Positions 1 through 64,000 of a stretch of DNA of 64,000 bases are shown in pieces. The notes beneath the pieces were generated by a model, which was given only the letters and a program-made list of their open reading frames with translations, ran no database searches and was not told where the DNA came from. Within the stretch, counting starts at the first letter, position 1. Each line of letters begins with the position of its first letter. Origin of the DNA: Piromyces finnis finn (Eukaryota; Fungi; Neocallimastigomycota); NCBI GenBank assembly GCA_002104945.1, contig MCFH01000061.1, positions 248,001-312,000 on the forward strand. The letters are read 5' to 3'. The translations under genes and the position numbers were made by a program.

Positions 1-2306
1 CAACTTCAACTTCAAAAGCTTCATCATCAGAAATATATTCTACTTCGGTTGGTGTTGGTTCAACATCTGTAGAACTAGTTTGAGTTTCAATAAATGAATC
101 AGAATAAGATTCAGTTGGATCTTCAATTGAAGTGATTACTGATGTTTCAATAAAAGTTTCAGTTGCTTCTTCAATTGAAGTGCTTACTGATGTTTCAATA
201 AAAATTTCAGTTGGTTCTTCAATTAAAGTGATTACTGATGTTTCAATAAAAGTTTCAGTTTCAATAAAAGTTTCAGTTGGTTCTTCAATTGAAGTGCTTA
301 CTGATGTTTCAATAAAAGTTGAAGTTTCAATTGGGAAATAATCAAAATAATCCATAGTATCATAATCAGCATTATGAAGTTCTTCAACAACTTGATATTC
401 ATAATTCTTATCTAAATATGTTGAATCGCATTCTAATTGATAATAATTACAAACAAATCTGTATTTCATAAGAATCCAATACTTTAACCCATAAGAGATC
501 ATATCTGAATAACCATTTGTAAATTCAGAAAAAGCATCCCATTGTTCTAAAGAATAGTTTTTATTACCACTGTCAATATTAAAATGACCAGGATAGTTTC
601 CATTGGCATCTGGTGTCTTGTCTAATATAACATATGGTTTAATATACTCCTTTATTTCATCAATATGGGAATAAAGTGTTGATGGATTGAAAACTTTACT
701 AACAACTTCACCTAATATTTTTTCAAATCTAGCGGAATCAGTTGTTACAAATAACTCCAAGAGATGATTTCCTTCAGTAGTATAGTCATAAGATGAATAC
801 AAAAAATGACTAAATCCTTGTCCAAAATCATGATCAAAATCATGAGATAAATAAATCCATTTACCATTTGGCTGTTTATACATATAGTAATTATGATTAT
901 ATTGAATATGGTCGAAAGAACCTGTTAAATAATCAATTGCCATTTCATACAAGAAATGATCAATTTCAAAAATATCTTCAAGATCTGCAGCTGATTTAGC
1001 ATTTTCAACTGCTGTTAAAAAGTCAATCCATTCTGAATTATCGTTCATTTCTTCTTCATTTTCATTAGTACATCCATCATAATATTGTGGTAATAAATCC
1101 TCTATTTTATCACATTTATATAAATTTTTGGCATTTTTTTCACCATAAATTTTTTCAACCCATGATAACTTATAATCATCATTAAATGTATACAATCCCA
1201 TAAATTCATCATTAATATAAAGTTGAGCGTAGGTAGATGAAACGGATTTTAATCCTAAACGATTGTGAATATCTGAAATTAATTTTGTTCTCATAATAGT
1301 TGGATCATTACAATCAGCACGAAGTTTTAATTGAGTATATCCGTAAAGATCCTTTTTACCTCTAATTTTTATATTAAAACCTGGTTTTTGGAAGTATCTT
1401 GAGTAAGCTCCACCTAACTTGAGTGTTATTTTATCAAAGTTTTTTTGTTCTCTACAAATATATATAGTACAAAAAAATATATTATAATGAAAATAAATAT
1501 TAATTTCATACATTTTAATAAATCAAAAAATTTATTATTTAATTAATTAATATTAATAATATAATAATTTTATATTTGAATTATTGCTGAATTACCCGTC
1601 TAATTCAAAAATCATAGTAGCATTTTTTGTTTTGAATTCAGTTGTTGCTCTATTATCAGGGTTAAGAGTTGTACTACTTACTACGGAACGTAAAAGATTG
1701 GTATATTCTTCTTTCTTAGCAGCTGAGGTACTTAATGAGTTTATTGTATTGATAATATTATATAAAGGAAAATTCTTATTACTTGATAAAACATGCATCA
1801 TTTTTTCATTATCCTTTTTATAAATATTAATATGTTCCATATTATAATCAAATCCAGCTTTTATTTCATCTTCATCATAAGTAGAAAAACCATCATCTCC
1901 TACTTTTAATTCTGGAAGTATCTCATCAAAGTTATAACCTGGAAATATTTCTTTGAAATTTACTTTTTTGTAAAAAGTTACATAAATTTCGATATTATAT
2001 TTCATATTTTCCATGACAACATAATCATTATAATCATATTTAATATCAGCTTCATTTTTTAATATAATAAGTTCTTCATCAGGTATATAAATTTTTATAT
2101 TTGGCATTTTACTATCAGTAATTTCAAATAATTCACTTCTTTGACCTTTATCAATGAAGGTGGATAAAGTCAAAACATTGCAAACTATTTTATTATTGAA
2201 AAAAAAGAAAATGTTAAAACTAATATTATTATATTTAATAGTTATTTAAATATGATTTATCTATATACATACTACAGCAACATAATGCTATGAATAAATA
2301 TTTCAT
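1..2306 (-). CDS. cotH: CotH-family secreted protein kinase, copy 1 (3 exons; C-terminus runs off window start)
   Basis: Exons 2306-2273, 2184-1596 and 1451-<1 with GT..AG introns. Signal-like N-terminus MKYLFIALCCCICNVLTLS. Exon 3 reads KLGGAYSRYFQKPGFNIKIRG..MRTKLISDIHNRLG..YINDEFMGLY..HNYYMYKQPNGKWIYLSHDFDHDFG, followed by a T/E/S/P-rich tail. Exon 3 is missing from the ORF track because it has no stop inside the window. Confidence 0.9.
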
Positions 2307-3573
2307 TAACATTTTAACTTTTATAATTATATTTCTTTTTTTCTTTTTTTTTTTTTTGAGTTTTATTTAAACTAAAAAAAGTTTAATGTCTGAGAAAAAA
2401 AAAAAAAACTCTTTTTTTTATACTTTTTTTATTTTGTTTTAATTTGTTTTTTTTATAAATTAAAAATTTAATATTTTTTTCCTTTAATACCAATTTTTCC
2501 ATTTATTTAAAGTTTATTTTTAATTTAACTTTAACCAATTAAATCCTTAAAATAAATTATTATTATTATTATTATTAGGAGTTGGTTTTTATAATTATGT
2601 CAACTTTATTAATATATTTTATGATAAAGAACTACTTTACGTTACATTCTATTCAAACCACATTTACATTGTGGCTTAAAACATTTAATCAAATACAATG
2701 CATACAAATACGTTTCAATACATTTCAATATAATGTTTCACATATTCTAACAATTATTATTATAAGTTGCTTTTTTTTTTTTTTATTTACTAGTTGTGTA
2801 GCTGATCATCATCATCATCATCTCTCCTTTATAATATACACCTTTATTTTAATTACAAATAAAAAAAACAATTATTTACTTGAAGAAAAGATTTTAAAAA
2901 AAAAACTTTTAGTATTATTATTTTTATTATTATTTTATTAGTATTTTATTAGTATTAAAAAAAATAAATATTTTTTATTTAATAATTTAAATTTGATTAC
3001 ATTAATAATTTTGTTTACATTACATTATTTTACATTATTGCTATAATGTATTTAATTTATTTTTTTAAATCATAAATCAATTCTTTATGGCAATGTGACT
3101 CAACTAATTTATGGAAAATCAAGTTCTATATCACATGATTTTATGTACTTTTTGGATATTTAGGGTTTTATTATAAAGTATTTTCTTATCATTTTATTAT
3201 ATTATAGACTAACTAAAAATAATGAATTTTTAATATTATATTTTTTTCTAGCTTATTAATATTAATAGAACTTAATTATTAAGTTATAATATTAGGATTA
3301 AAACATACATTTATCTTATTATATCTATATTTTCACTCCTCATTTTAAAAATAATATTTATTATTTAACAAGGATAAAATGTAATTTTTTTTTATATCAT
3401 TTGAAAGTAATATAATCAACAGATATTTCTAAATACATAATAATAATTTAAAAATATAAAAATAAAAATATTATATTATTAAATTTATTATATATTTTTA
3501 TAAGGTAGTATAATACAAAATAAGTAAGTTCTTTAGATATATCTTCCTATTGATTACTAAATTATACTATTTA

Positions 3574-3790
3574 TTTTCTATAATTCTAATCAATTAAAAA
3601 AAATAAAGTTATTATTGATTTTCTATAATTCTAATCAATTAAAAAAAATAAAGTTATTATTGATTTTCTATAATTCTAATCAATTAAAAAAAATAAAGTT
3701 ATTATTGATTTTCTATAATTCTAATCAATTAAAAAAAAATAAAGTTATTATTGATTTTCTATAATTCTAATCAATTAAAAAAAAATAAAG
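3574..3790. repeat. 45-bp minisatellite, about 4.8 copies
   Basis: Unit ttttctataattctaatcaattaaaaaaaataaagttattattga repeated head-to-tail; copies differ only in A-run length. Confidence 0.95.
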
Positions 3791-4662
3791 CTTTTAAATA
3801 AACAATATTTTTCTACATATCGATGAAATCAAAATTATTATCATAATTAATAATTAGTTATGAATTTGAACTAATTTGCAAATAAAAAATACAATAAGCT
3901 ATAAAAATAGAAATTCAAGTTTATTAATTTTAATATTACAGTCAAAGAAATAAGTAAAAGTTAATAATATTAAAATATATATTAAATATATTAAATATTC
4001 CATTTTTTTTTGCTAACTTTTATAACATTATTATTCATTATTATATATATTAATAATATTTTTATTTATTATGCTTCAACATAATATCAATATTTTTTTT
4101 ATTATTTTTTTTTCTTTTTTTTTTTTTTACAGAATTTTACAATTTGTAAAAATAAAAGTTTTATTTTTTAACTTGTTCATAATAATTCTGTTTTTTTTTT
4201 TTTTATATAATAATTTAATAATTAAAATTTATTGGATAAAATCAAATTTTAATTAAAAAACTTAACCATGCATTCTAATTATTATTTTTAATTTTTTTTT
4301 AATTTACTAAACCTTACCTTTCATTCTTTTTTTCTTTTCTTTTTTTTTTTTTTACTTAATATTATTTATTTAGTTATTTAGTTATTTTAAAAACTTTTAA
4401 AAAAGTATAAATAAACAAAAAAAATTCATTTCTTTTTTTTTTTTTATTCATCAATATATTTTATATATTTTATTAATTATAAAAATTTATTTAAAATATT
4501 TTTCAATGATTTATCAATCTATTTTAAATTTATATTCAGTAAATTTAATCTACATTATATATCATTTTCATTATTTAATAAATTAATACGTTTTTTTTTT
4601 AAATTTGAGTTTAATATTATAAAACAAAATTAAAAAGTTATTTAAATTTTAAAAGGAAAAAA

Positions 4663-7089
4663 ATGACCCTTAATAAGTGTTTTGCTATTGATTACAGTGG
4701 TTCAACTTGGAATGATACATTTTATCACTCAAATGTTCTTTCTATTTTAAAGGCAAAATTTAATGAAGGAGATGAAATTATTATTTGGGATACTGAATCA
4801 AAGTTTGTTACATGGGATGAATATATGGAAATCAACAGTACAAAGGATGGTAATGGAGGAACCGATCCAAAGTGTTTATTTAATTCAGTGTTTTCAAAAC
4901 ATCAAAAGGCTACTTATTCTGAATTTATTTTAATTTCCGATGGAATGGTTTATGACCGTGATGTGGAACAACTTGATGAAACTATCAAAAGACATGCTGA
5001 CGATTTCAAATGTAATTATACAGAAGTTTATTTATTAGGAAACGGTGCTAATCTAAGTATTGCTTGTCCTTTCACCCGTTTTAATGCAAGTAGGACGATT
5101 GTTAAGAATTTAAATAGTGAAGACCAAATCATTGATGTTTCCGATGAAGATTTAAAAACTATTGATCAAATTGACACCATCAATACAATGGAAGAGTTTG
5201 ATTTAATGTTTCCATCTTTGGAAAAGGCATTTATTGCTAGATGCTTAGGTACAGATGGAGATAAGGAATTAAGAAGGTCAGTTTTATTAATGCAAAAGAG
5301 AATTAATTCTAATAACGCCAAAAAGACCGAGAATAAGAATGAAAGAATTAATACACTAGTTATGCAAGATAAGAATTATGAAGAAGCAAAGACAGAAGCT
5401 ATAAAGTGTTTTACCTCTGTATTAAGTGGTGATTTCCAATCCAAGATAAATTCATTAATTCGTATGAGTGATGGTGGATTAAAGCAAGTGTTCGATATTA
5501 ACAAGTTACAAACATTTAGGGCATTTACTGCAAATACCACCCAGGTCAATGAAGTTGAAGATATTCAAGATTTAAATATAGAATCATCGGTGGGTAATTC
5601 TCAATGGGAATGTCCAATTTCCATTGATTATGAAACGGATCCAATGATTCTTATCACTGTTGATGAAAATGATGAAAATGAGGAACAAAAGCCAGTTCTT
5701 TTCGGATTTGACAAAAGGATGACAGAGTATATGCTTAATTGTCCATTAAATGCATTGTATATTGATGAATTTGTTACCAAGTTCAAAGCATACATTGATC
5801 ATTCAATTTCTTTAAAGAACTATCGTGCTTCCTTACAATCTTCAAATCCAATCGTAAAGTCACCATTCACTCGTAGAACCATTATTGGTGCCATTCCATT
5901 AGGAGAAAACGATGAACATGTCAAGTCTGCAAATTGGTCATTAATGAAGATTATTACAGGAGGAAAGCATTTAGGAGATATTCATTTATGGTTTTTCGTT
6001 TTATATATATTAATAAAAACAAATCAAATTCCTTACTTGAAGGATATTGAACCATTTATTGAAGCTCAAGTCAAGTACCGTTTCTCTCATTTTACTACTT
6101 CGATTTCTTTAAGTGGTTTGTCCAATTTACCACAAACTAGAGTATTCTATCCAACAGCAGCTTGGACTTGTTTAATTTCTCCATTCTTGATTCCAAAGAT
6201 TCCTTCAAATTTAAATTTACTCTATACTCACTTGAGTCACTACAAGGATTTATTACAAATTTTAGCGTTGTATGCTATTGAATTACCAAACGAATTTCAG
6301 CCATTTGTTCATCGTCTTGAAATTTTAGCCCATCTTTTATCGTACTTTAAGAAGAATCCAAAATTATTAGACGTCTACAAGAATGGCCTTCAAAACGCTA
6401 CACTTTTCATTAACGTTGACGAAAATTCACCAATGTCTTCAGGTGGTGTATGCGGTGATTTATTTATTCCAATTGATGGTGAAATCAAGGATGAAAATAG
6501 AATGAGATGCGTTCAGAGTCTGTCTACTGTATGCTATAATGCAGTTCAAGACGGTAGAATTAGTTTAGATGAATTAGCATGGCTTATTGATTTTGTTGAT
6601 GTTCAAAAAAGTTTAACAGATATTAATATTTTGCCATTGATTCAAGGAAAGCCAAGTGGAAGTGATAATGCAACATCCGCAATTCATGAATTTTGGAAGG
6701 AATGGGATGCTAATATTGACAAGTTCAATGTCAAGATTAGTGAAAACACTTGTAGACCATATTATTATGTCAAGGAAGGAGTTACATGGTTAGAAGAATT
6801 AAGTACTATTCTTGATACCACTCGTCCAATTTTATCGTTAGATAAGCATTTTGGTAATTTTGTTGATACCTATGGTAGATATCCAAGTCGAAATGAATAT
6901 ATATTATATTTATATCGTAAAATATGTTTAGGTAGTAAAACTTCAACCACATTACCAAGAAATATTTTAAAGTTCACCGATCAAGTATTTGCACGTTTTA
7001 ATCCTATTATGAACAAGTATACTCCTGAAACTTTTATTAGAATCTTTCAAGATAATGCATCAATTAATACTAGGATTAATAATGAATAA
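4663..7089 (+). CDS. Intronless 808-aa vWA (MIDAS) domain protein of unknown function, copy 1
   Basis: Long open ORF in very AT-rich DNA. N-terminal DYSGS (DxSxS), GGT and ISDG match a complete MIDAS motif. No signal peptide seen. Paralog at 25124-27544. Confidence 0.85.
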   Translation: MTLNKCFAIDYSGSTWNDTFYHSNVLSILKAKFNEGDEIIIWDTESKFVTWDEYMEINSTKDGNGGTDPKCLFNSVFSKHQKATYSEFILISDGMVYDRDVEQLDETIKRHADDFKCNYTEVYLLGNGANLSIACPFTRFNASRTIVKNLNSEDQIIDVSDEDLKTIDQIDTINTMEEFDLMFPSLEKAFIARCLGTDGDKELRRSVLLMQKRINSNNAKKTENKNERINTLVMQDKNYEEAKTEAIKCFTSVLSGDFQSKINSLIRMSDGGLKQVFDINKLQTFRAFTANTTQVNEVEDIQDLNIESSVGNSQWECPISIDYETDPMILITVDENDENEEQKPVLFGFDKRMTEYMLNCPLNALYIDEFVTKFKAYIDHSISLKNYRASLQSSNPIVKSPFTRRTIIGAIPLGENDEHVKSANWSLMKIITGGKHLGDIHLWFFVLYILIKTNQIPYLKDIEPFIEAQVKYRFSHFTTSISLSGLSNLPQTRVFYPTAAWTCLISPFLIPKIPSNLNLLYTHLSHYKDLLQILALYAIELPNEFQPFVHRLEILAHLLSYFKKNPKLLDVYKNGLQNATLFINVDENSPMSSGGVCGDLFIPIDGEIKDENRMRCVQSLSTVCYNAVQDGRISLDELAWLIDFVDVQKSLTDINILPLIQGKPSGSDNATSAIHEFWKEWDANIDKFNVKISENTCRPYYYVKEGVTWLEELSTILDTTRPILSLDKHFGNFVDTYGRYPSRNEYILYLYRKICLGSKTSTTLPRNILKFTDQVFARFNPIMNKYTPETFIRIFQDNASINTRINNE

Positions 7090-8016
7090 AAAAGAAAAAA
7101 AGTTGATTATATAAAATTTTTTTTTGAATTACCATTATAATGTATATTTTATTTTTATTCCTTTCCTATAAAATATTCATAACAAATGAATATTTAATGT
7201 AATTGTTATTCATTATTTAAGTTTAACTTTATATAGATAAAATTTAATATATATTATATTATTTTTATTATTATAATATTATTATTATATAGCTATTATA
7301 AATATTATAAATATACTTTTTTTGGATATATATATATATTTTTATTTTTATTCATTATTTTTTTGTTTAGTTTTCAATATAAACTCTTTATATATTAGTA
7401 AAATTTAATAAATATTAGTATATATTAAAAACCAATTTTATATAAGCAGAGATCTTTATATTTACTTTTGTGTTCTTTTTATGTATTTAACTCAACATCT
7501 CTATTAATTAATATAGTATGATTTATAATATATAAAATATTATGTCAATTGAAAATAATAAAAAAAAAAAGAGTATCTAGTAATTTTTTAATCTATATAA
7601 TAATTAATTATTTTTTCTTAAAAAAAAAAAGAAATTATTTATCTTCCAACACTTATTATTATATAATATATTAATTCTTATTTCTTCGTACAATAAACAA
7701 ATATTATTAAGGAAAAATAACGAATATAAATTTTTTATTTTATTTAATAAATTTTTAAATATTAATAATTTTTTATTGATATTGATAAGAGTATTGTGCT
7801 GATATAAATATAATCAATAATAAAATATATTTTATGTATTTTATAATAACATAAATAATATTATATTGAAATAAATATTATATATATTATAAATTGTTAT
7901 AAATATTGTGTGTATATAAATATAAATGCGTTGATAATAAAATTTAAAGAGTTGAAATAAAATGTTCATTTCAACAAAGATATACAAAGAGATTGTATCA
8001 TTTTAATAAAATAGTA

Positions 8017-10454
8017 TTATATATCTGGGCAAAATCCATATTTATTTTGGCATTTGTTAATGGAACAGTAAGCCGAGGTTGTTCCACAGTAGCCTTTGTT
8101 ACTACAGCATTTGTTATCGGAACAGGTTCCATAACTTTCTCCACATTTGCAACTACCATAGTTAGATTGACATCCACTAGATGATGCACAATAAGCTTTG
8201 GTTCTTCCACAATATCCTTTCTTACTACAGCATTGTCCGTCTGAACATAATCCATAGTTTTCACCACATTTACAACTACCATAGTTAGATTGACATCCGT
8301 TGGAAGAATAACAGTAAGATTTAGTTTTTCCACAATATCCCTTTTTACTACAACATAAACCATCTGAACACATTCCATAATCCTCACCACATTTACAAGT
8401 ACCGAATTCAGATTGACATCCATTAGAAGCAGCACAATGAGCATCGGATACTCCACAATAACCATGTTTACTGCAACATTTACCAGAAGGACAACTACCA
8501 AAGACACCTCCACATCTTCTTGCAGCTTCACATTTATTACCATAGTTATATTCTGAATGACTATATAATATGTTTTTATATAAGCAAAAAAACATTATGA
8601 TGTGTTATAAAATAAATATAAATATATTAATATTTTACTTTTTATTAAAATAATCTACACAATAAATAGATAAATAAATAAATCAATAATTACTTTATTT
8701 TTTGAATTTCAGCTGGAAGAGTATCAATACAATTTTTATCAATTCCTCTATAAATTTAAAAATATTATATTTAATAATTAGTATATTTCATTCAAATGAA
8801 ATAATAATGGCAGTCAGTTAAATTTTAATATTTACAAATATATAAGATTTTCTAAATTTCCAATTTCAGCTGGGACTTCCTTTATTCTGTTATCTGAAAA
8901 ATCTCTAAACACATTATTTAATTATATAAAATAAATAAAGAGATATATTTATTAAATTAAAAATTTAATAAAAAATCATATACATATGATAACAAAGAAT
9001 CTATATATATACATACAAAAATATGAGATTTTTAAGATTAGCAATTTCTGATGGAATTGTGGATAATACATTACTTTGTAAATATCTATTAACATAGTTT
9101 TAATAATTAAAGAATTAATTTTTTTGATCTTATATGTATATAGTACAATATATTTTTTTACTTACAATTGTTCAAGATTGGTAATATTTCCAATGGAATT
9201 TGGAATTTCAGTTATTTCATTATTATATAAAAGTCTATAATAAAAATTTAAATTTATAAATGTGTTAAAAAAAGCTATTTTATATATTGCTATTGGTAAG
9301 TTTATCGTTTTACTAACAAATATAAAAGATTCTTAAGATCACCAATAGTTGAAGCAATTGTAGATATTTTATTATTAAATAAATATCTATATTTTATAAA
9401 TATATATTTATATTTTAAATTTGTGAATAAATTTATATATATTATATTATATCATATAATGCTATTATTATTATAAATTTTATTCTTATTAAATTACAAT
9501 TTATTAAGACTTTGAAGATTTTTAATTTCAGGTGGAATGGAGGTTACTACATTGTTAGATAAATCTCTATAAATTGTATAAAATACATTATTTTATTATT
9601 TTATTTATATAGATGAATTTTCAATATTATTTGTTAATATTTAATATATTATATTTACAAAAAGTTAAGATTTTTAAGTTGGCAGATGTCTGATGAAATG
9701 GTAGTTAATGTATTATTATTTAATTGTCTATAGTAATTATTTTAATTAATGTTAGTATTATTATAAATATGTAAATAAATATATAAAATATTAATTATAT
9801 TATATATTATATATATAATATCTTAATTTCGTACAATGTTAAAAGATGTTCAAGATTTCCAATTTCTGGAGAAATTTTAGTTAACATATTCCTTGATACA
9901 TCTCTATAAATATATAATTTTATTATCATTAATAACTATTAATTTTAATAATCTATATTTAATATTTATATTATTAATTATTTGTTAATTTACAATGTTT
10001 CAAGGTTCTTAAGTTTTTCAATATCTGAAGGAATTTCAGTTAATTTATTATCATATAAATTTCTATTAATATTAAATATTAATAGAGATAAATAGAAAAT
10101 TAAAAAATTATTATACTTATCATAAATATGATTTAAATAAATATATAATTTTATACGAACAAGAAAGTTAAAGAGGTTATTTTATATACAAATTTTGGTA
10201 TTTCTGTTAAATCTTGATAATTTATATACCTTTTTTTAATTAAATAAAATAAAATAATTTATATTAATGGTTTTTTTTATATTTATAATTTTATATTATT
10301 TAATATATGATATATACAATTTTGAAGCATTTTTATATTTATTGTCTTCACAACTAGTAACAAGATTTCCTAATTTTTGTTTAACTTCTTTACATGAATA
10401 ACCAAAAGTTATTGAAATTAATAACCCCAAAATCAAAATAGATTTTAATATCAT
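8017..10454 (-). CDS. Secreted LRR + 4xCBM18 (hevein-type chitin-binding) protein, copy 1; 12 exons, about 451 aa
   Basis: Exon 1 is 10454-10318 (MILKSILILGLLISITFGYSC...). Nine 69-nt LRR exons: 10229-10161, 10062-9994, 9903-9835, 9727-9659, 9566-9498, 9386-9318, 9234-9166, 9085-9017, 8904-8836. A 54-nt partial LRR exon at 8747-8694, then the CBM exon 8560-8017 with four CxxxxGxCxxxxCCSxxGYCG...C repeats. All junctions are AG/GT and join in frame. Confidence 0.9.
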
Positions 10455-11111
10455 TTTATTTTTGTCCTGTATTTTTTGCTTTATTTTAAAAAGTTAATAC
10501 AATTATTATAGATTTTAAAATAAAAAATTGTAAATTTTCTTTGTTTTATTTCTTTAGATAAAAAGTATAATTGAAACTTGGTCTAATTGAAAAATGAAGG
10601 AAAAGTGAAAAGTCATTCTATTTATACTTTTTATTGAAAATAAACTTTTTATTACTTAATTAAAATAAATTAGAATTAAATAACATGATATCTGAAACTA
10701 TTTAAATATAATATTTAATTATAATATTTAATTATAATATTTAATTACCATTATTACTACTACTATTATAATTATTATTATTATTATTATTATTATTATT
10801 TACACTTGTTCATATATTAACAAATATATTAATGAAAATATTTAAATTGAAATAATTAAAAGAATTTCTTTATCAAATAGAATTTCTTCAAAATTAAAGA
10901 AATCTCTTAATTTATCTTTCTGAAATCTTATTGGTTCTAGTCTTCAAAGAATGACGTTTATCTTTTATTGATTTTCTATGAAGAGTTTATTTGTATTATA
11001 TTAAAATATATATATTATTTTTTATTATGTATAATCCAATTATAAATTAATTTAATTTTATATATAGAAAAAAGATAAAGTCTTGATAATTTTTTTTTCT
11101 ATTACTCATCC

Positions 11112-11115
<4 letters not shown>

Positions 11116-11162
<47 letters not shown>

Positions 11163-11164
11163 TA

Positions 11165-11201
<37 letters not shown>

Positions 11202-11203
11202 TA

Positions 11204-11258
<55 letters not shown>

Positions 11259-11260
11259 TA

Positions 11261-11294
<34 letters not shown>

Positions 11295-11296
11295 TA

Positions 11297-11342
<46 letters not shown>

Positions 11343-11344
11343 TA

Positions 11345-11389
<45 letters not shown>

Positions 11390-11413
11390 GTTGTTGTTGT
11401 TGTTGTTGTTGTT
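11116..11413. repeat. (ATT)n microsatellite with CTA interruptions, ending in (GTT)n
   Basis: Read directly. It produces the spurious poly-Ile and poly-Tyr ORFs. Confidence 0.97.
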
Positions 11414-12119
11414 TCAAAAGACAATATTATATTTATAAAAAAGTATTATTTCTATTTGCTTAAATAATCACAAGTTTAGTGATGAACAAATTTAAACTTT
11501 TATAACGTTTTTACTATTTATAATGAAAAAATAAGTTATTTAATAAGGCTTTAAAGAAAAAAGAATTGAATGTAACTTTTTTCAAAATTTAAATTAATAG
11601 AAAAAAAAAAAGATGGCTTGAACTTTTTTATTTAATCATTTTTAATATTAAACTGTTATCCCATTAATATTCATTTGATCTTATTTGAATTATTATTAAT
11701 TAAATTACTATTTAAATAATAATTCATATTTAAAGAATTAGAATTATCATCTTTTTTTAACATCATTACTATGACTATTACTATTTTTATCTTTTTAACA
11801 TTATTATTATTACTATAATATTTATAATTTTTATATTGCTAAGTAAATGAACTATAAATGTAAATAACCTATTATTTGATAACACGAGAAAAATAATACA
11901 TATATAATTTAAAAACTTTATATATTCTTTATTGAAATGTATATAAATACTGAATACATGAAATCAATGTCTAATACAATTTTAATTATAATGATAAAGA
12001 TGTTTGAAATAAATAAATGTTATTGTTATTAATAAAATTTAAAGAGTTGAAATAAAATGTTCATTTCAACAAAGATATACAAAGATACAAAGAGATTGTA
12101 TCATTTTAATAAAATAGTA

Positions 12120-15013
12120 TTATTTATCTGGGCAAAATCCATATTTATTTTGGCATTTGTTAATGGAACAGTAAGCTGAGGTTGTTCCACAGTAGCCTTT
12201 GTTACTACAGCATTTGTTATCGGAACAGGTTCCATAACTTTCTCCACATTTGCAACTACCATAGTTAGATTGACATCCACTAGATGATGCACAATAAGCT
12301 TTGGTTCTTCCACAATATCCTTTCTTACTACAGCATTGTCCGTCTGAACATAATCCATAGTTTTCACCACATTTGCAACTACCATAGTTAGATTGACATC
12401 CGTTGGAAGAATAACAGTAAGATTTAGTTTTTCCACAATATCCCTTTTTACTACAACATAAACCATCTGAACACATTCCATAATCCTCACCACATTTACA
12501 AGTACCGAATTCAGATTGACATCCATTAGAAGCAGCACAATGAGCATCGGATACTCCACAATAACCATGTTTACTGCAACATTTACCAGAAGGACAACTA
12601 CCAAAGACACCTCCACATCTTCTTGCAGCTTCACATTTATTACCATAGTTATATTCTGAATGGCTATATAATATGTTTTTATATAAGCAAAAAAACATTA
12701 TGATGTGTTATAAAATAAATATAAATATATTAATATTTTACTTTTTATTAAAATAATCTACACAATAAATAGATAAATAAATAAATCGATAATTACTTTA
12801 TTTTTTGAATTTCAGCTGGAAGAGTATCAATACAATTTTTATCAATTCCTCTATATTTTAATAAATTAATACAAAAACAAAAATAATATTAGTACTTAAA
12901 TAAGTCATTTTGTTGTTTAATTAAATACGATAATTTACAGATATTTAAGATTTCTTAAATTTCCAATTTCAGCTGGAACTTCCTTTATTCTATTATCTGA
13001 AAAATCTCTAAATGAATGATGTTATAAGTTAATATATAAAACCAAATTTATTTATTTAAAATATTCTAATATTTGATAAAATGTATTTACAAGTATTCAA
13101 GTTTATTAAGGTTTTTGATTTTAGATGGAATGACAGATATATAATTTTCATTAAAACGTCTGTATAATTTGTATAATTTTATATATTTTAAAAAAGATGA
13201 TAAATACAATAGGTTAAAATAATATATTTATTTATTATTATACTATTAAAAACTATTTTAAATATACATACAAATCTTTAATATTTTCAAGATTTCCTAT
13301 TTCGGATGGAATTGTCGTTAATTCATTATTATGGGAATACCTATTAAAAGATTCCGTAATTCAATATTTAATAAAATTATCTTAATCATATATTGTTTCA
13401 TATTAAATTATACATACAATTTTGTAAGATTTTTAAGATTTCCAATTTCTTGAGGAATTGATGTTAATTTATTATTTTCTATATATCTATTAATATGTAA
13501 TAATTAAATAGGTTTAATAATATAATATATAATATAAATTTATATTAAAACTTTATTTACAATTCTGTAAGATTAACAAGATTTCCAATTTTTGCTGGGA
13601 TAGATGTTAATTCATTTTGTGATATATTTCTATAACGTTTTTTAAAAATATTAATTTTATTATTATTTTTTTATAAAATATTTCTATTTTATACTATATA
13701 ATTAAATTATTTAGTATTTTTATATTTCATTTTACAATTCTTTAAAATTTGAAAATATATCAATATCAAATGGAATTTGTTTTAATTTATTATCATTTAA
13801 TGTTCTATGAGTGATATGATTAAAGTATAATGTAAAGCATTAATAAATTTACTTTTCTTAATAACACATATTTATTATTATTCTATTATATAATACTTAA
13901 AATTGTTTTAATATACATACAAATCTTTAAGCTTTTTAAGATTTCCAATTTCTGATGGAATTGTTGTTAACTTATTATTATTAAAATATCTTTATTAAAT
14001 ATATTGTTAATAACATTAAATTTTTATATAAAAGTATACATTCAAATATTTTATATACATTTACATTCAATATACTTACAAATATTCGAGATTAACAAGA
14101 TTTCCAATAGATTTTGGAACTTCAATTAATTCATTATAATATAAAACTCTAATATAAAAATTCAATTCATATTAAATAAATTATTTTATGATATTGATTT
14201 TTCTTTTTTTTTCTTTTACATTTTGACTTACAAGCAATAAAGATTTTTAAGATCACCAATAGTTGAAGGTATTTTTGATAATTGATTATTATTTAAAATT
14301 CTAATTAATATATATTTTTTAAAAATGTAAACTTATCAATAAAATAATTATATTTAATAATTATTTTTTCTTCCATAAATAAAAAAATTGTGAATAATTT
14401 TTTACAATAGCAAAAGATTTTTAAGTTTTCCAATTTCTGGAGAAATCGTAGTTAACATATTATTTGGTAAATATCTATAAACAAATTTATAAAAAAAAGT
14501 ATTAAAAATAGTGGTTTTAATAATTTTTATCATATAATATTATTAATAAAATTCTACTTACAGTTGTTCTAGATTTACAAGCTTTCCAATATCTGAAGGA
14601 ATTTCAGTTATTTTATTATTATATAAATTTCTATTTATTCATATATTAAATAAATAAAAAATTAAAATAAAATTTTAAAAGTAACAATTTTTACATTTTT
14701 ATGATTAATATATTAATACATACAAATATCTTAAGGAAGTTATTTCAAAAATAAATTCTGGAATTTCAGTTATGCCTTTAGAATGAATATGCCTTTTTAT
14801 TGAAATTAAATATTATGTAAATAATAAGTATATTAATGATTATTTCATTTACATTTATTAAAATTACAAAATTTACAATTCGTAAGGAACATTTTCTTCT
14901 TTTTCACCGCAGTGAGTAAGAATATCTCCTAATTTTTGTTTAACTTCTTTACATGAATAACCAAAAGTTATTGAAATTAATAACCCCAAAATCAAAATAG
15001 ATTTTAATATCAT
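12120..15013 (-). CDS. Secreted LRR + 4xCBM18 protein, copy 2; 15 exons, about 520 aa
   Basis: Exon 1 is 15013-14877. Twelve 69-nt LRR exons: 14792-14724, 14630-14562, 14474-14406, 14300-14232, 14148-14080, 13989-13921, 13804-13736, 13629-13561, 13486-13418, 13340-13272, 13159-13091, 13007-12939. A 54-nt exon at 12850-12797, then the CBM exon 12663-12120. All junctions are AG/GT, phase 2. Confidence 0.9.
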
Positions 15014-15271
15014 TTTATTTTTGTCTTGTATTTTTTGCTTTATTTTAAAAGTTAATACAATTATTATAGATTTTAAAATAAAAAATTGTAAATTTTCTTT
15101 GTTCTATTTCTTTAGATAAAAAGTATAATTGAAACTTGGTCTAATTGAAAAATGAAGGAAAAGTGAAAAGTCATTCTATTTATACTTTTTATTGAAAATA
15201 AACTTTTTATTACTTAAAATAAATTAGAATTAAATAACATGATATCTAAAACTATTTAAATATAATATTTA

Positions 15272-15989
<718 letters not shown>

Positions 15990-16886
15990 TACACTTGTTC
16001 ATATATTAACAAATATATTAATGAAAATATTTAAATTGAAATAATTAAAAGAATTTCTTTATCAAATAGAATTTCTTCAAAATTAAAGAAATCCTCTTAA
16101 TTTATCTTTCTGAAATTTTATTGGTTCTAGTCTTCAAAGAATTATAAATTAATTTAATTTTATATATAGAAAAAAGATAAAGTCTTGATAATTTTTTTTT
16201 CTATTACTCATCCTTTTTATTATTATTTTGTAACTTGAATAAATGTCATAATCATTTCCATTAAAACATAAATAAGTTTCTGAAATAATGACGAATGCTT
16301 CCAAAATCTATTTGTTTTTGGATTATTAATATAAAATTCAAATATGAATTTATTAGTATAATCCGTTTGGCAATACGCAAAGAATAACCTAAATGAAATA
16401 ATAATGCATTTAAATTATATTTGATTTTTATAGTTAATCCTTCATATAAAAAGTATAAAATATTTAATGTATAATAAAATACAATAAAATATAAATATAA
16501 AATAATAAATGGCATAGTATAAAATTATGTTTTTATTATTTAAATTTATTTTATCTTGTGAAAATGTTTACTTTTCATTTGGCTACAGTCACATTGTCTC
16601 ATGCCTATTTTACTATATTTTATTTAATAAAGTTTTTATTTCAAAAATATAAAAAGGATAACATGCATTGAATATAAAGACTTTTAGGATAATTGGAAAT
16701 TTAGACCAGACATAAAATAATGATTAATATGAATGTCATTAAATTAGGTTAATCAACGTTGAATACTAAGGAAAATTTAAATACATACCACTACTTCCAA
16801 TATAATGTAACTTATTATCAGAGTACAAATCATTTATATAATTTTCAATTGCTTTATTTTCACATTTAAATTTTAATAAATTAGGT

Positions 16887-17611
16887 TTAAATATTTTTTT
16901 TGGAATATTTTGAAATTATTTTCATAGAAAAATTTAAATGCATTCTATAGCTACAATCGCAATTAATATCATTTATACAATTAAAATTTTGTATTAAATA
17001 ATCTAAAACATTAGTATCTCTTCCAAATACTACAAATATATTATTAATTAATTTTTCTTCGGAAATATATTTAGTAACATTTTTTATATTATGTTTTCCA
17101 TTCAAATAAAAGTAATCTTCGAATAGTACAAATAAAATACTTGGATATAATTTATATCTTTGTGTTCCATTTCTGATGGATAAAGGTATTTTAATATCTG
17201 TAATGATATTATATTTATACAAAAAATAAATGTAGAATACTATATTGATATTTTTTATAAATTTTATTAATATATCTCTTCTTGATTCTTTCAGTAATTT
17301 ATTAATAAAAAATTCGTCAATTATTAGGAAATCAAAAGTATACATTTGATAATTACCCAAGATTACATCTTCTTTATATTTATTAGTAAAAGAAATTTGC
17401 ATAAATCTTTCATATTGTTTATCGTTAAAAATAATAAAAAATTACTTATCTCTACAACGTTTTCATGATATTTTATTGATTCATATTCAAATAATGGTTT
17501 TATTAAAAAAATTCCTTTTTGAGATAGTTCCAATAAATAATCAGGATCACAGTCTTCTTTCTCTAATTCTTTATAGAATAACTCGGTATTCCTTTCTTTG
17601 CTACTATTCAT
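16887..17611 (-). pseudogene. Intronless K/N/I/Y-rich gene of unknown function, split by one frameshift (about 241 aa if repaired)
   Basis: ORFs 17611-17363 and 17402-16887 overlap. Adding one base to the 6-nt homopolymer at 17436-17441 gives a continuous EISNFFIIFNDKQYERFMQISF... Real frameshift or assembly indel. Confidence 0.5.
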
Positions 17612-18186
17612 TTAAAAAATTTATATAATTAGAAAATAAATTTTTAAAGGGTTATTGTCAAAAATAATTGTATATAATTAGTTAAAATTTTATATATTAA
17701 TAATTTATATATAATAATAAAAATTTAATTTATATTAAAAGTTTTTTATTTTTTATAATTACAACAATTTAAGCAAAGAGTAATGTAATATCTTATTTCT
17801 TATGTAATAAATTAATGAATAAAGTATTTATATGATATTTAACCCTAATAGATTAAGGTATAGTTAACAAATCTATTTTATTTATAATATTTCTTTAATA
17901 AATCATTTTAATATTTATTTTTTATTTTTTATTTTTCATAAAATGATTTATTAAATAAATTTTTATTTCAAAACTTATACATAATAAATATAAAATATTT
18001 ATTATTATTCTTAACATTTTTAATTATAAAATGTTATTGCAATTCTCACATTCATTATTTGTATGAATTATCATTATTAATTTTAGGAGTTGCAGATAAA
18101 TCATGTGTTCAATTAAAGGAATGTGGTCCTAAACTTTCTGATCCAAATGATATAAATTAGTTTAAGAATTTGGATTATCCATTATT

Positions 18187-18423
18187 ATGATTAGGATTAC
18201 TGAAGAAAATCCTAAAAAGTTTCCACACGTTGAAAATTATGTAAACAAAGATGGCAATGGTATTACAAAATACATATTTGGCAATCTGGAAGTAGTCGAA
18301 CCTCAGACAGAAGATTTAGAAGTTATAATTAATGATGTAATAAAATCTAAATCTGACTGTCATGGTTATATTTACAGAAGAATCCACTGGAAGATATCAA
18401 TTAATAGATATAAAGAATTATAA
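18187..18423 (+). CDS. Short 78-aa ORF or gene fragment, unknown function
   Basis: Protein-like composition (FPHVENYVNKDGNGITKYIFGNLEVVEPQTEDLEVIINDVIK) and raised GC relative to flanks; no family recognised with confidence. Confidence 0.35.
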   Translation: MIRITEENPKKFPHVENYVNKDGNGITKYIFGNLEVVEPQTEDLEVIINDVIKSKSDCHGYIYRRIHWKISINRYKEL

Positions 18424-18742
18424 GATAATTTAAAAAAAAAAATAAAATAGACACAAATAAAGAATTATAAGATAATTTAAAAAAAAAAATGAAATAGACA
18501 CAAAGTTTAATATTTTTAATTTTCTAATCTTTTATTTTTTATATTTTTTTTTTATTTATAATAAATAAATATAGAAGAAGGTAAAAACATTTAATAAATT
18601 AAAATAAATAACAGGATTATTCTTTTAAAATAAATAAATTAATTGTTTGGTTATAAAATATTTTTTTCATTCTATTTAAATAGAGATAGTTTCAGTTTTT
18701 TTTTTTTTTTAAATTTATATTACTTTTTTTTTAAGTTTTGGT

Positions 18743-19855
18743 TTAATTTAAAGCACCAAAAGCAGCTAAGATGAAGTTGTAGAATCCAGCTGAAACGGCT
18801 ACACCATTGTGATCAGCACCTTGAACTTCAAACCAAATGTGTTCTTGGTTGTTTCTAGTTAAAATTTCATGGTAACTCTTTGGGAATTGTCCAACAACTG
18901 AATCACTAGTACCACAGTTTATAAGAGCAACGATTGGTGAAATTTCAGCACGGAAACTGTCTTCAGTAAATAAACCTTTGTGATAACCAGAAGAGTCAGT
19001 ACCTGGGGTAACACCTGGAGCTGGAGAGAAAGCACCAACATAACCAAATAAGTCAGATCTCTTAAAACCAATGTAAAGACTGTTACGACCACCCATAGAG
19101 AAACCACAAATAGCAGTATTTTCTCTACCAGTTTTAATAGAGTAATTAGCCTTTACGTATGGCATAATGACATCAGTTAATTCATTGATAAAGTTATCAT
19201 AACCATCAAAGTAGGCTTGATTAAAAGCGGCTTCAACTTCCTTACCAGCTTCTGGAGCATATTCATATGGAAGAACAATAATCATTTCTTTAGCTCTACC
19301 ATCATTGAATAAGTTTGTTGGAATAGTAAGACTACCCATTTCAGCTTCTAACATAGAATCTTCATTACACATAATACCGTGTAATAAGTATAAAACTGGA
19401 TATTGTTTACTTTCAGTATATCCTACTGGAAGAATAACATTTAATGGACGATAGGATTGTGTAATTTTTGAAAAGTAGTAAATCTTTTTGGCAGTTGGGT
19501 ATTGAACACCTGGTCTTTCAGATATAGCGTCTTTTGGACAGGATGTAACAACATCAAGTTTACTCATATAACTACCATTAGATGATGTAGTTGTATTTTG
19601 TTCTGGTTGTTGTTGTTCCCATGGATTAACGGCATTATTTATTGGTTTCTTCATACCACACCAGTTGTTATTTTCAACACCCCATTCACCATTACTATCA
19701 ACATAAACAACATCCTTTGTTTGTTTACAACATGGAACACCAAATTTAAGAGAGAAACATTCATCATTAATTACTTTTGGTTGTTCCCATAAATTTGCGG
19801 AAACCTTAGCAGTTAAAGCTGCTACAATTAAAGATAAAACACTGAAAGACTTCAT
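18743..19855 (-). CDS. Carbohydrate esterase family 1 (feruloyl esterase-like) with signal peptide and one N-terminal fungal dockerin (CBM10-like)
   Basis: Signal peptide [20 protein letters not shown]. Dockerin [11 protein letters not shown]...[12 protein letters not shown]. Esterase motifs YPVLYLLHG and GFSMGG (GxSxG), with candidate Asp (GTSD) and His (GADH). Intronless. Confidence 0.9.
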
Positions 19856-21056
19856 TTTTTTTTTGGTAATAAATAAATATTATAAATTTGAAAAAAAAAA
19901 AAGTTTTTTTTTTTTATAGAATAAATAAGTTTTTAGGGTTTTTATTGTAATAAATAAATAACTATTTTAAAATTGAATAATTTAAAAAGATTTATAAATA
20001 GAAAAATGAAATGTAATATTTTCTATTATAAATCTTTGATAGTGAAGAAAAAAAAAAAAAGGCAAAAAAACAAAACTATTTATATGAAAATCAATATTTT
20101 TACTTTTATTAATAGAAACACAATTATCCAAAAAAAGGAAACTATAAAAATTCCCAAATTATAAATATTAAAAATAAATTAAAAATATCTCTTTTTGTGC
20201 TTTATTTATTTTATTTATTGTTTGTAACCCATTTTGGAAATTGTGGAAGGTTGGAAAAAAGATGATAATAAAAATACGGCCTATCTAAAAATGTAAATTT
20301 TATTAACAAATTATATTAAAAAATATGATTTGGAAAAAAACCGCCTTCATTATTTAAGAATGTATTAATTCATGTGATTTTAACCTATAACAATCAAAAT
20401 TTATTGTTTTATTTTTTATAGGGAATAAAAATAGTAATATAGAGTAGGATTATATAAATAACAATACAATTTAAATATTATTGGATAGAATTAAAAACAA
20501 TTTGATAAAAAAAACAATAATTTTATATTTATTAAACTTTTTTTTTAAAGTGTTAATCATTAATAAATTAAAATTAAAAATATGAATTATCCAATAATTT
20601 AAAATTATATGTTACACTAAAGTTGATTTTTTTTATCTATAAATAAATAACAATAAAATATAACTTATTTAAGGATGATGATTATTTTTTATTTTTTAAT
20701 AATTATAAAAATAAACTGTTATATTATTTAGTTATATATAATAATTAATATATATATAAATGGTAAAAATATAAAAATACAATAGTGCCTTTATGTACAA
20801 ATATTATGAATTACAATAATTTATTAATAATTTATTGTAATTCATAATATTTTTATTCACCACAAACTTTATTTTATAACAATTAAAGTTTATGTTATTT
20901 ATTTTATAACAAAAATAAAAATTTTTATATTAATTGCCTTAAATGGTAATGCGGTACAAATTAAAATAGTAACCAAAAAAAAATTAATTAAAATTTAATT
21001 TTATAATTTTAATATTATTTAAAGAAGATCATTTTTTATAATAAAAAATTAAAGTT

Positions 21057-21184
21057 TTTGATGTTAATTGCTGCGGTTTCAGCCAAATGATGGAAATAAC
21101 CAAAAGTTATCAATAGGTAGTTTGATGTTAATTGCTGCAGTTTCAGCCAAATGATGGAAATAACCAAAAGTTATCAATAGGTAG
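21057..21184. repeat. Direct tandem duplication of 64 bp
   Basis: 21057-21120 and 21121-21184 differ at one base (gcggt vs gcagt). Confidence 0.9.
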
Positions 21185-21991
21185 AACTTCATCTTACCTA
21201 CTTTTATTTAGGTTAGGTGTTTCTATAAAAATATTTTTTATGCTGAAGATAGTGATCAACTTGTTCCAGAATTTCTTAATTAAACAATTCAAACATATTT
21301 CAACAATTATAATCAAGGACACGGGTATGATCATTTTATTTCTAATTGTTGGATGTCAATTCGATAGTTCATTATTACAAAAAATGTTTTTAGGTTTAAT
21401 TAAAACAATCATTTTATCGTAATATTTAACTTTTTAATGATAAACAAAAGTAAAAAAATATTCAACTATTATTATAAATACTTTGTAAATTTTTTATTTT
21501 TTTTTTTTTTTTTAATCATTATCATTCATTATCATTATTGTGAAATAAATTTAATTAATAAATAATTTTATTCAAAAGGTTAACAAAGAGAAAAAGTTAC
21601 ATTGTAAGTTTTCAGTTATATAATGAGATGTAAGGTTATGTGATCATAAAAAATAAAATAAAAATCTCTACAACACGTAGACATTACGTTTACAACACTT
21701 TTAATACATGTTTATGTTTTTTTAAAATTAATCACGTGTGTTTATAAATATATGATATAGATAAATAAAATTATGTGTCAATAAATGTTCACAATTATCA
21801 TTATATGTAACTTTTTTAAATAAAATTTTTTTTTAAAAAAAAAAAAAAAAGAAAAATATTTCATTAAAATAGTTTTTATTTTTAATTTTTTATTATTTTA
21901 ATTATTATTTTTCAATTTTCAATTTATTCTTATATTTTTTTAATTAACTTTTATTCTTTAAAAAAACTATTTAAATATTATTATCTTAAAT

Positions 21992-24511
21992 TTAATTTAT
22001 GATAGTAGTGCGAACCATCATAACAGTTTTAGTGATAGTTTTAATTTTGTTTGTTGTGGTAGCAGTAATTGTGACAAGGTCTTCTTCTTCTTCAGAATCA
22101 CTATCATTATCATCAATAGATGTTGGCTCTTCAACATCAACTTCAAGAGCTTCATCATCTGAAATAAATTCTATTTCAGTTAGTGTTGGTTCAACTGTAG
22201 AAATAGTCTGAGTCTCAACAAATGATTCAGAATAGGTTTGGGTTGATGTCTCAGTTGATGCTTCAGTTGGTGTTTCAGTTGATAATTCGGTGGATGTTTC
22301 AGTTGGTGATTCAATGGATGATTCAGTGGATGTTTCAGTTGGTGATTCAATGAATATTTCAGTTGATGTTTCAGTTGGTGATTCAATGGATGATTCAGTT
22401 AGTACCTCGGTTGCCAATTCATTTGGTGATTCAGTTGTTGTTTCAATTGGTGTTTCAAATAAAATATCAGTATAATATTCATTTTCATAATCAAAGAAAT
22501 AATCAGTTGATGTTTCAGTTGGCATTTCATATGAATAAGTAAAATGCCAATTATCAAATATTGGATCATATTCATAGTTAGCATTAAGTTCTTCAACAAC
22601 TGGATACTCATAATTTTCATCTAAATAAATTGGATCACATTCTAATTCATAGGAATTACAAACAAATCTATATTTCATTAGAATCCAATATTTTAATCCA
22701 TAAGATTCCATGTCTGAAACTCCATTTGTAAATTCTGAATAAGCATCCCATTGTTCTAAAGAAAAGTCTTTATTACCACTGTCAATATTAAAATAGCCTG
22801 GATAATTACCATTAGCATCTGGTGTCTTATCTAATATAACATATGGTTTAATATATTCTTTAATTTCATCAATATGAGAATAAAGAGTTGATGGATTGAA
22901 AACTTTACTAACAACTTCACCTAATATTTTTTCAAATCTAGCGGAATCAGTTGTTACAAATAATTCCAAGAGATGATTTCCTTCAGTAGTATAGTCATAA
23001 GTTGAATACAAAAAAATATCCTCTTGTCCAAAATCATGATCAAAATCATGAGATAAATAAATCCATTTACCATTAGGTTGCTTATACATATAGTAATTAT
23101 GATTAGCTTGAACATGGTCAAAAGAACCTGTTAAATAATCAATCGCCATTTCATACAAGAAATGATCAATTTCAAAAATATCTTCAAGATCTGCAGCTGA
23201 TTTAGCATTTTCAACTGCTGTTAAAAATTCAATCCATTCTGAATTATCGTTCATTTCTTCTTCATTTTCATTAGAACATCCATCATAATATTGTGGTAAT
23301 ATATCTTCTATTTTATCACATTTATATAAATTTTTGGCATTTTTTTCACCATAAACTTTTTCAACCCATGATAATTTATAATCATCACTTAATGTATACA
23401 ATCCCATAAATTCATCATTAATGTAAAGTTGAACGTAGGTAGATGAAACGGATATTAATCCTAAACGATTGTGAATATCTGAAATTAATTTTGTTCTCAT
23501 AATAGTTGGATCATTACAATCAGCACGGAGTTTTAATTGACTACGTCCATAAAGATCCTTTTTACCTCTAATCTTTAAATTAAAACCTGGCTTTTGGAAG
23601 TATCTAGAATATGCACCACCTAACTTGAGTGTTACTTTATCAAAATTTTTTTGTTCTCTACATTTATATATACAAATATTAAAAATAATATAATGAAAAA
23701 ATAATAAAGAATATAAATATTAATTTCATAAATTTCATAAAATCGAAAATTTAATAATTATACTATTTTTATATTTTATTCATTATTTCATTACCCATCT
23801 AACTCAAAAATCATAGTAGCATTTTTTGTTTTGAAGTCAGTTGATGCTCTATTACTAACCACAAACTTTAAATTACTTATTGTTGTAGATAGAATGTTGT
23901 TTAATTCTTTATCTTTTTCATCTGAAATCTCTAATAAACTTATTCCACTGATAATATTATATAAATTAAAATTTATATTACTTTTTAAAATACTCATCAC
24001 TTTTTCATTTTCATCCTTAAAATTACTAATATTTTCTAAATTAAAGTCGAATCCATTTATCACTTCCATTTCATCATAAGTAGGAAAACCATCTTCTCCT
24101 ACTTTTAATTCTGGGAGTATCTCATCAATATTATAACCAGGGAAAAATTCTTTGAAATTAATTTTTTTGAGAAAAAATACATAAATTTCTATTTCATATT
24201 TGACTCTTTCCATGATGATATAATCATAATAATCGTATTTAATATCTGCTTCGGTTTTTAACTCGGTAAATTCTTCATCAGGCATATATATTTTTAGATT
24301 TGGCATTGTATTATCTGTAAGTTCAAATAATTCTGCCCTTCTCCCTTTATCAATGAAAGTAGATACAGCCAAAGTACTGCAAACTAGATATAATTTATTT
24401 CAAAAATATATTTATTTAGTTAATTACATCAATACTCTTTTTTTATTATTTAATACTTTTTTAGTACGAACCACAACAACATAATAAAATGAATAAGTTT
24501 TTAATTATCAT
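21992..24511 (-). CDS. cotH: CotH-family secreted protein kinase, copy 2 (3 exons, about 764 aa)
   Basis: Exons 24511-24472, 24383-23795 and 23657-21992 sum to 765 codons. Same motifs as copy 1 (SHDFDHDFG). C-terminal TE(S/T)-rich mucin-like tail built from tandem repeats at about 22250-22450. Confidence 0.9.
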
Positions 24512-25123
24512 TTTTTTTAATATTTAATTTTTTGTTTTTTGTTTTTGTTTTTGTTTTTGTTTTTGTTTTTGTTTTTGTTTTTAAAAAACCAAAAAATTTC
24601 GCTTTTTTTTCTTTTATTTATACTTTTTTTTTTATAAAATTCTTAATGATTTTATTGGTTAAAAATTTAATTAAATTTTGTTATGAAAATTATTTATTTT
24701 AACTGCCTTATACCATATTAAATGAAACAGCACAAAGTGATATTTTAAATAAAATATATAAATATATAAAATCATTTTAAATATTCTATTCAATATTATT
24801 TGATAAAATAATAATATTTTATAACTTTTAATAATATTTTTTAAGTCCTCAAAAGGTTAAAATTGAACTATGGAAAAGTTAAGGTTATTTTTTTTATTTA
24901 TTTTTTATTTATTTATTAAAGTTTAAAATAATTATTAAATAAATATAAAAAAATATTTTCGAATAATAATTAAAAAAAAAGAATATATAAAATAAAAAAT
25001 TATTATTTTTCAAGGTATTTTTTATATCAAATATAAAATTATATATATATATATACTTTATGTATATTATACATATATAATTAAAAATATTTGAAATATT
25101 ATTAATAATTTTTTTTTTTTTTT

Positions 25124-27544
25124 TTACTTTTCATTATTAATCCTAGTATTAATTGATGCATTATCCTGAAAGATTCTAATAAAAGTTTCAAGAGTATACT
25201 TGTTCATAATAGGATTAAAACGTGCAAATACTTGATCGGTGAACTTTAAAATATTTCTTGGTAATGTGGTTGAAGTTTTACTACCTAAACATATTTTACG
25301 ATATAAATATAATATATATTCATTTCGACTTGGATATCTACCATAGGTATCAACAAAATTACCAAAATGCTTATCTAACGATAAAATTGGACGAGTGGTA
25401 TCAAGAATAGTACTTAATTCTTCTAACCATGTAACTCCTTCCTTGACATAATAATATGGTCTACAAGTGTTTTCACTAATCTTGACATTGAACTTGTCAA
25501 TATTAGCATCCCATTCCTTCCAAAAATCATGAATTGCGGATGTTGCATTATCACTTCCACTTGGCTTTCCTTGAATCAGCGGCATAATATTGATATCGGT
25601 TAAACTTTTTTGAACATCAACGAAATCAATAAGCCATGCTAATTCATCTAAACTAATTCTACCATCTTGAACTGCATTATAGCATACAGTAGACAGACTC
25701 TGAACGCATCTCATTCTATTTTCATCCTTGATTTCACCATCAATTGGAATAAATAAATCACCGCATACACCACCTGAAGACATTGGTGAATTTTCGTCAA
25801 CGTTAATGAAAAGTGTAGCGTTTTGAAGGCCATTCTTGTAGACGTCTAATAATTTTGGATTCTTCTTAAAGTACGATAAAAGATGTGCTAAAATTTCAAG
25901 ACGATGAACAAATGGCTGAAATTCGTTTGGTAATTCAATAGCATACAACGCTAAAATTTGTAATAAATCCTTGTAGTGACTCAAGTGAGTATAGAGTAAA
26001 TTTAAATTTGAAGGAATCTTTGGAATCAAGAATGGAGAAATTAAACAAGTCCAAGCTGCTGTTGGATAAAATACTCTTGCTTGTGGTAAATTGGATAAAC
26101 CACTCAAAGAAATGGAAGTAGTAAAATGAGAGAAACGATACTTGACTTGAGCTTCAATAAATGGTTCAATATCCTTCAAGTAAGGAATTTGATTTGTCTT
26201 TATTAATCTATATAAAACGAAAAACCATAAATGAATATCTCCTAAATGCTTTCCTCCCGTAATAATCTTCATTAATGACCAATTTGCTGACTTGACATGT
26301 TCATCATTTTCACCCAATGGAATGGCACCAATAATGGTTCTACGAGTGAACGGTGACTTTACGATTGGATTTGAAGATTGTAATGAAGCACGATAATTCT
26401 TTAATGAAATTGAATGATCAATGTATGCCTTGAATTTGGTAACAAATTCATCAACGTACAACGCATTTAATGGACAATTAAGCATGTATTCTGTCATCTT
26501 TTTGTCAAATCCAAATAGAACTGGTCTTTGTTCCTCATTGTTATCAACGGTGATAAGAATCATTGGATCTGTTTCGTAATCGATGGAAATTGGACATTCC
26601 CATTGAGAAGTACCCACGGATGATTCTATATTTAAATTTTGAATGTCTTCAACTTCAGTGACCTCGGTAGTATTTGCAGTGAATGCCCTAAATGTTTGTA
26701 GCTTGTTAATATTGAATACTTGTTTTAATCCTCCATCACTCATACGAATTAACGAATTTATCTTGGATTGGAAATCACTACTTAATACCGAGGTAAAACA
26801 CTTTATAACTTCTGTCTTTGCTTCTTCATAATTCTTATCTTGCATAACTAATGTATCAATTCTTTCATTCTTATTTTCTTCCTTTTTGGCATTATTAGAA
26901 TTAATTCTCTTTTGCATTAATAAAACTGACCTTCTTAATTCCTTATCTCCATCTGTACCTAAATATCTGGCAATAAATGCCTTTTCCAAAGATGGATACT
27001 TTAAATCAAATTCTTCCATGGTATTGATGGAATCAATTTGATCAATGGTCTTTAAATCTTCATCAGAAACAGCAATGATTTGGTCCTCACTATTTAAATT
27101 CTTAACAATTGTTTTACTTGCGTTAAAACGGGTGAAAGGACAAGCAATACTTAGATTAGCATTATTTCCTAATAAATAAACTTCTGTATAATTACATTTG
27201 AAATCGTCAGCATGTCTTTTGATAGTTTCATCAAGTAAATCCACCTCATGATTACAAACCATTCCATCGGAAATTAAAATAAATTCAGAATAAGTAGCCT
27301 TTTGATGTTTTGAAAACACTGAATTAAATAAGCACTTTGGATCGGTTCCTCCATTACCATCCTTTGTACTGTTGATTTCCATATATTCATCCCATGTAAC
27401 AAACTTTGATTCAGTATCCCAAATAATAATTTCATCTCCTTCATTAAATTTTGCCTTTAAAATAGAAAGAACATTTGAGTGATAAAATGTATCATTCCCA
27501 GTTGAACCACTGTAATCAATAGCAAAACACTTATTAAGGGTCAT
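25124..27544 (-). CDS. Intronless 806-aa vWA (MIDAS) domain protein, copy 2 (inverted paralog of 4663-7089)
   Basis: Aligns end to end with copy 1. About 500 bp of upstream DNA (27545-28015) is also the reverse complement of about 4160-4662. Confidence 0.85.
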   Translation of the reverse strand: MTLNKCFAIDYSGSTGNDTFYHSNVLSILKAKFNEGDEIIIWDTESKFVTWDEYMEINSTKDGNGGTDPKCLFNSVFSKHQKATYSEFILISDGMVCNHEVDLLDETIKRHADDFKCNYTEVYLLGNNANLSIACPFTRFNASKTIVKNLNSEDQIIAVSDEDLKTIDQIDSINTMEEFDLKYPSLEKAFIARYLGTDGDKELRRSVLLMQKRINSNNAKKEENKNERIDTLVMQDKNYEEAKTEVIKCFTSVLSSDFQSKINSLIRMSDGGLKQVFNINKLQTFRAFTANTTEVTEVEDIQNLNIESSVGTSQWECPISIDYETDPMILITVDNNEEQRPVLFGFDKKMTEYMLNCPLNALYVDEFVTKFKAYIDHSISLKNYRASLQSSNPIVKSPFTRRTIIGAIPLGENDEHVKSANWSLMKIITGGKHLGDIHLWFFVLYRLIKTNQIPYLKDIEPFIEAQVKYRFSHFTTSISLSGLSNLPQARVFYPTAAWTCLISPFLIPKIPSNLNLLYTHLSHYKDLLQILALYAIELPNEFQPFVHRLEILAHLLSYFKKNPKLLDVYKNGLQNATLFINVDENSPMSSGGVCGDLFIPIDGEIKDENRMRCVQSLSTVCYNAVQDGRISLDELAWLIDFVDVQKSLTDINIMPLIQGKPSGSDNATSAIHDFWKEWDANIDKFNVKISENTCRPYYYVKEGVTWLEELSTILDTTRPILSLDKHFGNFVDTYGRYPSRNEYILYLYRKICLGSKTSTTLPRNILKFTDQVFARFNPIMNKYTLETFIRIFQDNASINTRINNEK

Positions 27545-30500
27545 TTTTTTCCTTTTAAAATTTAAATAACTTTTTAATTTTGTTTTATAATATTAAACTC
27601 AAATTTAAAAAAAAAACGTATTAATTTATTAAATAATGAAAATGATATATAATGTAGATTAAATTTACTGAATATAAATTTAAAATAGATTGATAAATCA
27701 TTGAAAAATATTTTAAATAAATTTTTATAATTAATAAAATATATAAAATATATTGATGAATAAAAAAAAAAAAAGAAATGAATTTTTTTTGTTTATTTAT
27801 ACTTTTTTAAAAGTTTTTAAAATAACTAAATAACTAAATAAATAATATTAAGTAAAAAAAAAAAAAAAGAAAAGAAAAAAAGAATGAAAGGTAAGGTTTA
27901 GTAATTAAAAAAAAAATTAAAAATAATAATTAGAATGCATGGTTAAGTTTTTTAATTAAAATTTGATTTTATCCAATAAATTTTAATTATTGTTACTGTA
28001 ATGAACAAGTTAAAAAATATATAAATACAGAATTTTGTAATTATTAAGTTAATTATAAAATATTTTAAATACTTAAATACTTTTTCACATAAATTTGTTA
28101 AATGGATATAACCTAAAATAACATAAACATATATTAAATATAAATGTAATTTATACATGTTTTAAAGATCTATATTTTTTATAATCAATTAACTATGATA
28201 TAAAAATAATAGGTGACTTTGAACCTATTATATGTTAGTAAATTTTTCTTAATATTAAATTTATATAGTTTTTATTATTATATTAATTATTTCTAATATA
28301 GTAAAAGAATGTAATATAATGTATTATTAATGTAAGAACATATAATGTAAAATAATAATATAAATGTATAATCCATATAATTCATGCCTTATAATTGAAA
28401 AATTAGTTATTAAGTAAGCCTCATTAGAATAAATAGACTAGGAAATAGTTATTATTAAAGAGGCTTCTTGTTTTTAGTAAAGTTTTAATAATTAACAACG
28501 ACAGACTTAACGTTTTAATATTTAGATAGAATAGAAATATTGAAACGTAATAAATAAAGTTATTAATAAAACACGTATTATTAAAGCTAAATTCTTTTCT
28601 AAATAAAATTAACCCGTATCAACTAAAATATTATATGATATATGTTTCTTTTATGTTATAGTAATTTAATATTGGTTTATCTATTAGATGAAAATGTCTT
28701 ATTATTAAAAAAAAAGGTTTTCATTTTGTAAATTGTTGGCACTCCTAAAAAAATATTTATATTTAATGTACATGATTAATTTTCTTTTTTTCTAATCCTT
28801 TTAATTTTCATATTAATTATCGGTAGTAATAATTATTGTTGGTAATAATTATAATTGTTAGTAGTAATCATTATTGTCTGTAGCAATTGTTGTTAGTAAT
28901 AATAAATGTAGTTTGTAGTAGCAAATATTGGTAGTATCTGTAATCATAATGATAATGTCATTGAATAATTGTAATTGTTGTAATAATAAATCTTTCTTTA
29001 AATAAAAAAATGGAGCATAAATTTTTTAATTATTAAATATAAAAAAAGTTTTTTTTCAAAAAATTTAAACAATTCAATAGATGAATAATAAAAAAACTAA
29101 CCAAACCATGGCTATATGTATGACTCTATGGTTTTATGATTATTAATAAAAAAGAATAATTAATGATACTACTACTATTGTTATTATCATTATTATTATT
29201 AAAATCTCTTTATTATGTTTATTATTACGTTTAAATTATTGTATATAATGATTAATAAAAACCTAATTGGTAATAGTAATATAAAAATAATAAGTTTATC
29301 AAAATATCGAAAGAGATTATATTTTTAATATCCATTTGAAATTGCAATAAAAAACAACTTCTTATACCATATATCTATTAAAAAAAAGGGATATATATAT
29401 TCAAACTTTGTTTAAATTTTTAAAATATTAAAATAGGTCAATAACTTGTAACAATGAATGAATATTTAAACTATGCATTCAATATTAAAAAAATAAAAAA
29501 GATATACCAAAGTTTTAATGTACACAATTTTAAAAAACACAAATTTATTTTTAGTAATGATGATATAGGGTAAAAAAAATTTTAATTCGTAAAAAATGAC
29601 AAAAATGTAAAAAATAAAAAAAAGTATATATTACATACTATTTTATATTTTTATATAGAATTAGTATAATAATGAAGGCATAACCATTCCGAAATAAAAA
29701 TTATAGCATTAAAAAAGAATCTTGAAAAAAAGAATACTGTTTTTTTTTTAAATATTTTCATAAAAAAATGAAATTCATCCTTTTAATTCTTATTTCCAGA
29801 GTTTATTTTAAAACATTTCAAATGCCAAAAAGTAAAAAAAAAAACATAGACATATTTAATATATATTACCCAACTGAAAAAAAAAAGATATTAAATTATA
29901 TCACATCCATTAAATATAATAAAGTAAAGGATCTATGATTATAAAAATGGTTTTAGGTCAAGAAAGGAGAATTTATCAATAAATGACTACAAATTTTAAA
30001 TATTTTTTTTTGATTTATTAACGCAAAAAGTTAATAACAATATAGAGTTGTTGTTGTAGGAATGTAGAGGTAATTAATTAACATTTTCTTATGATGATTT
30101 ATGATTTTGACTTATTATATCTTAGATATCTTTTAGAACACTATATCTCAAAGATGTTGACTTATTTTTTAAAAAAAAATATATATACATCTGTACATAA
30201 TAGTTAAAATATTATTTCTTGTATTATTTAACATTACATTGAAAGAATTTTTTTTTATCCTATAAAATTTCAACGCCGATTCGAAATAGATATATATGAT
30301 ATATTAAAAAATAATATATCTATATGTTATATATCATATATTATAACATATACAATTTAAATAGTAAATTGTAGTTCATCAATTTACAATGTAATTAACA
30401 ATGTAATGTATAATGTATTATATTTAAAGAACATTCCACAAAATTTTTAAACAAATTTGTGTAACAAAATATCAGGTGAACGGATTATTTTGTTATTAAT

Positions 30501-31010
30501 TTAAGTTTAATAAAAATTTGAAAAATAACTCAAATAATTAATAAAAGGATTTTTTTTTAATAAATTTTTAATAAATATTAAAGTTTAAAATTAAAATTTG
30601 ATTTTTTATTAATATTTAAGAGTGGACTTTTCTTTTTAAGCTAAAGCAGTAATAAGAGATTATTTATAATATTTTGAAAATAATAAGAGATTATTTATAA
30701 TATTTAAAAGTAATAATAAAAGATTATTTATAATATTTTGAAAATAATTCACAATGTTGAAGTTTAACTAATTTTTTCTTCAACTATTTATACTAGACAT
30801 GTTGATAATATATATAATAATAAATCTGTAAATTTACATTTGGTGAACATTCTTGGAAGATTCTATTTCTTGAATGAAAATATGTTTGTTTTATAATATT
30901 TAAAGTTTATTAATAGATTAAATTTTGTTAATATAGGATAGCTATATAAAAATTTTAAAGTACAAGAAGCTTTCTTATTATACAATTTATGTCTTAATTC
31001 TAGACCACTA

Positions 31011-31150
31011 AATATTTAATACAAATACATTAAAGTAATACAAATACATAAATTGATAAGAAGGTTTGTAGAACATTGTAATAAATTAATATTATAAATT
31101 TACTACATTGTTTTACAAATCTATTAATTTATGTATTTGTATTAAATATT
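31011..31150. mobile_element. 140-bp foldback, MITE-like element
   Basis: Perfect 20-bp inverted repeats (aatatttaatacaaatacat at 31011-31030; its reverse complement at 31131-31150) plus an internal imperfect hairpin of about 50 bp per arm. No clear target-site duplication. Confidence 0.45.
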
Positions 31151-31519
31151 AAGCGGCAGTATAAAAAGAAACTTTAATATTCTATATTAATAATTTTAAT
31201 ATTAAACCTTAAATATTATAAAAATAAATTTAATATTCAATTGGTAAAAGAATATAAAAATATTAAAATAGTCCTTTTTTTTTTTTTCTTTAAAAAAAAA
31301 AAAAAAAAAAAAAATTACAATAATAAATTAATTGTAATTTATATAAAAAAATAATTATACATTTATTATTAGTTTAATATTATTAAATATTAAATAAAAA
31401 TTAATAAATATATATAAATAAATATAAATATATTTTGAAAGTTATTTTATTTCATATATATTATAAAAGTAATTTAATTGTGGAATCATAAATTAAGTTA
31501 TATATAAAGTATAATAACA

Positions 31520-34500
31520 ATGTTTTTTTCTAAACAATTTAAAACCATATTATGGAAAAACTTTAAGATTTTTAAGCAAAGGACCAGTATATTTCCTTGT
31601 GCTTTCGAAATCTTTTTTACTTTTCTTGTCGTAGGTTCTTTATGTAAGTTTTTGTATCTATTTTTAAATTAAATCAATAAACATTAATAATAATAATAAT
31701 AATAATAAGAAGAAGAATGGTGATAGTATCAATTATTATTTGTTTAATTATGGCAAATATATGATTATGATAATATTGATACTAATTTTTATAATATATT
31801 ATTATTTTAGCTATTCGTGATGGTAATTACCAAAAAAATGTATTCGCAGGAGCACCTTCTGATGGTATTTCTTCATCCGCTAGAACTGGTATGGCAATGG
31901 TATCAGGATATAGTGATTTTTATACAATTGCTTATGTATTACCAAATAATCAAACAGAAGTAAATGGAGAAGCATTTGTTTCATATATTACAGATAATCC
32001 TTATTTTGAAAATTATTATATTAGGAATTATACTATATTCGAAAATGAAAAAGAATTAGAAGAATTTGTACAAAAGGACAAAGATGATAGTATCTTATGT
32101 AGTGTTATTTTTAATGATGATTATACTGATTATACAATTAGAATTAAAGACTTTGAATTTTGTGGTTTTGATAATCAATATTATGCCAAGAGAAAGAGAT
32201 CTGAAGTAGATACTAAATCTGATACTATTTATACAAAAAGAGATGAATATGATAAAAGTAGTTCATTATTTATTATTACACAAACTGCTGTTAATAATGC
32301 AATTATTCAATTAAAAACTAAAGGTATGGCCAAAGGTTTAGTTATTAATGATGCTGATCACTTCCATATTGCTTCAGAAAATAGAGAAACACTTCCATCT
32401 GAAGAAAGGAAATTTTCAGGTCTTGCACCATATGTTCTCTTTTTGTGTATTGGTCAATTCTTCCATATTAATAATCGATTAATCGAAGAAAAAGAAAGCG
32501 GAATAAAAGAAGGTCTTATAACTATTGGTGTTAAACCTCACTATTTATGGTTCACTTGGGAAATTATTTACTTCCCTATTTCATTGATTATTTTTGCAAT
32601 ATTTCTTGCTTTTGATCCTTCAAACATTATAGGTGCTATCAATCCAATATTATTTATCCTCACCTATATATTCTATGTTATTTCTATGTTTAATATCGCA
32701 GCAATCGTTTCTATCCTTATTAAAAAGTCAAGAACTGTATTAGTTTTTACTTGTTTATTCATTACTTCAATAGTTATTACGAGTAAATATGTATTTAGTT
32801 TAAAGACTGAAGGAAAAGAATCAATTGAAAAAATAGTATCTTATATTGTTTCACCAATAGGAATCAGTATGGCCAGTGAAGAAATTTGTCATGAAGATGA
32901 TCTTGGCCATTATATTGAATTTTCAAATATGTTTGATAGTGATTACGGTAAATATTTTATTGGACTCATTATAAATGCTATTGTTTCATCTATCTTGCCA
33001 ATTGTTCTCGAATACCTTCGTAAACTTGATTTTAGAAGTGTCAGTTTAAGTAAATTCAATAAAGCGAAATTTGAACGTGAAGATTACAGTAGTGATATTC
33101 AAGAAGACCCAACTGGCAATGAATGTTTTGTTCAAGTTAAGAATATTTTTAAGGTATTCAAATTTAAAAATAACATTATTTTTGATCGTGATGATCAAAA
33201 TGAAAAGTCAAAAAAAATTTTTGCTGCCAATAATGACATTAGTTTCAATGTTTACAAAGACGAAATATTTGCTATTTTAGGTCACAATGGTGCTGGTAAA
33301 AGTACATTAATACAAAATATGGTTGGTATTATTACACCAGATAGTGGTGAAACCTTATATCACGGATTATCAATTTCTAAAAATAAGAAAGAAATTCGTA
33401 GCCAATTAGGTATTTGTCTTCAAAGTAATGTACTTATTAATAATTTTACTGTTGCTGATCATTTCAAACTTTACTCTGGTATTAAAGAGTGTGACGATGA
33501 AGATATTGATAAATGGTTAAAAGATATTGATTTAGAAAAGAAGAAAGATTATGAAGTCCAAAAGTTGAGTGGTGGTCAAAAAAGAAAACTTTCTATTAGT
33601 TTGGCACTTATTGGTAATCCAAAATATGTTTTCTTGGATGAACCTACTACTGGTTTAGATCCACTTTCTCGTCGTAAAATTTGGAATTTATTATTAAAGG
33701 TTAAAAAGGACAGAGTTATTTTCATTACAACACATTACATGGACGAAGCAGATATCATTGCTGATCGTAAATTAATTCTAAATAGAGGTACAATTCGTTG
33801 TTTAGGTAGTAGTATTTACTTAAAAAATCATTTCAAAATGAAATATAGTTTAGAAGTTGAAACTCATCATTTTGAAAAGATAGATAAACTAATTAAGCAA
33901 CATATTTCAGATGCCTTTAACTTTGTCGATAAAACCGAAATTGAATATTCTAATTCTTCCTCACCAAATACTTATACTTGGAAATTACCTATTGATGATT
34001 CGAATAAGCTTTCAACTCTTTTAAGAGATTTGGAAAAAGAAAAGAATAAATTGTTAGTAAACTTCTCATTAAATGCTCCTCTTTTAGAAGAATTATTTAT
34101 CAATTTAGAAAAAGAGATTGAAGAAAAGCGTAATGGAAAGGCTTCTGATCAGAATAAGGCAATTGAATTACCTCAAAATAAAAATGTTAAAAGACCTGGT
34201 ACACTTAAAACTGCATTACGACTTGGTAGTTACAGAATAAGAGTATATATTCGTCAAAAAACATATGTCTTTTTAGGTATATTAGTTCCTGTAACTGCTC
34301 TTTGTGTCTTTTTACCAACATTTAGAGATCAATTTAATGGAATAGAAGATCAATATAAAAGTTCTCTTTTTAGTTTTTACGAACTTTATGATAAAACGCC
34401 GATTTCTTCTAGCATTTATAAAAATCAAAAATGGAATTATGATATTCAGAATTCACCATCTATTAATGATACACTTACTCCTCAATTGATTCAGCAAGAA

Positions 34501-36768
34501 CTTCCTAAACTTTCTAATTCTGATTCCAGTTTAGATTTATATACGGAAGTTGAAATGGAGAAAATTTATCAATCCATTAAATCTGAACCTTATTATGTTT
34601 CAAGTTTTTCTGGTGTTGTAAATGAAAATATGCATTATTTTAATATTAATTATAATAGTTCAATGCTTTTTTCACTTCCAGTCACCGTAGATATCCTTAG
34701 TAATTCAATTTTATCTTCTTCTAATGTCAATGATACAATTAAAACCAACGTTTATTTATTTAAAACCATAGAAGACACAAAATTTAATGTTTATTCTACT
34801 TCATTGTCTACAACATTCTTTACCTTAGTTATCGTTTTATGTACAGCATTCCCACTTTCTTATTATGGTACTAATGTTATTCGTGAACGTTCTCAAAATC
34901 TATTGAAACAACTTCAATTGAATGGTATTTCTAATAAGAGTTACTGGATTTCTGTATTAATTACAGATCATTTTGTATTTTTAATTACATGCATCTTAAT
35001 TTTAATGACATTTGTGATTTGTAAATTCACTCCATTGTTCCATGTTTCCTCGATTATAGTATTGGCAGTTTATTTCTTTGTTTGTGCTATTGCTTGTTTA
35101 ATATTCCAATACTGCCTTAGTAATATTATTTCCAGTGAAAGTAGTGCATTAACTATTTTCTATCTTTTTAATATTGTTCCCCCCATTGGTGTTATATTGG
35201 AAGCCAATACTTCTGGTCTTGAAGTTGAAGCAGCAAAAGGAAATGATCTCATCTACTATACTGCTGCTTTAGTTTTTATCGTATCTTCATTCATCCCTAA
35301 CTATGGTCTTGTTCGTGTCCTTAAATCTTTGATTAATATTGGTGTTGAATATAACATCTATCGTAAAAAGATTTCAATCCTTGATATCTTGGCTCTTAAT
35401 CGCCAAGTTCCATCTTGTTTTTTAGGTGCTTTAGTAGCTATAGCTATTTATACGTTTTTGTTAGTATTACAGACTAAAAGAAGATACAATCCATCCAGGA
35501 ACGTTTTTAAAACTACAGATGAAATAAACGAAAGATTCGATAAGGAACTTCAAGAAGGAGATGAAGATATTCTTAATGAATATAAACGTGTTATGGATGA
35601 TTCTGAGGAAAACAAAATCCCAATTAAAATTGTAAAATTGGCCAAAGAATATGATGATATTGAATTTACATCAAGACAAGAACTTTTAGATGCGATGAAT
35701 CGTAAAAATCCAAAGTATGGTGAATTCCATATGTCAACTATGGGTAGTCGTCGTGTTGTCATGACTCCATTCGAAAATGTTTCATTAGGTGTGGATACAT
35801 GCGAATGCTTTGGTATTCTTGGTCCAAATGGTTCTGGTAAATCAAGTTTATTAAACACGACCTCTTTTACTTTCCCACAAACATTGGGTAAAATTACCTA
35901 TGATGGTAAGAATACAACTGAAAGAAAAGGTAATGAAATTACTCTTGGTTACTGTCCTCAAGAAGATACACTCTGGAATGAATTTACTTTATTTGAACAC
36001 ATTGAAATGTTCTTGTATCTTCGTGGTTACTCCAAAAAAGAAGCCAAAAAGATTGCAAAGCAATTTATTAGCTATTGTCGTTTAACAGAACATCGTAATA
36101 AGATGCCATATGAATTGAGTGGTGGTACACGTCGTAAATTAAACATCCTCATTGCTCTCTGTTGTTCTTCAACCAAAATTATTATGGACGAGCCTTCTGC
36201 TGGTATGGATCCTTCTACTCGTCGTTATGTTTGGGATATCATTAAATCTTCTTTACAAACCAACAAGTCTTCCACCATTATGTCTACTCATTCTATGGAA
36301 GAAGCCGAATTATTATGTAATCGTATTGCCATTATGATCGAGGGAAAAATAAGATGTATTGGAACACCAGAACATTTGAAAATGAAATATGGTAATACCT
36401 ATATCATGGATGTTCACACAAAAGATATTGAAAAATTCCATGAAGAAGTTGTTGTTGGTAAACAATTATTTGGTGAGAGTGAATATGAACGTGAAGATAA
36501 GTCACATCAAAGAGTTAAGTATGAAGTTAAATGTAATTCTAGTAATATTAGTAAGGTCTTTGAAATTATGGAATCTTGTAGGGAAGAAGATTTATTCTAT
36601 GATTATAGTTACAGTCAAACCTCTCTTGAACAAGTATTCCTAAACTTTGCTCTTAAAAGTTCTGAATATGATGGTGATGGTGAAAATGATGACGAAAGTG
36701 ACAAAACAGAAAAGGAAAATGACCAAAGTGACAAAACAGAAAAGGAAAATGACGAAAGTAAAAAATGA
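31520..36768 (+). CDS. ABC transporter subfamily A, full-size (TMD-NBD)x2, 2 exons, about 1693 aa
   Basis: Exon 1 is 31520-31643 (MFFSKQFKTILWKNF, typical ABCA N-terminus). Exon 2 is 31811-36768, in frame with the listed ORF. Walker A GHNGAGKS and GPNGSGKS; signatures LSGGQ and LSGGT; Walker B LDEPTTGLD and MDEPSAGMD. Confidence 0.95.
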
Positions 36769-37217
36769 AAGTATTAAATAATATGAAGGAAAAAAAATAT
36801 TTAAATATTTAATATTTTTTTTTAAAAAAAAAAAAAGATTAAATAATTTCAAGAAATACTTTACAAATAAATTTATTATATAAAAATATAATAACTATAT
36901 ATTTTTTTAATTTAATAGTCAGGAAATAATATTAAAATAAGAAAAATAAAATTCTAAATCATTAATATAAAATTATAATTTCAAAATATAAACTTTTTAA
37001 TAAAAATTATAATTTCGTAAATATAATGTTAATCCTATCTATTTATGGTATATTTATAAGTAAACCATAAATAAATAAAAATTTATTGTAATAGTAGTAA
37101 TTTTAAAGAAAAATGAAAAAAATAACTAAATAACAAATAATAAATAATAATAAATAATAAATGAAAATAAAGTCAATAAAAAAAAAATAAATAAAATGGG
37201 AAAATAAAATTAATGAG

Positions 37218-37683
37218 TATTTTATTTTATTTTATTTTATTTTATTTTATTTTATTTTATTTTATTTTATTTTATTTTATTTTATTTTATTTTATTTTAT
37301 TTATTTTATTTTATTTTATTTTATTTTATTTTATTTTATTTTATTTTATTTTATTTTATTTTATTTTATTTATTTTATTTTATTTTATTTTATTTTATTT
37401 TATTTTATTTTATTTTATTTTATTTTATTTTATTTTATTTTATTTTATTTTATTTTATTTTATTTATTTTATTTTATTTTATTTTATTTTATTTTATTTT
37501 ATTTTATTTTATTTTATTTTATTTTATTTTATTTTATTTTATTTTATTTTATTTTATTTTATTTTATTTTATTTTATTTTTTTTTTTTTATTTTATTTTA
37601 TTTTATTTTATTTTATTTTATTTTATTTTTTTTTATTTTATTTTATTTTATTTTATTTTATTTTATTTTATTTTTTATTTTTT
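37218..37683. repeat. (TATTT)n pentanucleotide microsatellite, about 460 bp
   Basis: Read directly; it produces the spurious FILFY ORF. Confidence 0.97.
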
Positions 37684-39194
37684 CATGCGTAACGCTACTC
37701 TTTTGAAAAATTCTCTATTGGTAACTTTAATATTCATAAAGTGAATTTGTATTCACTAAAAGAATAATTCTTTATTTTTATTTATTATTTTTTTTACATC
37801 CTTTAAAAAAATACTAATCTTATTGAACCTTGAAGAATTTTAATTATAAAAAAAAAAAAAAAGTTGATATTATTATAGATCATCATTATCAAAATAGGTG
37901 TTACAATTCTGATAAAGGACAATTTCTAATTCTCAGGTAAAGTTTTTTTAAAAGAAACTAATAAAATTTAATCTTATTTAATGGTAAAAAAATAAAAAAA
38001 AAAAAAAAATTATTATTTTTGAATTGTTAGATGACTCAGGTGAGTTTAAGCAATCTAAAGTATTAAATATATTTTGTTTTTTTTTTTAAAAAAAGAAAAA
38101 ATCTAAAATTTTTTGTTTTAAAACATATTTATAAATAAAATTATACAGTATTTATTCTTGTAGTTTTATAGAAATCATATCCAAAAAACGAATGCACTCG
38201 GAAGTTAAAAAATAAAAAAATCCAAGAAACGTGTATATATAAGTTATATTGATTAAGATTTAAAATCGTTTTTATAAAAATTAATAAAATTGTTTTGTTA
38301 AAACACTAAATTGTTTTATTAGAAACACTTGTTTTTCTAATATTTAAATATTTAAAATTTTTATTTATTTAAGTATAAAAGTGATTATTAAAATTATAAA
38401 ATATTAATCTAACTATATATAATATTTCTTTATTAATAATAATAATAATGATTAAAATAAGAATATTTACATGTATTTATATTTTCTTTTAAATTTAAAC
38501 GTTTTAGAAATAGAGTAGTAACTATTATTAAATAAGAACATTTTAACAAGAATACATAATATTGAAAAAAAAAATAATGCTTTTTTTTTTTCTTTACATT
38601 TTAGTTTTTGTCATAAAAAACTTAAAACTACATTTTATATATATAAAACACTTTTTTTTTTTTTAGAAAAGGTTTATATCTATATCGCTATAATTATAAA
38701 ACATAAAATAAAAAAAAGAAATAAAAATTTTAATAATTTTTAACATTGAAGTATTTAGTTTTTAAATACATTTTATTTCAATTATAAAATAGAACTCTTT
38801 CATTAATGAAAAAAGGTATTTTGATAATTAATACAAATGAATAAATTTCTAATTTCAAACATGTTTTTATTTAAAATATTTATAATAAAAAATAGTTTTA
38901 GCTATTCATATAAATACTATAAAAATTTTTAAATATTAATAATTTTTTATTGATATTGATAAGAGTATTGTGCTGATATAAATATAATCAATAATAAAAT
39001 ATATTTTATGTATTTTATTATAACATAAATAATATTATATTGAAATAAATATTATATATATATATTATAAATTGTTATAAATATTGTGTGTATATAAATA
39101 TAAATGCGTTGATAATAAAATTTAAAGAGTTGAAATAAAATGTTCATTTCAACAAAGATATACAAAGAGATTGTATCATTTTAATAAAATAGTA

Positions 39195-41653
39195 TTATTT
39201 ATCTGGGCAAAATCCATATTTATTTTGGCATTTGTTAATGGAACAGTAAGCTGAGGTTGTTCCACAGTAGCCTTTATTACTACAGCATTTGTTATCAGAG
39301 CAGGTTCCATAACTTTCTCCACATTTGCAACTACCATAGTTAGATTGACATCCACTAGATGATGCACAATAAGCTTTGGTTCTTCCACAATATCCTTTCT
39401 TACTACAGCATTGTCCATCTGAACATAATCCATAGTTTTCACCACATTTACAACTACCATAGTTAGATTGACATCCGTTGGAAGAATAACAGTAAGATTT
39501 AGTTTTTCCACAATATCCCTTTTTACTACAACATAAACCATCTGAACACATTCCATAATCCTCACCACATTTACAAGTACCGAATTCAGATTGACATCCA
39601 TTAGAAGCAGCACAATGAGCATCGGATACACCACAATAACCATATTTACTACAACATTTACCGGATGGACAACTTCCAAAAATGCCGCCACATCTTCCTG
39701 CAGCCTCACATTTATTACCATAATTATATTCTGAATGACTATTTAAAATGTTTTTAAAAGCAAAAGTATATTAGGATTAGTTATTAAATAAATATAAATT
39801 TAAATATATATTATTTTTAAATTAGTCTACGCTATAAATATATAAAAAATAGGCAATTACTTTATTTTTTGAATTTCAACTGGAAGAGAATCAATACAAT
39901 TTTCATTAATTCCTCTATATTTTTTTGATTTAAAAAAATTATATTTTATAAATATAATATTTTATAATTAGTTCAAATGAAATAATAATAACAGTCAATT
40001 AAATTTCAACATTTACAAATATAAAAGATTTTCTAAATTTCCAATTTCAGCTGGGACTTCCTTTATTCTATTATCAGAAAAATCTCTAAGCACATATAAT
40101 TATGAAAAATAAAAATATATATTTATTATATTAAAAATTTACTAAAGAAATATATATATAAAAGAAAAATAAATATATATATATATACATACAAAACTAT
40201 AATATTTTTAAGATTAACAATTTCTGATGGAATTATGGATAAGCCATTACTATTTAAATACCTATCAGCATAGTTTTAATAATTATAGAATTAATAAAAA
40301 TATGTTAAATTTTTAAAGTTTATATGCGTATACTACAATATATTTTATACTTACAAATGTTCAAGATTGGTAATATTTCCAATGAAATTTGGAATTTCAG
40401 TTATTTCATTATTATATAAAAGTCTATAATAAAAATATAAATTTATAAAAGTTAAAAAAAAACTATTTTATATATTGTTAAGTGTATTATTTTACTAACA
40501 AGTATAAAAGATTTTTAAGATCACCAATAGTTGAAGCAATTGTAGATATTTTATTATTAAATAAATATCTATATTTTATTAATAAACATTTATATATTTA
40601 TATTTTAAATTTGTGAATAAATTTATATATATTATATTATAATATGCTATTATTATTAAATTACAATTTATTAAGACTTTGAAGATTTTTAATTTCAGGT
40701 GGAATAGAAGTTACTAAATTGTTAGATAAATCTCTATATAGTGTATAAAATATATATGTTTATTATTAGTATAATACATTATTTCCTTTTTCAATAAAGA
40801 AGAAATTTCAATACTATTTTTAATATTTAACATATATATTTACAAAAAGTTAAGATTTTCAAGTTGACAAATGTCTGATGAAACGGTAGTTAATGTATTA
40901 TTATTTAATTGTCTATAGTTATTATTTATATTTTATTCATGTTAATATTATTATAAATATGTAAATAAATATAGAAAATATAAATTATATTTATATATTA
41001 TATATATATTATTCCCATAATCTTAATTTCGTACAATGTTAAGAGATTTTTAAGATTTTTAATTTCTGGAGAAATTTTAGTTAACATATTCCTTGATACA
41101 TCTCTATAAATATTTAAATATAGTAATTTTTATAAATATTTATTTTAGCAATTTATATTATATAATATTAATAATAAAAGTCTACTTACAAAGTTTCAAG
41201 ATTCTTAAGTTTTTCAATATCTGAAGGAATTTCAGTTAATTTATTATCATATAAATTACTATTTATATTAAATATTAATATAAATATATATAATAAAATT
41301 TAAAAAATTATTATATTTATCATATATATAACTCAAATACATATATATCTTTATACGAACAGGAAAGTTAAAGAGGTTATTTCATATATGAATTTTGGTA
41401 TTTCTGTTAATTCTTGATAATTTATATATCTTTTTTTCAATTAAATAAAATAAAATAACTTTTATTAGTATTTTTTTATATTTACAACATAATATTTTTT
41501 AATATGACATATATACAATTTATAAACTTTTCCATATTTATTTTCATCACAACTAGTAACAAGATTTCCTAAGCGTTGTTCAACTTCTTCACATGAATAA
41601 CCAAAGGTTATTGAGATTAATAACCCCAAAATCAAAATAGATTTTAATATCAT
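39195..41653 (-). CDS. Secreted LRR + 4xCBM18 protein, copy 3; 12 exons, about 451 aa
   Basis: Exon 1 is 41653-41517. Nine 69-nt LRR exons: 41429-41361, 41258-41190, 41103-41035, 40912-40844, 40733-40665, 40568-40500, 40423-40355, 40261-40193, 40085-40017. A 54-nt exon at 39914-39861, then the CBM exon 39738-39195. Exon-for-exon colinear with copy 1. Confidence 0.9.
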
Positions 41654-44600
41654 TTTATTTCTGCTTTAAAAAGTTTATGTAATTACTATGAATATTGAAT
41701 AGAAAAAATAGGTAAATAATCTTTTGTTAAATTTCTTTTGATAAAAATTATAATTAAAACTTGGTCTAATTAATAAATAAAAAAAGAGGAAAAAAGTCTT
41801 TCTATTTATACTTTTTTTTTTTATTGAAAATAAACTCTTTATTATTTAATTATAATAAAATAAAATAATATGACATGGCATTTAAAACTCTTTAATTACA
41901 ATATTTAATTTAAATATTGAATTACAATTACAATATTAAATAAAATATTATTATTTAATTATATTTTATTATTATTTATAAACATTATTTACACTTGATC
42001 ATATATTAACAAATATATTAATGAAAATATTTAAATTGAAATAATTAAAAGAATTTCTTTATCAAATAGAATTTCTTTATCAAATAGAATTTCTTCAAAC
42101 TTAAAGAAATCTTCTTAATTTATTATCCTGGAATTTTATTGGTTCTTGTCTTGACAAAAGATGACGTTGATTTTGTATTGATTTTCAATGAAGAGTTTAT
42201 TCATATTATATTATGATATATATTATTTTGTATTATTATGTATCATCCAATTATAAATTAATTTAATTTTTTATATAGAGAAAAGATAAAGTTTTGATAA
42301 TTTTTTTTTATTATTCTTATTATTCCAAAGGAAATATTAATATTCATAAAAAGAATTCTTACTATTTGGTAAAGCAATCACAAAGTTAGAGATGAACGAA
42401 TTTAAAATTTTATAATTGTTTTTACTACTTTTAAGTATTGCAATGGTAAAAATAAATTCATTATTAAAATAAAATAAAAAAAGAAAGTTTTTAAATATTA
42501 TTTTATAATAATAATTACAAAAAAAAAAAGTTCTTTTAAAATAAAAAGGTTTCATTCATATTATTGAAATAATTTTGATAAAAAGATAAAAAGTTTAATT
42601 ATATATATTTAAATATTCATTATTCTATTGAAGTTCATTATTTCTCTTTTTTTTTTTTTTTTTATAAAAAAATGTCTTTTTATAACATTTAAAATAAATA
42701 AATATCTATTTTAATGAATGAATAAAAAATAATAAAATAAATAAATAACTATTTAAATGAATGAATAAAAAATAATAAAATAAATAAATATCTATTTTAA
42801 TGAAAGAAGAAGAAAGAAAAAGGAAAAATCTTTAAAATTTTTCTTTTATTAAATTTTTTATTTAAATAAACATTTCTTTTTTTGAATGTTACCTGTCACA
42901 GTACAAAATAAAAGGTTAATAGAATGAAAATGTAAAGTATTTTTTTTTTTTTTGACTTTAAAATAATTTTATTCATAAAAAAGGTTTAAGTATTTTATTA
43001 GCGATGCAATATTCAAAAGGAATTGTATATATTATTTTAGGTTTTTTTTTTTTTTTTTTCATCTAAATTATATTTATAATTCATCTATTAAATTCTTTTT
43101 TTAAAAAAAAAATTAAAGTATATATATATATATACAAATTATAATATAAAAAAAACAGCATAATAAAAAAAATAGTAAATTATAAAACAAAGCTAGATAA
43201 TATTATTAATGGATAAAATATATTATTACAGAACGATGTATATATATAGATATAATTTTTAAATATCAAAATTAAAAAATATAAAAAGATTTTATAATTA
43301 TATAATAATTTTCATTTCCAAAATACTAATTATTAAAAGGTACTTGTTAATATTGAAGAAAATTATGTATAAAATATAAATGCTTGATTTGGCCTTTTAT
43401 GTTAATAATATATATTAATAACAATGTTCAATGTGTATATTTTTGGTATTTTCATTTTTATAATTATTAAAAGGTAAAAAAAAAAAAACAAAATATTATT
43501 ATTCTATAAAAACAACAATTTATGAAAATATATAATAAAAAAAAAAGTTTTTAAAAATTATCATACTTTTTAATGAATTTATTTCTATGAATAAAATATG
43601 AGTTTTCTATTACTTGTGATTAGGTTATCAGTTTAATTCTTTTTTTTTTTTTTCAAAAAGACTGTATCCTGTGATATTTATCACATGCCTATACATAAAA
43701 ATAATGTATATTTCAAATAAATAATCAAACTACATTTTTCTATTCCAATAATATTTATTATATTTATTTATTATAATATTAATATATTCATTTATATTAA
43801 ATATTATATTGGAGGTATTTCCGTGTAACATTCTTTAACCAATAAAAATATACTATTTTTTATGTTATGCCATTCTTTTTAATATTCCATCAGTGGCTGT
43901 CAAAAAAAAATTAATTTATTATTAATATATGTATTAATATATTTAATTAGTTATTACAATATAAACTAATATAAAATAAATAATTGACATTCAATGATTT
44001 TATATTAAAAATTATCCAATACTTTTATTTAATTAATAAATTAAATGCCTTTTTAATCATGTTACACAATAACTTTATTAAATAATGATATTTGAAAGGT
44101 TGTACAATAATTAAATAAATTTTGATGTCACCTATTTTATTTATTTTAATATATCATTATAATATATTAGAATATATTTTATTATAAATATTATTAAAAT
44201 TTAATATAAATATTGATGGAGTATAAATAAATAAACAAAAAGTGTTTGTATAGTAAATGTAAGAGTAAATGTAGATGTAATAGTAGTCATAATAGATGGT
44301 TATAATAGTTGTAATAGACGTAGTGGTAATAATAATAGATGGTTATAATAGTTGTAATAGATGGTTATAATAGGTAATAATAACATAATAGGTCATAGTC
44401 GTCGTAGTCATAATAAATATATTGTAAATATTATAAATCGTATGTACAATATTGATACATTATTGGTTTAACGTATACATTTTAAATGAATTTATTTTCC
44501 ATAATTTTATATTAAATTTTGTAAATAAAATAAATTACTATTATTACTCTTACTATTTTTATTATTAATAATAAACATCTTTAATGTTTATAATAATTAA

Positions 44601-45064
44601 CTATTACCTATTATTTATTATTATTAATACATCTTTTCCTTTTCATCTTTTATTATTATTGATAATTACCTATTATGAATACATCTATTACATTATGATA
44701 AAGTCAATTACATCTATTACAACCATCTTTTTATTATTCAAAAAAAAAAAAAAAAAATGGCTAAAATTTTTTAAAATTTTTTTTATTTTTAAATTTTTAT
44801 TATAAAATAAAGTTTGAATTCATTTTTTAAAAATTTCTTTTTTTCATATAGAAAGTCAACTTTTTTTTCATTTTTAGTTTTTGTTATTTTTTTTAAAAAA
44901 AAAAAAAAAAGTTTATATTTGAAAAAAAAGGAAAATTTTAATATTCAATTCTTATTTTATTTTTATTTTTTTTTGGCTACCTTTTAAATTAACAACAACA
45001 ACAACAACAATCCTGCAACCAACATATTAAGGAATTAGAGAAAAGTTCACTCAACTATATTATC

Positions 45065-46969
45065 ATGCCATCTATGAAAAAAAATTTATATTGGTTAGCT
45101 TCTGCTTTCTTATTAAGCAGAAATGTTATTGCTAGTGATTGTTCCTATGTTGAAAGAGCTATAAATTATTTTGGGGATGAATTCAATAAAAATTACAATG
45201 TTACTGACTGTTGTCAATTTAATGGTGTGAGATGTGACGAAAATAAAAATGTTACTGGACTGTAAACTATCAATAAATTTAAATATAATATATATATATA
45301 AAAATAAAAACACTTTTTATATAAAAAGTGTTGTATAAAAGAATTAAAAATAATAACGATATTAAGAAAGGGAAAAAATTACTTATTTTTATTTTATATT
45401 ATTATTTATATATATTAATATCCAATATTAATAATTATCATAGTAAATTAGTCCATATTAAGGATGACACTGCTAATCCAGCTAAAATTTTTGAAAAAAT
45501 TGGAAACTTGAAAGAATTAACTTATTTGTAAGTTTTTTTTTTTTTTTTTTTTAACATAACACGAAATAAAATTATTATATTATTATAGTACAGATTATAA
45601 ATTATTATAAAAGTATTAAGAAAGGTAGAATTTAATATAATAGTATAGAAGTATTATGAAAGTAGAGATTAATATAGTAAAAGTTATTATAGATTATTAT
45701 AATAAATTATTATAGTAGTCAAAAACAAAAAAAAAAAAGTTATGATGATTGAGGAGGAGGAGAAAGAATGAATAATTAAATGATATAAATTATAAAAAAT
45801 TTTTTTAAATATATTATATAGTAGTACAATTTCTTATTTATGTTTTTTTTTTCCTTTATTTATTTAATAAAATAATCAGAGATTTATCCAATAATAATCT
45901 AAGTATTGATTTTCCAAAAGAAATTTGTGATTTAACCAAATTAACAAACTTAAATTTAAGTAATAACCGTTTATCCGGTGCTATTCCATACGATTGTAAA
46001 AATTTACAAAATCTTCAACAATTAAATTTAGCTGGTAATAAGGATTTAAATGGTTATGTTCCAATTTTAAGTAATCTTAAGGGTTGTGTCTATGAAAATA
46101 CTAGTTTATGCTATCTTCCAAACGCAAATTGTAGAAATTCTAAAATGGCTTGTAATGCCGAACAAGTCAAAGCTACAAATGCTAATAATGGTTATCCTGA
46201 TCCAGAAAGTTATCAATACGAAGGTATGGAAAAAAGTAGAGATATGAATGTTTATAATGATGCTCAATACTACAATAGTTATGATACAAGTGCCTACGCT
46301 AACTACGATCCAAATTCATATGCCTATGATAATAGTTACGGTTATGATAATGGCTATGGTTACGGTTATGGCTATGACACCAGTTATTATAATAATGGAT
46401 ACAATTACGGTTATGATAATGGTTATTATGGTTCTAGTGGTTATGGTACTGGTGTTGGTTATGATTCTTATGATTATAGTGGTTACGGCTATGGTTCCGG
46501 TTCTGGTTACTCTAACTATTCTGGAGATGATTCTAGTATATTTACTTCACTTATAAGTATCATTTTATATTGTGTCTTCTTTGTTATTGCTGTTATTGTT
46601 TGTTGTGCTTGCTGTTGTTGTGGTGTTTGTTCCTCTGGTAGTACCAATGAACCATCATCTCAATCCAATAAACCTCACAAATATCCTACTATGACAACCA
46701 CTGCTCCTCAAAAACCAGCTCAACATAAAATTGATATGGAACAAGATATCACTAATCATACCATTCCATCTTACACTATGCCCAAACCAAATACTTATCC
46801 TCAATCAAACACTTATCCACAATCTAATATTTACCCACAACCACCAGCAGCTCCAGGTTATGGTTATGGAGGTGGATATGGTTATAATCGTGGTGTTGAT
46901 GATGATGCTGAAAATGCCATAAGAGCTGTTGAAACTGTTGAAGCTAATATTAAAAAAACAGAAGAATAA
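45065..46969 (+). CDS. Single-pass LRR receptor-like membrane protein (3 exons, about 456 aa)
   Basis: Exons 45065-45261, 45444-45527 and 45880-46969 join in frame. Features in order: signal peptide, Cys cap, LRRs including plant-type LNLSNNRLSGAIPYD, a Tyr/Gly-rich stalk, a hydrophobic segment IFTSLISIILYCVFFVIAVIV, a CCACCCC cluster and a P/Q-rich tail. No kinase domain. Confidence 0.85.
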
Positions 46970-47529
46970 TTCAATAATTACTCTTTTTTTTATTATTATT
47001 ATTTGAAAAAAAAAACCAAGCTATTGATTTATATTACAAATATTTTAAAACTATATATATATATTAAATAATTGATGTTTTTTTTTTTTTTTTTTTACTG
47101 GATATAATATAAATATTAAAAAAAAAAAAAAGCACTACTATTATTAATCTTTTACACATTTTTATTTATATACAATTATTATAAACGCATCATTAACCTA
47201 AAATATTTTATAAAATTTTCGTTTTTTATTAATGTATAAAATCTTTTTTATAAAAAAAAACGTTTAAAAATCAATAAAAAAAAATATATAAAAAAAAAAG
47301 TTTAAAAAAAAAAATAAAAGAATTTTTATTTATTATTATTATTGTTGTTGTTGTTGTTGTTGTTGTTGTGATTCCTTATCTAGTAAAAAAAAAAAAAAGA
47401 GAAAGAAAAAAATTAAAAAATAGGAATTTTAATTAAAGGTGATACTCAATATTTTAAAAATATTGAATAATCGATAGGTTATTGGAAAGCTAAAGTATTT
47501 TAATAAATAAATAGGAAAAATCAAAATTA

Positions 47530-47593
<64 letters not shown>

Positions 47594-48112
47594 ATTTTAT
47601 AGAAAATAAAATAAAAAATATAAAATAAAAAAAATAAAAAAATTTTTTTTTTTTTATAAAATACTTTTTGAATAAAATATATAAAAGAAATGAAATGAAA
47701 AAAATATAATATTTTTATTATTCTTTTTTTTTTTCTTTAAAAGATAAACTTTTTTGAATATAAAAAAATATTTTTTATATTCTGAAAAGTTTTATTATTT
47801 TCTCCTTTTATTTTTTTTTTTTTACAGGCACGTTTTTAATTTTTTTAAAAAAGATAAAAATTAAAAAAAAAATTAAAATTTAAAATTTGGTGGTGATTTA
47901 ATTTGAACCACAAAAAATTAAAAAAAAATTAAAATTAAAATTTTAAAAAATAAAAATTAAAATATTTTAATTTAATTTAAAACCAATAAAATTTTTGAAA
48001 TTTTAAATTTTAATTCTTATTAAAAAAAAAAAAAATAAAAAAAAAAAAGGTTCATTTTACAAAAAAAAATCTTTTTTTATTTAAAAAAAATATATATGTA
48101 AAATTGAAAAAA

Positions 48113-50869
48113 ATGCTATTAAGAAGGTTTATTATTCTATTATGTTGTTGTTTTGGTATATATTATTATTATTATTTAAAATCATATATTTATATAATTA
48201 AATAAAATAAAAATTGGAATGATAATGATAATATCTTTAAAATAAAAAAAGTTATTTAGAGAAAATATTTAGATGAAAAAAAAAAAAGTTTTGTTATCAT
48301 TTCAATAAATATTTTTTTTATTATTTATTTATAATATTTTAATTATTTTTTTTCTTTTCAATTTGTTTTAATATTTGAAAAAACAAACAAACTAAAACTA
48401 AAACTAAATTATGATTTATTATTATGTTACATAGTGTACCATGTTTTTGCCGTGTCTACTTTTATTGATCAGGGGAAAAGAGCAGAATTATTTGAAATAA
48501 CAGAATATACCATGCCAAATTTAAAAATATATATGCCTGATGAAGAATTTATTAAATTTAAAAATGCATTTGTTCATGAACACCACAATAAATTTTCAGT
48601 TGTTATGGAGAGTATGAAATCTTTTATTAAAAGTTACTTTATTCATTTTAAAACTATAAATTTCAAAGATTTTTTCCCTTATGACCATTTTGAAGAAATA
48701 CTTCCTGAATTAAAAATTGGAGAAGATGGTTTCCCTGGCTATGCCATTGAAGACGTACTCAATGGATTTGATTTTAACCCAGAACACTATAATATCAATT
48801 TAAATGAGGAGGAGGTCGCCCAATACGTTATGGAAAGTAATCCATATTATAATATCAATCGTATTGTTGAAGTCGTTTTTTCATTAGAATTAGCCAGTCA
48901 TCATAATCTAGAAGAATTGTACTATTTAATGTTTCCGATAACGGATGAAGAAGAGGAAGAGGAAGAGGAAGATTCTATTGCTATTGAATCCCCTACTACT
49001 GAAACCTCAGAACTTTTCAAAACAAAAAAGGCTAAAATGATTTTTGAACTCAATGGGTAATGAAATTTATCCTCTTATTCCATTTTTTTTTTAAATATTT
49101 TATATATTTTTTATTTATTTATTTAAATTTATATATAACTTATTTGATCTATATATAAATAACTGATTTATACTATTCAATTACTTTAATAGTAATAATT
49201 AAACAATACTAATACTAATACCAATAATAATAATATATATATAATGTTAACATCAATTTTTTATATATTTTCTTTCTATACATACAATATGTATTATATA
49301 TATATATTTATTTCTAATATCTATATATTATCTATCTATATATCATGTATTGTATTATATATATATCTAAATATACCTTTCCTTTTTGATAGAGAGCAAA
49401 ATTTATTTGATAAAATAACATTCAAGATCGGTGGTAATTACTCTCGATCCTTCCAAAAACCAGGTTATAATTTAAAAATTAGGGGTGAAAAAGATCTTTA
49501 TGGACGTAGTCAATTTAAACTTCGTGCAGATAGTAATGATCCAACCATGATGAGAACAAAACTAATTTCAGATATTCATAATCGTTTAGGTTTACCATCC
49601 GTTTCTTCTACCTATGTTCAACTTTACATTAATGATGAATTTATGGGATTGTACACCTTCAATGATGCCTATAAGGTATCATGGATTGAAAAAGTCTATG
49701 GGGAAAAGGAAGCTAAAAACTTGTATAAATGTGATACTATGGAAGATCTTCTACCAAAATATTTTGATGGATGTACCAATGAAAATGAAGAAGAAAGAAA
49801 CAACACGTCAGAATGGATAGAATTCTTAACTGCTGTTGAACATGCTACATCTGCCGCAGATCTTGAGGCTATTTTTGAAATTGATCATTTTCTATATGAA
49901 ATGGCCATTGATTATTTAACCGGCGCCTATGACCATATTCAAAATCGTCATAATTATTATATGTATAAACAACCCAATGGTAAATGGATTTATTTATCTC
50001 ATGATTTTGACCATGATTTTGGACAAATGAGCTATTTTTTTAATGCCCCAGTAACCACAACCCTTAGAAAAATTAATCTTTTGAAAATACTCATTTTTAG
50101 GGATACCACTCGATTTGAAGAAATTTTAAGTGATGTGGTGCAACGGGTATTTCATCCGGCCATCCTTTTCCCATACATTGATGGAATAAAGACGTATATT
50201 AAACCTTTTGTAATAAAAGATAAAACACCAGATGCCAAGGGTTATTATCCTGGTCATCTTAATACGGATGGTATCGATAAAAATTTTACCTTGGAACAAT
50301 GGGATGCCTATTCCGAATTTACAAATGGTTATTCCGACACAGAATCCTATGGATTAAAATATTGGATTCTTATGCGGTATCGATTCGTTTGTGATTACTA
50401 CCAACTAGAATGTGATGCAACCTACCTAGACGAAAATTATAAATTCCCAGTGGTTACGGAACTTGATGTGGATTATAATGAATTGATTTTACTTGATAAA
50501 CCTCTGGATGATGAAGAACCCTTGACCTACTATTCATCTGAAATTCCAACAAAAACATTTTTTGAAATAGTACCTGAAACCCAAACTCAAACCATTGATA
50601 CTATTACTACTACTACTACTACCGTTGAATCAACCCCAACAAAAATAATAGTAGATCTTTTGGATGATGATATTACTACTACTACTGTTGAATCAACTCC
50701 AACAGAAATAATAGTAGATCTTTTGGATGATGCCGTTACCAAAATTGAAGAGAACGACGAAAGTAATACGGAAGAAGAAGAGGAAGAAGATCATGCCACT
50801 AGTACAATAAATGAAATAAAAACAATTACAAAAACCATTGTCATGATTCAAAGTACGATTTTAAATTAA
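48113..50869 (+). CDS. cotH: CotH-family secreted protein kinase, copy 3 (3 exons, about 713 aa)
   Basis: Exons 48113-48155 (MLLRRFIILLCCCF), 48435-49056 and 49393-50869. Intron positions match copies 1 and 2; SHDFDHDFG motif; Thr-rich tail. The true exon 3 starts at 49393, not at the ORF-track start of 49244. Confidence 0.9.
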
Positions 50870-51933
50870 ATTTAAAATAAATAATAATTATCTCTTATAA
50901 TGATTATTTATTTTATATTATATTTTTATATATATATTTATTTTTTTTTCAATATATATAAAAATATAATATAAAATATAGATTTAAAATTATTCTGTAC
51001 CCATTTTTATATATTTAAGTATTATTATATTAAGTTTAGATGAAATTATAAAAGTGCCAAAAAAAAAAAAAAGGTACATCAATTTATAAAATAAAATAGA
51101 AATTAAGTATAAAAAAAAATAAATGTATAATATAAAAAAAAAAAAAAGTATCTTTTTTTCTTTTGATTGTTTATTTATTTGTAATAGATAAATCTACTAA
51201 AGATTATAAATATTAAAATATATATATATTTACTATTGAATTAAATATTTAATAATAAAGATTATTAAAGAAAAAAAAAATATTATTTTTTTTGTTTTTA
51301 ACAAAGTTTAAAAAAAAAAAAAGGACAAGTTTAATATAAAGTAGTAAAATTAATCATAGTATTAAAAAAAGGCATTTATTATTATTTAAATAATTATTGA
51401 TGTAATATTAATAGATTTTTTTTTTTTTTTTAATCTTTTTAATTCATATTACTTTACCATTATAAATTTTTTTTTTTCAAATAGATTAAAAAATTAAAAA
51501 AAAAAAAAAAAAATCCATTTAAAAGTTCGATAAATATCTCTGTTAGATTTTTTTTTTATTTTAAATAATGAAATGGAGTTAAAATTTTTATTTCATCCTA
51601 ATACATTTTCTCTCCCTTTTTTTTTTTTTAATTATATATCCATACTTTTACTTATACCTATATTAATAATAATAATCATTGCATATCCATTTTTAAAGAT
51701 TTTTTATTAGAAAAAAAAATTTTTTTTGAACTACTCCTTTTACCTTTTAAAAAAAAAAAATTGGTATTTTTTTTTTTTTCTTTATCAAGAAGGTATTAAT
51801 GGTCATAAATTATTTAAAAATATTTTTTATTTCAAAAATGACTCATACTATGTATTTTCGTACATATAGATATACGCTAAACTTCAAAGGAATGGAAGTT
51901 ATCTACATAGAATTTAATTTCATTGTCAGTAAG

Positions 51934-52005
51934 AGGGGCGTTCCGGATTTGAACCGAAGACCTATTGATCTGCAGTCAATTGCTCTACCGCTGAGCTAAC
52001 ACCCC
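51934..52005 (-). tRNA. tRNA-Cys (GCA), intronless
   Basis: GGGGTGT/ACGCCCC acceptor stem, GCTC/GAGC D-stem, ATTGA-CTGCAGA-TCAAT anticodon arm, GGTTCAAATCC T-loop, U73 discriminator; 72 nt. Confidence 0.97.
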
Positions 52006-53737
52006 AATTTACATTTTTTTTGTTAAGGAATGAATATAAATAGTTGAATTAGCTAGAATTTTAGGAATTAACCTTCAACTATTTATATTCCTTACTAGTG
52101 TTTAACTCTATTTTTAAAATATAAAAATTATAATATATAATTTTTATACATTTTTCTAGTAATTATTCATATTTTTATTATATAGTTATATTATTTGTAT
52201 ATAGTTATTTAAGACCTTTATTATTAGTATTAGTATAATTACTTATAATATTTTATACTTATAAATTTTACAAAATTTTATTATTAAAATAGTTATAGGA
52301 ATTTTATTATTATTTAAGGTTTATTTTATTAATTAACTTTATTGTATAATATTTTATAATTTGAAATTATGACATAGAATTTAATTATAATTTTTACTAA
52401 AAGAGGCAACTGTTACACACAAAACAGAAGATACCTCGACAGAAAAATTATTATTTATGTCTAAAAAAGGGCATAATTAATTGAATAATATAATTTTATT
52501 ATATGTCATAATTAAATATATAATATATGATATGCAAAAATGTTACACATATCATAAATTAAAATTTTATTAATTATAAATTAAAAATTTTTCTATTCAA
52601 ATATTAAGAGATTATTCATAATATATATTAAGGATTTAATTAATATATGTTACAGTGAATGATCCATATATTATGAATGAAATCAATTTAAATCCTTAGC
52701 TATCCAAAACCATTAAATTTCAAATAATGGATAGTTGGAAAAAGTACGAGGATTTTTGAGAAAATTTTTAAAAATTGAAAAATCAAAAAATAAATTAAAT
52801 GAATAAAAATTAAAATTAAATAAATTTTTATTTTTATAACTATTCAAGTGTTTTGTGATATCTTATTTGAACCGTAGCATTTTTGAAGATAATAAAATAT
52901 ATTAATATAAGCTTACTATAAAGCCTGATTTTTTTGTCACGAATACTAGTGAAATCTACAATTTCAAGATCAGTTGAAATTGTGAAATCCCTTATGAAAT
53001 TTTAAAATCAACAAATATTTTATTTTCAAATAAATTATAAAATTTTATTAAGAAATATTTAAAAATTTAGAAAAGGTTAAAATATGACCTTAACCCTTAA
53101 TAATTTTTATAATAAATAACTTTAACTCTTATCGTCATAATTGAATAAGGAAAAGTACGCGTATCTCCTCAACGAATGACGATTTTTGAATAAAAATTTT
53201 TTTCACTGAAACCATGTTCGTTAGAAAGTCACGCTTGAGACAAACAACATATCTTAAAATCATGTCAATATCTCTGCTGGTTCACGAGATATTCCAATTT
53301 AAAGATATTTTGTTAGCAATGATTAATTGTTTATTCAGAGAATGATCACCCCTGATATATCAAACATAAATCATTCACTCAAAGTATAAAAAATTATTGT
53401 TTAATTAAATTAAAATTATTTTCCGGAACTAATTAACTTTATTTTATAATAATTATTTCAATAACATAATTTATAATCTTTGAACTAGAGGATTATAATT
53501 ATTAATATTATATTCAATGAATTATATTATAATTAAGAAATAATTAATATTATAAATATATAAACAATAGTTATTTTTAATAATTAGTAGTAAGTCTTAA
53601 GTTTAGTTTAAGTATTATAAAATATATTATGAATATAATCATGTATTGAAAAGTTATTTTATTATTAAATGTAAAATTACAAATAGTTTAGAATAGTTTA
53701 TGAAATTAAAATCTTTGTAAAGATTATTAACCATAAA

Positions 53738-53830
53738 TTATTAAATTATTAACTAGAAATTATTAACTAAAGATTATTAACTATAAATTATTAACTATAA
53801 ATTATTAACTATAAATTATTAACTATTAAC
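53738..53830. repeat. 14-bp minisatellite (aaattattaactat), about 6 degenerate copies
   Basis: Read directly. Confidence 0.8.
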
Positions 53831-55989
53831 AATAATTAATACTTAATGAGTATTACTACTAAATAATCTTATTATTATATATTTTAGCAATATACTATTT
53901 AAATAAAATAAAAGAAATTATTTTAACCATAATATATAATTTTAATTATTCATTTATATAAATCAATTAAGATTATTTTAATAAAACATTTTTTTTCTAA
54001 CCTAGTTATCTTTTAACCTTTTATTTAATTTAATATTTTAATACTAAATTATAAGTTTAGTAAAACTTTTACATTTAAAATCATATAAACTTAATATTAA
54101 ATTAAAATAGTAAATAATTAAAATAATATAAAATATAAATATTTAATTAAATTTTAAAAATATAAAATATAAATAACTTTTGTTTATAAACTAACTTAAA
54201 TATAATTAAATAGTATAAATAGAAATAGAAAATATTATTTTAAAAACTGTTACTAATTAGCCAGGAAAATTAGAATATTTTAAAATTATAATAAATTAAT
54301 ATATATATTTTTTATAATACATAGCGAGATGTATTATATATTTATTTTAAATAAATAAACTAATATTATAAAACAAGATGTTTTTAAAATTTTAAATTAT
54401 ATTCATTAATTATATAAAACTTGTAGAATGAGCAAGTAAAAATAAATCATTCAAATACACACAAATATACCACTTTCTAAGCCTATTTAGAATTAAGGTA
54501 TATTTGAACTTGTGTCATTTATAAATAATTAAATTTATAAATTATAAATTAATAAAATATGATAATATAATTTTCTTTAAATATCGATAGTAATAAGTTG
54601 TTAAAAATAATATTAATAATTATTTAAATGAATCTTATTTTACTAATTGGTTTGTTTAATATTAATTAATTGTTACACTCTATTTATCTCCGGATAATAA
54701 ATAGCTTTTCAATTATATTAAATAAACTATTATTAGTAAAATATTATTAAATTAATATTTTAATTAATTTAACTAATAATTCAAAATTATGAAATTTCAT
54801 GAAATGTCAAATTTCATGAATTGTGATTTTGACACTTGTAAACACAGATTAAAAAGAAACATAATAAATAATGATTATTTTTGAGAGAGATTATATATTA
54901 AATATTAAAATTATTATTATTTTACAATATTTTTTTTTAATTTTTTATTTATTTAATACATTATATTATTCAAATACCTTTTTATTGCATTGTACACCTA
55001 CTGTAAAAAAAAAAAAAAAAAAAAAAAGAAATAGAGAATCTAACAATTTTAAAACTATTTTTTTTAGTTATTATTATACTTCTCTTTCTTTCTATATATA
55101 TAAATTAATTTTTATTATCAATGAAAAAAAAAATAAATAGTAATAAATATTTTTTTAAAAAAAACAATAAATGTTGTTTTTATATATAGAGTCTTGTAAA
55201 GTTTATAAATATAATATTAAGCCTGATTTTCAAGTTCACATCTTTTCTTCATAAAAAAAAAACAAAAAAAACAAAAAAAAAAAAACAATTCAATTATATA
55301 TATATATATTTTATTATCCAAGGCAAAACAAATTAGTATTGTTAAAAGCTTTCGTATAAAAATCTTATTTTATCAAAGGTTATTAAGGAATATTTTTTTT
55401 TTATCTTTTTTTAAAGTATTATTAATAAATAATTATATAGTTATTTTAAGCGATTTTAAGCAATAAATAAATCACGTAGTAATTCGTTTTCGTTTTCACT
55501 TTATTATCTTTTTAAAATAAAAAAAAAAAAGTTGTAAAAAGAATAATTATACCCGATTTATTCTATAAACCCTATTATTACAAAATTTGACAAGATTAAT
55601 TTCATTTTTATATTTTTCACTTTTATAACAATAATTTTTATTTTTATTATATATAATTTTTTTTATCTTTCTTTTAACTATTATTTTGTACTTACAGGAA
55701 ACCAAGTTTTTTTTTTTTTTGCAAAACAACATGTTAAAAGAAATAAAGAAATTAAAGAATATTTTTTATTTCATTTTTTTTATTTTATTTTTTTTTATTT
55801 TTGCTTTTATTTTTATTTTGTTTTTACTTTTATTTCTTTTTATATTTTTCTATGATTATAATTATTTAATTTTGTATTTATTATGTATGTATTTTTTTTC
55901 TTTCTTTTTTTTTTTTTTGGTTTTAGTTTATTTTCTTTTAATTTTTTTATTTTTTTATTTTTTTTTTTTTTTTGAAAAAAAATCAGTAC

Positions 55990-56562
55990 TTAGAATAAAG
56001 CATAAAGTAAAGCGAATAAAGTAGTAGCTAAAATGCTATAGTTTAAAGTGGTAGCATCACTACTTTTTGGAGATGGTTGCTTGGAAGTACATTGTTCAGA
56101 TTTTAAGTAAGCCATAGAATAATAATCACTATCACCATGTGGGTTAGCATCCTTAATATCAAATACTTCATTGAAAGTTTTATTCTTGTAAGCATCAAGA
56201 CCTATAGTACCTAATTCTAATTCTAAGATTGTGTAGGAGGCGTCAGTACAAACCTTGGACTTGCATGATTCATTAATAACATAATTGTATCTTTCATCAT
56301 CTTTTACGGCATAAGTAATTGGACAGTATTTACCATCATCACCCTTTGTACATAATGCTGCAATATAATTACTTTGTATTTCACTTTCAAATTCAAATTT
56401 TTTTTTTCACTTTCAGATAGATTATCTTCACCAAGACATTCGTAAATCTTTGGTACACTTTCTTCAAGGAATTTTTGACATTTATTAGTATTCATTGTAT
56501 CACAAAATAAAGAAGCATCTTCTTCAATTCTAGGGATTTTTAATCCTGCACATTCTTTGTTT
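55990..56562 (-). pseudogene. 5'-truncated, frameshifted paralog of the Cys-rich GPI-type gene at 57753-58466
   Basis: Reads NKECAGLKIPRIEEDASLFCDTMNTNKCQKFLEE...HGDSDYYSMAYLKSEQCTSKQPSPKSSDATTLNYSILATTLFALLYALF*. One base is missing in the A10 run at 56398-56407. The signal-peptide part is absent, and AAT/ACT repeats lie at that position. Confidence 0.8.
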
Positions 56563-56598
56563 AATAATAATAATTATAATAATAATAATAAATGAATA

Positions 56599-56629
<31 letters not shown>

Positions 56630-57752
56630 AACATAATAACAATTAATAATAATAGTAGATGATATAATTATTATAACAATAATAATTGTTAAAGTGATAA
56701 TAAATAAAAGGTTATTTAAATACTTCATAATAAAACTTGTATCTAATAGTAATTAATTGCAAAAACACTTAAAATTTATAAAACAAAAATCATTCATTTT
56801 TTATTAATAATTAAGGTTTATTTATTAATTAATTTTTAATATTCCAACAATACCATAAAAAGTAATTATTACAAAATGACAGAAAAAACTTTGATCCTTT
56901 AAATAAGAATTTATCCAAATATGGACATAATTAATTAAACAATACAATTTTATTATATTTCATAGTTATTAGTTTATACATACAATAATCACGTGATATC
57001 CTTTTTATAAATTAAAAAATATAAGTCTACTAATATTAATAGTAAATTTATAATATATATTATTCATTTAAATAATAAATACTCCAGTGGATATATCCTA
57101 TATTATCAATGAAATTAATATAAAATTTTTAACACTTTTTATGGAAAAAGTTCACTCTCTTGGATCGTTTGAAAAAGTATGCGTTTTATTAATTTTTTTT
57201 TATAATAAAATGAATTCAAAGTAATTATTCTTATTATTCTTATTCTTATTATTTCCATTTGATTTAATATTATAATATTATTTCAAATGAAAAAAAGAGT
57301 AATTCCTTGATAGTTTTTTATTCTTTATCAATAATTTATAAAGTGTACTAAATTAAAAATGCCTATTATTATTTTTTGTGTTTAAAAATAAAATTTTTAT
57401 TTTAAATCTTTTTTTATTTTATTTTTATTAATGCGGGATTATTTCCGAAATATAAAAAAATATTTAAAAATAATTTTTTTTTTTTTGCAAAACAACATGT
57501 TAAAAGAAATAAAGAAATTAAAGAATATTTTTTATTTCATTTTTTTTATTTTATTTTTTTTTATTTTTGCTTTTATTTTTATTTTGTTTTTACTTTTATT
57601 TCTTTTTATATTTTTCTATGATTATAATTATTTAATTTTGTATTTATTATGTATGTATTTTTTTTCTTTCTTTTTTTTTTTTTTGGTTTTAGTTTATTTT
57701 CTTTTAATTTTTATATTTTTTTATTTTTTTTTTTTTGAAAAAAAATCAGTAC

Positions 57753-58466
57753 TTAGAATAAAGCATAAAGTAAAGCGAATAAAGTAGTAGCTAAAATGCT
57801 ATAGTTTAAAGTGGTAGCATCACTACTTTTTGGAGATGATTGCTTGGAAGTACATTGTTCAGATTTTAAGTAAGCCATAGCATAATAATCACTATCACCA
57901 TGTGGGTCAGCATCCTTAATATCAAATACTTCATTGAAAGTTGTATTCTTGTAATCATCAAGACCTAAAGTACCTAAACGAGTTTCTAAGATTGTGTAGG
58001 AGGCGTCAGTACAAGCCTTGGACTTGCATGATTCATTAATAACATAATTGTATTCTTCAGGACTATCTGAAAAAGAAGTAACAAATGGGCAGTATTTACC
58101 ATCATCATCCTTTGTACATAATGCTGCCATATAATTCCTTTTTAATTCATTTTCGTATTCAATTTTCTTTTTTTCAAATTCAGTTAGCTTATCTTCACCA
58201 AGGCATTCTAAAACCTTTGGTCCACTTTCTTCAAGGAATTTTTGACATTTATCACTATTTATTGCTTTACAAAATAAAGTAACATCTTCACCAATATCAG
58301 GGATTTTTAATTCTGAACATTCTTTATTTTCATCAAGAAAATTAAGTAAACATGTACTTTTATCTTCCATTGGATAAATAGTCATTCCTCTTTTAAATGG
58401 AACGGATGAAGCAGCAGCAGCAGAAGTAGCAGCAACTAAAGCTAATAATGAAGTACTGAATTTCAT
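57753..58466 (-). CDS. Secreted Cys-rich protein with probable GPI-anchor signal, 237 aa
   Basis: Signal peptide MKFSTSLLALVAATSAAAA, spaced cysteines, and a C-terminal S-rich spacer plus hydrophobic tail SSDATTLNYSILATTLFALLYALF. Intronless. Confidence 0.85.
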   Translation of the reverse strand: MKFSTSLLALVAATSAAAASSVPFKRGMTIYPMEDKSTCLLNFLDENKECSELKIPDIGEDVTLFCKAINSDKCQKFLEESGPKVLECLGEDKLTEFEKKKIEYENELKRNYMAALCTKDDDGKYCPFVTSFSDSPEEYNYVINESCKSKACTDASYTILETRLGTLGLDDYKNTTFNEVFDIKDADPHGDSDYYAMAYLKSEQCTSKQSSPKSSDATTLNYSILATTLFALLYALF

Positions 58467-59310
58467 TTTTTTATTTTTTTTGTTAAATTTTTGTTAACTT
58501 TTTTTTTTTTTTTTTGGCCTTATATAAACTTTTTTTTCTTATATTTGAATGTCTATCTAGAAAGTTTTTAATCTATTTTTAATTTAATATATTTTTAAGA
58601 GTAGCCAATAAAAAAGAGGTAACCATTAAAATCCTATCAATTAAGGTTTGTTTTTATAGATTTATTTAATTTAAAACTTAATTATTATAATGAACTTTAT
58701 TTATTATAAAAAGGTACTATTTCATTTAACCCTTAAAAGATCATATGATTTCAATAGAAATCAATTTTATTTTAGAATGTGGATTATTCTATTGTATACA
58801 TAACGCATTTTATTTATTACAATATGTAGAATTAAAAATCATTAGAAGAAGTCATAGTTCGTTTTATAAAGTCCTTTTTTTTTAAAAAAAAAGACCAAAG
58901 AAATTTAGTACAATTTTGGTTTTCCATAAAAATATACATTCATAACATATCACTTGAATAATGAACATAATAATAGAAATAAATAACATTTTAACCAATA
59001 ATAATATATTAAGGAGGTAATTTCTATTGTTATTGTTTTAATAAATAATATATACATAATATACAAATATTGTATTAATAATGTATACATAATGTATTCA
59101 TAATTTAATTCTTTTTCTAATAAAAATAATTATGTATATAATTTTAGCCACTAATTAAATATAAGAGTTATACTGCCTATTGCCTATTACTTACCTACTA
59201 CTGCCTACCTACTAATCATTGGTATGAATATTCTTATTATATAATTAAATATTATTCATGTCAATTATTAATTAATAAATGAATGAATTATAATTTTAAA
59301 AAGTCAGCAG

Positions 59311-59351
<41 letters not shown>

Positions 59352-60168
59352 ATTCAACAATTGTTTGTAAGGAAAAAAGTAAAGAATTAAAAAATACATA
59401 AAATAATAATAATAATAAGAAGAAATACATTTATAATGATAAACTATATTTTAGGTTTGTTATTCATTATTCATTTATATAAAAATCACTAAATATAATA
59501 ATAATAATAACAGTGGGTGTGGGGGTGATGTCAATATTAAAATAATTTCATGTTTTTTTTTTTTTTCTTAATATTTATCGTTTAAAATGATTTACTCTTT
59601 TCATAGACTTTGATTCTATTATCCTATGTCTATTTTAATTTTAATGTATGAATGTCAGGATTAATAGAATAAAATTTATAAAGTTTCTATTTTTTTTATA
59701 GTTTAAACTTTTTCAGTTAACCTTTTTTTTTTTTTTAAAAAAAAAATAATATTTGAATAGGGGCGTAGAATGAGTTTATTATTTTTAATTATATTACTTT
59801 GTTTTATTTATAATGTTAATATTTCTTTACATAAAACTTTGTATATATACTTCTTGTTTATTAAATATATTTATTTCTAAATGAATATATATGAAAAATT
59901 AAAGTTAAATATATATATATATATAAAATTGTTGAATACTAATTCATCTTTGATTTTAAATACTAATTAAATTAAGAAAATAAAAATAATAAAAAAAAAA
60001 AAAAAATGAAAAATGAAAAGTGTATTGTATTAAACATTTCAAATTGTTTGGTTACAAAGTTTTATGAATAAGGAATAAAAAAACTATCTATTTATATATA
60101 TATATATATATTAATAATGGTTTAGAATTGATTTTTATATAAAAATTATAATTTATATTTTATTTCAT

Positions 60169-60980
60169 TCATTGACTTTCTTCAACCTCTTTTGCAAATA
60201 TTCTCAAGACATTTTTGCCTTTCATCATTAGTTCTTGCTTTTTATTTTGATTTTTTAAATTTATATCAATGTATTTTCTAATTGCCTCATCATTTTGTGA
60301 TATAACATATCTAAAAATTAGTTCTACCGTTGATTTATTAATTGTACCATTCTCTATTATGATTTTTTCTTTGGTAATTTCACCAATATTATACAACAAT
60401 CTAAGTATGCATTCTGAAACTTTATCTTTATCAATTATGTCTTTATTTTCTGAATTAATTTCATATTTTAAAATATGCTTAAAAAACATTTTATAAATAA
60501 CATAAATACTTGGAGGTTCTGCTATGCCTTTTAAAATGATATTTTCTGGGTCATTCATTATGTTTTCACTAGAAATACTGGAGAGATCTTTTGAAAAAAT
60601 TAAAACATTTTTCGATCCTTTATTACTAATATCAGTTATAGAATTATATAAATCATTAGCTTTTTTTTTTCAATTTCTGATATTTCAGAGTTTTTCAAGT
60701 TATCATCCAGGTCGGAATCTCTTATTTTCTTTTCCTTTAATTTGAAATCAGTCATTACATCTTTTGCTATACCCTTCATCTTTTTTATAAATTTTTTTTT
60801 TATTATCAGTGACCACATTACCTATATTATAACGAAACGTAATTAATTTATCATTATTATCCTTAAAACTCTGAGAAAATTTAAATTTTTTTTCTTCATC
60901 GTCTATTTGTAATTCGTTGTATTTTCTTACTAAATTTATTAAATCTTCTTGTAAATGAAAAATTAAATTTTTAGATTTTC
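60169..60980 (-). pseudogene. Uncharacterised K/E/N-rich gene broken at A-homopolymers
   Basis: Three coding-like segments in different frames: RKSKNLIFHLQEDLINLVRKY..., KKMKGIAKDVMTDF...EIEKK and KANDLYNSITDI...MNDPENIILKG...EESQ*. The frames switch at the 10-nt runs at 60792-60801 and 60661-60670. Confidence 0.5.
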
Positions 60981-62283
60981 TATAAAATAAAATATTATTA
61001 AAAGTTATTAAAAGTCTTATTTATTTTTTTTTTAATAAAAATTAAATGATACCTTTTAAAATATATAAATCTCATTATTTTAACGTTGAATGATTACTTT
61101 TTTTTTTTTTGATACTAAAAAAACAACCTTTTTTTTTAAAGGGTGTCTTATTTAAATCATAATAATAGTATTTATAAAGAACTTTTATATATTATAAATA
61201 TATTGTAATATATGTTTTATACATTTTATCATTTGATAGTATATTTGTTTTAAAGTTTATATTAAATAATATATATTAAATATATATTGTGGCTTTTAAT
61301 ATATTTTGTAGAACAATGTAGTAAATTAATATAGAATAAGATTTTCGAACATTCTATTCCATTCTATTTCTTTTTGAAAAATAAAGGAAATGATGTGGGG
61401 ATTATCCCATAGAAATTACAAAATGGTCAAACTAGGCAAACTTCATTTTTATATAGTTATATTCAAAAGGTAATATGGATGGATCATGTTTTTTTGGTAG
61501 TTTTTAAAAGACAATTTAAAGTTAAAAACCAACGCTATTTAAATTCTCTATAATAAAAGGATTTTCATTTTCATTCCTATTGTATTGTATATAATTGGTA
61601 TTACAAGTTAATTATCATGCATTGACTAAAAGTATGAAAATGAATTTTTTTTTCCCTATTATTGAAAAATATTACAATTTAATGAGTAAATACTATATAA
61701 AATAAAACAAAAAATACCATTTTCAGAAAAGAAAAACACTAGAAAAGTTTATAAAAAGTCATTTTTAATACTTTTTATCATTTTCATTTTATTATAGAAA
61801 TACCAATATTAAATAAAAGAGTTTAAATAAACCTTTGATAGAGTCATAGATCTCTTCATTGATTAATAGATTCATAAAAGTTTTTACTAGAGTGATGTGA
61901 TAGATCCTTGGAATAATTCTCTTTTTTATTTTAGATAAACAATTTTTATTAAAAGTTTAAAAGAAAAAATAATTAGTTAACTAAATATGCTCCTTATGAA
62001 AAATAGAATTTAGCAACCTAAAAAACTAAACAATTCATAGATAGGATTTTTATATTATTTCTTCTTCTTCTTCTTCTTCTTTATTATAATCAATGACTTA
62101 TTGCTATATAATGGTTACATTATTTTTCTTCTTCTTCTTTATTATATGTGTTTTTTTTTTTTTTTTTTTTTTTAGTTATTATTGTTATTATAATCATAAA
62201 CTTTTATATTTCATTATTATTACCAATATGTAATTATATGTATTGGGTTTTCAATACTTAATCAAATACAAAAATATATATAT

Positions 62284-62315
<32 letters not shown>

Positions 62316-63154
62316 CAATAGACAGTAATATGTAGTATATATTTATATATTTATATATAATTTTTAATAATTTTTTTAAAAAAAAAATAATTTAAATTAT
62401 TCTTTAGTTATAAATGTAAATGTAGTCAATTTAAAAGGATTCAATCTCATTCATCACCCTTCCATAAGAATTATAAAAATTATCAATTATGCACATTCCA
62501 AAAACTTTTTTTTTTTTTTTTTTTTAAAATGTTTGTATGAAATATTTTAATTAATTAAAAAAAATAATTTATTTATATTGAACTTTTTTTTTTTTTTTTT
62601 TAATAAAAAAAGTAATATAATACTATAGAATAACAAGATAATAATAAAAAAAAAAACAACCAAATTTTAAAATTTATTTTAAAAAGAAATTATAAAAACA
62701 TTAAATAAAAATTAAAAAAAAAAAAAAAAGATTTATTAATATTTAGTTGATAAAAGTATTTTAATGGAAAGAAAAAAGGTATAATTTACCTATGTTTTTA
62801 ATTTTATTTTATATTGAAAAATTAAAATTAAAATGTATGAATGAATAGGTTATATTAAAAGATATATAATTTTTCCCCTAGTAGAAATCAAGAACATCAA
62901 AACTTTATTCATTTATTATTCTCAAGTAAAATTGTAGCTCTTTTTTAAATCATTTATATTCAAATTCAATTATTCAATTGATCTTTATTTTTTTTTTTTC
63001 CATTCTATAATCATTAGATATTAACATAATGATAAATGTTTAAAAACAGTTTAAACAATTGAAAGAAAAAAAAAGGTATAATTTTTATTTTATTTTGTTT
63101 TAATTTTCAAAATTTTTATTTTCTCCATTCTACATCAGTAAAAAAGAGTATGTA

Positions 63155-63192
<38 letters not shown>

Positions 63193-63645
63193 CTTTATTT
63201 ATTGATTACATAAATTATATTTATATTATTATTCTCAAGTTAACTTTTTTTTAATTAATATTTAAAATGAAAATTTCTAATAATTATAATAATAATAATA
63301 ACAATAATAATAATAATCCCATTTATTGTTATTAGTTATTAATTATTGATTATTATTAATTATTAAATATTATTAATTATTGATTATTATTAATAATTGA
63401 TTTTTTATTATTATTATTATTGTTATAATCAATACAGTTATGTATATGTTTTCAAATATAAATGAAATAACATATTACTCGTCATTTTTTAGAAAGATGT
63501 ATCAACTTGAAATTTCATTTTATATCAAACGAAAAATAATTTATGTTAATTACAAAAATTAAATTGAAATCTTTTGCGTTTGATATTATTCCTTAATTTT
63601 TATATATATATATATATTTTTCCTTTGATTTATTTTTATTTTCAT

Positions 63646-64000
63646 TTATGCTCCTTTTTCTTTTTTCCTTTTTCCTTTTTTTTCAGAACAAAATTGAAGT
63701 ACAACACCAAGAATGCATACAAAAACCATGTAAGCATATATTCCCAAATTATCTTTGAATAAGGCATCCCTATGACCATCAGGTTGACATGTTTCGTCAA
63801 GACATAATGAAGAAAGACATTCTTCATCACTTTTACAAGGCATATACATTTGTTTTTGACAATATACTTGACCAGCACTACAATCACAATAGTGAATATC
63901 ACTTTTGGCAACACAATTTTTTTTATAACATGCGCCGGAATAACAATCACTGTTTTGTGAACATTTTGGTGTTTTACATTTTCTTTTGTCAATACTTTCA
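63646..64000 (-). CDS. C-terminal part of a Cys-rich single-pass membrane protein (5' end outside window)
   Basis: The frame is open from the window edge: ESIDKRKCKTPKCSQNSDCYSGACYKKNC...CKSDEECLSSLCLDETC, then hydrophobic LGIYAYMVFVCILGVVLQFC and a basic tail KKGKRKKEKGA*. Confidence 0.8.
   Translation of the reverse strand, partial: ESIDKRKCKTPKCSQNSDCYSGACYKKNCVAKSDIHYCDCSAGQVYCQKQMYMPCKSDEECLSSLCLDETCQPDGHRDALFKDNLGIYAYMVFVCILGVVLQFCSEKKGKRKKEKGA

Follow-up and report, generated by a model that had tools for sequence, protein, structure and literature searches.

The variable lymphocyte receptor (VLR) genes of lampreys and hagfish carry constant 5' and 3' parts around a variable leucine-rich repeat (LRR) array; they are incomplete in the germline, and somatic copying from flanking cassettes, which number in the hundreds, completes them. 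Cf-4/Cf-9 Hcr9 is a tandem cluster of plant LRR resistance genes in which sequence is exchanged and repeat number varies. RPP8 (PMC6771003) and the coffee SH3 cluster (PMC3113787) are likewise reported as tandem clusters of plant LRR resistance genes with sequence exchange. Interlocus gene conversion can also leave a 'peak of divergence' in duplicated genes, the example being the red/green opsins, whose paralogs are partly near-identical through exchange while a divergent region escapes it and segments have phylogenies of their own (PMC3924837). Among the Neocallimastigomycota, proteins that combine LRRs with CBM18 modules ('RNI-like', 'L domain-like', chitin-binding type-1) occur in Anaeromyces, Neocallimastix, Orpinomyces and Piromyces, and consist of a signal peptide (predicted here from the sequence), LRRs and C-terminal Chitin_bind_1 repeats, as do the three genes described below.

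The 64-kb window of the Piromyces finnis genome (the whole stretch of DNA that was analysed) contains only three copies of an LRR-CBM18 paralog, all on the minus strand. The genome is about 85% A+T and rich in microsatellites, and gut-fungus genomes of this composition have seldom been examined at this level.

8017-10454, minus strand: copy 1, 12 exons, 451 amino acids, colinear with copy 3 over its whole length
12120-15013, minus strand: copy 2, 15 exons, 520 amino acids, GT-AG splice sites and an open frame
39195-41653, minus strand: copy 3, 12 exons, 451 amino acids; the reference for deciding which parts of copies 1 and 2 were exchanged

Splice sites are GT-AG throughout in all three copies, which share a layout of signal peptide, LRRs, a 54-nt exon and four CBM18 modules. 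Each LRR exon is 69 nt long, in phase 2, and encodes a single 23-residue repeat with the consensus LxLxxNxLxxIPxxIGxLxxLxx, the array being N-terminal to the CBM18 part. Copy 2 encodes in order a signal peptide, an N-cap, 12 LRR exons of 69 nt, the 54-nt exon and one exon with all four CBM18 modules, so that its array has 12 repeats as compared to nine in copy 1. The candidate N-terminal signal peptide is MILKSILILGLLISITFGYS, followed by Cys. The C-terminal part of copy 2 matches Chitin_bind_1 (PF00187) in four stretches with 93 bits against a cut-off of 27.8, and its single LRR exons reach at best an E value of 0.005 with LRR_4. The products of the three copies would function as chitin-anchored secreted LRR proteins. 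The model of copy 1 is the same as the public 451-aa model. Copy 2 is publicly annotated as two models of 322 aa and 192 aa, one of which begins at the same ATG, and this annotation probably misses a full-length LRR-CBM18 protein.

Copy 2 aligns over its entire length with P0151 (36% identity, E 6e-82) and with P0074, both of which have precomputed Pfam matches to LRR_8, LRR_4 and LRR_1. A search for close relatives of the three copies, which used the CBM exon against representative sequences, a clustered protein collection and a metagenome/metatranscriptome scan, returned only distant members with LRR identities of at most 44%; the collection holds neither the 192-aa public product of copy 2 nor a matching reading frame of copy 1, and a blank in it says little. 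The three copies form a subgroup of their own among LRR+CBM18 proteins, the nearest LRR parts found being at most 44% identical. P0192, another P. finnis member, is intronless, in contrast to the one repeat per exon of copies 1-3.

Copies 1 and 2 are about 99.4% identical over two tracts, of 758 nt at the 5' end (copy 1 11125-10368) and 818 nt at the 3' end (copy 1 8752-7935), which enclose a divergent core.

14927..16227, minus strand: 5' tract of copy 2, nearly identical to copy 1 10368-11125; promoter, 5'UTR and first 29 codons
12856..14926, minus strand: divergent core of copy 2, from the rest of exon 1 through intron 13
12030..12855, minus strand: 3' tract of copy 2, nearly identical to copy 1 7935-8752; 54-nt exon, last intron, CBM18 exon and 85 nt of 3'UTR

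The likeness of the two ends, already noticed in the initial annotation, was confirmed. The first 29 codons are without a difference in 87 nt (dS 0), the 355 nt of proximal upstream DNA show three substitutions and two small indels, and near-identity continues to copy 1 11125 and copy 2 16227 save for 88 bp deleted from copy 2 and its expanded (AAT)n run (at about 15350-16000), which amounts to four substitutions in about 740 nt (0.54%) for the 5' tract. The 3' tract, from the acceptor of the 54-nt exon to 85 nt beyond the stop codon, has five substitutions in its 818 nt (0.61%) and one 8-bp indel; intron 14 of copy 2 is identical to intron 11 of copy 1 at 132 of 133 positions and dS in the coding part is 0.035. 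The tracts thus hold in common not only coding sequence but an intron, UTRs, about 750 nt of promoter and synonymous sites. When polarised with copy 3, derived changes are found on both copies within the tracts, which implies that copies 1 and 2 are separate loci and not one sequence assembled twice. The 904-nt spacer between them (11126-12029) has no copy upstream of copy 2 and does not match the downstream flank of copy 1, and a simple tandem duplication was rejected as the origin of copy 2 on account of this spacer being without a duplicate on either side.

Identity ends abruptly, the first differences being located at copy 1 10367/copy 2 14926 and copy 1 8753/copy 2 12856. A two-breakpoint maximum chi-square scan gave a value of 211, reached in none of 300 permutations, with breaks at copy 1 10374/10367 and 8755/8753, the same places within exon 1 and at the acceptor of the 54-nt exon where the loss of identity had first been seen by eye. 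In the three-way alignment the informative sites uniting copy 1 with copy 2 and copy 1 with copy 3 number 61:7 in the 5' tract, 34:219 in the core and 41:1 in the 3' tract (Fisher tests, p 7e-33 and 3e-28), and the grouping thus flips between neighbouring segments, with copies 1 and 2 together in both ends and copies 1 and 3 together in the core. These conflicting groupings, the shared neutral DNA and the real exon-level differences between the LRR arrays bear out the earlier proposal of recombination or gene conversion; that the copy 2 mosaic arose in this way, and not by selection or chance, is supported. Exchange does occur between these paralogs, as there is a second and separate case, across 31 kb, which takes in the final ~430 nt of the CBM exon together with the 3'UTR and the flank downstream.

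Copy 1 7749..8451, minus strand: exchange tract of copies 1 and 3, about 99% identical to copy 3 38923-39629

In the core, the exons of copy 2 are 70-91% identical to their partners in copies 1 and 3, and introns 1-13 of copy 2 gave background scores against the introns of copies 1 and 3 and could not be aligned, with the exception of part of intron 3, which matches copy 3. The core of copy 1 is colinear with copy 3 between the tracts. Synonymous divergence in the core is 0.36-0.38 between copy 2 and copies 1 and 3 and 0.14 between copies 1 and 3, as compared to about 0.03 between the 3' ends of copies 1 and 2. The core of copy 2 is an older lineage whose exons are otherwise colinear, and the turnover of a recognition module that had been read from this region is an overstatement. 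The dN/dS ratio is 0.46-0.67 in the LRR exons, above the 0.05-0.14 of the CBM exon. A concentration of the changes on the concave face of the LRRs was not evident, the changes being spread over many positions.

It is proposed, with a confidence that is about evenly balanced, that copy 2 is a germline chimera which arose by non-allelic gene conversion between tandem paralogs and in which an older paralog carries ends of the copy 1 type. A paralog with its own 12-repeat LRR core, whose core would have split from the lineage of copies 1 and 3 about 2.6 times earlier than these split from each other, may already have been in place about 0.9 kb upstream of copy 1. Sequence from copy 1 would then have overwritten its 5' end (promoter, 5'UTR and signal peptide, ending within exon 1) as well as its 3' end, where the replaced stretch would begin at the 54-nt exon's acceptor, include the CBM18 exon and finish in the 3'UTR. 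Conversion in place of a double crossover, and two events in place of one, seem the better choices. The inner limits of the tracts would lie where similarity between the partners collapses, in the variable N-cap and the unalignable intron 13, which would put the core out of reach of further exchange, whereas the ends, kept alike by function, would remain exchangeable; for exchange to halt at the core, loss of similarity suffices and selection need not be invoked. The difference in array length (12 versus nine repeats) may be due to insertions and deletions of whole exons, which keep the reading frame because each LRR exon is 69 nt long and in phase 2. Inside the tracts copies 1 and 3 share an identity of 0.80-0.90, which falls in the span seen between them in the core introns (0.74-0.97, pooled 0.87) and in the flank of copy 1 outside its likeness to copy 2 (0.82), and the sequence of the tracts appears to be of the copy 1/copy 3 type, clearly so in the 5' tract and only probably in the 3' tract. 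Over the 54-nt exon plus the initial 110 nt of the CBM exon, dS between copies 1 and 3 is 0.38 in 56 codons, which is above that of the core and leaves the direction of the 3' exchange less than certain. The closeness of the two tracts in apparent age (0.54% and 0.61% substitutions) speaks against two conversions and might be explained more simply by a single event. In addition, the outer tract ends are located in non-coding DNA, where an old paralog is expected to be without the similarity that conversion needs, which tells against conversion of the ends; conjecturally, this similarity may have come from the (AAT)n run and a conserved element upstream.

A possible but less probable origin is that copy 2 is a recent duplicate of the 3.2-kb copy 1 unit (7935-11125) whose core was later replaced by one conversion tract from an unsampled diverged paralog. 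This is the version in which a cassette is replaced, and the tract would start at codon 30 in exon 1 and run through intron 13. Such an origin would account for the equal divergence of the two ends (four substitutions in about 740 nt, five in 818 nt), as from one duplication, for the inner breakpoints, which are both at or beside conserved coding sequence able to pair with a foreign donor, and for the outer limits of similarity, which would simply be the edges of the duplicated piece. However, the duplicate is not adjacent to copy 1, and the spacer, unduplicated on either side, requires an extra event. No donor was seen either, as the window holds three copies only and the protein, metagenome and metatranscriptome searches returned LRR parts of at most 44% identity, which counts for little because these searches could not see copies 1-3 themselves.

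Near-identical repeats 4.5 kb apart in a genome of 85% A+T are hard to assemble, and assembly or polishing could have pasted copy 1 sequence onto a different gene. Such an artefact is very unlikely, in that nine substitutions and several indels separate the tracts and each copy has derived states of its own, a public gene model starts at the ATG of copy 2, and words of the exon-1 junction are present in sequencing runs. Of the 37 possible 31-mers in a 67-nt stretch across the exon-1 breakpoint 30 span the junction; two were sampled, and both occur in one DNA run and also in a pair of RNA runs, each from a separate, independent study. The contigs of the DNA run contain 88% of the words of the copy 2 stretch. 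The exon-1 junction is very probably present in the two RNA data sets, and the assembly chimera that the initial annotation had considered is made unlikely by these words. Still less probable is a programmed, VLR-like diversification in which cassettes supply copies of LRR modules, possibly somatically, with the constant ends as handles. The variable LRR core between constant ends would suit it, as would the frame-neutral exons of one repeat each, but copy 2 is not an incomplete germline gene; it is complete, with an open 520-aa frame over 15 exons and canonical GT-AG introns, the divergence of its core is old and includes the introns, and RNA contigs carry the germline exon-1 junction. An LRR motif scan of the 64 kb for a cassette bank gave 33 matches inside the three genes and three spurious ones elsewhere (two with stop codons), with no orphan LRR cassettes outside the genes. 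The initial likening to VLRs is a figure of speech only, nothing points to somatic assembly, and copy 2 is the result of ordinary recombination between gene copies and not of programmed receptor assembly. That there was no exchange at all, and that old duplicates kept their ends under purifying selection while the LRR core evolved fast under diversifying selection, has a negligible probability in spite of the higher dN/dS of the LRR exons, since the shared tracts hold neutral DNA (132 of 133 intron positions, UTRs, 750 nt of promoter, synonymous sites) and the core introns are at background level, which rules out selection alone, and since rate variation cannot make copy 3 group with copy 1 in the core but not in the ends; the intron and three-copy comparisons thus refute it.

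Copies 1 and 2 resemble the opsins in their exchanged and escaped segments. The opsins have homogenised introns and a short exon that stays divergent under selection, whereas in copy 2 the whole 2-kb core is divergent, introns included. The likeness to plant LRR resistance-gene clusters consists in tandem LRR paralogs, chimeric genes and repeat-number differences beside a conserved remainder. There is no homology beyond the LRR fold, and the fungal proteins are secreted with a CBM18 chitin anchor in place of the membrane or NB-ARC part of the plant proteins, and, unlike the plant clusters, have one repeat per exon. A recognition role of copies 1-3, and diversifying selection on their concave face, are putative. 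With regard to VLRs, the window holds three complete germline genes and no cassettes, and their divergence is of evolutionary age. The mosaic reveals no new mechanism, and is a clean and well-delimited case of exchange limited to segments of gene copies in an anaerobic gut fungus. Copies of this family do not evolve as units, and a phylogeny of the chitin-binding end or of the promoter would misdate the duplications. The LRR core is the part in which two otherwise identical neighbours differ, which makes copies 1 and 2 a natural pair for testing LRR binding. It is conceivable, if improbable, that gut fungi have in their LRR+CBM18 genes a repertoire of recognition proteins that is anchored to the wall and diversifies in the germline, in which conserved ends act as recombination handles (promoter and signal peptide at one end, the chitin anchor at the other) and cores or single frame-neutral exons are swapped between paralogs. 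Such a repertoire would be a fungal counterpart of plant resistance-gene cluster dynamics and would give rise to new specificities for binding plant, bacterial or methanogen partners.

The correspondence between the LRR exons was determined with an identity matrix, a maximum-likelihood tree and AU tests, using the 69-nt exons only because the core introns of copy 2 carry no signal (save intron 3 versus copy 3). The two arrays differ in that two exons of copy 1 and five of copy 2 have no partner.

13091..13804, minus strand: exons 8-12 of copy 2, five LRR exons without a counterpart in copy 1 or copy 3
9498..9727, minus strand: exons 5-6 of copy 1, present in copy 3 too (each pairs only with copy 3) and without a counterpart in copy 2

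Supported clades unite exons 2, 4, 5 and 13 of copy 2 with exons 2 (100/99), 4 (96/94), 7 (97/95) and 10 (97/90) of copy 1, respectively. Exon 6 of copy 2 adjoins exon 8 in the tree, and the two as an enforced clade are not rejected (AU p 0.26), while exons 3 and 7 have exons 3 (57/69) and 9 (53/69) as their top identity matches without being resolved in the tree. The matches drawn by eye are consequently clades for 4~4, 5~7 and 13~10 and best matches only for 3~3, 6~8 and 7~9. The simple colinear divergence that had been named as the contrary outcome is disfavoured for exon 6 with 6 (AU p 0.019), 7 with 7 (p 0.048) and 5 with 5 (p 0.08). That exons 5-6 of copy 1 and 8-12 of copy 2 are unpaired holds in both the identity matrix and the exon tree; the difference described as exon loss plus gain is real, and which side gained or lost is not polarisable as no outgroup was found. 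An internal duplication of exons 7, 10 and 11 in copy 2 was rejected, as it has no tree support and introns 7 and 11 are only at the top of the background range. The resemblance of exon 11 to exon 7, likewise unsupported by the tree, stands as the closest exon pair within copy 2 (57/69). Exons 7, 10 and 11 share a GTATGT donor, and their identities of 56-57/69 are the highest within copy 2.

c1, c2 and c3 are three paralogous genes on contig MCFH01000061.1 of the Piromyces finnis assembly GCA_002104945.1, modelled by reading the minus strand and joining exons at GT-AG borders in DNA with an A+T content of 75-89%, and each combines an array of leucine-rich repeats (LRRs) with chitin-binding CBM18 modules:

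c1: 8017-10454, minus strand, 12 exons, 451 aa
c2: 12120-15013 (sequence record L001, 7686-10579), minus strand, 15 exons, 520 aa
c3: 39195-41653, minus strand, 12 exons, 451 aa

Exon 1 is 137 nt long in all three and codes for a hydrophobic leader and an N-cap with Cys. It is followed by LRR exons (nine in c1, nine in c3 and twelve in c2), each exactly 69 nt, in phase 2 and encoding one 23-residue repeat, then by a 54-nt exon and a 544-nt last exon with four CBM18 modules (Pfam Chitin_bind_1). Since the repeat exons are all of the same length and phase, insertion or deletion of whole exons keeps the frame. The public 451-aa model is identical to the c1 model built here. The public annotation divides c2 into a 322-aa LRR model, which runs through the intron-13 donor and stops at 12935, and a separate 192-aa model corresponding to the CBM reading frame; judging by its homologue c1, c2 should yield one product of 520 aa. 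The LRR + CBM18 architecture is common among Neocallimastigomycota; the c1-c3 proteins nevertheless make up a separate subgroup, with no more than 44% identity to the closest LRR parts that the searches found. P0192, another LRR+CBM18 protein of P. finnis (438 aa), is encoded by exactly 1317 nt (sequence record L031, 1001-2317) and is therefore intronless, whereas c1-c3 devote one exon to each repeat.

c2 is a mosaic in which two end tracts nearly identical to c1 enclose a divergent core, and both the substitution counts and the intron comparison bear out the initial annotation on this point. In the 5' tract codons 1-29 are without difference, the 355 nt upstream differ by three substitutions and two small indels, and the remainder, as far as c1 11125 and c2 16227, adds one substitution, an 88-bp deletion and an (AAT)n expansion in c2. 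The 3' tract begins at the acceptor of the 54-nt exon, ends 85 nt beyond the stop codon and carries five substitutions and one 8-bp indel in its 818 nt. Within the core, matched LRR exons of c2 and c1 differ at 9-30% of positions and, part of intron 3 excepted, comparison of the c2 introns with every c1 and c3 intron gives no more than background scores. The 5' half of intron 3 (c2 14515-14561) matches c3 41145-41189 and not c1, with a local score of 35 vs a background of 8-20, a match that may stem from an older exchange over a short patch or from a change in c1 alone. The (AAT)n repeat of c2 spans about 650 nt (15350-16000) within its otherwise c1-identical promoter tract, the c1 equivalent being about 50 nt; a further (AAT)n repeat of about 285 nt (11126-11410) lies at the outer edge of the c1 tract.

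The limits of the tracts can be drawn with the help of c3, with which c1 is colinear (c1 7749-11523, c3 38923-42434; exons 86-97% identical, introns pooled 87%). In a three-way alignment, sites at which c1 and c2 agree against c3 stand to sites at which c1 and c3 agree against c2 as 61:7 in the 5' tract, 34:219 in the core and 41:1 in the 3' tract (Fisher tests, p 7e-33 and 3e-28). A two-breakpoint maximum chi-square scan places one switch in the interval c1 10374-10367 and the other in 8755-8753, in agreement with the 10368 and 8750 of the initial annotation, and none of 300 permutations reached the observed value. Synonymous divergence follows the same division: the c2 core stands at a dS of 0.36-0.38 from c1/c3, c1 and c3 at 0.14 from each other, and c1 and c2 at 0-0.035 within the tracts. 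The c1-c3 identities in the tract regions (distal promoter 0.90, proximal promoter 0.83, last intron 0.80) fall within the range given by the core introns (0.74-0.97) and by the flank common to c1 and c3 only (0.82), so that c1 appears to be of c1/c3 type throughout and c2 to be the chimera, with c1-type ends on an older core. At the 3' end the passage of c1-type sequence into c2 is probable rather than certain, because c1-c3 dS rises to 0.38 over the 54-nt exon and the beginning of the CBM exon, 56 codons in all.

Polarisation with c3 identifies derived changes inside the tracts both in c1 (10694, 8685, 8074 and 8021) and in c2 (8560, 8272 and deletions of 4 bp and 88 bp), which indicates two loci that have diverged independently, by about 0.6%. 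For 67 nt with the exon-1 breakpoint at their centre, public runs were checked for 31-mers; 30 of the 37 possible words span the junction and only four also occur in c1. Both of the two words sampled are present in a DNA run and two RNA runs (different studies, 2017 and 2022), and the exon-1 junction of c2 is thus very probably real and transcribed. This makes it unlikely that the near-identical ends are an assembly chimera, the refuting outcome named in the initial annotation.

The repeat array differs in composition as well as in sequence. In a maximum-likelihood tree of all 30 LRR exons of the three genes, supported clades join c2 exon 2 with exon 2, exon 4 with exon 4, exon 5 with exon 7 of c1/c3 and exon 13 with exon 10, and c2 exon 6 adjoins exon 8. 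Of the pairs matched by eye in the initial annotation, 4 with 4, 5 with 7 and 13 with 10 are therefore recovered as clades and 6 with 8 as neighbours; 3 with 3 and 7 with 9 are best matches outside the supported clades. Exons 5 and 6 of c1 and c3 each pair only between these two genes, and c2 exons 8-12 have no partner among the 30, as had been proposed. Simple colinear divergence is disfavoured when like-numbered exons are forced to pair (exon 6, p 0.019; exon 7, p 0.048; exon 5, p 0.08), and the arrays therefore differ by one two-exon block and one five-exon block. Each block may be a gain on one side or a loss on the other. The suggested likeness of c2 exon 11 to exon 7 holds in that both, together with exon 10, have a GTATGT donor and 56-57/69 identity; the tree of 30 exons gives no support for the three as duplicates.

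There is about an even chance that c2 arose from an old tandem paralog whose two ends were overwritten by c1 through conversion. Conversion is demonstrably active in this family, which counts for such an origin: the three genes agree at about 99% of positions over the final ~430 nt of the CBM18 exon and the 85 nt of 3'UTR that follow, c1 7749-8451 and c3 38923-39629 are likewise about 99% identical vs about 87% in introns elsewhere, and beyond the part common to all three another 186 nt of downstream flank match between c1 and c3 at 99.5%. This c1-c3 identity is a second exchange, across 31 kb. A less likely history, which also fits, makes c2 a recent duplicate of c1 with a core replaced from a donor outside the sampled copies; the equal age of both tracts favours it, but the 904-nt c1-c2 spacer is duplicated on neither side, which misfits plain tandem duplication, and no donor was found in searches that excluded 14642-14684 in c2 intron 2 and were too blind for its absence to weigh much. 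Under either origin the inner breakpoints sit at places where pairing would fail, one at the N-cap, which is variable, and the other at intron 13, which cannot be aligned; this alone explains constant ends around a variable core without selection or a dedicated mechanism. Selection on the ends alone is ruled out, because the shared tracts hold an intron (132/133 identical), UTRs and promoter, and the core introns are unalignable.

The comparison with VLR genes made in the initial annotation finds no support in the window. An LRR motif scan of the 64 kb finds 33 units inside c1-c3 and none outside them, the three remaining matches being spurious; as c2 is moreover a complete germline gene with an old core, and its exon-1 junction occurs in RNA in germline form, neither a cassette bank nor somatic assembly is indicated. 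c2 is a real recombinant paralog with sharp limits and adds an example, from a little-studied fungal lineage, to a type of event already known. It comes near to tandem plant LRR gene clusters, in which sequence exchange accompanies a change in repeat number, as is reportedly the case for Hcr9/Cf-4/Cf-9. RPP8 is reportedly a further plant example (PMC6771003), and segment-limited concerted evolution of duplicates (PMC3924837) is also among the nearest known phenomena. Other duplications in the window comprise an inverted pair (4217-7119 and 25094-27991, 95.8% identity) with intronless reading frames of 808 and 806 aa, a direct pair (353-2368 and 22567-24562, 84% identity) and a direct repeat (55708-56562 and 57474-58329, 92%).
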